DNA of 64,000 nt, from the NCBI GenBank assembly GCA_015233195.1, contig JADFYE010000008.1, positions 11,470 to 75,469 of the forward strand, written 5' to 3'. The notes beneath the pieces are model-generated. The model was not told where the DNA came from. It made no database searches and saw only the letters and a list, made by a program, of their open reading frames with translations. The stretch comes from Candidatus Omnitrophota bacterium (GTDB taxonomy: Bacteria > Omnitrophota > Gorgyraeia > Zapsychrales > Zapsychraceae). Positions 1 to 64,000 of the stretch are shown here, in pieces (positions within the stretch are counted from its first letter, which is position 1; each line of letters begins with the position of its first letter). Made by a program: the position numbers and the translations under genes.

Positions 1-735
1 CCCAAAAAATTAGGTGTTGATTTAGGCATTATTGCAGGAGATCTATTGTCAACCTTATCAGTTGAAGCGCTGTTATCTGTAGATGAAAAACCAGAACGCA
101 AACAAACCGCTCTCGCATATTTCACGCAGACTACTATATATACAGCCATAGGCGAACTAATCGATACAGTCTATGGATTTGAGCCCCTTAAAAAAATTTC
201 AGAAGAAAAAGTTTATCTAAATTACACGCTTAAAACTTCACGCTATACTTTTGAAGGCCCGCTGATCATTGGCGCGGCATTAGCCGGAGCACCAAACAGC
301 GAGATCAAAAAATTATCTGAATTAAGTATTTTGGCAGGACAAGCATTTCAAATTCAAGACGATGTAATCGGAATATTCGGCACAGAAAAAAGCATTGGAA
401 AATCAATATTAAGCGATCTAGAAGAATCGAAAAAAACTTTGCTAGTATGCCACGCCTTCCACAATTTAAAAGGCAAAAACAAAAAACAATTCATTGCGAT
501 TTTCACGAAAAAACACAAAACATTAGATGATCTAAGCGAGATTAAAAAATTATTATTAAAATTCGGTTCATTACAATATTGTTTAACTGAGACGAGCAAA
601 CGACTTACTAAAGCATTGAAACTTTTAAATAATTCAAAACTTAAACCAGCGGTCTGCAAAGAGATCAGCCAAGTCATAAATTCCCCATTTAAACCAAGCG
701 TAGAATTAGCAAAAGAACGTGGATTGAATTTTTAG
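1..735 (+). CDS. polyprenyl diphosphate synthase (IspA/GGPP synthase family), 5' end cut by window edge
   Basis: Frame 1 is open from nt 1 (PKKLGVDLGIIAGDLL...). Second Asp-rich motif FQIQDDVIG followed by GKSILSDLEESKKT. The track start at 46 is only an internal TTG. Confidence 0.85.
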   Translation, partial: PKKLGVDLGIIAGDLLSTLSVEALLSVDEKPERKQTALAYFTQTTIYTAIGELIDTVYGFEPLKKISEEKVYLNYTLKTSRYTFEGPLIIGAALAGAPNSEIKKLSELSILAGQAFQIQDDVIGIFGTEKSIGKSILSDLEESKKTLLVCHAFHNLKGKNKKQFIAIFTKKHKTLDDLSEIKKLLLKFGSLQYCLTETSKRLTKALKLLNNSKLKPAVCKEISQVINSPFKPSVELAKERGLNF

Positions 736-1839
736 TTAATACAAGCGCGCGCAAATTTCGTCCAACACTATTCTTCCCTTATCAGTAGCTGCCAAAACAT
801 CTCCAAACCTCTCTAAAAAACCATCCCTAACAAACTGCGCGATCAACGTGTTTTCCTCGTCAGATAAATACTCATTAAATCGTTTTTCAATCGCTTTAAC
901 ATTCACCCCCGCATTCATGCGTAATCCTAAAAGTAAGGTCTCTTTAAAACGAGTACGATTATCCAAAAATTCTTCGCCCTCAATCGCCCGACCAGTATTT
1001 TGGATTGCGTTCATATAATCACTGAATTTACTATAATTCCAATACCTGTGCCCGCTAATATGCGAATGCGCTGCCACACCTAATCCAATATAATCACCGC
1101 CCTGCCAATAATTAAAATTATGCCGCGATGCAAATCCTAGACGATAATAATTACTAACCTCATACTGCGCGTATCCATTTTTTTTCAAAGTTTCATTTAC
1201 AAAAAAATAATATTTCGCAAATTTTTCTTTGCCCACAGTCGGTTCTTGTCTGACTTTAAACAAACTATTGGTATCAACACTTAAAGCGTAAATTGAAATA
1301 TGGTCGCATCCCAGCCCAATTACGGCATTTAGATCATGCTCTAATTCCCGAGGGGTTTGATCTTTAAACCCAAACATCAAATCCACACTTACATTTTTAA
1401 AACCTGCTTTTCGCAGAAGTGTTATCGCGTTCTTGCTGTCTTGTGCATTATGAGCTCTCCCCAAATACTTCAAATATTTTTCATCAAAAGTCTGTACCCC
1501 AACACTTACCCGGTTAACGCCCGCGTTTAACATCGCGTTAATTTTATCATCAGTAATATTTTCCGGATTTAGCTCGATTGCTACTTCCGCGTTAGGACTG
1601 ATAATAAAATTCCGACGAACACCGAAAAAAAGTTTTTGGATTTGTTCTACAGCTAATATTCCGGGAGTACCGCCTCCGACGTAAAGCGTATCAATGTCTG
1701 AACCTTTGTACGCCATTGACTCTTTAAATAAATTTTCTAAATACTCATCCGTATCTTTTTCTCTCCCAACTACAACCGAGAAGGAACAGTAAAAACACTT
1801 CTGTTTACAGAAAGGAATGTGAATATAAAGTGATTTCAT
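736..1839 (-). CDS. hemW: radical SAM family heme chaperone / oxygen-independent coproporphyrinogen-III oxidase-like protein
   Basis: N-terminal YIHIPFCKQKCFYCSF (CxxxCxxC radical SAM cluster), GGGTP motif, HemN C-terminal-like tail. Confidence 0.85.
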   Translation of the reverse strand: MKSLYIHIPFCKQKCFYCSFSVVVGREKDTDEYLENLFKESMAYKGSDIDTLYVGGGTPGILAVEQIQKLFFGVRRNFIISPNAEVAIELNPENITDDKINAMLNAGVNRVSVGVQTFDEKYLKYLGRAHNAQDSKNAITLLRKAGFKNVSVDLMFGFKDQTPRELEHDLNAVIGLGCDHISIYALSVDTNSLFKVRQEPTVGKEKFAKYYFFVNETLKKNGYAQYEVSNYYRLGFASRHNFNYWQGGDYIGLGVAAHSHISGHRYWNYSKFSDYMNAIQNTGRAIEGEEFLDNRTRFKETLLLGLRMNAGVNVKAIEKRFNEYLSDEENTLIAQFVRDGFLERFGDVLAATDKGRIVLDEICARLY

Positions 1840-2022
1840 AATGAATTAAGCCCCTCCATAAAAACTAAAATCGTATTTTTATCATCATAACACTATTCCG
1901 ACGGAAAATTTTATTTTTTTAATGAAAAAATTTTCAAAAATTTTTTATTTATGTTTGAAAACAGAAAAATTAGAGTTACTATAACAATTGACAATTCAAT
2001 AAACCCAAAAGGAGGAATTGAA

Positions 2023-2088
2023 ATGGCCACAGCAAAAAAAGCAGCTAAAAAACCTGCAAAAAAAGTTGCAAAAAAAAAGAAAAAGTAG
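2023..2088 (+). CDS. 21-aa lysine/alanine-rich micro-ORF (MATAKKAAKKPAKKVAKKKKK)
   Basis: ATG at 2023 lies 7 nt after a perfect GGAGG (2011-2015). Stop is TAG at 2086-2088, followed by a strong terminator hairpin at 2104-2128. Not in the ORF track because it is under 60 aa. Confidence 0.45.
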   Translation: MATAKKAAKKPAKKVAKKKKK

Positions 2089-2100
2089 TTTTCTTCAATA

Positions 2101-2135
2101 AAAAGACCCTCTAGATTTTAGAGGGTCTTTTTTTA
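2101..2135. terminator. bidirectional rho-independent terminator
   Basis: Stem agaccctct (2104-2112) / agagggtct (2120-2128). A-run upstream and T-run 2129-2135 downstream. Sits between convergent genes. Confidence 0.75.
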
Positions 2136-2183
2136 TCTCTTTACTTACCAAAAACTCATGCTTCCTATCCAAATTACAACCGA

Positions 2184-2471
2184 TTATTTTTTCTTAGCTA
2201 TTTTTTTAGCTGCAGGCTTCGAACTTTTTGAAACTGTTGCTTTTTTAGCGGTAGACTTATCATTGTCTTTTTTAGTATTCTTCACTTGCGCGTATTTCTG
2301 CGGCAGATTATATTTCATCCATTCCATAGCATACAATTTAAGCCATTCATCCGTAGCCCGTTCAATCCCAATGCTATAACCGGCTTTTTGACTTTCGATC
2401 CAGAGATGCTTGTTGATCTCTTCGATAACTTCCTTATTTTGTAATAATGCGCGTAACTCGTTTAATTTCAT
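2184..2471 (-). CDS. hypothetical small protein with lysine-rich (histone H1-like) C-terminal tail
   Basis: ATG at 2471 is preceded by an AAGGGGG RBS; the track start at 2522 has none. Sequence runs MKLNELRALLQNKEV...WIESQKAGYSIG... and ends in STAKKATVSKSSKPAAKKIAKKK. Confidence 0.65.
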   Translation of the reverse strand: MKLNELRALLQNKEVIEEINKHLWIESQKAGYSIGIERATDEWLKLYAMEWMKYNLPQKYAQVKNTKKDNDKSTAKKATVSKSSKPAAKKIAKKK

Positions 2472-2573
2472 TTTGCCCCCTTTTGAGTATGTGTTAACTT
2501 TGACAGCGCTCACATTATACAAAAATTTTAATTAAATACAACTATTTTTTATTTGTGCTTTGTTGTAACTATT

Positions 2574-3266
2574 TTATTCTCTATTGTTTATCACCCTAAC
2601 CAAAATCGCGCCGATTTCAAATAAAACAAGCATCGGCACAGCTAACATTAGCTGCGAAACCACATCCGGAGGGGTTAATATCGCGCTGACAATAAATATC
2701 CCCACATAAATATATTTACGTAATGCCACAATTTGCGGATAACCGATGATCTTAATAAAAGCTAATAAACTCATGACCAAAGGAAGCAAAAAAATCACGC
2801 CAGTATACAACACTATGACTAACCAAAAACTCAAATAATTGCTGACAGTTATCATTGGCACAAATTTATCTGAAGCAGCACTCAATAAAAAATTTAATCC
2901 TACTGGAACCGCAATATACTGCCCAAACGCCACGCCTGAAATAAAAAATGTCGACGATAACAACGATAATACTAATAATCCCCTGCCAGATTTTTTACCC
3001 AGAGCTGGACGGATAAACGCCCATATTTGCCAAGCAATTATTGGAAAACCAAATATGACTCCGCCTAAAAAAGATATGGACATGCGGGCTGTGAATATTT
3101 CCATCGGGTCATTGAACACCGCGAATTTTATCGGCTCAGTAATTTTTTCTAGAACCAACAAACTTAACGGATAAAAACCGAAAGAAAAAGCGAACCATAC
3201 AATCAAACATATCAATATACGTCGCCTAAGTTCAGCTAAATGCGCGAATAATGAGTTAGCTTCCAT
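2574..3266 (-). CDS. tatC: twin-arginine translocase subunit TatC
   Basis: HLAELRRRILICLIVW N-terminus and a six-TM TatC-like profile. Adjacent to tatA. Confidence 0.9.
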   Translation of the reverse strand: MEANSLFAHLAELRRRILICLIVWFAFSFGFYPLSLLVLEKITEPIKFAVFNDPMEIFTARMSISFLGGVIFGFPIIAWQIWAFIRPALGKKSGRGLLVLSLLSSTFFISGVAFGQYIAVPVGLNFLLSAASDKFVPMITVSNYLSFWLVIVLYTGVIFLLPLVMSLLAFIKIIGYPQIVALRKYIYVGIFIVSAILTPPDVVSQLMLAVPMLVLFEIGAILVRVINNRE

Positions 3267-3270
3267 TAAT

Positions 3271-3456
3271 TTAATCTTTATCTTTTGTCTTATCTTTGTC
3301 GTCGCTGGATTTATCGGCAGGAGTATTCATGGCTTTCTTAAATTCCTGAATAGCATTACCTATTGCGCGCGCTAATTCCGGAAGTTTTTTCGGACCAAAT
3401 AAAAGAAGCGCGACCAGCAAAACTACAACTATTTCACCAAAACCAATCCTTCCCAT
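3271..3456 (-). CDS. tatA: twin-arginine translocase subunit TatA/E
   Basis: GFGEIVVVLLVALLLFGPKKLPELARAIG: canonical TatA TM plus amphipathic helix. Confidence 0.9.
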   Translation of the reverse strand: MGRIGFGEIVVVLLVALLLFGPKKLPELARAIGNAIQEFKKAMNTPADKSSDDKDKTKDKD

Positions 3457-3469
3457 AATATTCTCCTTT

Positions 3470-4501
3470 TTAACTTTTCATTCTGACAAAAACAACCACC
3501 ACCAAACTTGCTATAAAAGCCAACACATTCATTATTCCAACTGCGAATAAATTTTGAGAGAAGCCATATATAGCCCACAACAAAAAACCAAAAGATGTCA
3601 TAAGCAGCGGCAAAATAGCACTCATACCAAATTCCGCCAAACCCGACGCCAAATATAACCATAAAAATATTCCAATAATCACACAAAGCCCAGCAACATA
3701 ACCTACCAATGATTTTTCCGATACAGTTTTATCATGTAAGCTGTTATCTACTACTTTTTGCTGTTCAGAATTTACTTTAGCTTCTGCAGGCTTAATAACA
3801 ACTCCGGATTTTGGTTTCGGTAAACTTTTTGCCTCTTTGGCAGCAGCATCCTCAGATAAGCTTGGACTCTCAGCTACGCTCGTCGTTGCTGCAACACTTT
3901 TGTCGCCTGATGCTTTATAAAAACCCTGATGAAACCCACTCCGCAAAGGTCGAGCAGCAAACAAAAGAATCAAAATAAAAACCAATGCCCCTAAAAACGC
4001 GGCAGTAATTTTAGAAATTTCTATACGACCTTGAAGTTTGCCTTCGCTGATATTCGCCTCAACGTCAGTGATAAATTTGCTGATTAAAAACCAATCTATC
4101 ACCATCCAGAAAATTAATATGCAAATTTTCCACCAAATCAAAGTACTAATTAATCCTGCTTGTTTCCCCAACTCGCCCTGGTCCAGCCACAAAGCATAAA
4201 CAATGCCGTAAGTAACCAAAAACATTAACGGCCAGCCTGCAAATAACCAATATTTCGCCCAACGCTGAATACGCGCCACGCCTATCCCTACAGCAATATG
4301 CCAAACGCTCCTCACAAATATCGCTAACCCAAGTAAAAGTACAGTTTCTTGCGGTACAACATACATCCCTGATTCTGGTTTACGCGCTATGAATTCCCAA
4401 AAAAAATACCCGGAAGACAAAGCTGTCAACTGAGCCACGCCTAATATCATCCGGCATAAACCATAAATCTCGAGAACAAGTTTTTTGATTTGGGTCGTCA
4501 T
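3470..4501 (-). CDS. multi-pass membrane protein, unknown function
   Basis: Long ORF with several hydrophobic helices at both ends and an Ala/Ser/Lys-rich linker in the middle. No family recognised. Confidence 0.65.
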   Translation of the reverse strand: MTTQIKKLVLEIYGLCRMILGVAQLTALSSGYFFWEFIARKPESGMYVVPQETVLLLGLAIFVRSVWHIAVGIGVARIQRWAKYWLFAGWPLMFLVTYGIVYALWLDQGELGKQAGLISTLIWWKICILIFWMVIDWFLISKFITDVEANISEGKLQGRIEISKITAAFLGALVFILILLFAARPLRSGFHQGFYKASGDKSVAATTSVAESPSLSEDAAAKEAKSLPKPKSGVVIKPAEAKVNSEQQKVVDNSLHDKTVSEKSLVGYVAGLCVIIGIFLWLYLASGLAEFGMSAILPLLMTSFGFLLWAIYGFSQNLFAVGIMNVLAFIASLVVVVFVRMKS

Positions 4502-4503
4502 TT

Positions 4504-5778
4504 TTATTTTCGTCCAAGCAAGACGAACATTTTTTTCTTATACGCTTCAACGCCCGGCTGATCAAACGGATTAACTTCAGATAAATAACCTGACATACCA
4601 ACTGCTTTTTCAAAGAAATAATATAAATGCCCTAAATTAAAAACATCAGCCATATCTATATTAATAGTCATACTGGGAATACCGCCCTCAAAATGCGCTG
4701 ATGAAGTTGCCTGATACGCTTTCTTATTTACAAAATCCAGCTCTTTACCTGCCACAAAATTAAAATCATCCAAATTTTCCTCGTCTTCTGGAACCAATAC
4801 CGATCGTTTTGATTTTTCAATCATAACAAACGTCTCAAATATATTCCGCATCCCATCCTGCATTAATTGACCCATAGAATGCAGATCTGTAGAAAAAATC
4901 ATAGACGCTGGAAATATGCCTTTGCCGTCTTTGCCTTCGCTCTCACCATAAAGCTGTTTCCACCATTCACAAACAAAAGCCATGTTGTCATAAAATGAAG
5001 ACAACACCTCAATAACCTTGCCTTTTTGATAAAGCACATGCCGGTAAGCCGCATATTGATACGCTGTATTTTTTTCAAAATCCTTTATAGAATACTCTTT
5101 TTCTGCAGCTTGCGCGCCTGCCACGAATTTGCGGATATCAACTCCTGCCACTGCCAAAGGTACTAACCCAACTGGAGTTAAAATTGAAAATCTGCCGCCC
5201 ACATCATCCGGAATTACAAAAGAGCGATAACTATTTTTTTGAGCGATCTTAAGCAAGGCGCCTTTTTTAGCGTCGGTAACGCAAATAATACGGTCTTTCA
5301 ACTGCTCTTGCCCGTATTTTTCCAACATAAATTTTTTAACAATTCTAAAAGCAATAGCCGGTTCAGTAGTAGTGCCGGATTTTGAAATAACCACAACTGT
5401 AATCCGTTTATCTTTAACTTCGTCTAACAAATTAGCCAAATAATCAGCGCAAATATTATGCCCCACATAATAAACCGGTATCTTAGCAGCGTCGCGTAAA
5501 AATTCAACCGTAGCCCGGATACCTAAATATGAACCTCCAATACCGATCGAAATCAGACAATCAGAATTTTCCCGGACTTTTTTTCCCAAATCTTCAAGCT
5601 CATCAATTAACGCCGGTTTAATCGACGACGGTAAATTGATCCAACCCAAATAATCACTACCCTTGCCAGTTTTATTATGCAGATCTTTATGCGCTTTTTG
5701 AATCTGAGGCGCTATTTTTTCAATATCTTTAGGACTTACAAAACCCTTTAAAAGGTCTTTATTCAAAGTTAAAACCAT
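4504..5778 (-). CDS. pgi: glucose-6-phosphate isomerase (short bacterial type)
   Basis: GIGGSYLG and SKSGTTTEP motifs. ATG at 5778 with an AAGGAG RBS. The 30-aa extension in the track (to 5868) is translation of a palindromic repeat. Confidence 0.9.
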   Translation of the reverse strand: MVLTLNKDLLKGFVSPKDIEKIAPQIQKAHKDLHNKTGKGSDYLGWINLPSSIKPALIDELEDLGKKVRENSDCLISIGIGGSYLGIRATVEFLRDAAKIPVYYVGHNICADYLANLLDEVKDKRITVVVISKSGTTTEPAIAFRIVKKFMLEKYGQEQLKDRIICVTDAKKGALLKIAQKNSYRSFVIPDDVGGRFSILTPVGLVPLAVAGVDIRKFVAGAQAAEKEYSIKDFEKNTAYQYAAYRHVLYQKGKVIEVLSSFYDNMAFVCEWWKQLYGESEGKDGKGIFPASMIFSTDLHSMGQLMQDGMRNIFETFVMIEKSKRSVLVPEDEENLDDFNFVAGKELDFVNKKAYQATSSAHFEGGIPSMTINIDMADVFNLGHLYYFFEKAVGMSGYLSEVNPFDQPGVEAYKKKMFVLLGRK

Positions 5779-5800
5779 ATCAAATCTCCTTTTATAAAAA

Positions 5801-5862
5801 AAACCAGAACCAACCCCGGGGGTTGGTTCTACAGAACCAACCCCCGGGGTTGGTTCTGGTTT
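5801..5862. repeat. two tandem ~25-nt palindromes with CCCCGGGGG core (agaaccaaccccgggggttggttct x2) nested in aaacc/ggttt
   Basis: Read directly: units at 5806-5830 and 5833-5857. On the minus strand a T-run follows, immediately upstream of the pgi RBS. Confidence 0.9.
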
Positions 5863-5941
5863 AAACACGTATTAGTTAAACAAAAATAACGTCGAAAAGC
5901 AATATAAATATGCTATTTGATATGGAGAGAAGAACAGAGAC

Positions 5942-5996
5942 AAAAAAAAGACGGCACAAGCAACGTATCGGAGGAAACGTTAAAGCTTGCGCCGTC
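5942..5996 (-). terminator. rho-independent terminator of the lipoprotein gene
   Basis: 12-bp stem gacggcacaagc (5950-5961) / gcttgcgccgtc (5985-5996) with one mismatch. On the minus strand an 8-nt T-run follows (5942-5949). Confidence 0.75.
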
Positions 5997-6012
5997 AAAT
6001 ATCGGCTAATAA

Positions 6013-6276
6013 TTACAAATTTTTAAAAGCAAAAGCTACTCTATCATTCCTAAACATTACACTCTTATCATGCCCTTGTGAACGATACGGATATCCAAAA
6101 TAATGCCAAGCTTCTTCGCCTGGTCTTTTGTCACCGCTGTTCATGGCAGTCTTCACCATATCCGGACTACCCCAAATTGCTTGTACTTGAGCTTTACTCA
6201 TACCTTTTTTAATAGGAACAGACGTACACCCTGCAGCAAAAACACACAACAAAATAACCAAAAGTAACTTTTTCAT
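6013..6276 (-). CDS. small lipoprotein, BamE/SmpA-OmlA-like
   Basis: Lipobox LLCVFAAGC. GMSKAQVQAIWGSPD resembles the SmpA_OmlA core. RBS is AAGGGGGGG. Confidence 0.55.
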   Translation of the reverse strand: MKKLLLVILLCVFAAGCTSVPIKKGMSKAQVQAIWGSPDMVKTAMNSGDKRPGEEAWHYFGYPYRSQGHDKSVMFRNDRVAFAFKNL

Positions 6277-6587
6277 AGCCCCCCCTTTTTTTATATCTCA
6301 AAAACCGTGGCTGGTTTTTTTATATTTTTTAAAACTCCCCCCGATTTTCAAAGAACCCCCCGCCCCTTAAAACAGGAAAGCCCCCGACTCTACAAAGAAT
6401 CGGAGGCAAAAAATGCATTGCTTTTTGGGCAACCCAGCCTCCCTATTCCTAGGGACTGTCGGCTTTCCGTCCCCTGGTTACTCAGGGTTTGGCTTTTTCC
6501 AACACCATCACTTCACAATTAAGTATGCCACACTAAAATACAAAAAAACAAGGGCATTTCAGCTCATCAAAGAAAGCGGTTACTTTA

Positions 6588-9500
6588 CTATTCCAATCCC
6601 AACATAGGTAACGGACTCGGGATTGAAATAATCCGCAGAATAATTCCCTCAACACCAAGAAGATTTCCTTTTTGAAATTCAGCTACCATGGCAGGGTTGA
6701 ACCTGAAAGGTTCATCCTGAGCGAGTCCATCCGGACGAGTCGAAGGACTACCATTTTTAATAACATCCAACCCCATTTTATTACCGTTTAATTCAATACC
6801 ACCGTTTACAATGGCTTTATCAGCTTCGTCTACCCGCTCAAAAAAGAAATTACTATCTGTTTCTGCACCAAAAAAAGTAAACCTTCCAGCTGCAGTAACA
6901 GGACGCCTAATCACTATTTCTATTCCCTTGCCTGATTCTGATAAAACGTCAAACAACCCGTGCTCATAAGAAACGTCATTTACTGTACGTTCATCAGAAG
7001 TTACCTCAAAACCAATAAATCTATTTTCATCTGTGGGGTCATATAACCTTTTTATAGTTATAAAAAAAGATTTGCCCTCATAAGGAGTATCAAAATTAGG
7101 CGTTACCATATATTTCGCTACCTGTTGATTCCCTGAAAATGGAAACCTATGAACTTCTTTAGTTCCATCAACTGTAAAACTATTTTCATCGTCTTGATGA
7201 TTCTCTGCTGACGCCTGCATAGCCAAGTCATTGCCTTTCACAGCAGCCGTATCTACCATAGCTTTATCTACCCGATCAAACACATAACTTACTGACCCTG
7301 TTCCTGAATAAAAGAAAAATGATCCCATAACATTATCAAATTCCGGAACCTCAATGATTATTTTTTCATCACTAGATACTGAAGAAAGTTTTATTTCCTT
7401 TCCCAGAGCAGGACTCTTACTTACTGTCCACTCGTCAGAACACATGACCTCAAACCCCAAAAACTTACCCAGTGAATATTTTTTTTCAAAAGTTACAAAA
7501 AATATTTTTCCAGTACTTGATTTAACTTGATATTTTACTTTCAGCTCATTATTTATAAATAACTGTTTAACAACGCTTCGTTCTGCTCCACTACTAACCG
7601 TAAAATCATGCCTAAACACATTACCGCTTTCTCTTGCCTTTTTAAGCAAATTATTCAATATGTCACTATCCTTAAATAAAGGAACTTCCTGCGTTAAATA
7701 CTGCAGCCGTTCTGCCGCAGCAATAGCTGCTGTTTTCACAGCTTCATTGTTATTTTCTGATGCAAAATTTATAGCTAATTGAATACGTTTCCAGATCCCT
7801 TTCCTGGTTCCAGATATATCATCTTCATTAAACCCTTCCAATCGTATACTCTCTAAAGCTGCAAATTTTGCCCATGGACCATAGTTATCTTGAAGAATAA
7901 TTGCAGCAAATAAAAATGTTCTTTGTTGTTTTTCTATATCAGTTAATCCGCCAAAATCAGCCCAACTTCTAATTGCTAAAGCAATATCTGCATCTGAATT
8001 AGTCTCTGGCTTTGTCAGAACGCCCAATAACCTTACTTTTTCTTTTGCTAAATCTGCTTCTGACACCTGCATCGCAGCGTCTGGAGCGATACGTTCTAAA
8101 TTAAAAGTCATTTCCTTTAATTCTGAATTAAGGGAAGCACCACGGGGATTAGGGACCATATAAAAAATACCCCATAATTTATCACTCGCCATAAAAGAAT
8201 CATAATACACGCTATCAGGTACCATTGCCTGCCCCTCAATAAACGTTGTAACAATGTCTTTTGGAATTTTTACAAGATTATCCCCTTCAACTTTCATAAT
8301 AACTACTGGTTCTGCCGTATTTTTCTTTTGGGTAAATAATATCAGCCCGCGACCAGACGCAATAACATCTCCGCTATCTAAAATTACATTCTCTAAAATT
8401 TGTCCATTAACCAACAAACCCCAGGTGTTATCATGCTTGAAAGACTGAATCTTAATCAACCGGTTGCCCGCAAGTACCAAATTAAAATATTCCATAGCTG
8501 CAGCTGAAGAAACTGGAAAACTAAAGCCTTCCATACGAGGATAAAAACGTTGTTTGCCAGCAGCAAAACCATAAAGAAAGAAATTTTTAACAATTTCAGG
8601 TTTTTTTGAAAAAGCATCTCCCAATAATTTTAAAAAATTTGACGGGGAAAGATCTATTCGCTCCATACCATCACGACTCATATCAATAATATAAAAACAA
8701 GACAAAGCTATCTGATCCGGTTTAACTGGTTTGCGTTCAAAATCAACCGCGTAAACAACTTCACCATGCTTCTTAAAATTTTCGTTAAGATAAAGCGACT
8801 CATGATCAGCAATTACAGTTAAAAGACTCTGCGCATAAATTGATTGTCCTAAAAATTCTTGAGTTAAAAGCAGTACCCACTTAGGATCTATACCTGCAGT
8901 TCCCAATTTAGCCAAAACTGCTTGCGCATCAGCATCTAATTTCAAAGCTTCAACTCTTTTCTGATCATCTGCATCCATTTGTACATTCATCGCAGCGTCG
9001 GTCTTTTTAAAAGTTACTCTATCTTGTGTAACCGTAAGCACCTGCATCGTTCCAAAATTCTTATCATAGTCTATAATATAATCATAAGCGCCAAGAAGTA
9101 CTGGTCGCCTTATTGGAACTACTGATCCTTGAGTTTCATATGTTACCGAAATTACAGCTTTTAAATCATCTCTACGCTCTACATGTAAAAAATAATCCTT
9201 CCCTAAAGGATATTTTTCACCAACTGCAACCGTGAATATTTCTTCTGAACCCGCTAAAATAAACGGTAACGGCAATATTTGTTGTCCGGTTTTTACACTT
9301 CTTTGATAATCCCCATACGAAAATAACTGAGTATCAAATATATGTTCAATCATTTGACCTGTTTCAAACCGGTTATTCCATCTTCCCCAATATGAACTCG
9401 AAGAATACGCGGCATATGGACTGCGATCTACAATCCCACCCTGCCACATCGCATGAAAATCCTCTCTGGAAAATCCTAACGTATACAAATCTTTTGTTGG

Positions 9501-12383
9501 TGATACTTGAAACTTATCCGCTACTGTAGGAGTATCTATCAACCTACGTCTTAATTCATCAGGAATTCTTTTAATAAAACGTTCATCATCTTTCCAATAT
9601 TTAAAAACCCGTACATTTAATGCAACAGCAACCCACATAGAATCAAGTATCCACTGAATCGTTTCATCCTTCATCTGCCCCATATTCCGGTTAGCACGAG
9701 CATCCTTAAATAATTGCCGCGCATTTTCCGCTTCTAAAACCCCGTCAATATATGCTCGAGCTATCCATAAATCATCTTTATGCAAAAGATTATCTTGTAC
9801 TGCCCATCCCAAAACCTCATTAACCCTTTGTGCAACTTTATCACTCCATTTTTCCATCTTCCATGCCGCCCAAAAAGGCACAATGTCAGGATTCGGAGCT
9901 AAATATTTATTTTTACTATCAGCAAACGGATCATGTTTAAACACCTCTACGTCGCGGGTAAGATTTAAAATTCTTTCATATGAAAGCGAAAGAAAATTAG
10001 GACCTTCTCTATGATAAGCACCAACAATATCATCAATATTAGCTTTTAATTTTTCCATTAATTCATCAGTCAACCAGTATTTTTTTTGTAGAATAAAGAA
10101 TTGAAAACCATCTACCATCATAGCCGCGTCATCAATCCCAACATCAATTGTTGTAGGAGTGCTCTGAATTAAAAGATTAAATCTTCCATCTTGAGTTCTA
10201 TTCATCGCATCTAACACGGCAAGAGAAACCGCGTTTGACAAACTATCATTTTTAAGCCATTTCTCTATAGAAAGGCTTGCTCCGTTGTACGATACCCTGA
10301 GTGTTTGTTGAGCCTGTTGTTGATCTAAAACTTTAAAAGCTGAATAAAGTCCCATATAATCAAGATCTAACCCCACGCTTATGACATCTGACTGCGGAGT
10401 ATTTTTCGTTGTTGTAGCACTAACATTTTCTTCCCATTTTTGTAAACTTCTAAACCATTCATTAACTACGCCACCTCGGGATTGGTCTTTATCAATGTTA
10501 CCCTGATCGTCGATCACAACCTTTAACCAGTTGTCACTTTGCATGATATAACCGCGTTCCGATCCTGCTGGAAATTTTACAACTGTATAAATAAGCGTTT
10601 TTGGATCTTTAAAATGTTTAATCTCATTCATCATATACTGATGCAACATTAACACGAAACGATCTTCTCCAGTTTGCAACACTATTTTGCTTGGAATTAT
10701 TTTTCTTCCATGAGTGATAGTATATTCCACTTGTGATACTGCAGTTGCATTCATTGCAAAGTCAGCTTTGGTTGCGTCAGTAGATAAAATTATTTGATAT
10801 GCCCAATAATTAACATTGCGAGACCTAACAACACTACGATCCCTAGCCAGTTCACCTTTAACAAATTCTGGATGATTATCCTTAAAATCTTTAATAAAAG
10901 CCATACCATCCTCGTATGCAGCATCAGCAGGTAAAGCATATCTAATTCTGATATTACTTACAGCTACCGGGGTTTGTGAGTTTTCTAATAAATATTTAGC
11001 ATCTGAATTATGCGGAATAAGTGCAAATTTATCATTTGGCCAAGTTATTGTAAATACCGCAACACTACTGTCAGAAAAAGTAATGTTTATTTTTGTTGGC
11101 GTTTTCATATCATGCTTAAGAGAACTATATAAATTTGAAGCCATCAAATCAGCAAATATTTGCGAAAAACTTAACTTAGGCGTTACCTTCTCCGACATCA
11201 TCGCAGCGTCGGGATTTGCCTTAACCATATTTACAGTAGCCATAGCCATGTCACCGTCTTTAAAAACATTATCACCAGGCGCCCGCTCATGAGCAATTTG
11301 CATTGCTTTATCAATACCAAAACCATCCACAATTCCACCTGAAAAATATTTGCGGCTTATAACTTTCTGGTCTACAGGGTCATATTCTTCTTTAATATAA
11401 TCGTACGCGCCTTTTTTGAAGGATTCTAAATATTGGGCGTAAATTTTTTCTTTAACCGCAGGATCAGATGATAAAACACCACTGGTTTTATCTTTATTTG
11501 AATAAACCTGATTTAATAACGCGTTCTTTAATGATTGCTTATACCAAGTAGCTAATATCATTGAATAAAACATCTGACGAAGCTGAGCAAAATGAGCGCC
11601 TTCGTTAACTTCTTTTTCAATGGCTGGGATGATGATCTCTTTTAAAATTTTTGTATTATCCCCCCCTACCCTACCCTTCCCCACCCCCGTAATTTGGTCA
11701 GGGGGAAGGTGTTTTTGCGCCCAATCAGATGCTTGACAGTCATTCTCTGTTAAAACCTTCAAATGTGCTCCGACCACATACGCTGTATTATTTCTTTCTA
11801 AAACCTTTGCCTTATCTGCTACAATCCAAACTTTGTTAAACGTATCTGTTGGGATTTCAGACGTGCCAAATTTGGCTTTAACTTCAGAATAAACTTTATC
11901 CCAAAACTTCTGTCCGATTTCTTTTTCAGGATAAATAAGTGAAGCAGTTAATTGTTTCAAAATATAATCCTGCGCTAACATGTCTCGACCTAATTCAGTC
12001 TTGCTTAACACGTCAGGAATAATGCGATCTTTTTCAGTTGGAGATAAGTTGACCCAAAGATCATTTTCTTTAATAGTAAGAGAAGCTAAAAAATATTTAA
12101 TAAGTTTTTGTGATTCGTTTTTGAATTCCGGAGCATCAATTTTGAGTCCGGACTTGCCTGTATCCAAAATAAAATCAAAAAGCAAAGGATTATCAGGATG
12201 AACTTGCAAACCTTTCATCATGACCGGAATATAAGCAGACGTAGGTAAAACCATTGTACCGGGAACTGGTAAATTAAGCCCATTCGACAAGCTCAGGGCA
12301 GGCTGCGCATAACCTGTGCCGGTAAAAAAGTTGGTAAATAAAAAAGCTGTTAATATAATTAAACTGACCACGCGTCGAAACAT
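6588..12383 (-). CDS. giant modular secreted protein A (1931 aa): signal peptide + conserved N-cap + DxAM-delimited modules + GGIELN C-cap
   Basis: ATG at 12383 with a GGAG RBS. Signal peptide ends GYA/QP. N-cap (aa ~36-350) is alignable to B and C; C-terminal 70 aa are alignable to D, B and C. Confidence 0.9.
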   Translation of the reverse strand: MFRRVVSLIILTAFLFTNFFTGTGYAQPALSLSNGLNLPVPGTMVLPTSAYIPVMMKGLQVHPDNPLLFDFILDTGKSGLKIDAPEFKNESQKLIKYFLASLTIKENDLWVNLSPTEKDRIIPDVLSKTELGRDMLAQDYILKQLTASLIYPEKEIGQKFWDKVYSEVKAKFGTSEIPTDTFNKVWIVADKAKVLERNNTAYVVGAHLKVLTENDCQASDWAQKHLPPDQITGVGKGRVGGDNTKILKEIIIPAIEKEVNEGAHFAQLRQMFYSMILATWYKQSLKNALLNQVYSNKDKTSGVLSSDPAVKEKIYAQYLESFKKGAYDYIKEEYDPVDQKVISRKYFSGGIVDGFGIDKAMQIAHERAPGDNVFKDGDMAMATVNMVKANPDAAMMSEKVTPKLSFSQIFADLMASNLYSSLKHDMKTPTKINITFSDSSVAVFTITWPNDKFALIPHNSDAKYLLENSQTPVAVSNIRIRYALPADAAYEDGMAFIKDFKDNHPEFVKGELARDRSVVRSRNVNYWAYQIILSTDATKADFAMNATAVSQVEYTITHGRKIIPSKIVLQTGEDRFVLMLHQYMMNEIKHFKDPKTLIYTVVKFPAGSERGYIMQSDNWLKVVIDDQGNIDKDQSRGGVVNEWFRSLQKWEENVSATTTKNTPQSDVISVGLDLDYMGLYSAFKVLDQQQAQQTLRVSYNGASLSIEKWLKNDSLSNAVSLAVLDAMNRTQDGRFNLLIQSTPTTIDVGIDDAAMMVDGFQFFILQKKYWLTDELMEKLKANIDDIVGAYHREGPNFLSLSYERILNLTRDVEVFKHDPFADSKNKYLAPNPDIVPFWAAWKMEKWSDKVAQRVNEVLGWAVQDNLLHKDDLWIARAYIDGVLEAENARQLFKDARANRNMGQMKDETIQWILDSMWVAVALNVRVFKYWKDDERFIKRIPDELRRRLIDTPTVADKFQVSPTKDLYTLGFSREDFHAMWQGGIVDRSPYAAYSSSSYWGRWNNRFETGQMIEHIFDTQLFSYGDYQRSVKTGQQILPLPFILAGSEEIFTVAVGEKYPLGKDYFLHVERRDDLKAVISVTYETQGSVVPIRRPVLLGAYDYIIDYDKNFGTMQVLTVTQDRVTFKKTDAAMNVQMDADDQKRVEALKLDADAQAVLAKLGTAGIDPKWVLLLTQEFLGQSIYAQSLLTVIADHESLYLNENFKKHGEVVYAVDFERKPVKPDQIALSCFYIIDMSRDGMERIDLSPSNFLKLLGDAFSKKPEIVKNFFLYGFAAGKQRFYPRMEGFSFPVSSAAAMEYFNLVLAGNRLIKIQSFKHDNTWGLLVNGQILENVILDSGDVIASGRGLILFTQKKNTAEPVVIMKVEGDNLVKIPKDIVTTFIEGQAMVPDSVYYDSFMASDKLWGIFYMVPNPRGASLNSELKEMTFNLERIAPDAAMQVSEADLAKEKVRLLGVLTKPETNSDADIALAIRSWADFGGLTDIEKQQRTFLFAAIILQDNYGPWAKFAALESIRLEGFNEDDISGTRKGIWKRIQLAINFASENNNEAVKTAAIAAAERLQYLTQEVPLFKDSDILNNLLKKARESGNVFRHDFTVSSGAERSVVKQLFINNELKVKYQVKSSTGKIFFVTFEKKYSLGKFLGFEVMCSDEWTVSKSPALGKEIKLSSVSSDEKIIIEVPEFDNVMGSFFFYSGTGSVSYVFDRVDKAMVDTAAVKGNDLAMQASAENHQDDENSFTVDGTKEVHRFPFSGNQQVAKYMVTPNFDTPYEGKSFFITIKRLYDPTDENRFIGFEVTSDERTVNDVSYEHGLFDVLSESGKGIEIVIRRPVTAAGRFTFFGAETDSNFFFERVDEADKAIVNGGIELNGNKMGLDVIKNGSPSTRPDGLAQDEPFRFNPAMVAEFQKGNLLGVEGIILRIISIPSPLPMLGLE

Positions 12384-12485
12384 ATAAAATCTCCATATAT
12401 AGGTAAATTAATAATAAGATGGGAAAGTATGCCATATAATATATAGATATGGCAAGGGGACAAAGAATAAGACTTTTGGAACCAT

Positions 12486-12506
12486 CCGTAACCCCCGGGG
12501 TTACGG
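12486..12506. repeat. palindrome ccgtaacccccggggttacgg immediately after the mnmG stop
   Basis: Read directly. The same core occurs at 54989-55007 and a related core at 5806-5857. Confidence 0.85.
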
Positions 12507-12511
12507 AAAGG

Positions 12512-14395
12512 TTAAATTTTATTTTTACGCTGATTTGACAATTTTTTAAGATAAATCATCAAAATTGAGATTGCCGCAGGGGTAACTCCAGAAATTCGAT
12601 TGGCTTGACCAAGTGTCATAGGCTTAAACTGTTTTAATTTTTGCTTAATTTCATGTGATAAGCTCGCAACCTCATCATAATTAAGCTCCGCAGGTATTTT
12701 AATATTTTCTATATGTCGAAATTTTTCTATTTCTTTTTTCTGCCGGATAATAAACCCTTCATATTTTATTTCATATTCAATCTGCTCAACAATTTCGTTA
12801 GACATATCAACAGCACTTCCGCAACATTTCATTAATTTTTCATAATTCATTTCCGGACGTTTTAAAACATCACTTAAAGACGCTGGCTGACGTAACCCAG
12901 CTGAACCAAATTTTTCTAATGCGCCATCAAATTCACCTTTAGGATACATTTTGGTTTGACGCAGCCGTTCTACTTCCTGATTAATTTTTTCATACTTAAC
13001 TTCAACTTTTCTAAAATATGCTTCAGGCAATATCCCAAATTTATATCCATATTTACTCAACCGATAATCTGCATTATCTTCGCGCACCAGCAACCGATAT
13101 TCAACTCGCGACGTAAACATCCGATACGGCTCTTCTGTTCCTTTAGTTACCAAATCATCAATTAATACGCCAACATATGCTTCATCGCGCCCTAAAATAA
13201 ATGGTTCTTGTTCTTTTGCATGCAGACCAGCATTAATGCCTGCGATCATTCCCTGCACTGCAGCTTCTTCATAGCCGGTTGTACCATTTATCTGCCCGGC
13301 TAAAAATAAACCTACGACTTTTTTGGTCTCCAAATTCGGTTTTAATTCCGTCGGAGGAATAACCCCATGCTCAATCGAATATCCATATTGAACTATTTTT
13401 ACATTTTCCAAACCTTGAATAGTATGGATGAATTCTTCCTGAACTTCAGCCGGCAAACCAGTCGACACCCCATTTGGATAAATAAGATCTGTATCTAAAC
13501 CTTCTGGTTCCAAAAAAACATGATGCGATTTTTTATCCGAAAATTTTTTAAGTTTATCCTCTATGGACGGGCAATAACGCACTCCAGTTGCCTGGATCTG
13601 CCCTGAATACATAGGCGACAAATGCATATTTGCCTGAATAATTTCATGAGTTTGTTCATTAGTATGCGTTATATAACACGGTACTTGCGGTTTATCTTTA
13701 TGAATACTTGCGGTACGGAAAGAAAATGGAACGATCTGCTCGTCCGAATGTTGAATAACCATGTGAGAATAATCTATGGTTCGTCCATCCAGCCTCGGCG
13801 GAGTACCAGTCTTAAAATGCAATACCTCAAAACCCAGCGCCCGAAAACTGTCAGCTAACTTTACTGAATTTGGCTCGCCTATACGTCCACCTGGAGTGAT
13901 CTCTTTTCCTCGATGCATTCTCCCGTCAAGAAAAGTACCTGCTGTTACAGTAACCGACTTAGCATGTATCTCAGTATCATCATTAACTTTAATTCCATAA
14001 ATCCGTCCAGCTTTAACCAAAAATTCTGTGGCATGACCTTCTAAAACATCTAAATTTTCTTGAGCACGAATAGTGCGCTGAATATATTCTTTGTATAATT
14101 TGCGGTCTGCCTGACACCTCGACGATCGAACTGCCGGACCTTTAGATGAATTCAACTGCCTAAATTGAATACCAGCAAAATCCGCGGCTAAACCCATAAC
14201 CCCACCGAGTGCGTCCACTTCCTTAACCAATTGTCCTTTACCAACTCCGCCAATAGCCGGATTACAGCTCATAGCGCCCACAGTATCAAAGAACATGGTA
14301 ACTAAAAGGGTTTTACAGCCCATCCGGGCTGACGCAACGCAAGCTTCAACTCCAGCGTGTCCCCCGCCGATAACTATACAATCATAATTTTTCAT
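12512..14395 (-). CDS. mnmG: tRNA uridine-5-carboxymethylaminomethyl(34) synthesis enzyme MnmG (GidA)
   Basis: YDCIVIGGGHAGVEA FAD motif. Full-length GidA-like sequence of 627 aa. Confidence 0.95.
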   Translation of the reverse strand: MKNYDCIVIGGGHAGVEACVASARMGCKTLLVTMFFDTVGAMSCNPAIGGVGKGQLVKEVDALGGVMGLAADFAGIQFRQLNSSKGPAVRSSRCQADRKLYKEYIQRTIRAQENLDVLEGHATEFLVKAGRIYGIKVNDDTEIHAKSVTVTAGTFLDGRMHRGKEITPGGRIGEPNSVKLADSFRALGFEVLHFKTGTPPRLDGRTIDYSHMVIQHSDEQIVPFSFRTASIHKDKPQVPCYITHTNEQTHEIIQANMHLSPMYSGQIQATGVRYCPSIEDKLKKFSDKKSHHVFLEPEGLDTDLIYPNGVSTGLPAEVQEEFIHTIQGLENVKIVQYGYSIEHGVIPPTELKPNLETKKVVGLFLAGQINGTTGYEEAAVQGMIAGINAGLHAKEQEPFILGRDEAYVGVLIDDLVTKGTEEPYRMFTSRVEYRLLVREDNADYRLSKYGYKFGILPEAYFRKVEVKYEKINQEVERLRQTKMYPKGEFDGALEKFGSAGLRQPASLSDVLKRPEMNYEKLMKCCGSAVDMSNEIVEQIEYEIKYEGFIIRQKKEIEKFRHIENIKIPAELNYDEVASLSHEIKQKLKQFKPMTLGQANRISGVTPAAISILMIYLKKLSNQRKNKI

Positions 14396-14446
14396 AAGTT
14401 AGAATTTAACCTGATTAGAGTGATTTGTCAACAACTTGAGAAAAGG

Positions 14447-15457
14447 CTACTTACTACGATTAGGTGTTAAACACGATTCGCGGATAACTAACTGCGGGGG
14501 TAAAGTCAAACGTTGACGATCTGTTTCTTTATTCTGTATTGCAGTATATAAAAGTCTAACTGCTTTTTCTGCCATTTCAAACAAAGGCTGTTTAACTGTA
14601 GTTAAACCTACTGTGCCAAATAAACACGATGGTCCATCATCAAAACCGATAACTGAAATATCTTCTGGCACTTTTAATCCGGTTTCAAATATCACACCGA
14701 TAATCTCAGACGCCATTTCATCACTGGCTGCAAATATGGCAGTCGGACGCTCTTTTAATGCCAACAGTTTTTCAATCGCTAAATGCGCGCTGCGACGGGA
14801 ATAATCACCTTTACAAATATAATCTTCCGGCACCTCACATTTTTTCTTATCTAAATACTGTTTAAATCCATCCAAACGCAAAGCCCCTGCCTGAGTATTT
14901 AAATTACCCGTAACCGTCGCAATCTTACGATGTCCTAAACTAAAAAGATAATCCGCAGCAATCTCCCCCCCGAGTCTATTATCTACTGCAATATAATCTA
15001 CTTCCAGGTCATCAGCCTGGTTATTAATTATCATACAAGGAATACCGCGGCTGACCGCTTCTTCCACTTGTTTACGGTTTTCAATAATGTCAGCAAAAAT
15101 AATTCCGCCGACAGCATTATAATTTATCGGATTAAATCCATTCGTAATATGAAAGACCAGGTCTAAATGCAAAGTTTCGCAAGCATGACCAATACCGCGG
15201 ATTATTTCAATAGCGTAGAATGAATGGAACATGCCCGGATATCCAGGCATGACCAAACCAATAGAATTATTTTGCCCACTGGCAAGACGCTGAGCATTTA
15301 CATTAGGAATGAATTTAAGATGCGCAATTGCTTCTTCAACCTTTGCCCGGTTTTCCTGATTAACTGAAGGCAGGTTATTAATTACCCGGGAAACGGTCGC
15401 AATAGAAACCTTGGCCCGTCTGGCCACATCACTTATACTAGTTTTTTTCTTCTGCAA
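14447..15457 (-). CDS. LacI family transcriptional regulator
   Basis: N-terminal HTH SISDVARRAKVSIATVSRVINN plus a periplasmic-binding-protein-like sugar-binding domain. Confidence 0.9.
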   Translation of the reverse strand: MQKKKTSISDVARRAKVSIATVSRVINNLPSVNQENRAKVEEAIAHLKFIPNVNAQRLASGQNNSIGLVMPGYPGMFHSFYAIEIIRGIGHACETLHLDLVFHITNGFNPINYNAVGGIIFADIIENRKQVEEAVSRGIPCMIINNQADDLEVDYIAVDNRLGGEIAADYLFSLGHRKIATVTGNLNTQAGALRLDGFKQYLDKKKCEVPEDYICKGDYSRRSAHLAIEKLLALKERPTAIFAASDEMASEIIGVIFETGLKVPEDISVIGFDDGPSCLFGTVGLTTVKQPLFEMAEKAVRLLYTAIQNKETDRQRLTLPPQLVIRESCLTPNRSK

Positions 15458-15465
15458 TGTCTTAA

Positions 15466-16749
15466 TTAGCGAACAGTATCGCCTACGCTGATTTTAACTT
15501 TTTGTTCTTTTATATCTGCCGCTGAAATATCTTTACGAACCTGAATAACTTCCAAGCGGGCAGCCTGATCTTGCCCTTTATAAACATAGAACACATCACC
15601 TAAAGCCACGCCTTTATTCTCGCCGGCATCAATGATCACAAAATGATTTTCTTCATTTACGCTGACCACTTTACCGGATATACCATGACCAGAAACTGCT
15701 TCAGGTTTTGAACTTACTACAATTGCCGGCAATTCCACTGCGCCATTTTTATCATCTTTCGGATAATTGAAAGAAGTGTTTTTAATCGTCTTATCCAAAC
15801 TATCTTTTATCTGCCAAATCTCGTCGATCTTGCTTTGAATAACTGATTCAGTCTTACCTAATTCGCTCTGCACTTGTTCTTTTTGCTGAGTAATTTGTAC
15901 TACTGATTTTTCCAAAGCTGATTTTGAAGCAATCAAGCGCTGCATTTCTTTTCTTAAATCAATATTATCTTTACCCACCTGCTCTAAACGGGTTTCAACT
16001 TCTTTTTTCTGATTCTTTGAACGCGCTAATTCAAGAGAAAGATTGTTAACCATTTCTTCTTTATAACGCATTTCCTGTTCAACCTGCTCTTTTTCTGCTT
16101 TTAAAGAATCCAACTGAATACTCATGTCTGAACTCTTTTGTTTTAAATCAACCAATTTTACAGAACTATCTGACAATTCAGTTTTAAGTTTATTTACTTC
16201 AACTTCCAAAGCAGCCTTTTGCTTAATAACTCCAGCCCAATATTCTGCATTACCGTCTGAAGCAGCTGAAGCATCCGGAGCAGGCGCTTCCTGAACTGCT
16301 GGCTTAGCGTCCTGAGATTCTTTCAACTTCTTCGCCAATTCTTCTTGTGCTGATTGAGCTTCTTCTAGCCGTTTTTTATATTTTTCCGTCGAATCCTCTG
16401 CTTCTTGAACTTTAGAAGACATTTCATCCGCTTTAGCCTGAGCTTGCTGTAATTGTTCATCAGCAGTACGCTTCTGTTCTCCGAGATCCGCGATTTGTTT
16501 GCCTAAATTTTCACGTTCCGCAGATAAGCTTTTTATATTTTCTTCTAAAGCTTTTTTATTTTCTTTAAGCTCCCCATTTTCCTGGTTCAACGCTTTTTCT
16601 TTTTTACGCAGACTATCGCGTTCAGATTGTAAAGCCGTGTTTTGCTGATTCAGACTCTGATTGGATATAGCTAAAAATATAGATAAGCCCAAAAAAAGCA
16701 CTACAAAAACCAACAAGAGTATGAGACCAGTCTTCGCGGTGTTAGACAT
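15466..16749 (-). CDS. membrane-anchored coiled-coil protein
   Basis: ATG at 16749 with an AAGGAG RBS (the track start at 16824 is unsupported). One N-terminal TM, ~330 aa of heptad-rich E/K/Q/L sequence, and a small C-terminal beta domain. Confidence 0.75.
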   Translation of the reverse strand: MSNTAKTGLILLLVFVVLFLGLSIFLAISNQSLNQQNTALQSERDSLRKKEKALNQENGELKENKKALEENIKSLSAERENLGKQIADLGEQKRTADEQLQQAQAKADEMSSKVQEAEDSTEKYKKRLEEAQSAQEELAKKLKESQDAKPAVQEAPAPDASAASDGNAEYWAGVIKQKAALEVEVNKLKTELSDSSVKLVDLKQKSSDMSIQLDSLKAEKEQVEQEMRYKEEMVNNLSLELARSKNQKKEVETRLEQVGKDNIDLRKEMQRLIASKSALEKSVVQITQQKEQVQSELGKTESVIQSKIDEIWQIKDSLDKTIKNTSFNYPKDDKNGAVELPAIVVSSKPEAVSGHGISGKVVSVNEENHFVIIDAGENKGVALGDVFYVYKGQDQAARLEVIQVRKDISAADIKEQKVKISVGDTVR

Positions 16750-16937
16750 GTTTATCTCCTTTTTATGTCCGTATTCGATTATGAATATAACAAACAAGGA
16801 TAAGGGTCTCAAGCATAAAACCATTTTTTTTATTTTTTTTTATGAAATTTTTCCGTCGGAAGGAGCTAAAACGCCAACTGCAGTCTATATAAATAATTAA
16901 TTAATGTAAAAAAATACTATTCTCAAATAATTACAGC

Positions 16938-17585
16938 TCATTCAAACCTGATGTCATCTAAATAAAATACCACAATTTCAGAATTAACTTCAGTACTAGT
17001 AGTCCAAGAAAATCCGCCAATAATAGAAGTAAGATCTTTGCCTGAAAGATCAATAGTATATTTTTTCCATTCATTGGAAAGAATGACTGGTCCCATTACT
17101 GCCATATCAGTATCAGGATAATCGCCGCTGATCCCGCCGACAGTAAATTCCTGAATCTGTTCCCCGCCTTTTTCTCCTCGAGCCCAAAAGGTAAGTTTGG
17201 TCGCGCCGGTTAAATTATAACCACCTTTACGTTTACCCCAATTATTCGCGGGATTAAGCCAATATATTCCTGACCAATTTGCTCCGTCGCGAGAACACTG
17301 GACGTCATATATTATTTTAATGCAGGATTGTCCGGCATGACACCCGCCGACCCATCCCTCATCCATCTTTACACACTGTCCGTCCGGCATAAACCCCGAC
17401 GGAATATAGTGGTTTTCCTTAGTGCCTTTATCCAAATAAACATGAAAAGGTACAAATGCCGTTTCATTTTTTTTATCAGCATATTTAACAACTTTAGTTT
17501 CAACCGCTTTATTCTCAACCTTGACTTTGTCACACGCTGATAACAAAAAAATTAAACTCGCCGCTATTCCTAACTGCAACTTCAT
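16938..17585 (-). CDS. lipoprotein with carbohydrate-binding-module-like beta-sandwich domain
   Basis: ATG at 17585 lies 5 nt after AAGGAG. Lipobox LLSAC. KLTFWARGEKGG...FYLDDIRFE resembles a CBM-type jelly-roll. The assignment is tentative. Confidence 0.5.
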   Translation of the reverse strand: MKLQLGIAASLIFLLSACDKVKVENKAVETKVVKYADKKNETAFVPFHVYLDKGTKENHYIPSGFMPDGQCVKMDEGWVGGCHAGQSCIKIIYDVQCSRDGANWSGIYWLNPANNWGKRKGGYNLTGATKLTFWARGEKGGEQIQEFTVGGISGDYPDTDMAVMGPVILSNEWKKYTIDLSGKDLTSIIGGFSWTTSTEVNSEIVVFYLDDIRFE

Positions 17586-17612
17586 AACCACTCCTTACTC
17601 AAATTAACCCAC

Positions 17613-17650
17613 AAAAAATTTTGCCCTGAACCCACGGTTCAGGGCAAAAT
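17613..17650 (-). terminator. rho-independent terminator
   Basis: 12-bp stem ttgccctgaacc (17621-17632) / ggttcagggcaa (17636-17647), then a T-run on the minus strand. Confidence 0.8.
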
Positions 17651-17684
17651 ATTACACTAAATCATATTTTCAAACAAGTGTTTT

Positions 17685-18530
17685 TTATAATTGTGCTAAA
17701 GCTTCTTGCGCAGCCTCTGCAGGTTTCCAAAACCAACCTTGAGGATCCCAGCACTGTGCAAATGAAAACTCATCAACTAACGTTTTATAAACAGCCTTTG
17801 CTTCATCTTTTTGTCCAGCCTTAGCTAATACCTGACCTTTAATATAAAGCGCGGTACCTACATCATTTAACGCCCAGAAATTAAAAATCTGTTCTTTAGA
17901 TTGCCAAGGATATTCAGTCAAAGACCCTTGCATTTCTTTTGCTTTAGCAGCATACAACTCAATAACTTTATCAGTATAAGTTGTTACCACTTTAACATCA
18001 CCTGACGGCAATGCTCTCCAAGCTTGACCAACTAAATAACTGGATGAATAATCTCCGAAATCAACATTAAGACCAGTATCAATCTGCGACATTTTTTCTT
18101 TAGCAGCATCCGCAGGCTTCCAGAACCAACCATTAGTATCAAAAGTCTGACCGAAAGAATATTTATCAACTAATTTTTTATAAGCTTCTACAGCTTCTTT
18201 ATCTTTTCCTGCACGATGATATGCTTCCCCTTGAATAAATAAACATGTTGCAACATCATTTAACGCCCAAAAACTAAAAATCTTTTCATTAGCACCTGTA
18301 GGATAGGTGGTCAAACCTTTTTGCATTTCTTCAGCTTTAGCACCATAAAGTTCAAGACATTTTCCGGTATACGCTAAAACACCTTCTAAATCATTCTTGG
18401 CTAAAGCCTCCCAAGCCTTTTTTGCCAATGTTTCTGATTTCATATCGCCAAAATTATATTGGGCGAAAACAGATGAGCACAAAAAAGTCATGCTCAAAAA
18501 CATCGCAAAGATTGATAATAATTTCTTCAT
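17685..18530 (-). CDS. secreted protein made of two TPR-like 'GWFWKP' modules
   Basis: Signal peptide. Internal duplication: ALNDVATCLFIQGEAYHRAGK...NGWFWKPADAA and ALNDVGTALYIKGQVLAKAGQ...QGWFWKPAEAA. Confidence 0.8.
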   Translation of the reverse strand: MKKLLSIFAMFLSMTFLCSSVFAQYNFGDMKSETLAKKAWEALAKNDLEGVLAYTGKCLELYGAKAEEMQKGLTTYPTGANEKIFSFWALNDVATCLFIQGEAYHRAGKDKEAVEAYKKLVDKYSFGQTFDTNGWFWKPADAAKEKMSQIDTGLNVDFGDYSSSYLVGQAWRALPSGDVKVVTTYTDKVIELYAAKAKEMQGSLTEYPWQSKEQIFNFWALNDVGTALYIKGQVLAKAGQKDEAKAVYKTLVDEFSFAQCWDPQGWFWKPAEAAQEALAQL

Positions 18531-18695
18531 AAAACGCCTCCTCCTAATAATTTGTTGGGTTTTTATATAAAATGGATTTAAATTACAGAATACTTATAAA
18601 GTATAATATATATATGTTAATTTTGCCAGTCGGTTTACAAACCATAAAACCTTTAAATCCAAATATTTACAATCTTAAATAAAAAAATTTTTTAA

Positions 18696-21056
18696 TTAAG
18701 GCGTATTCCACAACTGTTTATATGCATAATAAGCCTTGCGTAATTGCCTCATATAAGGACTATGTCGTCCATCGCCCTGACTTACAATTCCAAACCACTC
18801 TTCATAATAAAACCCACCTGGGAATGGACCAATAGCATCAGATTTTGTATCATGCACAAATGGTTCATAATTTTTCCACCACTCATCTAACCATTCAAAA
18901 ACAATACCGCCCAAAGAATTCCCAATGCCTTTGCCTGCAGTATTAGATTCAATATCCATCCAGTTACCGATGTGATAATCAGCTTGTGCTTTTTCTCCCT
19001 GTTCAAAAGTCAAAAACGGCGCAAAAGCTGGCGCGCCATATTCAGTAATAAATGCCGGCTTACCGCTTGCGTCAGCCACCTGTTCCCAAAGCGATCCAAA
19101 ACCATAATCTCCTCGATAAACATTCGCAGCAAAAATATCAACATTGGGACAATACTTACCAAAAATATCCAAGAATAAAGTATCTCCATTTCCGACCGCT
19201 ACCGGATGATTTGGATCAATTGATTTTATCATCTGCGCCACCTCGTCAACAAATTTAAAATACGCCTCAGGTTTTTTATCCGCGTTACATGCCACGCCAT
19301 AATTGTTCTCATTACCTAAAACCCACACCAAAATATAAGGTTCATCTTTAAATTCCATGACCATCTTTTTCACGGATTCCATCATTTTAGCTTTATGCGC
19401 GGGATTTTCATAATCCGTACCTTCAGTCCAGGTTGCGCCAGAACCTATCGCGTACTTACCCAAAAAATCTCCCATGACTACCATAAACCCATACTCTTTA
19501 TACATTTTCCTTAACAACTCTTTATTCGGCGGACTTGGAAAATGATATAAACGTATAGTATTAACGCCCATCTCTTTCATTAGTTGAAAATCACCCACCA
19601 CCGGCTCATCAGCGTCTTGAATATTATTTTTATTTTTATCAACCCACGCTTCATACGGCGCATCAATTATTCCACTATTATTAAGGTCTTCTTCCATCCA
19701 GTTCTTTTTTGTACCCTTATCCGGACTCTGACCTACTGCCGTAGGTTCATACGTTACGCCTTTAATTAGGAATGGTTTACCGTAGACCAACATCTTCCAG
19801 TGACCATTGTCATACCGCACTAACTGCACGTTACCACTACCTACAGTCTTAACTACTTTCCCTAAAGCTTTATTTTCTTCAAATTTGAATGATTGTTTTA
19901 CTTTATCCACTATCCCGATCTTAACGAGCTTTCCCGGCCAAATTGTAAACACATCATTTTTCGGATCATTATCAAAACCGTTTTTTATTTTAATTTTCAT
20001 CCATTTAGCTTCTAACCCTAATTCAGGATGTATTCTTATAATATGCTCAATCTTTGCTATAGCCGCTTGACCAGGATACCAAGGTGTCTGCCAATTAGTC
20101 ATAGCTACAGTTCGTGGAAAATGCACGATCAAAGAATGGTAAGCTTTTAACGCTTCCTTATACATTCCGGCTTTTTCAAAAATCACGCCTAAATAAAATA
20201 ACCGGACACCCCACGGTTCTTTAGCCGTAACCCATTTAAAATATCCGGTCTCGAGATCTACAGTATTAACAAATTTCCAATAATCACTGCCGCATATTTT
20301 TCCTTCATTATTAAGTTCTTTGTATCTAGGATTAGAATAGATATCAGTCAAATTCGGATAAATACCTTCACCCACCGCTTTTTTTAATCCCTCCAGATCT
20401 GTAACTCGATAATGATAATTTTCAGTTCCAACATTTACAAATTCACCATATTTAGAATAATCAACAACTTCTTCTTTTCCGGGCGTAGTTAACTGCGGCT
20501 TGGTCCATACCACATTTTTAGGATCAATATCTTTTACTTCTGGAATACGTCCTTCCATTACATCAATACTAGCTTGCGATTTTTCAGCTACTGACCAAAA
20601 CCATCCTCGAGGATCCCAAGATTTACTCCAATGATAATTTGTAAGAATATTTTTGAAATTTTTTACTGCCTCAGCAGTCTTGCCGTGATTCATAAGAAAC
20701 TCAGCCTGAATAAATAAACAAGTCGCGACATCATTTAACGCTGAATATTGTGTTTCTTGTCCTGACGCAGGAAAATCAGTCAAATCAGATTCTTGCGCAG
20801 CAGCTTTATCGCCGTAATATTTTAATACTTCTTGGACTAAAGAATCTAACTTAGCTTGATCACCTTTACCTGAAGCCTCCCAGCAAAATTTTACATATTC
20901 AGACGATGCTTTAGGTTCGGCGATAACTGAATCTGTTTTTTCCGGAGCGGTTACTGCAGCGGCTGGAGTTTGGGCATAAATATAAGTGCTTGCAAAAAAA
21001 CAAAACGATAACATCGTTAATAAACCAACCCGAAATTTACCAAAAAATTTTTTCAT
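18696..21056 (-). CDS. secreted glycoside hydrolase (GH2/GH5-like TIM barrel) with N-terminal GWFW TPR-like module
   Basis: GVNTIRLYHFP, VWVLGNENNYG and FITEYG fit a clan GH-A barrel with NE acid/base and E nucleophile. The N-terminus carries the same ALNDVATCLFIQ...RGWFW module as the neighbouring gene. ATG at 21056; the track TTG is at 21068. Confidence 0.7.
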   Translation of the reverse strand: MKKFFGKFRVGLLTMLSFCFFASTYIYAQTPAAAVTAPEKTDSVIAEPKASSEYVKFCWEASGKGDQAKLDSLVQEVLKYYGDKAAAQESDLTDFPASGQETQYSALNDVATCLFIQAEFLMNHGKTAEAVKNFKNILTNYHWSKSWDPRGWFWSVAEKSQASIDVMEGRIPEVKDIDPKNVVWTKPQLTTPGKEEVVDYSKYGEFVNVGTENYHYRVTDLEGLKKAVGEGIYPNLTDIYSNPRYKELNNEGKICGSDYWKFVNTVDLETGYFKWVTAKEPWGVRLFYLGVIFEKAGMYKEALKAYHSLIVHFPRTVAMTNWQTPWYPGQAAIAKIEHIIRIHPELGLEAKWMKIKIKNGFDNDPKNDVFTIWPGKLVKIGIVDKVKQSFKFEENKALGKVVKTVGSGNVQLVRYDNGHWKMLVYGKPFLIKGVTYEPTAVGQSPDKGTKKNWMEEDLNNSGIIDAPYEAWVDKNKNNIQDADEPVVGDFQLMKEMGVNTIRLYHFPSPPNKELLRKMYKEYGFMVVMGDFLGKYAIGSGATWTEGTDYENPAHKAKMMESVKKMVMEFKDEPYILVWVLGNENNYGVACNADKKPEAYFKFVDEVAQMIKSIDPNHPVAVGNGDTLFLDIFGKYCPNVDIFAANVYRGDYGFGSLWEQVADASGKPAFITEYGAPAFAPFLTFEQGEKAQADYHIGNWMDIESNTAGKGIGNSLGGIVFEWLDEWWKNYEPFVHDTKSDAIGPFPGGFYYEEWFGIVSQGDGRHSPYMRQLRKAYYAYKQLWNTP

Positions 21057-21105
21057 GTTTTTACCCAATCAAATTTTAAAATTACAAGACTGTTCAAAAA
21101 TCTTA

Positions 21106-21951
21106 TTATTGGACGGTTGCGCCTTCAGTGAGACCTTTAATAATATGCTGCTGCATAAACAAATATATTAAAATGATTGGTAACGCCGCAATCGTCAATC
21201 CAGACATCAAGATCGGATAATCGACGCTATACGTACCTTGAAATACCATCAACCCTCTTTGTAAAGGCATCAAGGAAGTATCATTCAAAAGTAAATACGC
21301 CAAAATATATTCATTCCAAACATTCAATGAATTAAAAATCACAATAACTGCCAAAGCTGGACGAGCCAAAGGTAATGCCACGTGCCACCAAATACCCAAA
21401 CGACCGCACCCGTCGATACGCGCCGCGTCTTCCATATCATGCGGCAGTTTATCAAAAAATGTTTTTAATAATAAAATGCTGACTGATAACCCAACACTGA
21501 TCATACATAGTATATACCCTATCCGGGTGTTAGCCAAGCCGAGTTTAGTCATCAAAACATACATCGGAACGAAACTTCCGGGTAAAGGTATCATCATCGC
21601 AGCCAAAAACATGCCGAAGAAAAAATTTTTTCCTGGAAATTTAAGACGAGAAAACGCGTAAGCAGCCAATGAAGATACTAAAACAATCCCGACCACAACT
21701 GATACGGTATAAACCATACTATTTAAAAAATATATCCCGAACCCGCCATCTACCCAAGCCTGAATATAATTTGAAAAATGCAGATCCCTCGGAATTAAAG
21801 TTTTATCTGTAAAAACCGTCTGATTGGTCATCAAGGAGCATCTAATCATCCAAAATAAAGGAAATAAACAAGTCAAAGCCACAGACATTAAAAAAGAATG
21901 TATGATAACCGACTTAACCACTCCAATAGCTTTGTAACGTGAACCTTCCAT
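21106..21951 (-). CDS. carbohydrate ABC transporter permease (MalG-like)
   Basis: EAA-loop DAARIDGCGRLGIWWHVALPLARPAL. Six-TM profile. Confidence 0.9.
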   Translation of the reverse strand: MEGSRYKAIGVVKSVIIHSFLMSVALTCLFPLFWMIRCSLMTNQTVFTDKTLIPRDLHFSNYIQAWVDGGFGIYFLNSMVYTVSVVVGIVLVSSLAAYAFSRLKFPGKNFFFGMFLAAMMIPLPGSFVPMYVLMTKLGLANTRIGYILCMISVGLSVSILLLKTFFDKLPHDMEDAARIDGCGRLGIWWHVALPLARPALAVIVIFNSLNVWNEYILAYLLLNDTSLMPLQRGLMVFQGTYSVDYPILMSGLTIAALPIILIYLFMQQHIIKGLTEGATVQ

Positions 21952-22167
21952 TTAATATTATCCTTTAACATATTAAACAAATTTTTAGTTTTAAAATCTC
22001 CGGTATTTTGCGGAACGCTTGTTTACCCCTGCGAGTTAAACTTCACTCGACGATAATTCTCGCTCTCGTACAATAAAACCTGTACGAGCCATGCCCGCTC
22101 GAATTATCAACGTCCGCTTAAATACCTGTGACTTTAACTTACAAAATTTGTTTTTACACTATACTAT

Positions 22168-23103
22168 TCATTGCTTCGTTTTACTGCCAAAAGTTTTTGA
22201 TAATAATGATAAACAAACTAGAATAATCCCGAAAGTAACGCCCATAGAACACGCATACCCAAACCGATTTGTCCCCTGCATCGCTAACAAAATACGAGTA
22301 ACTGGCACTTCTGTATGATATCCTAATCCCTGGCTGACCATAGCTTTGATCAACACGAATACCTGCATGGAACCTAAAATTGTCAGGATCACGACCACAG
22401 AAATCACCGGAAGCATCATCGGCAAAGTCACATGACGAAACGTGCTCCATGCCCCTGCTCCGTCGACCTTGGCTGCTTCATAAAGCTGATGATCAATGGT
22501 CTGTAAACCAGCGAGCAGCATAATGAATCCCCAGCCGAACCCTTTCCAGCAATGAACCACAGCAATACATGTAAGCGCGGTTTCCGGATTAGACAACCAA
22601 TTATTCACCAGCCCAGGTAAACCGGATTGGACCAGCCAATAATTCAAAATCCCGATCTGTTGTCCGCCCTGAACTCCGGCATTTAAAATCCATTGCCAAA
22701 TCAAACCAACTACAACTTCAGATAATACTGGAGGTAAAAAGAAAATAACTTGATAAAATTTTTTCATGCGGATTTGGCGATCACAAGCCAAAGCTAGAGC
22801 AAATGCCAAAGCATTCTGGAACGTAAGCGCAATAAGAGTGATATAAGAAGCGTGCCAAACCGACGTCCACCAAACCTTATCTTTCATCAATTCAGCAAAA
22901 TTAGCTAACCCTACCCAACTGCGATCTGGACTTATACCATTCCAATCTTGTAAAGATAGACGGAAAATTTCAAAAAAAGGATATATATAAAAAATAGAAA
23001 AAAGAATAACTGCAGGCATAATAAAAGATAAATTCTTTAAATTATCTTGAATTATTAATGTTCTGGGCTTTAAATGCGTAGGGTTAGTTGCTACTACTGA
23101 CAT
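22168..23103 (-). CDS. carbohydrate ABC transporter permease (MalF-like)
   Basis: EAA-loop EAAKVDGAGAWSTFRHVTLPMMLPV. Confidence 0.9.
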   Translation of the reverse strand: MSVVATNPTHLKPRTLIIQDNLKNLSFIMPAVILFSIFYIYPFFEIFRLSLQDWNGISPDRSWVGLANFAELMKDKVWWTSVWHASYITLIALTFQNALAFALALACDRQIRMKKFYQVIFFLPPVLSEVVVGLIWQWILNAGVQGGQQIGILNYWLVQSGLPGLVNNWLSNPETALTCIAVVHCWKGFGWGFIMLLAGLQTIDHQLYEAAKVDGAGAWSTFRHVTLPMMLPVISVVVILTILGSMQVFVLIKAMVSQGLGYHTEVPVTRILLAMQGTNRFGYACSMGVTFGIILVCLSLLSKTFGSKTKQ

Positions 23104-23108
23104 TATTA

Positions 23109-24407
23109 CTATTTTTTCTTCTTAGACAATTGTTCTTGTTTTACTTTTTGGACTTCTTGAGCTATCTGCTCCGGCGTCTTCTCCCCGATCAAAATAGATT
23201 GAATACCTTTTAGAAATACTTCACTTACAATTGGATCTTCATTTAACGCCCAGAAAGTCGGATGTGTAGCCTGATCCATAACACTCGCAAAAGAAGATAA
23301 TACTTCAGGTATTTCAGCCAAAGCTTCACGGTTAGACGGTAAATTTTTGGTTTCTTTAGCTAAATAAGTTTGCTGGTCTTTTTCAGACAACCATTTTAAG
23401 AATGCAATAGCTTTATCTTTACGCGGCGACATATTATTAACTACCAAAGATGACCCTGCTCCTCCCCAAATCTTCATAGGCAAATTTGAATTAATAGCCG
23501 GTGGAAGCATAACTCCATATTCTAAAGAAGGATTCATACCATTATAAACATTAACGCACCATGAACCATTAAAAGCAAAAGCCGCTCGTTCTAAAGCAAA
23601 ATCCTGTTCAGCATATTTATTCGCCTTGGTTACAACCCCTTCAAGTAATGCGCCTTTATCCACCAATTGCTTAAACACATCCAATACTTTTATCCAATCC
23701 GGGTCAGTGTAAGGAACTTCTCCTCGATAAGTAGCCATGATTTTTTCTTCACCCATTATATTAAAAGCATAATTAGAAGAAAAACAATCCAGCATCCATA
23801 ATTCACCCCATCCGGAAACTAAACCAGATACTCCTACCCGCTTGAGCGCTTGAATCGCCTCTAAAAATTCTGAAAAAGTTTGCGGCGGAGCCTTAACTCC
23901 AGCTTTCTTCAACAATTTAACATTATATAACATTTGAATATTAGTCACGTCGAGCGGAACCCCATAAATACCCGGTTTAACGCCATAAACATTACCTTCT
24001 ACAAACCGGTTCACGTCTAAAGCTTTTGGAAAAAACCAATTTTCCCATTCACTATTATTAGCTTTAAAATCCGGCGTAAGATCCGCAATGAAACCGCCTT
24101 TAATGAATGCTGAAAAAATTTCTTTTTTATCGAGGATACCGTAAATATCTGGGAGGACTTTGGCTTGAGCTGAAGCTACAACTTTTTGAGTATATGCTTC
24201 TGAAGGAGCAAAAAGATCGATTTTAACTTTAATACCAGTTTGCTGTTCATATTTGGCGGCTAATTCTTCCAGCGCTTTATTGCGATCAATCATCCAATGC
24301 CACACTGAAATAGTATTTAAATCTTCTTGCTTTTTACCGCAACCTGAGCAACTCAACGAAAAAACCATCACCGCAGCAAACAGCATAATTCCGAGTTTAC
24401 GATCCAT
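23109..24407 (-). CDS. ABC transporter extracellular sugar-binding lipoprotein
   Basis: Lipobox LSCSGC. Family-1 solute-binding-protein-like sequence. First gene of the permease operon. Confidence 0.85.
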   Translation of the reverse strand: MDRKLGIMLFAAVMVFSLSCSGCGKKQEDLNTISVWHWMIDRNKALEELAAKYEQQTGIKVKIDLFAPSEAYTQKVVASAQAKVLPDIYGILDKKEIFSAFIKGGFIADLTPDFKANNSEWENWFFPKALDVNRFVEGNVYGVKPGIYGVPLDVTNIQMLYNVKLLKKAGVKAPPQTFSEFLEAIQALKRVGVSGLVSGWGELWMLDCFSSNYAFNIMGEEKIMATYRGEVPYTDPDWIKVLDVFKQLVDKGALLEGVVTKANKYAEQDFALERAAFAFNGSWCVNVYNGMNPSLEYGVMLPPAINSNLPMKIWGGAGSSLVVNNMSPRKDKAIAFLKWLSEKDQQTYLAKETKNLPSNREALAEIPEVLSSFASVMDQATHPTFWALNEDPIVSEVFLKGIQSILIGEKTPEQIAQEVQKVKQEQLSKKKK

Positions 24408-24592
24408 TTAAACTCTCCTCGGTGCTTAACGATTTATATAACTTATTCTTACTCTAAATTAATACAGCATATAAGTTTTTATCTCTGAAAGAATATCAAT
24501 GTTAACATAATGAAAAAAAGCGGTCAAGCTATTTATACCGCATTTAGTAATACTAAAGCACTATTAAATTTAGCCATCTTGTAAGATAAATT

Positions 24593-24943
24593 TTATGATT
24601 CAGATACAGCAGAATGAAACACGAAGTTGTATAAAGAAGCCATTTTTACCAATAAAGGTTTTGCAAATCTCAAACCAACATCCCACATATGATCTCCGCG
24701 AATACGCGCCCACATAACCCGACCTTCAACTTTTACTGGTATTTCTTGTCCAGGAATTTGAACATCCACAGATACATTATCTCCATAAAATAAACGATTT
24801 TGGGTCTTAATACGGACGCCATTTGAAGAAATATCTGAAACAAAGACTTGATCTCCTACATGAGGATCAGCAGCGCAGAATGAAGCAGGTAAAAATAAAG
24901 GTATTCTTTCAAAAATACGATTTTCAACATTCACTTCTGGCAT
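24593..24943 (-). CDS. PilZ domain protein
   Basis: RIFERIP (RxxxR) and DISSNGVRI (DxSxxG) c-di-GMP-binding signatures. Confidence 0.8.
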   Translation of the reverse strand: MPEVNVENRIFERIPLFLPASFCAADPHVGDQVFVSDISSNGVRIKTQNRLFYGDNVSVDVQIPGQEIPVKVEGRVMWARIRGDHMWDVGLRFAKPLLVKMASLYNFVFHSAVSES

Positions 24944-24944
24944 A

Positions 24945-25265
24945 TTATACTTTTTCTTTAAAATATCCGCTTAATCTAGATTTCGAACCTTGCATAACTT
25001 CTTTGAAAGCTAAACCAATCCGAAACAACCCATTAGCTAAAGGCGTAACCCACTGTACTTCACCTAATACTAATACTGAATGACCTTGTTCATCCAAATC
25101 AAGTTCAATTGCCATTTGTTTATGCAAAGGGATATCCAGCCGAGAAACTAAACCAATCCCGCCCTTGCTGAAATCCACTGTTTTTGAAAGATCAAAAAAG
25201 TTACCTGCCTGCGCTTCAACTGGCACCAAACAAGATAACCTCGGAGCTTTACGTTTGTTGAACAA
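24945..25265 (-). CDS. PilZ domain protein (second, tandem)
   Basis: KRKAPR and DFSKGGIGL motifs. TTG at 25265 is preceded by a GAGAAGGTG RBS. The track start at 25388 is also TTG but has no RBS, so the start is uncertain. Its stop lies 1 nt before the next PilZ ATG. Confidence 0.7.
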   Translation of the reverse strand: MFNKRKAPRLSCLVPVEAQAGNFFDLSKTVDFSKGGIGLVSRLDIPLHKQMAIELDLDEQGHSVLVLGEVQWVTPLANGLFRIGLAFKEVMQGSKSRLSGYFKEKV

Positions 25266-25450
25266 TATACACCTTCTCTCTAAATTGATACTACCGAAAG
25301 CCGGTCGAAATTTCAATATCTTAATTATGTTTTTAAAGAAAACCTTTACTTGCGCATTAAATATAAAACATAAAACCCCATTTTGCAAACCTATTACAGA
25401 ATATTTTTTTTACTGTTGACTAATTATATATTAAAAATAAGAATAGTAGC

Positions 25451-26203
25451 ATGATATATTTAACCGATAAGATTGTTGTAGTGATCTTAACCATTTATTT
25501 TCTAATAGGTTGGCAACGCGGATTTTTTAAAGCGATAATTGGACCTATTGCTTTTATTGTAGGCACATTAATAAGCGCTGTTTATTATTTTGAGACCAAA
25601 AATCTAATTATTGCAGTCATTATAGGAATAATTGCTCCGCTCGTGTTGGGCGTTATTTTTTCTATATTATTCCGTCCACCGCCTAAAGATAAAGACGATA
25701 ACTCCTCTCCTACAATTTCATTTGTAAACCGGGCAGCAGGTGGGTTAATATGCGCAGCCTGGTCTGGTGGCATGGCAATACTTTGCATTATCTTAGTGAC
25801 TTTAATACCTTCAAATTTTAAACCGCTTGCAAGCATAAAAAAAGACATTTCCTCGTCACAAACTTATAGAATAGTCAATAAATTATCCGGACACCGGCTC
25901 AAAAAAACCGTTTTAGATATAGACATGTTCAATAATTTGGTAAAGTCTGAAAAAGTACAAGAAGATATGCAAAAATCCGAAGCTTATAAAAATTTGATGG
26001 ACGACCCGTCAGTAAAATCCATACTTAACGACGCTAAAACTTTAGAAAGTATACAAAAAAAAGATATTAAAAGTCTGATCGGTAATCCTAAAATCCTGGC
26101 TATAATGAATAATCCCGACCTGATAGGCAAGCTGATGCAGTTTCAAAAAGAAATAATTGAAAAAAATTCTGCGGAATCATCTAAACAATTAAATAAAATG
26201 TAA
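25451..26203 (+). CDS. CvpA family membrane protein
   Basis: N-terminal IVVVILTIYFLIGWQRGFFKAIIGPIAFIVG is typical of colicin V production protein (CvpA) family. Soluble K/E-rich C-terminal tail. Confidence 0.65.
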   Translation: MIYLTDKIVVVILTIYFLIGWQRGFFKAIIGPIAFIVGTLISAVYYFETKNLIIAVIIGIIAPLVLGVIFSILFRPPPKDKDDNSSPTISFVNRAAGGLICAAWSGGMAILCIILVTLIPSNFKPLASIKKDISSSQTYRIVNKLSGHRLKKTVLDIDMFNNLVKSEKVQEDMQKSEAYKNLMDDPSVKSILNDAKTLESIQKKDIKSLIGNPKILAIMNNPDLIGKLMQFQKEIIEKNSAESSKQLNKM

Positions 26204-26238
26204 ACCGGCTCCGCAGATGACGCATCTGCGGAGCCGGT
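26204..26238. terminator. bidirectional terminator hairpin between convergent cvpA-like and mnmE
   Basis: 16-bp perfect stem accggctccgcagatg / catctgcggagccggt with a 3-nt loop. It abuts both stop codons. Confidence 0.8.
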
Positions 26239-27642
26239 TCATTTACCAATACAGAATTGATCAAAAATAGCATCGAGCAGATCCGCGTCAATATTCTTTC
26301 CCGTAATAGCATCCAAATTATTTACTGCGGATTTAATATGTTCGGAAATAAATTCCAAAGATAAAGTTTGATCTAAACCATTTGCCGCATCACCCAATGA
26401 TTGTTTACACATCTTTAAAGACTGAATATGACGAATATTGCTGACCAAAATTCCGTTAGTATCCACTTGTGAAGAATGCCAGATTTTTTGAACTATCATA
26501 TCTTCCAGAGCAGGCAAGCCTTCAGAAGTAACTGCAGAAATCTTTGCTATTGAAACGTTGGGAAAAAACTCTGATACTTTTTTCTCGTCTATATTGTGTC
26601 CTAGATCTATCTTATTAAAAATAACAATGACGTCCCGACCTTTAAGCTGTTCCATCAATTCTACGTCTTTATTCGTCAGAGGCTCGCTGTCGTCTAAAAC
26701 CAATAATGCCAGATCAGCGCCTGCAATATACACATGACTACGTTTCACTGCTTCCTGTTCGATTTTATCTCGAGGATCAATCAATCCAGCAGTATCAACC
26801 AACTGAAAAGGGATTCCCTTTATCTGCGCAGTCTCCTCGATAGGATCTCGCGTTGTTCCTGCGATTTCTGCTACGATCGCGCGTTCTTGTTTTAAAAGTT
26901 TATTCAAGATCGACGATTTACCAACATTCGGTTTTCCGCAAAGAACCAGCCGAATCCCTTCTCTTAATATGCGACCATGCTCGGACGCGGCTAATATTTG
27001 TTCGACTTTTTTAATCGCTTTGTTCAAATGTTCTTTTAAAAAACCCGTCTTATCCGACTCAGTATCATCTTCAGGAAAATTAACTAATGCCTCAACTGAA
27101 ACATAAACTGTCATGATCTCTTCGCGGATCTCGTCTAACTTTTTTGAAAGTTCGCCTTTAAGCTGATTATTGCTCACCCTTAAATACGCGCCGGTCTTAG
27201 CACGAATCACGTCGAGTACAGCTTCTGCCTGAGCAAGATCAATCCGACCATTTAAAAACGCGCGTTTCGTAAATTCACCCGGATCGGCTAACCTTGCGCC
27301 ATTATCTAATATCAACTGTAAAATCGACCGCTGCGCCATGCTCCCGCCGTGACAGCTTATCTCGACCACATTTTCACAGGTATAACTTTTTGGCGCTAAC
27401 ATAACAGTCAGCAAAACCTCGTCAATCAATTCCCACTGACTATTTTTTTCTCGACCAACTTCGCCATAATGAACTGTAAAAGTTTTAAATGAAGACGGTA
27501 ATGCTTTATTCTTCGCCTTGAATATTTTATCAGCTATTGATACGGCATCCGCACCGCTAATACGAATTATACCTATACCGCCGGCGCCAGTGCCGGTAGC
27601 AATCGCAACAATCGTGTCATCTATTGGATTTAATTGACTCAT
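26239..27642 (-). CDS. mnmE: tRNA modification GTPase MnmE (TrmE)
   Basis: G-domain GKPNVGKSS, DTAG, NKID, and the C-terminal CIGK motif. Confidence 0.95.
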   Translation of the reverse strand: MSQLNPIDDTIVAIATGTGAGGIGIIRISGADAVSIADKIFKAKNKALPSSFKTFTVHYGEVGREKNSQWELIDEVLLTVMLAPKSYTCENVVEISCHGGSMAQRSILQLILDNGARLADPGEFTKRAFLNGRIDLAQAEAVLDVIRAKTGAYLRVSNNQLKGELSKKLDEIREEIMTVYVSVEALVNFPEDDTESDKTGFLKEHLNKAIKKVEQILAASEHGRILREGIRLVLCGKPNVGKSSILNKLLKQERAIVAEIAGTTRDPIEETAQIKGIPFQLVDTAGLIDPRDKIEQEAVKRSHVYIAGADLALLVLDDSEPLTNKDVELMEQLKGRDVIVIFNKIDLGHNIDEKKVSEFFPNVSIAKISAVTSEGLPALEDMIVQKIWHSSQVDTNGILVSNIRHIQSLKMCKQSLGDAANGLDQTLSLEFISEHIKSAVNNLDAITGKNIDADLLDAIFDQFCIGK

Positions 27643-28945
27643 ATAACTTTCCTATTAAATAAACTGAGCCTACAACTACGACTAGTTCAACATCTTTTCT
27701 GACCTGCACATAGTTTAACGCATCGTCCGCATTTTTAAAACAACTCACTGGAATGGTTTTAAAACATTCTTTCAATTCTTCTTTCGTAAACGCGTAAGCT
27801 CGGTCATGAAATCCCGTAACCGCCACAACCTCTCTTGCTATTTTTTGCAGACATTCACATATTGCCTGCCGATTTTTATCCGACGCTAATCCTAAAATTA
27901 TAACCGGCTTTTTATTCGGAAATACTTGCGCCCAGGTTTTTACAAATTCATTAACTGATTCCTGCGTGTGACAGCAATCTAAAACAAAAGTCTGCCTACC
28001 TCCGACTATTTCAAACCTTGCAGACCAATGCACATTATACGCGCCCTGATACACCGCCTCATCAGATATTTTAAAACCTTCATGTCGTAAGCCCTCGACC
28101 ACGCATAATGCTGCAACCAAATTCTCCGCCTGACATTCGCCGAATAAAGACAATTTTAGATCATCAAATTCTTTATCACGCAAAGCTATATCAATGTTCT
28201 GTCCTGAACTATATATTTTGCACTCTTTCACAATCGCGTCTTTTCCCACGCGAAAAATATTTTTCACCTGCTCCGCGGCGATACGCTTATTAATGATTTC
28301 TTCGGCTTCAGGATATTGTTTCGCAATAACCGTAAATTTATTCATAGACTTGATAATCGCGGCTTTTTCCGACGCAATCGCGGCAATAGTCTCACCTAAT
28401 ATTTTGGTGTGTTCCAATCCTATCGGCGTTATTACAGACGCAAACGAGTCCACCACATTAGTCGCGTCCAAGCGCCCGCCTAGACCCGTTTCTAAAACCG
28501 CCCAGTCAACTTTCTGTTCTGCAAAATACATAAAAGCTATCACAGTCAACCATTCAAAATAAGTAAGCTGGTCTAAGAGCGCCTGCTCAATGTTGTCTTT
28601 TATTTTTGAAATGATGCGAGCGAAATCATCCTTGCCTATCCTGTCATCAATAAATATTCGTTCGCGGATATCCAAAATGTGAGGAGAGGTATAAAGCCCG
28701 ACTTTAAAGCCTGCGGCTCGGAGAATGGACGCAATAATTGCGGCTGTCGACCCTTTGCCTTTAGTGCCGGCTATATGTATAGACTTGAATGTGTCTTGAG
28801 GATTGCCTAATACTTGTAAGACTTTTTGAATATTATCCAAACTAAAATCCGAAGCTGACGCCTTATGCAGCATCCGCTCAAAATTCACACACTGCTCAAG
28901 ATAATTTATTGCCTGGTCGTAAGTAAACATATAAAAACATAACAT
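27617..28945 (-). CDS. folC: bifunctional folylpolyglutamate synthase / dihydrofolate synthase
   Basis: IHIAGTKGKGST P-loop and a Mur-ligase-like middle and C-terminal domain. Overlaps mnmE by 26 nt. An alternative ATG is at 28930. Confidence 0.9.
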   Translation of the reverse strand: MLCFYMFTYDQAINYLEQCVNFERMLHKASASDFSLDNIQKVLQVLGNPQDTFKSIHIAGTKGKGSTAAIIASILRAAGFKVGLYTSPHILDIRERIFIDDRIGKDDFARIISKIKDNIEQALLDQLTYFEWLTVIAFMYFAEQKVDWAVLETGLGGRLDATNVVDSFASVITPIGLEHTKILGETIAAIASEKAAIIKSMNKFTVIAKQYPEAEEIINKRIAAEQVKNIFRVGKDAIVKECKIYSSGQNIDIALRDKEFDDLKLSLFGECQAENLVAALCVVEGLRHEGFKISDEAVYQGAYNVHWSARFEIVGGRQTFVLDCCHTQESVNEFVKTWAQVFPNKKPVIILGLASDKNRQAICECLQKIAREVVAVTGFHDRAYAFTKEELKECFKTIPVSCFKNADDALNYVQVRKDVELVVVVGSVYLIGKLYESIKSNR

Positions 28946-28998
28946 GAAAATTTAAAAATACGAAATAAAAATTATCACCATCTCATTATCAATACTTT

Positions 28999-37729: not shown

Positions 37730-39022
37730 CTATATTTGATCACGATATTTTTTCCAAGTCAAAGCGATCAATTCTTCCATAACGTCATCGATAGTAATTA
37801 CCCCTTGCAAAATATCCTCGTCGTCAAGAACCGGCAAAGCCAAAAACTTATATTTTTCCAAAAGTACAGCAATCTCTTCCATAGTATCATCTGTACGCAC
37901 AAAAATTTTGGTATGATAACAGGTTTCAGAAAGTAATTTTTCTGGAGGTTCGTTTATAAAACGCTTTAATACTGTCACGCCTAACAAATGATGCTTTTCA
38001 TCGACCAGATATATGGTGTAAACATTCCCCGGAAACGCAACATTATCTTTAACTTTTTGGATCGCGTCCCCTACTGTAGCATTAGAATTAAGATACAAAT
38101 ATTCGGTAGTCATCAAACCGCCGGCAGTATCCTGCTTGAATCCTAACAAATTCAACAAAGCCTTAGATGTTTTGGATTGCATCATCCGCAAAAATCTCGA
38201 GCGTTTATCCTTCGGTAGTTCCTTTAAAAGATCTGTCGCCTCATCTGCAGGTATATTTTCCAACAATGAACTGGCTTCTTTTTCTTCTAAATGATCAATC
38301 AAATCTTCCTTTTCCTGCAAAGTCATATCCGTGAATATTTTTCTCTGCATCTCCACGCCAAAAACTTTAAACAAAGATAATTTCTCAAAAATATCCAGAT
38401 CTTCCATAATATCCGCGAGTTCAGCTGAAGGAATCTTTGCCAATTTTCCCATTTCCACGTCGGAACGCACCACATTTTTACGCGAACCAATATTCAAAAC
38501 GTGCGTATGTTTCCAGGATATCAACATCTCTTGGCTTAAATATAATGAATCCGGATGTATTAATTTTACTATCGCATCAACAAACGGCGTCCATTCCAAT
38601 CTACGGATCAGCCCCCGCGTTCCCACATCAACGTGCGCCAAATAAAATTGTTTATCAACTTTCAATAAATGCACATCATTAACCCGCACCACTTTACGAC
38701 CATTAGTATCAACTACCTGCTGATCCAGAATATCCGTCCTTACTGACAAATCCGGACGAAATCTTTCTTTTTCAAATTTTATATCTTTCAATAATATTTG
38801 AGCCGTACAAATTAAATCGTCTGTAACTTGAAACACTTCGGTAGGAATGGCGGCATATCTGCGGGAAAAAATATTTCCTTTGCGGATTATTACCTGCTGC
38901 GCCTTGGGAAACACCTCGTCTTTAACATTCATGGAAAAATCAAAAATCCTGCCCATGAATTTATTTTGCGAATCGCGTACTGGACGCCCCAATAGTTCAG
39001 ATAAATAAATAAAAAATTTCAT
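37730..39022 (-). CDS. soluble PRC-barrel / MgtE-N / CBS-pair domain protein (no membrane domain)
   Basis: PSAELADIMEDLD...LENIPADEATDLLKELP matches an MgtE intracellular N domain, followed by two CBS-like repeats. Directly upstream of the NRAMP gene. Confidence 0.75.
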   Translation of the reverse strand: MKFFIYLSELLGRPVRDSQNKFMGRIFDFSMNVKDEVFPKAQQVIIRKGNIFSRRYAAIPTEVFQVTDDLICTAQILLKDIKFEKERFRPDLSVRTDILDQQVVDTNGRKVVRVNDVHLLKVDKQFYLAHVDVGTRGLIRRLEWTPFVDAIVKLIHPDSLYLSQEMLISWKHTHVLNIGSRKNVVRSDVEMGKLAKIPSAELADIMEDLDIFEKLSLFKVFGVEMQRKIFTDMTLQEKEDLIDHLEEKEASSLLENIPADEATDLLKELPKDKRSRFLRMMQSKTSKALLNLLGFKQDTAGGLMTTEYLYLNSNATVGDAIQKVKDNVAFPGNVYTIYLVDEKHHLLGVTVLKRFINEPPEKLLSETCYHTKIFVRTDDTMEEIAVLLEKYKFLALPVLDDEDILQGVITIDDVMEELIALTWKKYRDQI

Positions 39023-39023
39023 T

Positions 39024-39683
39024 TCACCTGCTGGTTACTACCCCCTTACGAGGGCACATTGAATTAAGTACACATTGAGAACATCGAGGAGAAACCGGTC
39101 GGCAAATATTTTGACCCCAGACGACCAGAAGTGAATTATATGCTATCCAATAGCGTTTAGGCAATGTTTTTCTCAAAATATTTTCAGTCTCGTCAGGGCT
39201 TGACGTTGTAACATACCCAAACCTATTAGAAATACGGTGAACATGAGTATCCACGCAGATACCCGGCTTGCCAAATCCTTCAGTCAAGACCAGATTAGCG
39301 GTTTTCCTGCCTACACCTTTAAATGTCAATAACGTATCTAGATCATCCGGCACTTGACCATTAAATTCTTTTATAAGACGCTGACACAATTCAAGAATAG
39401 TCTTAGCTTTAGTATGATAAAACCCGACCGGATAAATCGCTTTTTCAATTTGTTTGGCGGTTAACTTTATCATAGCTTGCGGAGTATGCGCTAATTTAAA
39501 CAACCGTTCAGACACTGGAATAGTAGTCTCGTCTTTAGTGCGCAAACTCAACAGACAGGATATCCACACTAAAAATGGGTCGTGCCACTTTTTACCGACC
39601 ATAGTAACTGAGGGATCCGGTAGATTTTTTTCAGCTTGACGGAGTTTTTTAATGACTTGGGAAATGTTGTGATTGTTGACCAT
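39024..39683 (-). CDS. nth: endonuclease III
   Basis: HhH-GPD LLTFKGVGRKTANLVL, catalytic-region D, and a C-terminal 4Fe-4S Cx6Cx2Cx5C cluster (CRPVSPRCSQCVLNSMC). Confidence 0.9.
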   Translation of the reverse strand: MVNNHNISQVIKKLRQAEKNLPDPSVTMVGKKWHDPFLVWISCLLSLRTKDETTIPVSERLFKLAHTPQAMIKLTAKQIEKAIYPVGFYHTKAKTILELCQRLIKEFNGQVPDDLDTLLTFKGVGRKTANLVLTEGFGKPGICVDTHVHRISNRFGYVTTSSPDETENILRKTLPKRYWIAYNSLLVVWGQNICRPVSPRCSQCVLNSMCPRKGVVTSR

Positions 39684-42600
39684 TTAAATTTATCGGTGTT
39701 ATCGAGCTTATAACCGGTATAAAACCTAAAACATTTTCAGTTTCATAATTTTGACTAGTTGCTGATCCATCAAATAACATAGCACTATCGCCTTGCTCTG
39801 TAACTGAATATTTTTCCGGATTAAGATCAATACCACCGACTTGGTCAGAAACATTAATGGCACGGTCGCCATGCTTTTTTATCCATTCCTTCCATTCACT
39901 CTGCGTCATGGATGCTTCAATCGAAAGCCCCCTATTATCTGCTGTAACTTTAACACGCTGAAGCGAATATCCTGCTTGTTGTAAACTTCGTATAAAAGGA
40001 GTATCAGTCATTGCTGCAGCAACTTGACGCATAACCGAGCTATAAGCAGCTCCGGTTTTTTGTTTAAGATTTTCCATAATAGTGTAATGTACTCTTTTTG
40101 CCTCCCATACATTCGTAACCTTAGGAAATTTTTTAAGCAAAAAACTTTTTAACGCCAAATAAAATTTTATTTTCGTGGGTTTATTTGTAACATCCTCGAT
40201 TTTTATATCTATAGGCTGACCTGCGCTTTTTAATATCCTCCGGAAAACCTGCGTCAATAATCCATTCCTCCTAAGATCATAAGACACGCCCGTTTTCACA
40301 TCTTTTAATTCAAATGATAAAAATTTTAATTTATAAGATAACTTAACCTTATTACCCACAAATGTGCCTTCAATTTCTGCAGGATACTTGGATGCTAATA
40401 GTTGTCCATTTACAGTCATGTGCAACCCAAAATATTCTTCTGTACCATTACCTGCTATCCGCCATTCAAATACTTCCGGAATATATTTAGGATCGAATTT
40501 AAAAATATTACGTCTAGATAATTCAATTGTTCCATCTCCAATCGACAAGGAGACCTTTTCACCATCAACACTTGTGAGTGAAATTAAAGATTTAGCCTTA
40601 CGCGGAATTAAAACTTTTCCCTTATCGGGATCATACAACAAATCATATCTTTCCATCCCCATATAATAACGCAGAGGATACATAGGTCGATTATCGATAA
40701 AAATTGGGTCATTCAAAATCGATATCCTGCCCTGACCACCTTTAACTTGGGCGCTTACCAATGCAACTGGATCATCCTTAAAATTTTGTTTTACTTTTTT
40801 TACCACTGCCAAATTTTTAGGAGAAAGTACCGCTCCTGCCTGCATAGCCTTGTCACTAATGCTCGCAACTATTCCGAAATTACCATTTCCCCCTCGCTCA
40901 CTAAATGAAAACTTATCATATCCAGCACTTGAAAATACTTTAACAAATGGAGTATCCATTAAAGACTTTTCCATATCACTCAAAAAATCAGTATATGAAC
41001 CCCTTAACAACTTTTTGTACTCTCCCATATTTCCTTGAAACTTATTCGGCATATCAGGGAATACGTGTTTCCATTTTTTATATGCCTGATCTACTGCTTC
41101 TCTCGTCTGCTTATTATCAACTTGATCCACATAAAAAATCACAGGGAATGGAAACCCCTCTAAAAACATCCTCATAATAACCTGCAACAACCCCATACCG
41201 CTTAAATCTTGTTTTAAAATCGAACTGGTGCGGATCATATTAAAATACGCGTAAGGCAGATGAATAATAGCCCTGCCTTGTTCGTCAACATCCCATCTGC
41301 TCATCTGCATAAACATATTTAAATGTCCACCCTCTAACGTATATGCTTCTTCCTCCGCAATATGAAATCCGAAACCAATATTGAGTTTTTTAGTATTCAT
41401 ACTAATATTCAAACTCAAAGGACGGGGATCCCATTTTTGTTCAAAATTCAACACATTGTTTTTATCAATTACTATTTCTCGTCCATTAATTGATAACATC
41501 AAACCATCAGCCGACACAGGCGATACAAAAATTTTGTCATTTTTAAACGGCTGCAAAGATTCATCCAGCAATTCCCCTCTGTTTACATCAAAATAAAAAC
41601 TTTTTACTGATTTATTATCATCTAAACGTAACCTAAGATACGCTTTACCATTAACCATTTTCGGTTCTTTAGTAAACCAAACTCTTAATCCATCCCCTAA
41701 ATCCAAAGTTACACCAAGCACTATTCCTTGCATGCGCGCGATATTCTGATAAATCAATTCCGTAAATTTTTGTTTGGTTAATTTTTGCGATGCATTACCA
41801 GTCATGGCATAATCAATTTCTTGGTACACCCGTGGAGCAATTATCTTCTCCCATTGTGCAGGTGAAAATTCAGCAAACGCGTGTAAAGAATTTGAATTAG
41901 ATTCATCAAAATTAATATCCAGCCCTAACTCATGCAATGTCCTCCCTATAGGAGACCCCTTTAATCCTATATACATATAAGACATAAAATCTTTGTATTG
42001 TTCTGGCTGTTGTGGATCGAACCTATTCTTAATCACATTTAAAGAATCAGGAAAACTCAAAGGCATTTTCTCTCTATACTTACTCGTACGTTTTAAAAAA
42101 CTATATTGTTTGTCTAAAATTTGTTTAGTTCCATCATCACTTCGAACCTCTTCAAAAATAAATCCAAACCTGTCCGGCATAGCCGCAACAATATAACCAA
42201 GAACATTCGACATTACCCCTAAATTACTCAATGGTTTTTTCGTACCATTTTCTTCAACACTACTAAATTTTACATTTTTCAAAACCACATAATACCTGCC
42301 GTTTTTTAACTCAATGCCTCCGATTTTCATAAAAACGCCGTTTGTTGCATCCAACTTCTCATAAGCTTTCCCGTCAAATTCCAATTCAACATCTATAGGA
42401 TGACCATCTCTGATTTTTGTATTTAACACCAATTTTTGTGGCTCTAAACTATCTTCATATTTATGCTCAGGAGCCTCCGAGAGCAATACAGTTTTATAAA
42501 CATCCTCCTCCAAAATTGAAAGCAAAACTCCGTTTTCATGCTGTTCAAGATGAAAAGGTCCGTCTTCAATTGACTCAATACCATCGTTTTTACGGATTTT

Positions 42601-44007
42601 AGCAGTTTTTAAATTTACCAATAAAGTAGTATATTCATAATTCGGACGCATTACTCTGATTTGCGTATATTCTGTTCCTCCGATTATTTTCGGATATTTC
42701 ATCACCCATAAAAAAATATCATCACCTAAATTCAAGCGCGTACCCAATACTTGCCCATTCATATTCCGTGCTGCCCAGTTTAAACGTTGAAGCATCATTT
42801 CTTTTATAGGATCCGTACTATGCCTAACTGGAATCATCTCTAAATCAACCGATACATCTTCAAGCGGTCTGCTCTTAAGCCCCCTATTAATAGTATCGAC
42901 ACCATCTAAATAGTCATTTTCCTCTTGGAGCATCGCCAAATCTACTTGCACCCCGCCTGAAAAATATTTGCGCGGAATTATAGTCTGAGTATTAGGATCA
43001 TATTCTTCCCGAATCGCGTTTACCGACCCTTTTTTAAAAATATCTGAATAATTATTAAATATTCGCCCCTTAAAATCTTTTTCAGGACGGATAAGCCCCT
43101 CAGTTTTTTTCTGATCCGCGTATTGCCGCCCAAGAGCGTTTTTACTAAAATGCCTCTTATACCAGCCAGCTAAAATTAGAGAATGAAATATCTGACGCAA
43201 AGGAGCAAACTCTTTCCCCTCATTGACTTTTTTAGTCAAAATCGGAATGATAATCTGCTTTATAGCTTGTTGCTCACTCCCCCCATCTTTACTTTGTACA
43301 ACCCCGTGATCGCGAAGCGTTTTTACGGGGCTACCACCAGCTAAATATTCCCCCTCAGTCATCACCTTGAATTTTGCTTGGTCAACATAGACGCTATTCC
43401 CTTTAACTACTACGCTGACTTTATCTGGAACGATCCAGACCCGGCTTAAAATCCCCTCACTTACCTCTCTACCTCTTTCCTCTTTACCTCTTATTTCATA
43501 TATTTTAGAATAAATCTCATCCCAAAATGTCCGTCCTGTTTCATTATCTGGATTTAATAAACTTGCAGTGAGTTGTTTTAAAATATAATCCTGTGCCAAC
43601 ATATCCTGTCCCATCAAAGTCCGGTCAAAACCTTCAGGGATAATGCGTTCTTTTTCTTTAGGCGATAAGTTCACCCATAAATCTTTTTCCGGAACAGTCA
43701 ACCCTGCCATAAAATAATTAATTAACTTTTCAGCCTCAACCTTAAATGCCGCATCAGTAAGCTGAACATCGCCCCTATCAACAATAAAATTAAAATGAAA
43801 CGGATTTTGTTTATCAATAGTCATGCCTTGAATTAAAACCGGCATTTGCACATTGGAAACAACAGGCACTGCAGAATTCTGGGGGAGAATTTGACCAAAA
43901 GAAACAACAATAGAATTTTCAATAAAAAAACAAATAATAAAAAAAAGACATAAAATCTTTTTTGATAAAACTATAAAGCTTATATAAGACTTTGTACCTA
44001 TACACAT
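39649..44007 (-). CDS. giant modular secreted protein C (~1452 aa): N-cap + three divergent ~320-aa tandem modules + GGIDLN C-cap
   Basis: N-cap aligns to A and B. The track ATG at 44043 lies inside the era terminator hairpin, so ATG 44007 (MCIGTKSYISFIVLSKKILCLFF...) is the more likely start. The 3' end overlaps nth by 35 nt. Confidence 0.88.
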   Translation of the reverse strand: MCIGTKSYISFIVLSKKILCLFFIICFFIENSIVVSFGQILPQNSAVPVVSNVQMPVLIQGMTIDKQNPFHFNFIVDRGDVQLTDAAFKVEAEKLINYFMAGLTVPEKDLWVNLSPKEKERIIPEGFDRTLMGQDMLAQDYILKQLTASLLNPDNETGRTFWDEIYSKIYEIRGKEERGREVSEGILSRVWIVPDKVSVVVKGNSVYVDQAKFKVMTEGEYLAGGSPVKTLRDHGVVQSKDGGSEQQAIKQIIIPILTKKVNEGKEFAPLRQIFHSLILAGWYKRHFSKNALGRQYADQKKTEGLIRPEKDFKGRIFNNYSDIFKKGSVNAIREEYDPNTQTIIPRKYFSGGVQVDLAMLQEENDYLDGVDTINRGLKSRPLEDVSVDLEMIPVRHSTDPIKEMMLQRLNWAARNMNGQVLGTRLNLGDDIFLWVMKYPKIIGGTEYTQIRVMRPNYEYTTLLVNLKTAKIRKNDGIESIEDGPFHLEQHENGVLLSILEEDVYKTVLLSEAPEHKYEDSLEPQKLVLNTKIRDGHPIDVELEFDGKAYEKLDATNGVFMKIGGIELKNGRYYVVLKNVKFSSVEENGTKKPLSNLGVMSNVLGYIVAAMPDRFGFIFEEVRSDDGTKQILDKQYSFLKRTSKYREKMPLSFPDSLNVIKNRFDPQQPEQYKDFMSYMYIGLKGSPIGRTLHELGLDINFDESNSNSLHAFAEFSPAQWEKIIAPRVYQEIDYAMTGNASQKLTKQKFTELIYQNIARMQGIVLGVTLDLGDGLRVWFTKEPKMVNGKAYLRLRLDDNKSVKSFYFDVNRGELLDESLQPFKNDKIFVSPVSADGLMLSINGREIVIDKNNVLNFEQKWDPRPLSLNISMNTKKLNIGFGFHIAEEEAYTLEGGHLNMFMQMSRWDVDEQGRAIIHLPYAYFNMIRTSSILKQDLSGMGLLQVIMRMFLEGFPFPVIFYVDQVDNKQTREAVDQAYKKWKHVFPDMPNKFQGNMGEYKKLLRGSYTDFLSDMEKSLMDTPFVKVFSSAGYDKFSFSERGGNGNFGIVASISDKAMQAGAVLSPKNLAVVKKVKQNFKDDPVALVSAQVKGGQGRISILNDPIFIDNRPMYPLRYYMGMERYDLLYDPDKGKVLIPRKAKSLISLTSVDGEKVSLSIGDGTIELSRRNIFKFDPKYIPEVFEWRIAGNGTEEYFGLHMTVNGQLLASKYPAEIEGTFVGNKVKLSYKLKFLSFELKDVKTGVSYDLRRNGLLTQVFRRILKSAGQPIDIKIEDVTNKPTKIKFYLALKSFLLKKFPKVTNVWEAKRVHYTIMENLKQKTGAAYSSVMRQVAAAMTDTPFIRSLQQAGYSLQRVKVTADNRGLSIEASMTQSEWKEWIKKHGDRAINVSDQVGGIDLNPEKYSVTEQGDSAMLFDGSATSQNYETENVLGFIPVISSITPINLNGQQSQHFPSH

Positions 44008-44031
44008 AATAAAAGTATATAGTATAAGCAC

Positions 44032-44063
44032 AAAAAAAACCATAAACCACGTTGGGTTTATGG
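44032..44063 (-). terminator. rho-independent terminator of era
   Basis: 9-bp stem ccataaacc (44040-44048) / ggtttatgg (44055-44063) directly after the era stop, followed on the minus strand by T8 (44032-44039). Confidence 0.75.
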
Positions 44064-45002
44064 TTATAAAGACTTTAGGTCGTAGCCCTGGTCAGCTAAA
44101 CCAGAAAGATTTTCGCGCCAGTCTTTTTGAACTTTTACAAAACATTCAAGAAAAACTTTGGTTCCTAACAAAGCTTCTAATTCAATCCGCGCTTCTGTAC
44201 CAATTTTTTTCAACAAAGACCCGCCTTTACCTATAACTATTTCTTTTTGCGTTTCCCGTTCCACCATGATCAACGCTTTTATATGAGTAGTTCTGACTCT
44301 TTTAGGCTGGATCGATTCAATGACTACATCCAAAGCATGCGGCAATTCATCCCGCATAGCATTAAATAATTTTTCACGGATAATATCCGCAATCGCCCAG
44401 CGCTGTGGATAATCCGTAACAATATCCTCCGGATACAATAATTCTCCTTCAGGCAAAAGATCAAATACCAGCTGAATCAATTTATCAACATTAACTTCTT
44501 TTTCGCCGGATAAAGGCAGCATCGTTACGTTAGGCAACTCATCCAAGTTTTTTCCCATTATCCTCTCAAAAAAATCTATATATTCAGGTATGCGCGCGCC
44601 TTTTTTTGTATCCACTTTGTTCAAAGCAAAAATAACTGGAGATTTTAATTTTTTGATCTTCTCGACCAGATACTCTTCTTCTTGACCAGGAATACGCATA
44701 GTATCTGCCAAATAAATAACCACATCCACATCACCAAATGTACCTTCAGACGCGCGGTTCATGTACTTGTCTAATTTATCCCGTCCTACATGCAATCCTG
44801 GAGTATCAATAAACACAATTTGTCCACGCTCGTCGGTAAATATGCCGCGGATCTGATGCCTGGTGGTCTGCGGAATTTTAGAAACAATAGATATTTTCTC
44901 GCCGCAAATACTATTCAATAGCGTGGATTTACCTACATTCGGTCGACCTACGATCGACACCATGCCAGATTTTTTTACGACAGTCTGCTCATTTTTGGGC
45001 AT
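44064..45002 (-). CDS. era: GTPase Era
   Basis: GRPNVGKSTLLN, DTPG, NKVD, and a C-terminal KH domain. Confidence 0.95.
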   Translation of the reverse strand: MPKNEQTVVKKSGMVSIVGRPNVGKSTLLNSICGEKISIVSKIPQTTRHQIRGIFTDERGQIVFIDTPGLHVGRDKLDKYMNRASEGTFGDVDVVIYLADTMRIPGQEEEYLVEKIKKLKSPVIFALNKVDTKKGARIPEYIDFFERIMGKNLDELPNVTMLPLSGEKEVNVDKLIQLVFDLLPEGELLYPEDIVTDYPQRWAIADIIREKLFNAMRDELPHALDVVIESIQPKRVRTTHIKALIMVERETQKEIVIGKGGSLLKKIGTEARIELEALLGTKVFLECFVKVQKDWRENLSGLADQGYDLKSL

Positions 45003-45264
45003 ATTTTTTTCTCCGAAAATTCAATGTTGTTAAAGCTACCGCGCTAAAGAATACCACATTCATCACATTAAACACCCGCCAAACCATATCCTTAGACTGA
45101 AATCCTGACGGAGCCATTAATAAAATACAAACCCAAACCCCCACCGCCCAGACTAAACTAACATCTTGCGACGATTTTCTTTCGATCATCCGCAAAATCA
45201 ATGGGATGTTAAATAAAGGCAGAATCACTGCTGCCGCAAAACCTATCTTATCCAATAAATTCAT
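44989..45264 (-). CDS. small three-TM membrane protein (PQ-loop/SemiSWEET-like?)
   Basis: ATG at 45264 with an AAAGG RBS (the track TTG is at 45291). Three hydrophobic helices; LPLFNIPLILRMIERKSSQDVSL resembles a PQ-loop. Weak assignment. Confidence 0.5.
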   Translation of the reverse strand: MNLLDKIGFAAAVILPLFNIPLILRMIERKSSQDVSLVWAVGVWVCILLMAPSGFQSKDMVWRVFNVMNVVFFSAVALTTLNFRRKKYAQK

Positions 45265-45274
45265 AAACGCCTTT

Positions 45275-46180
45275 CTATGCCACTTTAGCAAATGCTAAAT
45301 ATTTCGCTCGTCGTATTTTTACATCTGCTAAAGTCAATTTAGCAGTTTTATCCATTGCAAAACCCTCCACATTAAACGATGAACATATAGTCGCATATAC
45401 CAATGCTTGACGTATAGACGTTTCATTAATTTTTTTAGCCGCGCTTAAAAATCCCATAAGCCCGCCTGCAAAAGTGTCCCCTGCGCCAGTTGGATCAACC
45501 ACTTTCTCGACCGGATAAGCAGGGAAACCGCACATAAACTGTTTTGAATAAAATAAAACCCCATGCTCGCCTTTTTTAATTACTATAAATTTGGGACCTA
45601 ATGCAGCTAAAGCTTTTGCGGCTAAAATCAAATTATTCTCGCCAGTAATGTCCTGAGCTTCTTTATCATTAGCCACAAATAAATCGACCTTCTTGATCAA
45701 TTTCAACAAAGCAGTTTTTTGCGTATGAATCCAAAGATTCATACTGTCTAATCCGACGAATTTCGGAGATTTCATCAAAGATAAAAATTTATCCTGAGAA
45801 ACAGGATCAATATTTCCTAAAAATACATTTGAAATATTATACTGCGCTTCAGAAATGCTAGGCTGATAATTACACAAAACGCCGATTTCAGTAGCATGAG
45901 TAATTGCCGCATTAAAATTTTCTTTTTTATACTCCCCATCCCATTGAAAAGTCTTACCTTCTTCAATTTGTATCGACGAAACATCCACGCCTTTAGCTTT
46001 TAAAAAAATCATATATTTTTTAGGGAAATCTTTCCCCACTACGCCTGCAATCGCCACTTTAGTAAACAAACTCGCACTCATCGAAAAATGCGAAGCTGAC
46101 CCGCCAAGTAATCCACGCTTTTCACCAGACGGTGTTTTTAAATTATCCAATGCAACTGTACCCATGACGATTAAAGCCAT
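45275..46180 (-). CDS. PfkB family carbohydrate kinase
   Basis: C-terminal DPTGAGDTFAGG signature and a ribokinase-like fold pattern. Confidence 0.85.
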   Translation of the reverse strand: MALIVMGTVALDNLKTPSGEKRGLLGGSASHFSMSASLFTKVAIAGVVGKDFPKKYMIFLKAKGVDVSSIQIEEGKTFQWDGEYKKENFNAAITHATEIGVLCNYQPSISEAQYNISNVFLGNIDPVSQDKFLSLMKSPKFVGLDSMNLWIHTQKTALLKLIKKVDLFVANDKEAQDITGENNLILAAKALAALGPKFIVIKKGEHGVLFYSKQFMCGFPAYPVEKVVDPTGAGDTFAGGLMGFLSAAKKINETSIRQALVYATICSSFNVEGFAMDKTAKLTLADVKIRRAKYLAFAKVA

Positions 46181-46182
46181 AT

Positions 46183-46602
46183 TTATTCTCCTATAATTTT
46201 AATTAATACTCGTTTTCGTCTTTTGCCGTCGAACTCCCCATAAAATATCTGTTCCCAAGTACCAAAATCTAATTTTCCATTTGTAACAGCCACTACCGCT
46301 TCCCGTCCCATAATCTGCCGTTTTATATGCGCGTCAGCATTATCTTCGCCGGTATCATTATGCCGGTATTGATTGACCGGTTCATGCGGAGCTAATTTTT
46401 CCAGCCACCTCTCATAATCACCTAGAAGCCCGCTTTCATCATCATTAATATAAACGCTTGCAGTTATATGCATCGGGTTAACCAAACATAATCCTTCTTT
46501 GATCCCGCTCTTATCAATCGCAGCTTGCACCTGGTCAGTAATATTAATAAATTCTCTGCGCTGTTTAGTTTGAAAAAATAATTCTTCGCGATACGATTTC
46601 AT
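46183..46602 (-). CDS. YjbQ family (UPF0047) secondary thiamine-phosphate synthase-like protein
   Basis: [14 protein letters not shown]...[13 protein letters not shown]...[18 protein letters not shown] is typical of the YjbQ family. Confidence 0.8.
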
Positions 46603-47696
46603 TTATATTCTCTCCCAACTTTAATTCTTTCTTTCAACGGCGGATGATCATAAAAAAACAATTTCTCGAACGTCGAAGGATTTTGTTTAGCTAAATTCAT
46701 CTCACCTAACTTCTCCATTAAAGAAACAAACGCCTCCGGCTTCTGCGTCATTCGCAAACAAAACTGATCAGCCTGTTTTTCAACCAACCGGCTATACCAA
46801 TTAAGAGGCATAGCAGTGCCTAAACTAAATATAGTGAACACAATCGCAAACATAGGTAAAAACGCAATGTCAGCCACGCCCCGCATACCAAAACTAGTTG
46901 AAAAATGTGATAAAAATGCCGCGACCAAATAAAAACCGATAAGCACCACTACCCCATTTACCAATAACAATTTCAAAATATCCCGATGCACATAATGACC
47001 CAGTTCATGCGCTACTACTGCCTCGATCTCCTCAACCGTATATTTTTCGACTAAAGTGTCACTTAACACTACCCGACGGGAATTACCCATACCGCAAACA
47101 AACGCGTTGGCTTTTTTAGTCTTTTGCGAAAAATCAATCATATAAATATCTTTGAGCGCGACTTTGCATTTCTTGAACATCCCAAAAATCCGATCTTTCA
47201 ATTCAACATTATTAATCGGTAAATATTTATAAAACAAAGGTACAATAATATTCGGAGTTATCCTAGCCATTACCACAGCCATAAATACCCAAAACAACCA
47301 TGCCCCAACCCACCAGCTCGACGGAAAATGTCTTAAGAAAAAATATACCACTTCAACCAAAAGCATGATTAAAACTAAGCCCAGGATTGAGTGTTTCAGG
47401 TCATCAGTCCACCACTGTAAAATATTTTGATTTGATAATTTGAATTTATGCTCCCAAACAAAACCGAGAAAAAAATTCAAAGGAAGATGAAAAAAATAAA
47501 GAGTGACGGAGAATATCAACAAAAACACCGCGTTTACTATCCACAAATTCGACGATATACCAGAAGCCCAATCCCTGACCAGGGCGCTATATCCTAAAAA
47601 GAAAAAAGCTAATATCACAACCAGATCTAAAAATAGCCCAATAAAAAAACAGCGGTTCTTAACATTATTATACTGGTCTGATCCATTTGTCGTCAT
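46599..47696 (-). CDS. M48 family (Ste24/HtpX-like) membrane zinc metalloprotease
   Basis: [10 protein letters not shown] zinc motif, multiple N-terminal TMs, downstream E ligand region. Confidence 0.85.
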
Positions 47697-48094
47697 AGAT
47701 CTGAAGGACCTTCAACCATGCTCTTATCCTTCAATACTGTAAAATACGACTGGAATCTGTGATCTTTCCTTAAATTATGCAAGTCAGCGTCTGTCTGCAT
47801 AAAATCAAAATCATCATATCCGCACTTTATAGCTTTCTTGATAGTAACCAAGGCTTTATCCACGTGATTAAGCAAAGAATAGCTGCACGCCAAATTGTAA
47901 AGCACAAATTCGTCATCTGCGCGCAATTTAGACAATTTCTCGTCAATAATTAAACCATTTTCGAGCTCACCTAATTGAGTGTAAAGATCGCCTAATGCCA
48001 CCAACGCCTCAATAAAATTAGGGGTTTTTTGTAAAATACCTTCATAGAATTTTTTTTCAAATTCTAATGTTCTTTTTGTTATACCTCTGGCCAT
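47693..48094 (-). CDS. tetratricopeptide repeat protein
   Basis: TPR-like A/L/Y/N pattern (ALVALGDLYTQLGELENG..., LYNLACSYSLLNHVDKAL). Confidence 0.7.
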   Translation of the reverse strand: MARGITKRTLEFEKKFYEGILQKTPNFIEALVALGDLYTQLGELENGLIIDEKLSKLRADDEFVLYNLACSYSLLNHVDKALVTIKKAIKCGYDDFDFMQTDADLHNLRKDHRFQSYFTVLKDKSMVEGPSDL

Positions 48095-48105
48095 AGTTAC
48101 CTCCT

Positions 48106-49278
48106 CTATGACTTAATAAATTTTTTTATTCGTACGACCGCTTCTTTTAAATCTTCAAATGCAGTAGCGTATGAAATGCGCACATGTCCTTCTGCTGACG
48201 GACCAAATGCCACTCCCGGAACTAAAGCTACTTTTTGTTCCTTCAAAAGGTCTTTAGCAAAATCCATTGAACTCATACCTGTAGTTTTTATCGAAGGAAA
48301 CGCGTAAAAAGCGCCTTCAGGCATGTGGCATTTTAAACCTATTTCATTCAAAGATTCAATTATAAACTGTCGTCTCCGTTTATACTCAATTTTCATCATA
48401 TTAACACTTTTATGCCCATTAGCCAAGGCTTCTTCAGCAGCCATCTGACCGTTGATCGAAGCGCACAAAATCGTATACTGATGAATTTTAGTCATGCCAG
48501 CTATAACTTTTTCCGGACCACAAGCAAACCCAATCCTGAAGCCAGTCATAGCATACGCTTTAGAAAACCCGTTCAAATAAACTACCCGCTCCTTCATTCC
48601 CGGCAAAGAAGATAAAGCCACATGCTCAAAATCATAAGTCAGATCATCATAAACCTCGTCGCTAATCACCACCAGATCATGTTTTTTAATAACTTTACAC
48701 AAAGCAGATAATTCAGCCTTGTTATATGAAGCGCCGGTGGGGTTCGACGGATAATTGATCATCAGATATTTTATTTTATCTTTTTGGCAAGCTTGATCCA
48801 ATTCTGAAGGAGTCATTTTAAAACCATGCTCAGCTTTAGTAATCAAACTTATAACTTTAGCGCCAGCCATATCTGCCAAAGGAGCATACGAAACATAACA
48901 CGGTTCAGGAATCAAGACTTTGTCTCCCGGATTAATCAAAGTTCGCCAAGCCAAATCTAAAGCTTCACTCACTCCTACAGTAATCAAAATTTCATTTTCC
49001 GGATCATATTCCATTCCGAATTTGTATTTTAAAAAATGCGAGATCTGCTTGCGCAAAGATATCAACCCTTTGTTAGAAGTATACGAGGTGTATCCTTCTT
49101 CATAAGCAGTAATGGCTTTCTCGCGGATATTCCAAGGCGTGACAAAATCAGGCTCACCCACGCCTAAAGAAATCACGTCTTTCATTCCCAATACCAAATC
49201 AAAAAAAGCCCGGATCCCAGACGGAGCCATATCCTCGACTTTTTTCGAAATCTGAATTATTTTATTTGAATTTTTCAT
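48106..49278 (-). CDS. pyridoxal-phosphate-dependent aminotransferase (class I, AspC/AlaT-like)
   Basis: NYPSNPTG motif and SKAYAMTGFRIG with the PLP lysine. Confidence 0.9.
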   Translation of the reverse strand: MKNSNKIIQISKKVEDMAPSGIRAFFDLVLGMKDVISLGVGEPDFVTPWNIREKAITAYEEGYTSYTSNKGLISLRKQISHFLKYKFGMEYDPENEILITVGVSEALDLAWRTLINPGDKVLIPEPCYVSYAPLADMAGAKVISLITKAEHGFKMTPSELDQACQKDKIKYLMINYPSNPTGASYNKAELSALCKVIKKHDLVVISDEVYDDLTYDFEHVALSSLPGMKERVVYLNGFSKAYAMTGFRIGFACGPEKVIAGMTKIHQYTILCASINGQMAAEEALANGHKSVNMMKIEYKRRRQFIIESLNEIGLKCHMPEGAFYAFPSIKTTGMSSMDFAKDLLKEQKVALVPGVAFGPSAEGHVRISYATAFEDLKEAVVRIKKFIKS

Positions 49279-49280
49279 AT

Positions 49281-49766
49281 TTAATACGATATATTCGGGC
49301 GCTTGCTTTTTTCTTTTTGTTTTAATACATGCCCGTCTTCTTTATATTTTTTCAAAAGAAAATGTGTCGCAGTACGGCGGACATTCTCCATCGGCGATAA
49401 TTTAGCTGCGATGAAATTTGAAACCTTCTGAATATTATCACCTTCGACAATCAACAACAAATCATAGGTTCCGGAAACCAAATAACAGCTTACCACTTCC
49501 GGAAAACTATAGATCCGCTCTGCCACATGATCAAACCCCACATCTTTTTGAGGGGTCACGCTTACTTCGATCAATGCCCGGACAAAAGAATTTGATTCTC
49601 TGACCAGATCATGATTAATCAAAGTTTTATACTGTACGATCACGCCGCTGCTCTCATATTTTTTGATCGCTTTTTTAATTTCAGCCACAGGCTTACCAGT
49701 CATTTTCGCGATTTCTTCAGCGGTAACCCGAGCATCACTGGCTAATATTTGCAATATTTCTTCCAT
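49281..49766 (-). CDS. Lrp/AsnC family transcriptional regulator
   Basis: N-terminal HTH LASDARVTAEEIAKMTG plus a C-terminal RAM/AsnC_trans_reg domain. Confidence 0.85.
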   Translation of the reverse strand: MEEILQILASDARVTAEEIAKMTGKPVAEIKKAIKKYESSGVIVQYKTLINHDLVRESNSFVRALIEVSVTPQKDVGFDHVAERIYSFPEVVSCYLVSGTYDLLLIVEGDNIQKVSNFIAAKLSPMENVRRTATHFLLKKYKEDGHVLKQKEKSKRPNISY

Positions 49767-49844
49767 TATTTTCTCCTTCTAAAAAACAGCAAATTAAAAA
49801 TTTTAGGTTTGATTTTAAGTGATAGAATTTTAAAAGCCGCTTCG

Positions 49845-50792
49845 CTACTTGGCACTTTGAGCCGCGATTTGTTCACGCAGCATCTGATTTTCTTTATCCA
49901 AAGCAATTATATCCTGCACCATCTGCTGATGCGAATTTTGTTTTTCAATCGTATCGCGCACAGCCCCGTCGACATCAGCATATTCTTTTTCAAGCTTTTG
50001 AACTTCATCTTGCAATGCTTTCAATTCTTTTTCTTTGACGAAAATCTGTTGCTCCATCTCTACCAATTTATCGCTCTTACCTGAAATTTTTTTCTTATGC
50101 ACTATCTGCTTTTTCTGGTCTAACAATGCTGAATAATCCTTTTCAAAACCACTAATTTCTTCAGCTAATTTTTCAGCTTGAGTCAAAACATTGGACCGCT
50201 CCCCATCATGATTATTAATTTCCAACAATACTGTCCGTTCCTGTTCTTTCAATTCATCCAACCTGTGACGTAATTGTAAAAGCTCTGCCTCACTGCTGTG
50301 TTTAGTGTCTTGAAAACCCAGCTCACTTATCTTCTGATCCAGCTCAAGCGTGCGTTTTTCATATTGCAAATCAGCGAATTTAAGTTTTAATCCACGCAAT
50401 ACCTCATCCATATCCAGCATCTGCTTCTTTAAAACTAAATTTTTAGTCTGGTGAATCAAAACATCATTCTGAACCGAATCAATCTGTTTACGATAATCCT
50501 GTATCTTGGTTTGCTCTTGTGTTTGTAATTGTCGAATAACACCGGCATTCTGTTGTGCGTCTGTAGCTTTAGCTTTCTGCTCTAATATCCGCCGTTCAAT
50601 TTCGGATTTCTTATTTAATAACCGATCATACTGTTCCTGTAATTTTTGATTTTCTTTTAATGCGTCTTGGGCTTTTTCTTTCATGGATCGGATAGCATCA
50701 AAAATAGAAGCATCTGGTATAGCCTGAGCCCAGACAAAAGAAGAGCAGAAGACAAGATATGCCACCAAAAATATATGTTTAGCACTTTTCAT
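49845..50792 (-). CDS. secreted coiled-coil protein
   Basis: Signal peptide ends VWA/QA. The remainder is heptad-rich Q/E/K/L sequence. Confidence 0.7.
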   Translation of the reverse strand: MKSAKHIFLVAYLVFCSSFVWAQAIPDASIFDAIRSMKEKAQDALKENQKLQEQYDRLLNKKSEIERRILEQKAKATDAQQNAGVIRQLQTQEQTKIQDYRKQIDSVQNDVLIHQTKNLVLKKQMLDMDEVLRGLKLKFADLQYEKRTLELDQKISELGFQDTKHSSEAELLQLRHRLDELKEQERTVLLEINNHDGERSNVLTQAEKLAEEISGFEKDYSALLDQKKQIVHKKKISGKSDKLVEMEQQIFVKEKELKALQDEVQKLEKEYADVDGAVRDTIEKQNSHQQMVQDIIALDKENQMLREQIAAQSAK

Positions 50793-50838
50793 AAAAAAAT
50801 ATTATACAGACAAGCATACTAGCAAGCAAGGATTACAG

Positions 50839-51801
50839 TTATCGCTCAATATAAACCGCATCATCCGCCGTATAAATAACAGTCTGCCGCGAATGAACCC
50901 GGGCTTTCTTACGTAAAGTGTAAGACGGGACCATTAACATAGGACGAAATGACTCTTTAGTAGCAGTTATATTCGGCATGCCCATATCATCCATTACATT
51001 GACCATTGAATAACGGCGTACTGCTGCGTCATTACAAAATTCCCGAAAAATATACGTCGGCAAACCTTTCATAGAAAGATCCGCGGTTTCTAAAAGAATA
51101 CAGAACATATCCTTAGTCAACTGATAACCAAAAGTATACGCACATATTTTACCGTCGACTAACACCACTCTGCCTACCATTCCTAAAAGATCAAAATTTT
51201 CAAACACTACATTATTTACCGTAATATTCTCCTCCAGCATAAAATCATAAAGATCGCCTTGCGCTGTAGAAAGCCGCTCCTTGGTCCAATCCAGCAACAA
51301 TTTATTACATTCTGCAGCCATAGATTTTTCAAAAGGACGGATTTGACAATTCGGATATGTATTAACAAAACGATTATATTCCGCGCGTTTTGATTTATAT
51401 TTATTACCCACGAGTCCAGCGATATCTTCAGTCCAATAACAATACTCGGCTAGACGCAACGACGATAAATATTTTTCCGGAGCGCATCCATGCACCATAC
51501 CCGCGCCGATATTTTCAATCCGGCTTACAGTTTTATCCGCGTTGCGATCATTCATGATCCGAAAACAAGTTTTAACCGCTTCCGGATTAGGGCTGGATGC
51601 TAAAGGCGGGAAATATAAAAATGTACCCAAACCATTTTTTGCAAATACGCATAAACTTTCTTTAATAATCCGGAAATCAAAAGAAAAAAAATCTTTCCAT
51701 AAAAAAAGATTAACAAACGACAATGCCGCTAAATGATGCGGCTTACGCTGCAAATAAGTATTAATTAACGCGCGTTTTGAAAGTAAATCGTCTGTTGACA
51801 T
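50839..51801 (-). CDS. DUF2156 (phosphatidylglycerol lysyltransferase C-terminal-like, GNAT-fold) protein
   Basis: SFVNLFLWKDFF motif and a length typical of the LPG_synthase_C / DUF2156 family. Confidence 0.65.
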   Translation of the reverse strand: MSTDDLLSKRALINTYLQRKPHHLAALSFVNLFLWKDFFSFDFRIIKESLCVFAKNGLGTFLYFPPLASSPNPEAVKTCFRIMNDRNADKTVSRIENIGAGMVHGCAPEKYLSSLRLAEYCYWTEDIAGLVGNKYKSKRAEYNRFVNTYPNCQIRPFEKSMAAECNKLLLDWTKERLSTAQGDLYDFMLEENITVNNVVFENFDLLGMVGRVVLVDGKICAYTFGYQLTKDMFCILLETADLSMKGLPTYIFREFCNDAAVRRYSMVNVMDDMGMPNITATKESFRPMLMVPSYTLRKKARVHSRQTVIYTADDAVYIER

Positions 51802-52296
51802 CTAAATTTTTACCTCGAACAGGTCTTCGAATTCTTCCTGATATCCCGGATAATCCCCTGCCAAATGTTTATTGTTACGTAAAAAATCCAACACTTCTGG
51901 TCTTGCAAAAAATTCTTTCAATTGTTTTTCATAATCAAAAAACTTTTGCGTGTTACGATGTTGCCCAACCATCGGACAACTCGTATGTGCGCTCAGCACA
52001 ATTTTATTGCCTCTTTTCATCAACACAAACGGATAAACTTTACATTCAAACGGACGCTTCGTATATATATCACAACAATGTTCATCCTTAGCCAGACAAA
52101 CACACAAAAATTTATCGCCGCTTTGCGGAGCGCGTATATACGACCGCTCGTCGATAATATCCGGACGACCAATCGCTTTGATCTCTTCCTTACCGCACCG
52201 TGGTCGCCAGCTGCTCTCTGGTTCATAGAAGCGGCAGCAGCCGTCACACTTTAAACAAACTTCAGATATAGCAAACGAAGGCAAACCTTCCAACAT
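51802..52296 (-). CDS. YkgJ family cysteine-cluster protein (CxxCxxCC)
   Basis: CLKCDGCCRF motif plus additional conserved Cys residues. Confidence 0.75.
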   Translation of the reverse strand: MLEGLPSFAISEVCLKCDGCCRFYEPESSWRPRCGKEEIKAIGRPDIIDERSYIRAPQSGDKFLCVCLAKDEHCCDIYTKRPFECKVYPFVLMKRGNKIVLSAHTSCPMVGQHRNTQKFFDYEKQLKEFFARPEVLDFLRNNKHLAGDYPGYQEEFEDLFEVKI

Positions 52297-52360
52297 GTTT
52301 TATTCCTTATATATATTTATATTTCAAATAAAATAGAAAGCTATAAAAAATTAAAATAAT

Positions 52361-52693
52361 TTAACTCACCCTGCTACCTAATTTTATTGGTCTTTCAGTT
52401 GTCAATACTGATAATTGTTCAGTATCTTTTACTGCCAACAACATACCTTGCGATTCTTCACCGCGCAGCATCGCAGGTTGTAAGTTCTTTACTACCACGA
52501 CCTTTTTGCCGATAAGCTCTTCTTTTGTATAAAATTTGCGTATCCCAGCTACGATCTGACGCTTTTCCTCGCCTAAATCCACCAGAATAACATATAAACG
52601 GTCAGCGTTAGGATGATCTTTGACTTCCAACACCTGCGCCAAAACCAATTCAACTTTTGCAAAATCTTCTATTGTAATCATAAAATCCTCCAA
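52361..52693 (-). CDS. stand-alone tRNA-binding domain protein (CsaA / MetRS C-terminal EMAP-like OB fold)
   Basis: VLEVKDHPNADRLYVILVDLGEEKRQIVAGI...NLQPAMLRGEESQGMLLA. Confidence 0.85.
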   Translation of the reverse strand: MEDFMITIEDFAKVELVLAQVLEVKDHPNADRLYVILVDLGEEKRQIVAGIRKFYTKEELIGKKVVVVKNLQPAMLRGEESQGMLLAVKDTEQLSVLTTERPIKLGSRVS

Positions 52694-52818
52694 TTTTCAA
52701 AAACGAATTTTTACATTATATTGAAATATATTTTCTAAAACAATGATTTTTTTATTCAATTCATAAATATATTATTAATAATTTGTCGTAAAATATATAC
52801 CAATGCTATAATTCTTGC

Positions 52819-54477
52819 ATGCAATCAAATCCCGACTCAAATTTAACTAAATTTATTAAAAAATACCAAAATATTTTTTTCCTATGTTTAACTATTATAA
52901 CCGGATTATTTTTTGTCCTGCCTTTATCCAATTTTCAGGCTTACTTAGCCCAAGGTGATCATGGACGAGAATTATACGGATATTGGTTAACTTCACAAGG
53001 AGGATTACCTTACCGCGACTTTACCCACATGTTCGGTCCATTCATGCCAGAATATTTTGGTTTATTATTTAACATTTTTGGAGCTACAGTTCAAACCGCT
53101 CTCCTCGGACAAAACTTATTTATCGTATTAAACGGTGTGCTGATTTATTTAATCTGCAAACAATTCAGCTCAAATTTATTTTCGTACACATTTGCTACAG
53201 TTTATTGGGGGCTGCGCGATTTTGAATTTTTCTACACCTATAACCACACTGCCGGAATATTTGCCATTCTGGGCGTGGTATACATGCTGATCCGTTATCT
53301 AAATTCATACTCAATTAAATTTTTATACGCGGGTTTTACTTTCAGCGCTTTATTAATGTTAATCCGGTTAAATATGGGGATAGCTTTTTGGTTCGGGTTT
53401 GGTCTATGCGTAATACTGATTCACATTCTCGACCAAAAACCCATGACACCAAACATGTTAAAACATTTTTTTATAAGCGCGCTATGTTTGCCTATTCCGG
53501 TTGCACTAATATATGGAATACTGCTTTATGGATTACCTAATTATGCAATATACCAAAGCTTTCCCTGGGGCAATGACCAAAGAACTGACGTGTCACATTC
53601 AATCACCCAATGTTTGATAAACCTTCGGGAATATGTCATCTCAATATTCTCGCGCTTTAAATCTTATATCGTCGCTGGTTGGGCAATAATTTTAAGCAGT
53701 TTATATATCGGGTTAATGGTATTGCAAAAAAAATTTACTGAACCATCTGACCGCAAATTATTAATCCAATCATTACTGTTGGGCATTTTAATCATCCTCG
53801 GTTTACACGAATTTTTAGCCAGTAGTGTTTATTACCGGGTTGAATGGGTAATCCCGATATTTTTTATTTTGTTAGGAACCATGCTGCAAATGATATTTAA
53901 CAAAGGCAATAAAATATTTTCTTTATCCATCGTACAAACGACTATTTTAATACTTATCCTGGTCTTGTCCTACAATAAATTTAACAGCTATTTAGCCCTA
54001 ATAAATAAAGCCGCTAAACCCACGTCTTGTTTAAATTGGAACGGATCAAAAGTATGCACCTTCCAAGAGCCGGCATGGTTCCTGACTGTTTATCAAACTT
54101 TAGATTTTATTGACAAAAATATTCCGTCAAATGAACCAATATTCTGTGTGCCTTACGACGCTTTATATTTATTTTTAACCAAACATAAAAGCCCGACCCG
54201 GGAAATAATGTTGTTCCAACATTTCCGTATCCCGCCAGAACAAGATAAGGCGATCGTTGATACCCTCGAAAAAAAACATGTGAAATGGGTAATAATTTCT
54301 AACCGTGCAATATCTATCGAAGACGGCATGGGAGTATTAGGTCAGGATTATTGTCCGCAATTAGCAGCTTATCTGGAAAAGAATTTTGAAATTGTTAAAG
54401 GATTTGGTCAATGGAACAACCAGCCCAGCTGGGCGTGGAATCATGCGACGAGGATATTAAGAAGGAAATTATTTTAA
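52819..54477 (+). CDS. polytopic membrane protein, GT-C (ArnT/PMT-like) glycosyltransferase candidate
   Basis: At least 10 predicted TMs followed by a soluble C-terminal domain. The architecture is GT-C-like, but no catalytic motif was confidently seen. Confidence 0.5.
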   Translation: MQSNPDSNLTKFIKKYQNIFFLCLTIITGLFFVLPLSNFQAYLAQGDHGRELYGYWLTSQGGLPYRDFTHMFGPFMPEYFGLLFNIFGATVQTALLGQNLFIVLNGVLIYLICKQFSSNLFSYTFATVYWGLRDFEFFYTYNHTAGIFAILGVVYMLIRYLNSYSIKFLYAGFTFSALLMLIRLNMGIAFWFGFGLCVILIHILDQKPMTPNMLKHFFISALCLPIPVALIYGILLYGLPNYAIYQSFPWGNDQRTDVSHSITQCLINLREYVISIFSRFKSYIVAGWAIILSSLYIGLMVLQKKFTEPSDRKLLIQSLLLGILIILGLHEFLASSVYYRVEWVIPIFFILLGTMLQMIFNKGNKIFSLSIVQTTILILILVLSYNKFNSYLALINKAAKPTSCLNWNGSKVCTFQEPAWFLTVYQTLDFIDKNIPSNEPIFCVPYDALYLFLTKHKSPTREIMLFQHFRIPPEQDKAIVDTLEKKHVKWVIISNRAISIEDGMGVLGQDYCPQLAAYLEKNFEIVKGFGQWNNQPSWAWNHATRILRRKLF

Positions 54478-54480
54478 AAC

Positions 54481-54567
54481 AATAGAACTCGCGAAATCCT
54501 TCGGATTTCTTGCGCAGTTCGAATCTGTCGGGTTCGCCAACCAAAAAATAAAAAACCCCCTGGAAAA
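54481..54567 (+). repeat. direct repeat copy 1 (87 nt) containing a 55-nt tRNA-like minihelix (54485-54539)
   Basis: Identical to 54622-54708 except for one base (g54485 / a54626). Period is 141 nt. Confidence 0.95.
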
Positions 54568-54621
54568 TTGTAGACGAGATTGGCATCTCGCTTTGCTCGA
54601 TGATTGAGCGCTAAAGCGCTC

Positions 54622-54708
54622 AATAAAACTCGCGAAATCCTTCGGATTTCTTGCGCAGTTCGAATCTGTCGGGTTCGCCAACCAAAAAATAAAAAACCCC
54701 CTGGAAAA
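54622..54708 (+). repeat. direct repeat copy 2 (87 nt) containing the tRNA-like minihelix (54626-54680), running into the terminator
   Basis: See copy 1. Here the trailing aaaaaaccccctggaaaa pairs with cagggggtttttt. Confidence 0.95.
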
Positions 54709-54721
54709 CAGGGGGTTTTTT
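54691..54721. terminator. bidirectional rho-independent terminator
   Basis: A6 - ccccctg (54697-54703) - gaaaa - caggggg (54709-54715) - T6. Sits between the plus-strand repeat region and the minus-strand tRNA genes. Confidence 0.85.
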
Positions 54722-54726
54722 ATTTT

Positions 54727-54804
54727 TGGCGGACCCGACGAGATTTGAACTCGCGATCTCAAGCGTGACAAGCTTGCATGTTAACCAGACTACACCACGG
54801 GTCC
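54727..54804 (-). tRNA. tRNA-Asp (anticodon GTC), CCA encoded
   Basis: Reverse complement GGACCCGTGGTGTAGTCTGGTTAACATGCAAGCTTGTCACGCTTGAGATCGCGAGTTCAAATCTCGTCGGGTCCGCCA folds as a cloverleaf; anticodon loop is TTGTCAC. Confidence 0.93.
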
Positions 54805-54829
54805 TATATTTACTTCTAAGGCGATAAAA

Positions 54830-54902
54830 TGGGCGGTGCTGGGCTCGAACCAACGGCCGCCTGAATGTAAGTCAGGAGCTCTACCAACTGAGCTAACCGC
54901 CC
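54830..54902 (-). tRNA. tRNA-Val (anticodon TAC)
   Basis: Reverse complement GGGCGGTTAGCTCAGTTGGTAGAGCTCCTGACTTACATTCAGGCGGCCGTTGGTTCGAGCCCAGCACCGCCCA; anticodon loop is CTTACAT. No encoded CCA. Confidence 0.93.
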
Positions 54903-54988
54903 TAAAATTTTCGAGTACTAATTTAAATCCCAAAAGTGTGCGATATATTACAATATAAACTTTTTTCTGTCAACAGCTTTTAACCTCT

Positions 54989-55007
54989 CCGTAACCCCCG
55001 GGGTTAC
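54989..55007. repeat. palindrome ccgtaacccccggggttac immediately after the stop of giant gene D
   Basis: Same core, and same position relative to a stop codon, as 12486-12506. Flanked by ttaacct/aggttaa. Confidence 0.85.
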
Positions 55008-55013
55008 TTTAGG

Positions 55014-58000
55014 TTAAACTGCTAACTTATGCTCCATGGGCTCAGTTGTGTCCAAACCTAATAATGGTAACGGACTTGCCAGTGGCGTGATTTTAATTAT
55101 AAACGCTTCAACGCCAGTAAAATCGCCTCTCTGGAATTCTGCAACCATTGCTGGATCAAATTGAAATTCAACCCCTTTCCCCTCTACAGCTACATCTAAC
55201 CCCATTTTATTTCCATTAAGATCAATACCACCCGGAGCCTGACGTGCTTCTAACTTTTGTCTTTTTTGTTCAATCATGCGTAACGCACTTTGACGTAATG
55301 CATTGTTAGCAGAAAGCCACCTACGAGCAAATACTTCTTGTACATCTAATTCTGAAGCTTTTCGCGCTTTTCTAACATTTCTGCTCATATCTCTCAAGGC
55401 TTTTAACTCTTGTAGATTTCTCTTTTTATCACCATTGTCCACTGCCATTGCTTGGTCCTTCGCATCTACATATTTAACTGTAAAAACAAAAGCCCCTTCT
55501 TTTTTTGCAAAAACTAATAAATCACGGATTCTATATGATAAATCGTCTGCCGCTTCTCCCTTAGCAAGTTTTTCTTTGGTCAGCCATTTAAGAATATCTT
55601 GCCGCGCCTGCAGTCTTGCGTTTTCCTCTGCCTGGGCGAAAGAACTAACAGTATTTAACTCAATGGTATAAACATTTCCTCTACTTTTCAAAAATTGTTT
55701 AGTCAATTTTGTTGTTTCTTTGAGCCAAACTATTTGCTCCGCAATCATTCGTAAAACCTCTTTATCCAATCCGAAACTCTCGACTTTTTCTTTAAAAATT
55801 TCGACAGAGGTAAGCATATATAATACGGCCCGTAAAAGTTCATATCCACTCCTTGATTCTTCAGGAAGGATTTTACTTATACTGGTTTCCCATTCAAAAA
55901 AATCTGCCTTTGATATAACGCTATAAATATATTTCATATCAACAACTACTGCCATTTTTTCCGCTTCTTTTAAAATGTCAGCTTCAGACATTCCTTGTTT
56001 GCGCAAAGCACTAAAATGGGCTTTATTCTCTTTTATTATGCTCTGCATCCGCTCTTGCCGATCTTCAACTATTGCTTTACCCATATCTAAAATTTTTCTA
56101 AATTCCCAATACCGACTGATCCAGTGTTTCACTTGATCCATTTTCAATATCGTTCTAATTTTTTTATCGCCCATCTTTTGCTCATGAACATACATATTAT
56201 CCGCGAGTATTTGTACAGCAATCTCTAATTCATACAAATCTTCGCAAGAAGAACTTAATAATTGATAAATAGGATACATTATTAAATTATCATTTAAAGT
56301 AATGCCTGAAACTACTTTATAAAAAAATCTTTTTAATCTCGTTTTTATTGCGTCTTCCTCACTATTGATTCTTTTCTGCAATTGCGAACGAACATACTGC
56401 TTTGCCCTCTCACTTAATTGTCCGGAACCATCTTTCAAAAGAAACGACGCTGGTATAGACAACATCGCCGCGTCAACAGTTATGGTTACGCGTCCAGATC
56501 GCGTTTCTCCAGCTTTCAAAAGACGTGAACCGCCGGGCTGTCCCTGCATATTAGGACCATTGGCTGTGGTTGTTACAGATTCATCGCCCATAATACCAAA
56601 ATTTTCTCCACCTTCTTTACTTCCATCCCAAACATGAAATACACCATACCCCTCTTTATTCACAAACATATCTCCAGACATTTCAACTTTAGTGATAACG
56701 CCTCTTTTGTGATCCCGTGTAATAGAGGTAATAACACCTTCTTGGGACTTCACCAAAAATGTGTTATCATAGGTACCGCCTCGCAATATTTGCGGCGTAT
56801 TAAGATTTTTATTCCCTAACGCCAACAAATTTCCCGTAGGAATTAGCTCATCACTAACTTCAAACACTTTTTGAGCTCCACGCACCTGAATATCTGTTTC
56901 TCCTGGTGAAAATATTCTCTTTGGATGGACACCAAAATCAGCGATAACTTCATAACCGCCATCTCGTTCTGCTTCTGCAGACGTTGTCAAATTTTGCGTT
57001 TCAACATCAATGGTCAACTCTTTACCTTTGAAACTATATGTAACCGTGGTTTTAGAATGACCCAGCGCTTCCGCAAGACCTGGATAATCCGTAGTTTCAA
57101 ATGACGCTTGAACAACAATAGCTCCGCCTTGTTCTCGGACTTCAAAATCTTTCCATGTGTCAGCGCCGCGTCCGACTCCGTGCATAAAATTTTTTGTTGG
57201 TCTTCCGTCCAACACAGCCCTTGTGAGTCCCTGAATCTCTTCAGGCTTAAGTTCAAACATTCTTCCGTTGCGAATGACCGTTCCATTCTGGATCCGGTTA
57301 ACAAATGGCATCATAAAAAACAACCCGCTGCCAATTTCATTAGGAGCTTCAGACATGAGCAAGGTTTCCTTGCCGTTGACAATATGGGAGACTACGCGGA
57401 ACCCTTTAGTAGCGATGACCGTTATGCTTGTTTCAGGTTTTTGCGGCTCACCTTTTTCCGTGAATTTTAAAAATACTTGTCCCTGCTTTACAGACATTTC
57501 AGCTTTATACTTACTATTTGTGCCGTTGATACCTTTAATGGCGTTTTCAAACAAAGCAGACTTTGAGTCAGACGCCGCGTTCATTGCCGCGTCGCCTATC
57601 ACTTTCCATTTATCAGGATTCGCATCCAGAAAATCAAAAAGCTCTTTCCAATTAATATGCATTATGTGCCGCGCACTGCCAAATCCATTATTAATTAAAA
57701 AAGCTGCAGAACGCACGTTGAAAAGATCACTTATTCTGCGCATAGGCAAAGCATCAATCTTTTGTTTTAAAATTTCCCACGGAACTTTTTTCATTTGGTT
57801 GCCATCAAACCTTATTACTACAAAAGGCTCCTCCTTATTTTCCATTTGACTACAAATAAGAAAACCATTGCCATATGACACAAAATCATTTGGACCCAAA
57901 TTAACGTTTATAGATTTGCCATTAATTATCAAATCCCACTTGTATTTTCCTTCTTCTCTTGATCTAAGCTTAATTGTTATCACCTTATCTTTGTTAAAAA

Positions 58001-61000
58001 CCACCTGCGTAAAATTTGAAACCGATAGATTAGAAACTTCTACTTGCAACGAAGATCCTTGAATCATATATTGTTCATCGCCTAAGGCAAGACCGGTTCT
58101 AGCTTTCCAATCATTCCTTGGGAAAGTATACATTAAAAGCTGAATAAAACCAGAAGCTGATACCCTTAATTTAAACCGCACTTCTTTCTTTTTTACAGGA
58201 TCTTGATATGAACCGATTAAATCTATTTTGTCTTGAAGGACAGCATTAGCCGTCCAATCTTTTTCTAAAATAACCTGCCCAAATTTTGCAAGTAATTTAG
58301 GAATATTGTCATATTCTGCAATTGTCACAGATAAAAATTTATCCGCAGTCAAAGTCTTGCCTAAAAATTCTCGGGTCATACCCATAACATCCATACGACT
58401 TAATATCATTTGCTGCGTTAAAAATACTACCGCGTCTTGTGCAGATTTATCCAAACCCAACGTCTTGATTAATGCTGCCTCACTAGGCGTAAAAAACATT
58501 GCCTCATCTGTACCGCTTAGGTCTTCATTTAATTTTTCAATATCAGCTTTAACTCCGTCCATGTCTACACTTTTATTCATATATGGATCATTCCATCCAT
58601 TTATTTCTGCTGATGCAATAACCTTAGAACCAAAATTAATCACCACAGTCTTAATGGTTCTGCCCTCTCCCTCACTTCTTTGTATTCCATCTACTTTATA
58701 ACTAAAAAGTTTTCGGTTACCATAAACAATATCAAAACTCGCAATAGTAAAAAGAGCTGGTCGCGTTGCTGTTGGCTGTACTATTTCCGATACTATTGTT
58801 AATTTATCCGCAAGGTCTTCTTTGCCAATAATTTTAAATAATTGTTGGCACAAAGCTAATCCGTCTTCAGAACTCATAAACACATTATCACTTAAAACTT
58901 TTTCCAACCCAGCCGCAAATGAATCTACAGAATCCGCTAGCTGTAATTGGAAAAGAAACCAAGTTCGTATAAATTCATTCGCGTTTTCTATACCCTTTAT
59001 TTCTTTTTTCTGATTTTGCTTATTCTGCAATCTGATTGCGACAACAACCGCTGCTTTAAAAAATTCTTTGTTACTTAAATACGAGGAAACATTCTTAAAT
59101 TCTGCTAGCTGTGCCTGAGGCTTAAAACTTAAAAACTCTTTGCACCATGCAATATTCTCAGGAGTTGCTGCTTTTAATTCATTACCTAATAACTCAAAAA
59201 ACTTTTTTACATTACCTGTCCATGAAAACTGATCCGGATTATATAACACTTGAGATTCTAATAAGAACCTACGCATAGCATCTCTATCTTCATCGGTGCG
59301 CTGACTCCTTAATTGTTTAGCGAGTGAACCTGCTAGCTGCGGTCTAGGCGCTCGAAACCTAATCATCATCGCCATATCGCGTTCGCGTATTCCCATTTTT
59401 GTGTTTTTGTCTACAGAACAATTACACTTTGCCGCAAGCGCAAATTTAACCATTTCTTTTAGTGTTATTCTAAGTAGTTTTGCTTGTTTACCAAACATCT
59501 TCCAATCCGCTTTAACACGAACGTGTTCCGATATTCCCCCAAAAGCATCAACCGTAAATTCCCCATTTTTGTCGTCTGCTATCCAAACCTCTTGCACCAC
59601 AGGAAAAGCTTTAACATCGTACCCTATAATAGTCTTAACTTCAGGGGCAATCTTTCCACCTAGAGATTTGACAATACTAGCTTTTTTAATAACTTGATCT
59701 AATAATTTCTGTATTGTTGCTTTTTGTGCTCGTGGTTGCGCCTTCTTTTGAATATATTCCGCGACTGCAATGTTTAAATGATCATTTGCTACATCAACTG
59801 CCTCCCTTAATACGGTCGGAGTTGAAACCATAGCGCGATCCCGAGAAGAGATTCCTTTTATTTTCTCATTGCTCACAGAAAAACCGTAGAGAGCGACAAT
59901 CAATTTAACAAATTCCATTTTAGATAAACTCATATGTTTTAGGACATCTTCCACCTCATGTACGTAAGTAAATAATCCATGCGCGCTTATAGTAAAATTT
60001 TGCCCTTCAGGATTAACTCTGATAAAATTTCGAGGATCCTTCCAGGAAACTTTAACGTCATAAGCTTCTTTAAGAGGCATTATTACTGGGTAGCCCATTA
60101 TTTCTTTAATTTTTGTATCAACCTCGCCCCCTAATGATTCAAGCATCCGTGCATATTTTAAAAATTTAGGCGCCCAAAATTCTACTTGTGGTCGAGTAAC
60201 AATAGGCAAAGCACGTTCCGCATCATACTGCTTAACAAACACTTGCAAGACTGCGTTGACCGCATCCTTTGCTGTTCCTCGTACAATTTTTTTACCCTTG
60301 GCTTTTGTTGCCATTGCTGCATCAACTGGCACGCCTAAATACGCAGCTACTTTTTGCTTTAGCTTTCTAATCGCTATTTCCGCAGTTTCTCTAATAGCTT
60401 CGTTTTTAGGGTCTCCCAAAATTTTTTCATTTAATGCCGTAAATATTTTGAATAAAACCTTTGATAAATCTTCATCAGTTTTTACCAAACTTGTATCAAC
60501 TTTCATCTGCCCAAAATAATAAGTTTTTACCTCTTTTACATGTTCATCTGTTCCCCATATTACGTTTTCTCTTTCTTGGGCATTCGGATTATCTGTCAAT
60601 TGCAGGCTATATTCTAAGTGTGCTAGATTAACAATTAACATTTCATTCAATTTTCTCAATAATGATCCCACAGATACTGACTCAATAAAAACCGTACCTT
60701 CTTGTTCAGACATAATGAAAAAATTTTGTCCTGGCACCTTACGCCTCAAATCCCAAATAAACTCAGCTTTTGTCCTATTAATACCCGTAAAATGATCCCC
60801 CGCATTTGTTTCCGAAAACAGAACATCTTCTCTCGGTATTGTAGCGCTAGGGTCTATATATCTTATCTTAACTGCTGGCGATTCTTCTCCTGCTATGTTA
60901 ATCGCGCGCGCTGTTGCTCTTTCAAAAACCTGGTCAAAAGAAACAACCCTTTCTCGTAATGGATAATTTTCATCTACGCCCAACATCGCCTTATCTAACT

Positions 61001-64000: not shown

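What the first reader, a model, noticed from the sequence alone, without database searches (positions are those of the whole stretch)
56475..57581. Aldose-1-epimerase (mutarotase)-like module in the same protein as the hexokinase-like module
D aa ~2165-2506, bounded by two DAAM seams, shows the galactose-mutarotase-like beta-sandwich pattern.
- FFMMPFVNRIQNGTVIRNGRMFEL fits the family P-[FY]-x-NRI..G.f motif.
- NFMHGVG is the first catalytic-His region.
- ADFGVHPKRIF corresponds to G.HPYF, the second His region.
- A later acidic GDES segment is present.

Mutarotase and hexokinase act consecutively on free hexose (anomer interconversion, then phosphorylation). Their co-occurrence ~1500 aa apart in one polypeptide looks functional rather than accidental. 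If the protein is exported like its paralogs, these would be sugar-handling enzymes operating outside the cytoplasm or inside another cell.
Basis: partly seen in the sequence, partly recalled or inferred. Interest (0 to 1): 0.6.

Follow-up and report, generated by a model that had tools for sequence, protein, structure and literature searches.

The report
Mutarotase cassette in exported modular protein
The stretch encodes a real, apparently active sugar-anomer-converting enzyme (aldose 1-epimerase) that is one cassette of a 3,372-residue, signal-peptide-bearing modular protein of an uncultured Omnitrophota bacterium, which also carries a hexokinase; the domain is ordinary, but its carrier, with enzyme cassettes separated by a repeated D-x-A-M junction, is undescribed.

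Summary
Confirmed. Window 56475-57581 (minus strand) is exactly the segment between two DAAM motifs of giant ORF D. It matches Pfam Aldose_epim above threshold (53.8 bits, cut-off 27). A profile of it and its relatives hits B. subtilis GalM at E=3.6e-52. Its AlphaFold model (pLDDT 94.6) matches galactose mutarotases (E=1.8e-18). Arg, His, His, Asp and Glu of the catalytic set are all kept.

The missing N-terminus was recovered: D is NCBI MBF0483915.1 (3,372 aa, "hypothetical", Candidatus Omnitrophica). It has a classical Sec signal peptide and the same ~380-aa N-cap and ~70-aa GGIDLN C-terminal domain as three paralogs in the window. This family has more than 1,500 members, nearly all from Omnitrophota. 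Cargo found in 35 sampled members plus database hits is cytoplasm-type: PGI, PGK, PGM, aldolase, NUDIX, HTH, receiver and ankyrin domains.

Cassettes are separated by D-x-A-M: 16 in D against 0.43 expected, and 166 against 9.3 family-wide.

The hexokinase cassette is also intact. However, the hexokinase-epimerase pairing occurs in no other carrier examined, so functional coupling is unproven.

Best reading: an active, cofactor-free mutarotase cassette in a Sec-exported cargo array. Its site of action is unresolved.

The parts
56475..57581 (-). Aldose-1-epimerase (galactose-mutarotase fold) cassette. It spans full-length protein aa 2518-2886 (window-D aa 2140-2508). It begins with an N-terminal alpha-helix, followed by the beta-sandwich.
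   Evidence: Pfam PF01263: 53.8 bits, cut-off 27. PDB profile hit to B. subtilis GalM: E=3.6e-52. AF2 model: pLDDT 94.6. Foldseek hit to 4bze: E=1.8e-18. Coordinates verified.
57582..57593 (-). Upstream junction motif DAAM (full-length aa 2514-2517).
   Evidence: D-x-A-M occurs 16 times in D against 0.43 expected.
56463..56474 (-). Downstream junction motif DAAM (aa 2887-2890). It directly follows the last beta-strand of the epimerase.
57294..57299 (-). Asn2612-Arg2613 of the P-F-x-N-R-I sugar-binding motif.
   Evidence: Arg is invariant and Asn nearly invariant in 20 aligned modules. The motif aligns to PNRI of B. subtilis GalM.
57180..57182 (-). His2651 (NFMHG), the first conserved His, which positions the substrate.
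   Evidence: Nearly invariant in alignment A2. Aligns to NHLHG of 4bzf.
56925..56927 (-). His2736 (GVHPKR), the catalytic acid/base His of the G-x-H-P motif. It is followed by an unusual Lys-Arg pair.
   Evidence: Invariant in A2. Aligns to GYHTTF of 4bzf. Clade relatives have HPF at this position.
56766..56768 (-). Asp2789 (TYDNTF), the conserved substrate-positioning Asp.
   Evidence: Invariant in A2. Aligns to LDDVF of 4bzf.
56580..56582 (-). Glu2851 (MGDES), the catalytic base Glu of the E-P motif.
   Evidence: Invariant in A2. Aligns to the CPEP Glu of 4bzf.
61380..62702 (-). Hexokinase cassette (aa 811-1251), bounded by DKAM and DIAM junctions.
   Evidence: Pfam Hexokinase_1 at 1e-30 and Hexokinase_2 at 9e-23. 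Human HK2 at E=2.9e-52, with the DxGGTN, FSFP, NDT, GTGxN, GE and DGS motifs aligned.
55014..64000 (-). Carrier ORF D. The window holds aa 379-3372 of a 3,372-aa protein (NCBI MBF0483915.1). The signal peptide and N-cap (aa 1-378) lie beyond the window end.
55017..55235 (-). Conserved C-terminal domain of the family (PGGIDLN ... FDPAM ... G..A.I.KITP......LLGL plus a charged tail).
   Evidence: This is the only part of D, apart from the N-cap, that matches other family members. It appears in the consensus of 35 family ORFs. It has no Pfam or NCBIfam hit.
63231..63422 (-). 64-aa cassette made of two hydrophobic helices (aa 571-634), a possible membrane hairpin.
   Evidence: Kyte-Doolittle scan. 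It is bounded by junctions at aa 571 and 635.
57594..58508 (-). Neighbouring cassette of unknown function (aa 2209-2513). It is shared with paralog A and occurs twice in P0008.
   Evidence: blastp: 24% identity, E=1e-14.

Best explanation
The segment encodes a complete and probably catalytically competent aldose 1-epimerase (mutarotase) domain of the B. subtilis GalM/YoxA-like branch.

**Mechanism (inferred from the family).** It would open and re-close the pyranose ring of a free aldose by general acid/base catalysis. Glu2851 and His2736 would be the catalysts. His2651, Asp2789 and Arg2613 would hold the sugar. No cofactor is needed.

**Carrier (shown).** The domain is one of about 15 cassettes of a 3,372-aa protein of an Omnitrophota bacterium. 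The cassettes are delimited by a D-x-A-M junction motif. The protein belongs to a very large family built as Sec signal peptide + ~380-aa conserved N-cap + variable cassettes + ~70-aa conserved GGIDLN C-terminal domain.

**Location and coupling (inferred).**
- The carrier is exported across the cytoplasmic membrane.
- The cassettes are shuffled between carriers as independent units.
- The mutarotase can work wherever the carrier ends up, because it needs no cofactor.
- The intact hexokinase cassette of the same protein needs ATP. Its presence implies that the cargo finally acts in a cytoplasm, probably that of a host or prey cell.
- A dedicated mutarotase-to-hexokinase relay is possible but not supported by comparison.
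For: **Domain identity**
- Pfam PF01263 is above threshold.
- The profile-to-PDB hit to B. subtilis GalM has E=3.6e-52, with further hits to YphB, human GALM and others.
- The AF2 model has pLDDT 94.6, and the top Foldseek hits are all mutarotases.

**Catalytic set**
- R96, H219, D272 and E334 (module numbering) are invariant, and H134 is nearly invariant, in 20 modules.

**Carrier**
- The full-length protein was recovered with its signal peptide MFRSKFSIFSRLISLFILIAFLTTSVLPAQA|QG and N-cap.
- The N-cap family has 555+ genomic loci and more than 1,500 proteins, almost all from Omnitrophota.
- Only the two ends are conserved; the middles are unrelated.
- Most members have no hydrophobic segment other than the signal peptide.

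**Junctions**
- There are 16 D-x-A-M in D against 0.43 expected, placed exactly at the hexokinase and epimerase domain borders.
- Family-wide there are 166 against 9.3 expected.
- Codons at the junctions vary, so selection acts on the protein.

**Cassette shuffling**
- The same epimerase cassette (40-48% identity) sits in at least 9 other large proteins of different architecture.

**Cargo**
- Family cargo is of cytoplasmic type: PGI, PGK, PGM, aldolase, UDPGP, PPDK_N, HTH and receiver domains, plus ankyrin and NUDIX.

**Hexokinase**
- The hexokinase motifs are intact.
Against: - No activity or localisation data exist.
- Signal-peptide and topology calls here rest on sequence inspection and a hydropathy scan, not on a trained predictor.
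- ATP-dependent and DNA-binding cargo behind a Sec signal is paradoxical. It could mean that the export inference is wrong.
- D has a two-helix hydrophobic cassette (aa 571-634). If only one of the two helices spans the membrane, everything downstream, including both enzymes, would lie in the bacterium's own cytoplasm.
- D's module departs from its clade next to two catalytic residues: HPKR instead of HPF, and DES instead of VEP. Activity or substrate may therefore differ.
- The N-cap and C-terminal domains have no recognisable homologues, so no secretion route can be named.
Confidence: 0.6

Rival explanations
1. Polyprotein / effector-array reading. The carrier is exported and delivered to a host or prey cell. 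There, or on the way, it is cut at the D-x-A-M junctions. This releases free hexokinase, mutarotase and the other cassettes, which act in the foreign cytoplasm. This would be functionally like MARTX toxins.
For: - The junction motif is extremely enriched and sits precisely at domain borders.
- Other carrier classes bracket the same epimerase cassette with their own repeated motifs: SSP[VIL] in P0021, and RSE[LQ][RH] 24 times in P0018.
- The cargo needs ATP or DNA.
- Ankyrin, HEAT and TPR cassettes are typical of effectors.
- Omnitrophota are inferred to be host-dependent or predatory (PMC10066038).
- Cleavage of giant Omnitrophota proteins has been proposed, but without known sites (bioRxiv 10.1101/2023.11.21.568195).
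Against: - No protease domain was found in D.
- No conserved neighbouring gene was found in 80 loci.
- No delivery apparatus was identified.
- 29 of 65 family members have fewer than two D-x-A-M motifs.
- The motif may instead be a structural helix-capping junction: in the model a helix starts right after it.
Confidence: 0.18
2. Own-metabolism reading. The enzymes face the producer's cytoplasm, tethered to the membrane by the N-terminal and/or internal hydrophobic segments. They provide its hexose entry steps: mutarotase, then hexokinase.
For: - Hexokinase needs ATP.
- D has internal hydrophobic helices at aa 580-629.
- Stand-alone hexokinase is reported in only 25 of 176 complete Omnitrophota genomes (bioRxiv 10.64898/2026.06.07.730766).
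- The window encodes a sugar ABC importer, a GH2-like enzyme and a LacI regulator.
Against: - The N-terminus has the n-h-c layout of a cleaved Sec signal with an AQA site.
- Most family members have no second hydrophobic segment that could bring the cargo back inside.
- The cargo is hypervariable between species, and the HK+epimerase pair is unique to D. This is unlike a housekeeping pathway.
Confidence: 0.17
3. The module acts after, not before, the hexokinase. It would be a hexose-6-phosphate 1-epimerase (YeaD/YMR099c-like function) working on the kinase's product.
For: - Two basic residues (Lys-Arg) follow the catalytic His in D only.
- The fold also matches yeast YMR099c at E=3e-11.
- Related cassettes sit with transketolase/transaldolase and PGM-like enzymes that handle sugar phosphates.
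Against: - Sequence and fold are clearly closer to the free-sugar GalM/YoxA branch: E=3.6e-52 and E=1.8e-18.
- No YeaD-type chain appears in the sequence search at E<=1e-3.
Confidence: 0.12
4. A non-catalytic, carbohydrate-binding (lectin-like) beta-sandwich used for adhesion to a partner cell's glycans.
For: - The galactose-mutarotase-like fold also occurs as a non-catalytic domain in glycosidases. These give weak Foldseek hits, ranks 16-18.
- Adhesion roles have been proposed for giant Omnitrophota proteins (PMC10066038).
- Relatives P0014, P0015 and P0017 have lost the first His.
Against: - All five catalytic or binding residues are retained in D.
- Four of them are invariant across 20 modules at only 21-47% identity to D.
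- This pattern argues for selection on catalysis.
Confidence: 0.08

Closest known systems
Bacillus subtilis GalM/YoxA-type aldose 1-epimerase (PDB 4BZE/4BZF/3MWX), Pfam PF01263
   Same: Same fold (TM 0.70/0.80). It is the best sequence-profile match (E=3.6e-52). The NRI Arg, both His, the Asp and the Glu all align.
   Different: About 17% identity. D's module is not a free ~325-aa cytoplasmic enzyme but an internal cassette of a 3,372-aa signal-peptide protein. It has an extra N-terminal helix. It also has an 11-14-aa insert (NLTTSAEAERDGGYE) shared only with its closest relatives.
Yeast Gal10p (mutarotase fused to UDP-galactose 4-epimerase, PDB 1Z45)
   Same: A mutarotase domain covalently joined to another enzyme of hexose metabolism. 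It is a fold hit at E=8.9e-15.
   Different: Gal10p is a conserved two-domain cytosolic fusion of Leloir-pathway enzymes. Here the partner is a hexokinase about 1,330 aa away, the pairing is not conserved, and the carrier is predicted to be exported.
Hexose-6-phosphate mutarotase (yeast YMR099c, PDB 2CIR; E. coli YeaD)
   Same: Same superfamily and fold (E=3e-11). It would be the logical enzyme after a hexokinase.
   Different: It is more distant than the GalM branch, and there is no sequence-level hit. Substrate was not tested.
Multi-enzyme 'metabolic cluster' giant proteins of Omnitrophota (Nielsen & Lui 2026, bioRxiv 10.64898/2026.06.07.730766; West-Roberts et al. 2023, bioRxiv 10.1101/2023.11.21.568195)
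   Same: Same phylum. Sugar-metabolism Pfams (PGM, ROK, hexokinase PF03727, receiver) are tiled along one polypeptide. Most of these proteins carry signal peptides and/or TM helices. Cleavage into pieces has been proposed for them.
   Different: Those catalogues cover proteins of at least 10,000 aa. In the sections I read and the term searches I ran on the two preprints, neither describes the N-cap/GGIDLN family or any junction motif. West-Roberts et al. state that cleavage points are unknown. D is 3,372 aa and has conserved caps at both ends.
MARTX toxins (own knowledge: conserved N- and C-terminal regions, a central array of effector domains released by an internal cysteine protease domain)
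   Same: Conserved ends, a variable array of enzyme cassettes, and a short recurring inter-cassette site.
   Different: D has no RTX repeats, no CPD or other protease Pfam hit, and a Sec signal peptide, which MARTX toxins lack. This is an analogy only.
Envelope-associated mutarotase precedents: Xanthomonas XAC4296 lytic transglycosylase + aldose-1-epimerase fusion (PMC9143381); secreted Acinetobacter mutarotase (own knowledge)
   Same: [quoted passage not shown]
   Different: Those are two-domain or single-domain proteins, with no hexokinase and no cassette array.

Membership tests
Aldose 1-epimerase / galactose mutarotase (Pfam PF01263) | Profile match above Pfam's gathering score over most of the domain | tested here: met
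   53.8 bits against a cut-off of 27, covering profile positions 14-298 of 299.
Aldose 1-epimerase / galactose mutarotase (Pfam PF01263) | Galactose-mutarotase-like beta-sandwich fold | tested here: met
   AF2 model with pLDDT 94.6. The top 12 Foldseek PDB hits are all family members.
Aldose 1-epimerase / galactose mutarotase (Pfam PF01263) | Catalytic Glu (base) and His (acid). Established knowledge: L. lactis GalM E304/H170 and E. coli GalM E309/H175. | tested here: met
   E2851 and H2736 are invariant in 20 modules and align to the E-P and G-x-H motifs of B. subtilis GalM. Their spatial proximity in the model could not be inspected.
Aldose 1-epimerase / galactose mutarotase (Pfam PF01263) | Substrate-positioning His, Asp and Arg. 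Established knowledge: L. lactis GalM H96, D243, R71. | tested here: met
   H2651, D2789 and R2613 are conserved.
Aldose 1-epimerase / galactose mutarotase (Pfam PF01263) | Mutarotase activity | not testable with these tools
   An enzyme assay is needed.
Hexose-6-phosphate mutarotase subfamily (YeaD/YMR099c) | Closest similarity to YeaD-type sequences or structures | tested here: not met
   No YeaD-type chain appears among PDB sequence hits at E<=1e-3. The fold hit to 2cir (E=3e-11) is weaker than the GalM-type hits (E=1.8e-18).
Hexokinase (Pfam PF00349 + PF03727), for the partner module | Both lobes present, with the sugar- and ATP-binding motifs | tested here: met
   PF00349 at 1e-30 and PF03727 at 9e-23. 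In the alignment to human HK2, the DxGGTN, FSFP, NDT, GTGxN, GE and DGS motifs are conserved.
Omnitrophota N-cap / GGIDLN modular family (defined here) | Signal peptide plus conserved ~380-aa N-terminal domain | tested here: met
   P0001 aa 1-378 carries the motifs shared with paralogs A, B and C and with family members.
Omnitrophota N-cap / GGIDLN modular family (defined here) | Conserved ~70-aa C-terminal domain (GGIDLN ... DPA ... G..PVI..I.P..LLGL) | tested here: met
Omnitrophota >=10,000-aa multi-enzyme giant proteins | Length of at least 10,000 aa | tested here: not met
   D is 3,372 aa. It resembles them in domain content only.
MARTX-like autoprocessing toxins | RTX-type repeats and an internal cysteine protease domain | tested here: not met
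   There are no Pfam hits in D other than hexokinase and Aldose_epim at E<=1.
Known C-terminal sorting or secretion domains (T9SS CTD, PEP-CTERM and similar) | Match to a curated NCBIfam or Pfam model | tested here: not met
   The C-terminal 136 aa and paralogs A, B and C gave no meaningful hit; the only two, in B and C, are far below cut-off (E about 0.07).

The most novel reading that the evidence does not exclude
The N-cap/GGIDLN proteins of Omnitrophota are bacterial polyproteins. They would be Sec-exported arrays of cytoplasm-type enzymes and regulators, including hexokinase, mutarotase, PGI, PGK, PGM, HTH and receiver domains. They would be cut at D-x-A-M junctions and act inside a host or prey cell. 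Other giant-protein classes would use the same principle with their own junction motifs (SSPV, RSELR). This would supply the cleavage points that earlier work on giant Omnitrophota proteins said were missing.
Probability: 0.15. Interest if true: 0.85.

Novelty: new variant of a known kind. Interest (0 to 1): 0.55.

Why it matters
**On its own, ordinary.** The mutarotase domain is a Pfam-detectable member of a well-known enzyme family. IMG already labels a related carrier 'galactose mutarotase-like enzyme/CheY-like chemotaxis protein'.

**What matters is the carrier.**
- It is a very large, unannotated Omnitrophota family of more than 1,500 proteins, with four copies in this 64-kb window.
- The family places ATP-dependent glycolytic enzymes and DNA-binding domains behind a Sec signal.
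- These sit between two conserved caps and are separated by a short junction motif that is enriched about 18-fold.

**If the junctions are processing sites.** They would give directly testable cleavage points. The open question is whether the giant and modular proteins of these host-dependent nanobacteria work as single chains or as polyproteins, and whether they deliver metabolic enzymes to partner cells.

**Annotation consequence.** Pathway reconstructions that count only stand-alone genes may miss hexose-entry enzymes embedded in such carriers.

Tried and rejected
- **Word-indexed protein search.** With the module alone it found nothing, not even the module itself. With the 20-sequence profile it found only 5 stand-alone epimerases. 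The exhaustive representative search was what worked.
- **Genome-collection scan with D's N-terminal 400 window residues.** No relative was found.
- **Exact-protein contig look-ups.** Two window proteins and P0001 are not on record, so no extra flanking DNA was obtained.
- **NCBIfam.** Nothing was found for D, the module, the N-cap, the C-terminal domain or paralog A; paralogs B and C gave only one chance-level hit each, far below cut-off.
- **Conserved neighbour genes** (protease or secretion system) around 80 family loci. None was found; the only recurrent 'neighbour' is an antisense shadow ORF.
- **DNA-level conservation at the junctions** (recombination site or internal start with a Shine-Dalgarno sequence). 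Rejected: codons vary and there is no SD-like sequence.
- **A second hexokinase+epimerase carrier.** None was found.
- **Metagenome scans.** With the 7-sequence alignment it gave only 3 loci.
- **Pfam census of the longest carriers.** This failed on the 5,000-residue limit.
- **MARTX, T9SS-CTD and RTX/T1SS membership.** Considered and rejected for lack of defining domains.
Full report
**The observation**

The minus strand of the window carries one uninterrupted reading frame from the TAA stop at 55014-55016 to the window edge. The finding's coordinates, 56475-57581, are exactly the 369 codons between two DAAM motifs at 57582-57593 and 56463-56474.

Pfam finds three domains in the ORF and nothing else at E<=1:

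| Pfam family | E-value | Position (window-D aa) |
|---|---|---|
| Hexokinase_1 | 1e-30 | 448-631 |
| Hexokinase_2 | 9e-23 | 637-863 |
| Aldose_epim PF01263 | 2.6e-12 in the whole ORF | 2194-2506 |

The excised module scores 53.8 bits against a gathering cut-off of 27 and covers profile positions 14-298 of 299.

**The module itself**

An exhaustive HMMER search of 1.84 billion cluster representatives found 38 relatives.
- The close ones (40-48% identity, E from 1e-45 to 1e-81) are all internal segments of large proteins.
- In an alignment of 20 modules, Arg96, His219, Asp272 and Glu334 are invariant and His134 is nearly invariant. In the full-length protein these are R2613, H2736, D2789, E2851 and H2651.
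- A profile of that alignment hits B. subtilis GalM (4BZF/3MWX) at E=3.6e-52. It then hits CA_C0697, Slr1438, E. coli YphB, human GALM and yeast YN9A.
- In the printed alignment the NRI, HG, G-x-H, D-x-x-F and E-P motifs correspond one to one.
- AlphaFold2 on this alignment gives a very confident model: pLDDT 94.6, pTM 0.93, with one N-terminal helix followed by a beta-sandwich.
- Foldseek against the PDB returns only galactose-mutarotase-family structures in the first twelve ranks. The best is 4BZE at E=1.8e-18 and TM 0.70/0.80. The yeast hexose-6-phosphate mutarotase is weaker, at 3e-11.

From established knowledge of the family (L. lactis GalM H96/H170/D243/E304; E. coli GalM H104/H175/E309), the conserved Glu and the G-x-H His are the base/acid pair. 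The other His, the Asp and the Arg position the sugar. All are present, so the refutation condition 'loss of all catalytic residues' is not met.

Two local oddities of D's copy are noted:
- HPKR follows the catalytic His, where relatives have HPF.
- D-E-S replaces V-E-P around the Glu.

**The protein that carries it**

The best hit is the full-length protein: 3,372 aa, 100% identical over the module. It is NCBI MBF0483915.1, 'hypothetical protein HQL25_04330 [Candidatus Omnitrophica bacterium]', on an 86-kb contig. The 378 residues missing from the window are two elements:
- A classical signal peptide with a basic n-region, a hydrophobic core and an AQA|QG site.
It is shared with three other large ORFs of the window: A at 6588-12383, B at 30048-34472 and C at 39649-44043.

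Family-level evidence:
- An alignment of that domain retrieves 555+ loci in the species-representative genome collection, nearly all labelled Omnitrophota.
- It retrieves more than 1,500 proteins at E<=1e-10. Almost all are unnamed or labelled 'hypothetical'; two are named after their cargo domain (ankyrin, NUDIX).
- tblastn of D against 80 such loci matches only the last ~70 residues: GGIDLN ... FDPAM ... G..P.I..I.P..LLGL.
- The family is therefore signal peptide + N-cap + unrelated middle + C-terminal domain.
- Neither end has a Pfam or NCBIfam match.
- The N-cap model (pLDDT 69) has no significant PDB fold match.
- Family genes are scattered among housekeeping genes, often in tandem, with no conserved neighbour.

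**Junctions**

D contains 16 D-x-A-M motifs where 0.43 are expected from composition.
- They fall exactly at domain borders. The hexokinase Pfam span (aa 826-1241) lies between motifs at 811 and 1252. The epimerase span (aa 2572-2884) lies between 2514 and 2887.
- Across the cargo regions of 65 family proteins, D-x-A-M is the most enriched short pattern: 166 observed against 9.3 expected, with DAAM itself about 50-fold. 36 of the 65 proteins have two or more.
- The codons differ from site to site, so the constraint is on the protein.
- The same epimerase cassette in carriers of other architectures lacks D-x-A-M but is bracketed by those carriers' own recurrent motifs. In P0021 these are SSP[VIL] at 2855 and 3178. 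In P0018, RSE[LQ][RH] occurs 24 times against 0.03 expected.
- In the model a helix starts immediately after the motif, and the preceding cassette ends in a beta-strand.

Whether these are proteolytic sites, recognition sites or structural caps is not known. West-Roberts et al. proposed cleavage of giant Omnitrophota proteins but noted that cleavage points were unknown.

**Cargo and location**

- A Pfam census of 35 complete family ORFs found PGI (5.6e-199), PGK (2.7e-107), PGM, a DeoC/LacD aldolase, UDP-glucose pyrophosphorylase, PPDK_N, HEAT/TPR repeats, many HTH types and receiver domains.
- The database hits add ankyrin, NUDIX and a ribosomal S9 domain.
- A hydropathy scan finds only the N-terminal signal in most members. 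D has one extra 64-aa cassette of two hydrophobic helices at aa 571-634.
- The hexokinase cassette is eukaryote-like: human HK2 is its best PDB relative at E=2.9e-52. It keeps the sugar- and nucleotide-binding motifs.

So the sequence predicts export, yet much of the cargo needs ATP or DNA. A mutarotase has no such need. Exported or envelope-linked mutarotase domains are known, namely XAC4296 (PMC9143381) and the Acinetobacter mutarotase (own knowledge).

The paradox can be resolved in three ways:
- Delivery into another cell. Omnitrophota are inferred to be host-dependent or predatory (PMC10066038).
- A wrong export inference.
- Non-catalytic roles for the cargo.

None is shown.

**Is the hexokinase-mutarotase pairing functional?**

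Epimerase cassettes of this clade occur with:
- transketolase + transaldolase (P0004), a ROK kinase (P0020), a HAD phosphatase/mutase (P0033), an NAD-dependent sugar epimerase (P0038) and a PRK/uridine-kinase domain (P0036);
- but also receiver (P0002), ankyrin (P0022) and HEAT (P0017) modules.

A hexokinase homologue was found in none of the following:
- the 37 other carriers;
- the roughly 100 N-cap-family ORFs;
- the three additional metagenome loci.

There is a loose association with sugar metabolism, as in the 'sugar-metabolism module' described for Omnitrophota proteins of at least 10,000 aa. The specific pair, however, is unique to D. Coupling is plausible but not supported by comparison. 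Biochemically the canonical partner of a mutarotase is galactokinase, and a hexose-6-phosphate epimerase acting after the kinase is an alternative order (own knowledge).

**Verdict**

The domain call is right, and the catalytic set and fold are verified. The N-terminus has been recovered and shows a signal peptide and N-cap. The domain is a new member of a known enzyme family. Its carrier is an undescribed variant of the multi-enzyme proteins recently catalogued in Omnitrophota. The most interesting by-product is the junction motif, which offers concrete, testable candidate processing sites.

Window context is otherwise ordinary:
- MnmG, MnmE, PurH, Era and TatC.
- A sugar ABC importer with a GH2-like protein and a LacI regulator.
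- A stand-alone PGI-family gene, a PfkB kinase and an M48 peptidase.

Noticed in passing
window 55014-64000 (-); also A 6588-12383, and loci L008, L012, L013: The D-x-A-M junction motif separates cassettes. There are 16 in D against 0.43 expected, and 166 against 9.3 in 65 family proteins. It lies exactly at Pfam domain borders, and its codons are not conserved. These are candidate processing or recognition sites.
   Followed up: partly
proteins P0018, P0021, P0035, P0013 (carriers of the same epimerase cassette, not in the window): Other large multi-enzyme proteins use different recurrent junction-like motifs. RSE[LQ][RH] occurs 24 times against 0.03 expected in P0018. SSP[VIL] occurs 7 times against 0.14 in P0021, where it brackets the epimerase cassette at aa 2855 and 3178.
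   Followed up: partly
window 6588-12383, 30048-34472, 39649-44043, 55014-64000 (all -): Four paralogs of one signal-peptide + N-cap + GGIDLN-C-terminus family lie within 64 kb, scattered between housekeeping genes. Paralogs A, B and C have no Pfam hit at all.
   Followed up: partly
family ORFs in L001-L080 (alignment A4); proteins P0054, P0119, P0132, P0140, P0148: Family cargo includes full-length glycolytic enzymes (PGI at 5.6e-199, PGK at 2.7e-107, PGM, a DeoC/LacD aldolase). It also includes UDPGP, PPDK_N, NUDIX, HTH regulators, receiver domains, ankyrin repeats and a ribosomal S9 domain. All sit behind a Sec signal.
   Followed up: partly
window 63231-63422 (-): A 64-aa cassette of D consists of two hydrophobic helices (aa 580-598 and 609-629). 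It is the only TM-like element after the signal peptide. Whether it is a hairpin or a single span decides on which side of the membrane the enzymes lie.
   Followed up: no
window 57594-58508 (-) and 8223-9038 (-) approx. (paralog A aa 1116-1387): The cassette just upstream of the epimerase is homologous to a cassette in paralog A and to two copies in P0008 (24% identity, E about 1e-14). It is a recurrent cassette of unknown function.
   Followed up: no
window 56916-56924 (-), codons after His2736: D's epimerase has Pro-Lys-Arg after the catalytic His, where clade relatives have Pro-Phe-x. The two basic residues at the active-site rim may point to an anionic substrate such as a hexose phosphate.
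   Followed up: no
window 14447-24407 (-): A sugar-utilisation cluster: a LacI regulator, two ORFs without Pfam hits, a TPR protein, a TPR + GH2 TIM-barrel protein (18696-21068), two ABC permeases and a solute-binding protein.
   Followed up: no
window 4504-5868 (-) and 45275-46180 (-): A stand-alone PGI-family gene (Pfam E=2e-26, a rather weak score for a PGI) and a PfkB-family sugar kinase. The genome therefore also has free-standing hexose-phosphate enzymes.
   Followed up: no
window 46599-47696 (-): An M48/Ste24-like membrane metallopeptidase with the five-helix CAAX-protease N-terminal domain. It is the only peptidase seen in the window. No link to the junction motif was shown.
   Followed up: no
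window 1-64000: Almost all genes are on the minus strand and GC skew is negative throughout (-0.07 to -0.31). The window therefore lies within one replichore. The 552-aa ORF at 52819-54477 is one of the few plus-strand genes and has no Pfam hit. tRNA-Asp and tRNA-Val (54727-54902) lie just downstream of D.
   Followed up: no

What the first reader, a model, noticed from the sequence alone, without database searches (positions are those of the whole stretch)
55017..55238. C-cap comes in two subtypes (A/D versus B/C) and is not a recognised sorting signal
A and D share GGI[ED]LNGNKMGLDV...F[RQ]F[ND]PAMVAEFQ[KR]G[ND]..GVE..I[LI].I.....SPLP.LGL. B and C share GGIDLNP....[LV].[TE]...G......[MF].........GF[VI]PVI.S[VI].P[LI]. 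So there is one domain family with two flavours in the same genome neighbourhood, possibly two recognition classes.

The cap lacks a terminal aromatic residue (OMP beta-signal). It has no C-terminal TM plus basic tail (as in sortase / exosortase / GlyGly-CTERM types). It has no GGxGxD nonapeptide repeats (T1SS RTX). In C its last 11 codons overlap the nth start, and D has an extra 13-aa tail, so the extreme C-terminus itself is not conserved.

The conserved GGIDLN lies directly after the last seam, and an internal D[AP][AV]M sits inside the cap. This hints that the cap is itself built from seam-like elements.
Basis: partly seen in the sequence, partly recalled or inferred. Interest (0 to 1): 0.6.

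Follow-up and report, generated by a model that had tools for sequence, protein, structure and literature searches.

The report
C-terminal cap of Omnitrophota modular polyproteins
The 74-residue tail is the C-terminal half of an undescribed pair of end-caps that bracket strings of ordinary enzymes in signal-peptide-bearing proteins of Omnitrophota nanobacteria; together with a four-residue junction motif (DxAM) it suggests where these multi-enzyme proteins might be cut.

Summary
The cap is real. A profile built without any window sequence finds exactly four caps in the window, each at the end of one of the four big minus-strand ORFs. It belongs to a large Omnitrophota-only family (3,940 representative proteins at E<=1e-3) and matches nothing in Pfam, NCBIfam, PADLOC, PHROGs or PDB.

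It is not free-standing. It is almost always paired with a ~300-aa N-terminal domain that follows a Sec-type signal peptide. Between the caps lie 0 to about 14 modules split by a DxAM motif (410 observed, 18 expected). Cargo includes hexokinase, PGI, PGM, dehydrogenases, kinases and methyltransferases.

The two-subtype claim is half right. A and D cluster (62% identity). B belongs to a second large type with a 2-residue deletion. B and C are only 34% alike, and the supposed B/C mark (VPV) is the family majority. Cap type follows N-cap lineage (99/102), so the types are whole-scaffold lineages.

On its own the cap is modelled as mostly coil (pTM 0.22). Next to the N-cap, in a cargo-less relative, it gains strands (pTM 0.70).

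Best reading: one half of a two-part carrier. Docking and cleavage at the seams are inferred, not shown.

The parts
55017..55238 (-). C-cap of protein D (the finding): APGGIDLN...LLGL plus an 11-residue tail. GG starts at 55232.
   Evidence: Translation. Non-window cap HMM gives E 8e-27.
55014..63992 (-). ORF D. It is 5'-truncated by the window end and equals residues 381-3372 of MBF0483915.1 (P0036, 3372 aa), whose N-cap lies outside the window.
55146..55157 (-). Internal DPAM inside the D cap. It starts the only helix predicted in the isolated cap.
55446..55457 (-). Last DxAM seam of D (DQAM), 75 residues upstream of GGIDLN. The other D seams are at 56463-74, 57582-93, 58497-508, 59367-78, 59829-40, 60312-23, 60984-95, 61368-79, 62691-702, 63219-30, 63411-22, 63603-14 and 63954-65.
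   Evidence: Synonymous codons vary, so the constraint is at the protein level.
61380..62693 (-). Hexokinase cargo module of D (aa 434-871). It is bounded by seams DKAM (431-434) and DIAM (872-875).
   Evidence: Pfam Hexokinase_1/2 at aa 446-861. Best PDB hit is human HK2, E 2.6e-49.
56475..57584 (-). Aldose 1-epimerase cargo module of D (aa 2137-2506), between two DAAM seams.
   Evidence: Pfam Aldose_epim at aa 2192-2504. Seams.
6588..12383 (-). ORF A (1931 aa, = MBF0483879.1): signal peptide, N-cap, modules split by 9 D.AM matches (4 of them DAAM), C-cap.
6591..6803 (-). C-cap of A (T1-VEG type, with a 10-residue insertion).
11304..12383 (-). Signal peptide plus N-cap of A, ending RKYFSGG then GIDKAM.
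   Evidence: E 7.8e-173.
30048..34472 (-). ORF B (1474 aa): signal peptide, N-cap, cargo, T2-type C-cap.
30051..30221 (-). C-cap of B (T2 type: 2-residue deletion, LQNASGFVPVII). It is 50% identical to the cap of the cargo-less member P0178.
39649..44043 (-). ORF C (1464 aa): signal peptide, N-cap, three paralogous cargo modules split by DxAM, divergent C-cap.
39652..39837 (-). C-cap of C (divergent). Its last 11 codons and stop overlap the nth ORF (39024-39683).
   Evidence: E 7e-6.

Best explanation
The stretch is the C-terminal cap of an undescribed protein family restricted to Omnitrophota.

SHOWN
- Members have a Sec-type signal peptide (conserved A-x-A|Q) and a ~300-aa, mostly helical N-cap ending RKYFSGG.
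- After the N-cap come 0 to about 14 cargo modules, each the size of a complete protein and often a complete cytoplasmic-type enzyme. A four-residue DxAM seam separates the modules.
- The protein ends in the 57-75-aa C-cap: GGIDLN, DPAM helix, G-x-x-P/G-V-I-I, LLGL, and sometimes a tail.
- The C-cap is nearly always paired with the N-cap. The cap pair is inherited as a unit, while the cargo between the caps is completely different from member to member.
- A natural member (P0178, 438 aa) has no cargo at all.

INFERRED
- The C-cap is not an autonomous sorting domain. It is one half of a two-part carrier.
- After Sec export, the C-cap folds onto the N-cap, or the two bind a common partner, to form the unit that holds or targets the cargo loop.
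- The DxAM seams are recognition or cleavage sites at which modules are released.
- Many cargo types use ATP, NAD or SAM, and the producers are thought to be host-dependent episymbionts. The likely purpose is therefore to export enzyme and effector arrays out of the producer's cytoplasm, possibly towards a host cell.
For: Family and position:
- 3,940 representative proteins at E<=1e-3 and 944 at E<=1e-10. In all 150 listed hits the cap sits at the extreme C-terminus.

Pairing of the two caps:
- 70 of 94 hits longer than 400 aa have the N-cap. The rest lack any signal peptide and look 5'-truncated.
- Of 21 assessable metagenome ORFs fished with the C-cap pattern alone, 20 carry the N-cap.
- Of 41 genome ORFs fished by the N-cap that end inside the fetched locus, 34 end in the C-cap.
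- N-cap neighbours predict C-cap type in 99 of 102 proteins, and identities correlate at rho 0.71.
- A cargo-less member exists, P0178.

Seams:
- D.AM occurs 410 times in cargo against 17.8 expected.
- In the window there are 29 matches in capped ORFs against 0 in 11,322 aa of the other ORFs.
- Codons at the seams are synonymous-variable.
- Seams flank the hexokinase module tightly. The aldose-epimerase domain ends 2 residues before its downstream seam.

Folding:
- The D cap modelled alone gives pLDDT 68.7 and pTM 0.22, with one helix and the rest coil.
- The homologous cap of P0178, modelled with its N-cap, gives two strands, pLDDT 62-85 and pTM 0.70.

Taxonomy and cargo:
- At least 595 loci were found. 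All 80 listed are from Omnitrophota MAGs or from MAGs labelled Planctomycetales, with several copies per genome.
- Cargo census.
Against: - No coordinates or PAE were available, so N-cap/C-cap contact is not demonstrated. The two AF2 runs used different cap sequences (D versus P0178) and both are of moderate confidence.
- Co-variation of the caps can be explained by shared descent alone.
- No protease, cleavage product or proteomic evidence was examined. DxAM could be a structural hinge or docking motif rather than a cut site.
- Export of ATP- or NAD-dependent enzymes is puzzling. The N-terminal segment was judged a signal peptide only by inspection and hydropathy.
- 7 of 41 N-cap ORFs end without a C-cap. 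Some may be genuine rather than frameshifted.
Confidence: 0.45

Rival explanations
1. The C-cap is an independent C-terminal signal for a second export step, working like T9SS CTD cargo. After Sec export, an unknown outer-membrane or surface machinery recognises the cap, and the cap types are recognition classes.
For: - Extreme C-terminal position in all 150 listed hits.
- Size of 57-75 aa, combined with an N-terminal signal peptide.
- Conserved hydrophobic end motif LLGL, with an optional conserved tail.
- The isolated cap is modelled as mostly unstructured, as expected for a peptide that needs a partner.
Against: - No match to any described sorting domain.
- The cap is almost never seen without the N-cap.
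- Cap type simply follows N-cap lineage.
- No secretion genes neighbour the four genes in the window.
- The extreme C-terminus is variable.
Confidence: 0.25
2. The N-cap plus C-cap is an envelope or periplasmic protein in its own right, like the cargo-less P0178. Cargo is inserted into its permissive linker and stays attached, giving uncleaved multi-enzyme arrays tethered to the scaffold. DxAM is then a linker or helix-capping motif, not a cut site.
For: - A cargo-less member exists.
- Both boundaries keep invariant GG (RKYFSGG and GGIDLN) across a low-complexity linker.
- In the cap, DPAM starts a helix.
- Preprints describe Omnitrophota multi-enzyme giant proteins without showing any cleavage.
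Against: - A 23-fold enriched, four-residue motif with an invariant Met at every module boundary is more specific than linkers usually are.
- Modules start at the Met like native N-termini.
- P0178 was the only cargo-less member among the proteins examined.
Confidence: 0.2
3. The cap is a fragment of, or mimics, an ASKHA/RNase-H-like beta-beta-beta-alpha unit (GIDL... as in the GIDLGGT phosphate-1 motif). It acts as a decoy or complementing element.
For: The cap profile aligns without gaps over 56 residues to the N-terminus of TsaD. This was the top PDB hit, found for three distinct sequences at E 0.21-0.23.
Against: - The E-value is not significant.
- The predicted helix at DPAM does not match the TsaD strand and loop at that position.
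- No Pfam ASKHA family matched.
Confidence: 0.04

Closest known systems
Omnitrophota giant multi-enzyme proteins (West-Roberts et al. 2023 preprint, 10.1101/2023.11.21.568195; Nielsen & Lui 2026 preprint, 10.64898/2026.06.07.730766)
   Same: - Same phylum.
- Signal peptide or membrane association.
- The polypeptide is tiled with cytoplasmic-type enzymes: hexokinase, phosphoglucomutase, response regulators, GNAT, HAD, methyltransferases, HATPase.
- Both preprints raise the open question of whether these proteins are cleaved.
   Different: - Those studies treat much larger proteins (30-85 kAA giants in the first, >=10 kAA in the second) and describe Pfam content only.
- They report no conserved N-cap, C-cap or DxAM seam, and one says that cleavage points are unknown.
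- The family here is 0.4-4 kAA.
- Whether the >=10-kAA giants carry the same caps and seams was not tested.
T9SS cargo C-terminal domain (CTD; Por_Secre_tail, TIGR04183)
   Same: A small domain at the extreme C-terminus of proteins that also have an N-terminal Sec signal peptide, attached to highly diverse passengers.
   Different: - No sequence match.
- The cap is modelled as helix plus extended segments, not an Ig-like beta-sandwich.
- Found in Omnitrophota, not Bacteroidota.
- Paired with a conserved N-terminal domain.
MARTX toxins
   Same: Conserved N-terminal and C-terminal regions bracket a variable array of effector modules. In MARTX these are released by processing at inter-module sites (established knowledge).
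   Different: - MARTX toxins use T1SS and have glycine-rich repeat regions and an internal cysteine protease domain (Peptidase_C80).
- None of these was found here.
- Here there is a Sec signal and a DxAM motif.
TpsA/CdiA and other polymorphic toxins
   Same: A Sec signal plus a conserved ~250-300-aa N-terminal domain, followed by variable cargo set off by a short conserved junction motif (VENN in CdiA; established knowledge). Some cargo here is toxin-like: Zeta toxin, kinases, GNAT.
   Different: - The N-cap is modelled as mainly helical, not a TPS beta-helix.
- Many modules per protein.
- A conserved C-terminal cap follows the cargo.
- Much of the cargo is central-metabolism enzymes.
Viral polyproteins cut at short A-x-A-like sites (for example birnavirus VP4, a Ser/Lys protease)
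   Same: Complete proteins are concatenated and separated by a short motif with Ala at the presumed P1 position (recalled from memory, not tested).
   Different: - No protease was identified here.
- This is a cellular gene family with a signal peptide.
- Cleavage has not been demonstrated.

Membership tests
T9SS C-terminal domain (TIGR04183 / Pfam Por_Secre_tail) | Profile match to the CTD model | tested here: not met
   Eight diverse caps scanned against NCBIfam and Pfam at E<=10 gave no CTD hit.
T9SS C-terminal domain | Autonomous Ig-like beta-sandwich fold of about 70-100 aa | tested here: not met
   AF2 of the cap alone gave one helix with the rest coil, pTM 0.22. In context it gave two short strands plus helices. 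Both models are of moderate confidence.
PEP-CTERM / LPXTG / GlyGly-CTERM type sorting signals | Short signature motif, then a hydrophobic TM helix, then a basic tail at the C-terminus | tested here: not met
   No such signature. Maximum KD(19) is 1.05-1.67, interrupted by Pro, Asp or Lys. Only 0-1 K/R in the last 10 residues. No NCBIfam hit.
Outer-membrane protein beta-signal | C-terminal aromatic residue (usually Phe) ending a beta-strand | tested here: not met
   The proteins end in ..LGLE..AFLE..FPSH and ..KLAV.
T1SS RTX substrates / MARTX | GGxGxD nonapeptide repeats (HemolysinCabind). For MARTX, also a C80 cysteine protease domain. | tested here: not met
   No such Pfam or NCBIfam families in A-D. 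The proteins carry N-terminal Sec-type signal peptides instead.
Autotransporter (T5aSS) | C-terminal beta-barrel of about 250-300 aa | tested here: not met
   The conserved C-terminal element is only 57-75 aa, and no Autotransporter Pfam hit was found.
Omnitrophota N-cap/C-cap modular protein family (defined here) | C-cap profile match at the extreme C-terminus | tested here: met
   All four window proteins match: E 7e-6 to 8e-27 with a profile that excludes window sequences.
Omnitrophota N-cap/C-cap modular protein family (defined here) | Signal peptide plus N-cap ending RKYFSGG at the N-terminus of the same protein | tested here: met
   A, B and C match inside the window at E 1e-159 to 1e-173. 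D matches through its full-length database record P0036, which is identical over 2992 aa.
Omnitrophota N-cap/C-cap modular protein family (defined here) | Cargo modules delimited by DxAM | tested here: met
   D.AM matches per protein: A 9, B 1, C 4, D 15, counting one inside the cap of C and one inside the cap of D. That is 29 observed against 1.0 expected.
ASKHA / RNase-H-like fold | Significant profile or structural match to the beta-beta-beta-alpha-beta core | tested here: inconclusive

The most novel reading that the evidence does not exclude
The N-cap and C-cap pair, together with the DxAM code, constitutes a delivery system specific to this phylum. A two-part carrier takes arrays of complete, cytoplasmic-type enzymes and effectors (hexokinase, PGI, PGM, dehydrogenases, kinases, Zeta toxin) out of an episymbiotic nanobacterium through Sec. 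It then releases them at DxAM, plausibly into or onto a host cell. DxAM would be the first cleavage grammar for the enigmatic multi-enzyme and giant proteins of Omnitrophota.
Probability: 0.3. Interest if true: 0.85.

Novelty: new variant of a known kind. Interest (0 to 1): 0.68.

Why it matters
Omnitrophota are ultra-small bacteria thought to depend on hosts, and their genomes devote unusual space to huge multi-enzyme proteins of unknown purpose. Two preprints ask whether these proteins are cleaved. One states that the lack of known cleavage points blocks structural analysis.

This family supplies concrete, testable handles:
- a conserved pair of end-caps, which make a searchable family signature;
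- a highly specific four-residue junction, DxAM, that splits the proteins into units the size of whole proteins.

In this window the four capped genes occupy 37% of the DNA, so they are a major investment for the cell.

If the caps form a carrier and the seams are cut, this would be a new way for a bacterium to export batteries of metabolic enzymes. It would also give a practical rule for dissecting Omnitrophota polyproteins by computer and by proteomics.

Tried and rejected
- **Seam as a DNA-level site** (recombination site or internal start). Rejected. Asp and Ala codons vary synonymously (GAT/GAC, all four GCN), and no Shine-Dalgarno-like sequence appears in the 30 nt printed upstream of each seam.
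- **C-terminal TM anchor.** Rejected on hydropathy and the lack of a basic tail.
- **First structure alignment (A5).** N-cap hits with cargo tails were misaligned onto the cap, so it was discarded. A6, built from full-length members that all carry caps, aligned correctly.
- **Chimeric rows with cargo deleted.** Prepared but not needed.
- **PDB sequence and profile searches.** Only the hexokinase module of D hit. A gave nothing, the N+C profile gave nothing, and the cap profile gave TsaD at E 0.2, which is not significant.
- **PADLOC and PHROGs.** Nothing relevant.
- **Exact-protein contig look-up for A.** Not on record. The source was identified through cluster members instead.
- **Literature.** Motif strings and searches on Omnitrophota, polyprotein and fusion found no description of the caps or seams.
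- **Metagenome scan with alignment A8.** It was repeated with A3.
- **Neighbouring unknown ORFs.** Scanned for a partner protease or secretion component, with nothing found.
Full report
**1. What is at the coordinates**

Window 55017-55238 (minus strand) encodes the last 74 residues of a very long ORF, D (55014-63992). D runs off the right end of the window. Three other large minus-strand ORFs end in alignable tails: A (6588-12383, 1931 aa), B (30048-34472, 1474 aa) and C (39649-44043, 1464 aa). From the invariant GG, these tails are 57-72 residues long.

A cap HMM built only from non-window relatives was run on the six-frame translation of the window. It hit exactly these four C-termini and nothing else, at E 8e-27 (D), 3.5e-17 (B), 6e-16 (A) and 7e-6 (C) for a nominal database of 1e6 sequences.

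**2. Source**

- A is identical to MBF0483879.1.
- D is identical to residues 381-3372 of MBF0483915.1.
- Both are 'hypothetical protein' entries from one Candidatus Omnitrophica MAG contig of 86 kb, locus tags HQL25_.
- The neighbouring genes are ordinary housekeeping genes: MnmG, MnmE, PurH, Era, nth, TatC, PGI, an ABC sugar transporter and an M48 peptidase. No secretion system lies nearby.

**3. The cap belongs to a large, unannotated family**

- A profile of 12 caps searched against 1.84 billion representative proteins gave 3,940 hits at E<=1e-3 and 944 at E<=1e-10. In all 150 listed hits the match is at the extreme C-terminus, in proteins up to 3,948 aa.
- Caps scanned at E<=10 match nothing in Pfam or NCBIfam.
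- Whole proteins match nothing relevant in PADLOC or PHROGs.
- The PDB profile search gives only TsaD at a non-significant E of 0.2.
- I found no paper describing the motif or the domain.

**4. The cap is one half of a pair**

A, B and C start with a Sec-type signal peptide: a basic n-region, a 15-19-residue h-region and a conserved A-x-A|Q. A ~300-aa conserved domain follows, ending RKYFSGG. I call it the N-cap. D's N-cap lies just beyond the window.

Evidence for the pairing:
- Of the C-cap hits longer than 400 aa, 70 of 94 carry the N-cap at their N-terminus. The rest have no signal peptide and look 5'-truncated, as window D is.
- Metagenome contigs were fished with a C-cap peptide pattern alone. 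Of 21 ORFs with assessable upstream sequence, 20 have the N-cap. One of these (L098) is interrupted by a stop and a frameshift. The exception (L091) is an orphan remnant lying next to another family gene.
- In the other direction, species-representative genomes were fished with N-cap patterns. Of 41 ORFs that end inside the fetched locus, 34 end in the C-cap.
- That scan found at least 595 loci. All 80 listed come from Omnitrophota MAGs, or from MAGs labelled Planctomycetales, with several copies per genome.
- One natural member, P0178 (438 aa), has the N-cap joined to the C-cap by a 15-residue low-complexity linker with no cargo.

**5. What lies between the caps**

The interior is cut into units by a four-residue motif, D-x-A-M.

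- In family cargo regions it occurs 410 times against 17.8 expected. The variants D.AQ and N.AM are enriched only 3-4-fold. At x, the beta-branched residues V, I and T are disfavoured.
- In the window there are 29 D.AM matches in the four capped ORFs (1.0 expected) and none in 11,322 residues of the other ORFs.
- Codons for D and A vary synonymously, so the constraint acts on the protein, not the DNA.
- No conservation extends beyond the motif, apart from small residues after the Met.
- Median spacing between motifs is 151 residues.
- In D, the hexokinase domains (aa 446-861) sit exactly between DKAM 431-434 and DIAM 872-875. The aldose-epimerase domain (aa 2192-2504) ends two residues before DAAM 2507.

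Cargo across relatives includes PGI (E 5.6e-199), phosphoglucomutase, Glu and Ala dehydrogenases, GHMP and protein kinases, response regulators, HATPase, GNAT, methyltransferases, HAD, a sugar transferase and Zeta toxin. Most modules have no Pfam match.

Modules are shared and duplicated. C's three modules are paralogues of one another, and one A module is homologous to a D module.

**6. The 'two subtypes'**

In 208 aligned caps the invariant positions are GG, one Gly and one Ile. The consensus is GGIDLNAKNMGLDVAKDGKGVEMKFDPAMVAEFQRGDFTGVVPVILRITPIQSPLPLLGLE.

Two major types exist:
- **T1** keeps G-D/N-F and has either V-E-G (A and D) or V-V-P.
- **T2** lacks two residues there and reads LQNAxGFVPVII (B, P0178 and about 40 others).

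A and D are 62% identical. B and C are only 34% identical, no more than B-D or C-A. C is an outlier.

Cap type tracks the N-cap. Nearest N-cap neighbours predict the C-cap type in 99 of 102 proteins, and identities correlate at rho 0.71. The A and D N-caps are 86% identical. The flavours are therefore lineages of the whole scaffold, not separate C-terminal recognition classes.

The sampling is biased, because the profile was seeded from T1 and the P0178 search from T2. The proportions should not be read as frequencies.

**7. Structure**

- AF2 on P0178, with a 49-sequence alignment of full-length members, gave pLDDT 73.8 and pTM 0.70.
  - The N-cap is mainly long helices with a beta-hairpin.
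  - The cap region has pLDDT 62-85, with strands at GG-IDL and eight residues downstream (aa 378-383) and a helix at DP...
  - The very conserved RKYFSGG and the linker are below pLDDT 50.
- So the cap is not modelled as an autonomous domain, and it gains structure next to the N-cap.
- This is suggestive of docking but not proof. I had no coordinates or PAE, and the two runs used different cap sequences.

**8. Interpretation**

Shown: an obligate N-cap/C-cap pair frames variable, DxAM-delimited, whole-protein-sized modules in signal-peptide-bearing proteins of one phylum.

Inferred: the two caps act together as a carrier, and DxAM is a recognition or cleavage site.

Points in favour of this reading:
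- the specificity of the motif;
- the invariant Met, followed by residues typical of a native N-terminus;
- the exact bracketing of complete enzymes.

Many cargo types use ATP, NAD or SAM. A destination with such cofactors, such as a host cell, is therefore attractive for these putatively episymbiotic bacteria (lifestyle from PMC10066038). Nothing here demonstrates that.

Rival readings are an independent second-step secretion signal, or an uncleaved display scaffold. These cannot be excluded.

**9. Relation to the literature**

Two preprints describe Omnitrophota giant proteins tiled with similar enzyme families. They note signal peptides, TM helices and C39/S8 peptidase domains, and they ask whether the proteins are cleaved. 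One states that the absence of known cleavage points prevented subdivision. Neither mentions the N-cap, the C-cap or DxAM.

The family here is smaller (0.4-4 kAA). I could not test whether the >=10-kAA giants share the caps and seams.

The invariant GG at both cap boundaries is reminiscent of double-glycine (C39) processing sites. That is only a lead.

**10. Verdict**

- 'Not a known sorting signal' is supported.
- 'Two recognition classes' is not supported.
- The real finding is larger than the cap. It is an undescribed, abundant, phylum-specific architecture, and its junction motif makes the cleavage question testable.

Noticed in passing
window 61380-62693 (-): The hexokinase module of D is of the eukaryote-like Hexokinase_1/2 type. 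Its best solved relatives are human HK2 and HK1 (E 2.6e-49), not bacterial ROK glucokinases.
   Followed up: partly
window 39649-44043 (-), protein C aa 371-746, 747-1066, 1067-1421: The three cargo modules of C are paralogues of one another (about 21% identity, E 1e-10) and are separated by DxAM seams. They have no Pfam or PDB match.
   Followed up: partly
window A aa 1132-1437 (about 8073-8990) and D aa 1832-2136 of the window ORF: One A module is homologous to one D module (25% identity over 250 aa, E 1e-18), so modules are shared between polyproteins of one genome.
   Followed up: no
window 6588-12383, 30048-34472, 39649-44043, 55014-63992: The four capped ORFs take up 37% of the 64-kb window, a very large share of coding capacity for one paralogous family.
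   Followed up: partly
window 4504-5868 (-): A stand-alone phosphoglucose isomerase gene lies immediately downstream of A, while relatives of A-D carry a full PGI (E 5.6e-199) as an internal cargo module. Free and encapsulated copies of the same enzyme type may coexist.
   Followed up: no
window 54727-54902 (-): tRNA-Asp(GTC) and tRNA-Val(TAC) genes lie just downstream of the D stop codon, on the same strand.
   Followed up: no
window 39649-39683: The last 11 codons and stop of C overlap the start of the nth (HhH-GPD) ORF by 35 nt. The overlap depends on the ATG chosen as the nth start.
   Followed up: partly
P0178 aa 342-363; N-cap end in all members: The most conserved N-cap motif (EEYDP..Q..IPRKYFSGG) is modelled as disordered (pLDDT below 50). 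This is the behaviour expected of a binding or processing motif rather than a structural core. Both cap boundaries carry an invariant GG.
   Followed up: no
P0009 aa 538-585; L098 6043-10216; L091 9890-13668: Signs of turnover in relatives. P0009 has a degenerate internal C-cap after a seam. L098 is a family gene broken by a stop and a frameshift. L091 is an orphan 109-aa C-cap ORF directly followed by another complete family gene.
   Followed up: partly
caps of relatives (P0001, P0003, P0007 and others); D 55017-55049: Many T1 caps carry a conserved extra tail after LLGL (E-x-S/N-P-x-E-x-x-LAKG). D's tail TTEPMEHKLAV looks like a variant of it, and other members stop exactly at LGL.
   Followed up: no
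loci L011, L021, L023 and others; P0185, P0249: Several public records that carry the family are labelled 'uncultured Planctomycetales', Pacearchaeota or Heimdallarchaeota. Given the otherwise Omnitrophota-only distribution, these are probably mislabelled or misbinned contigs.
   Followed up: no
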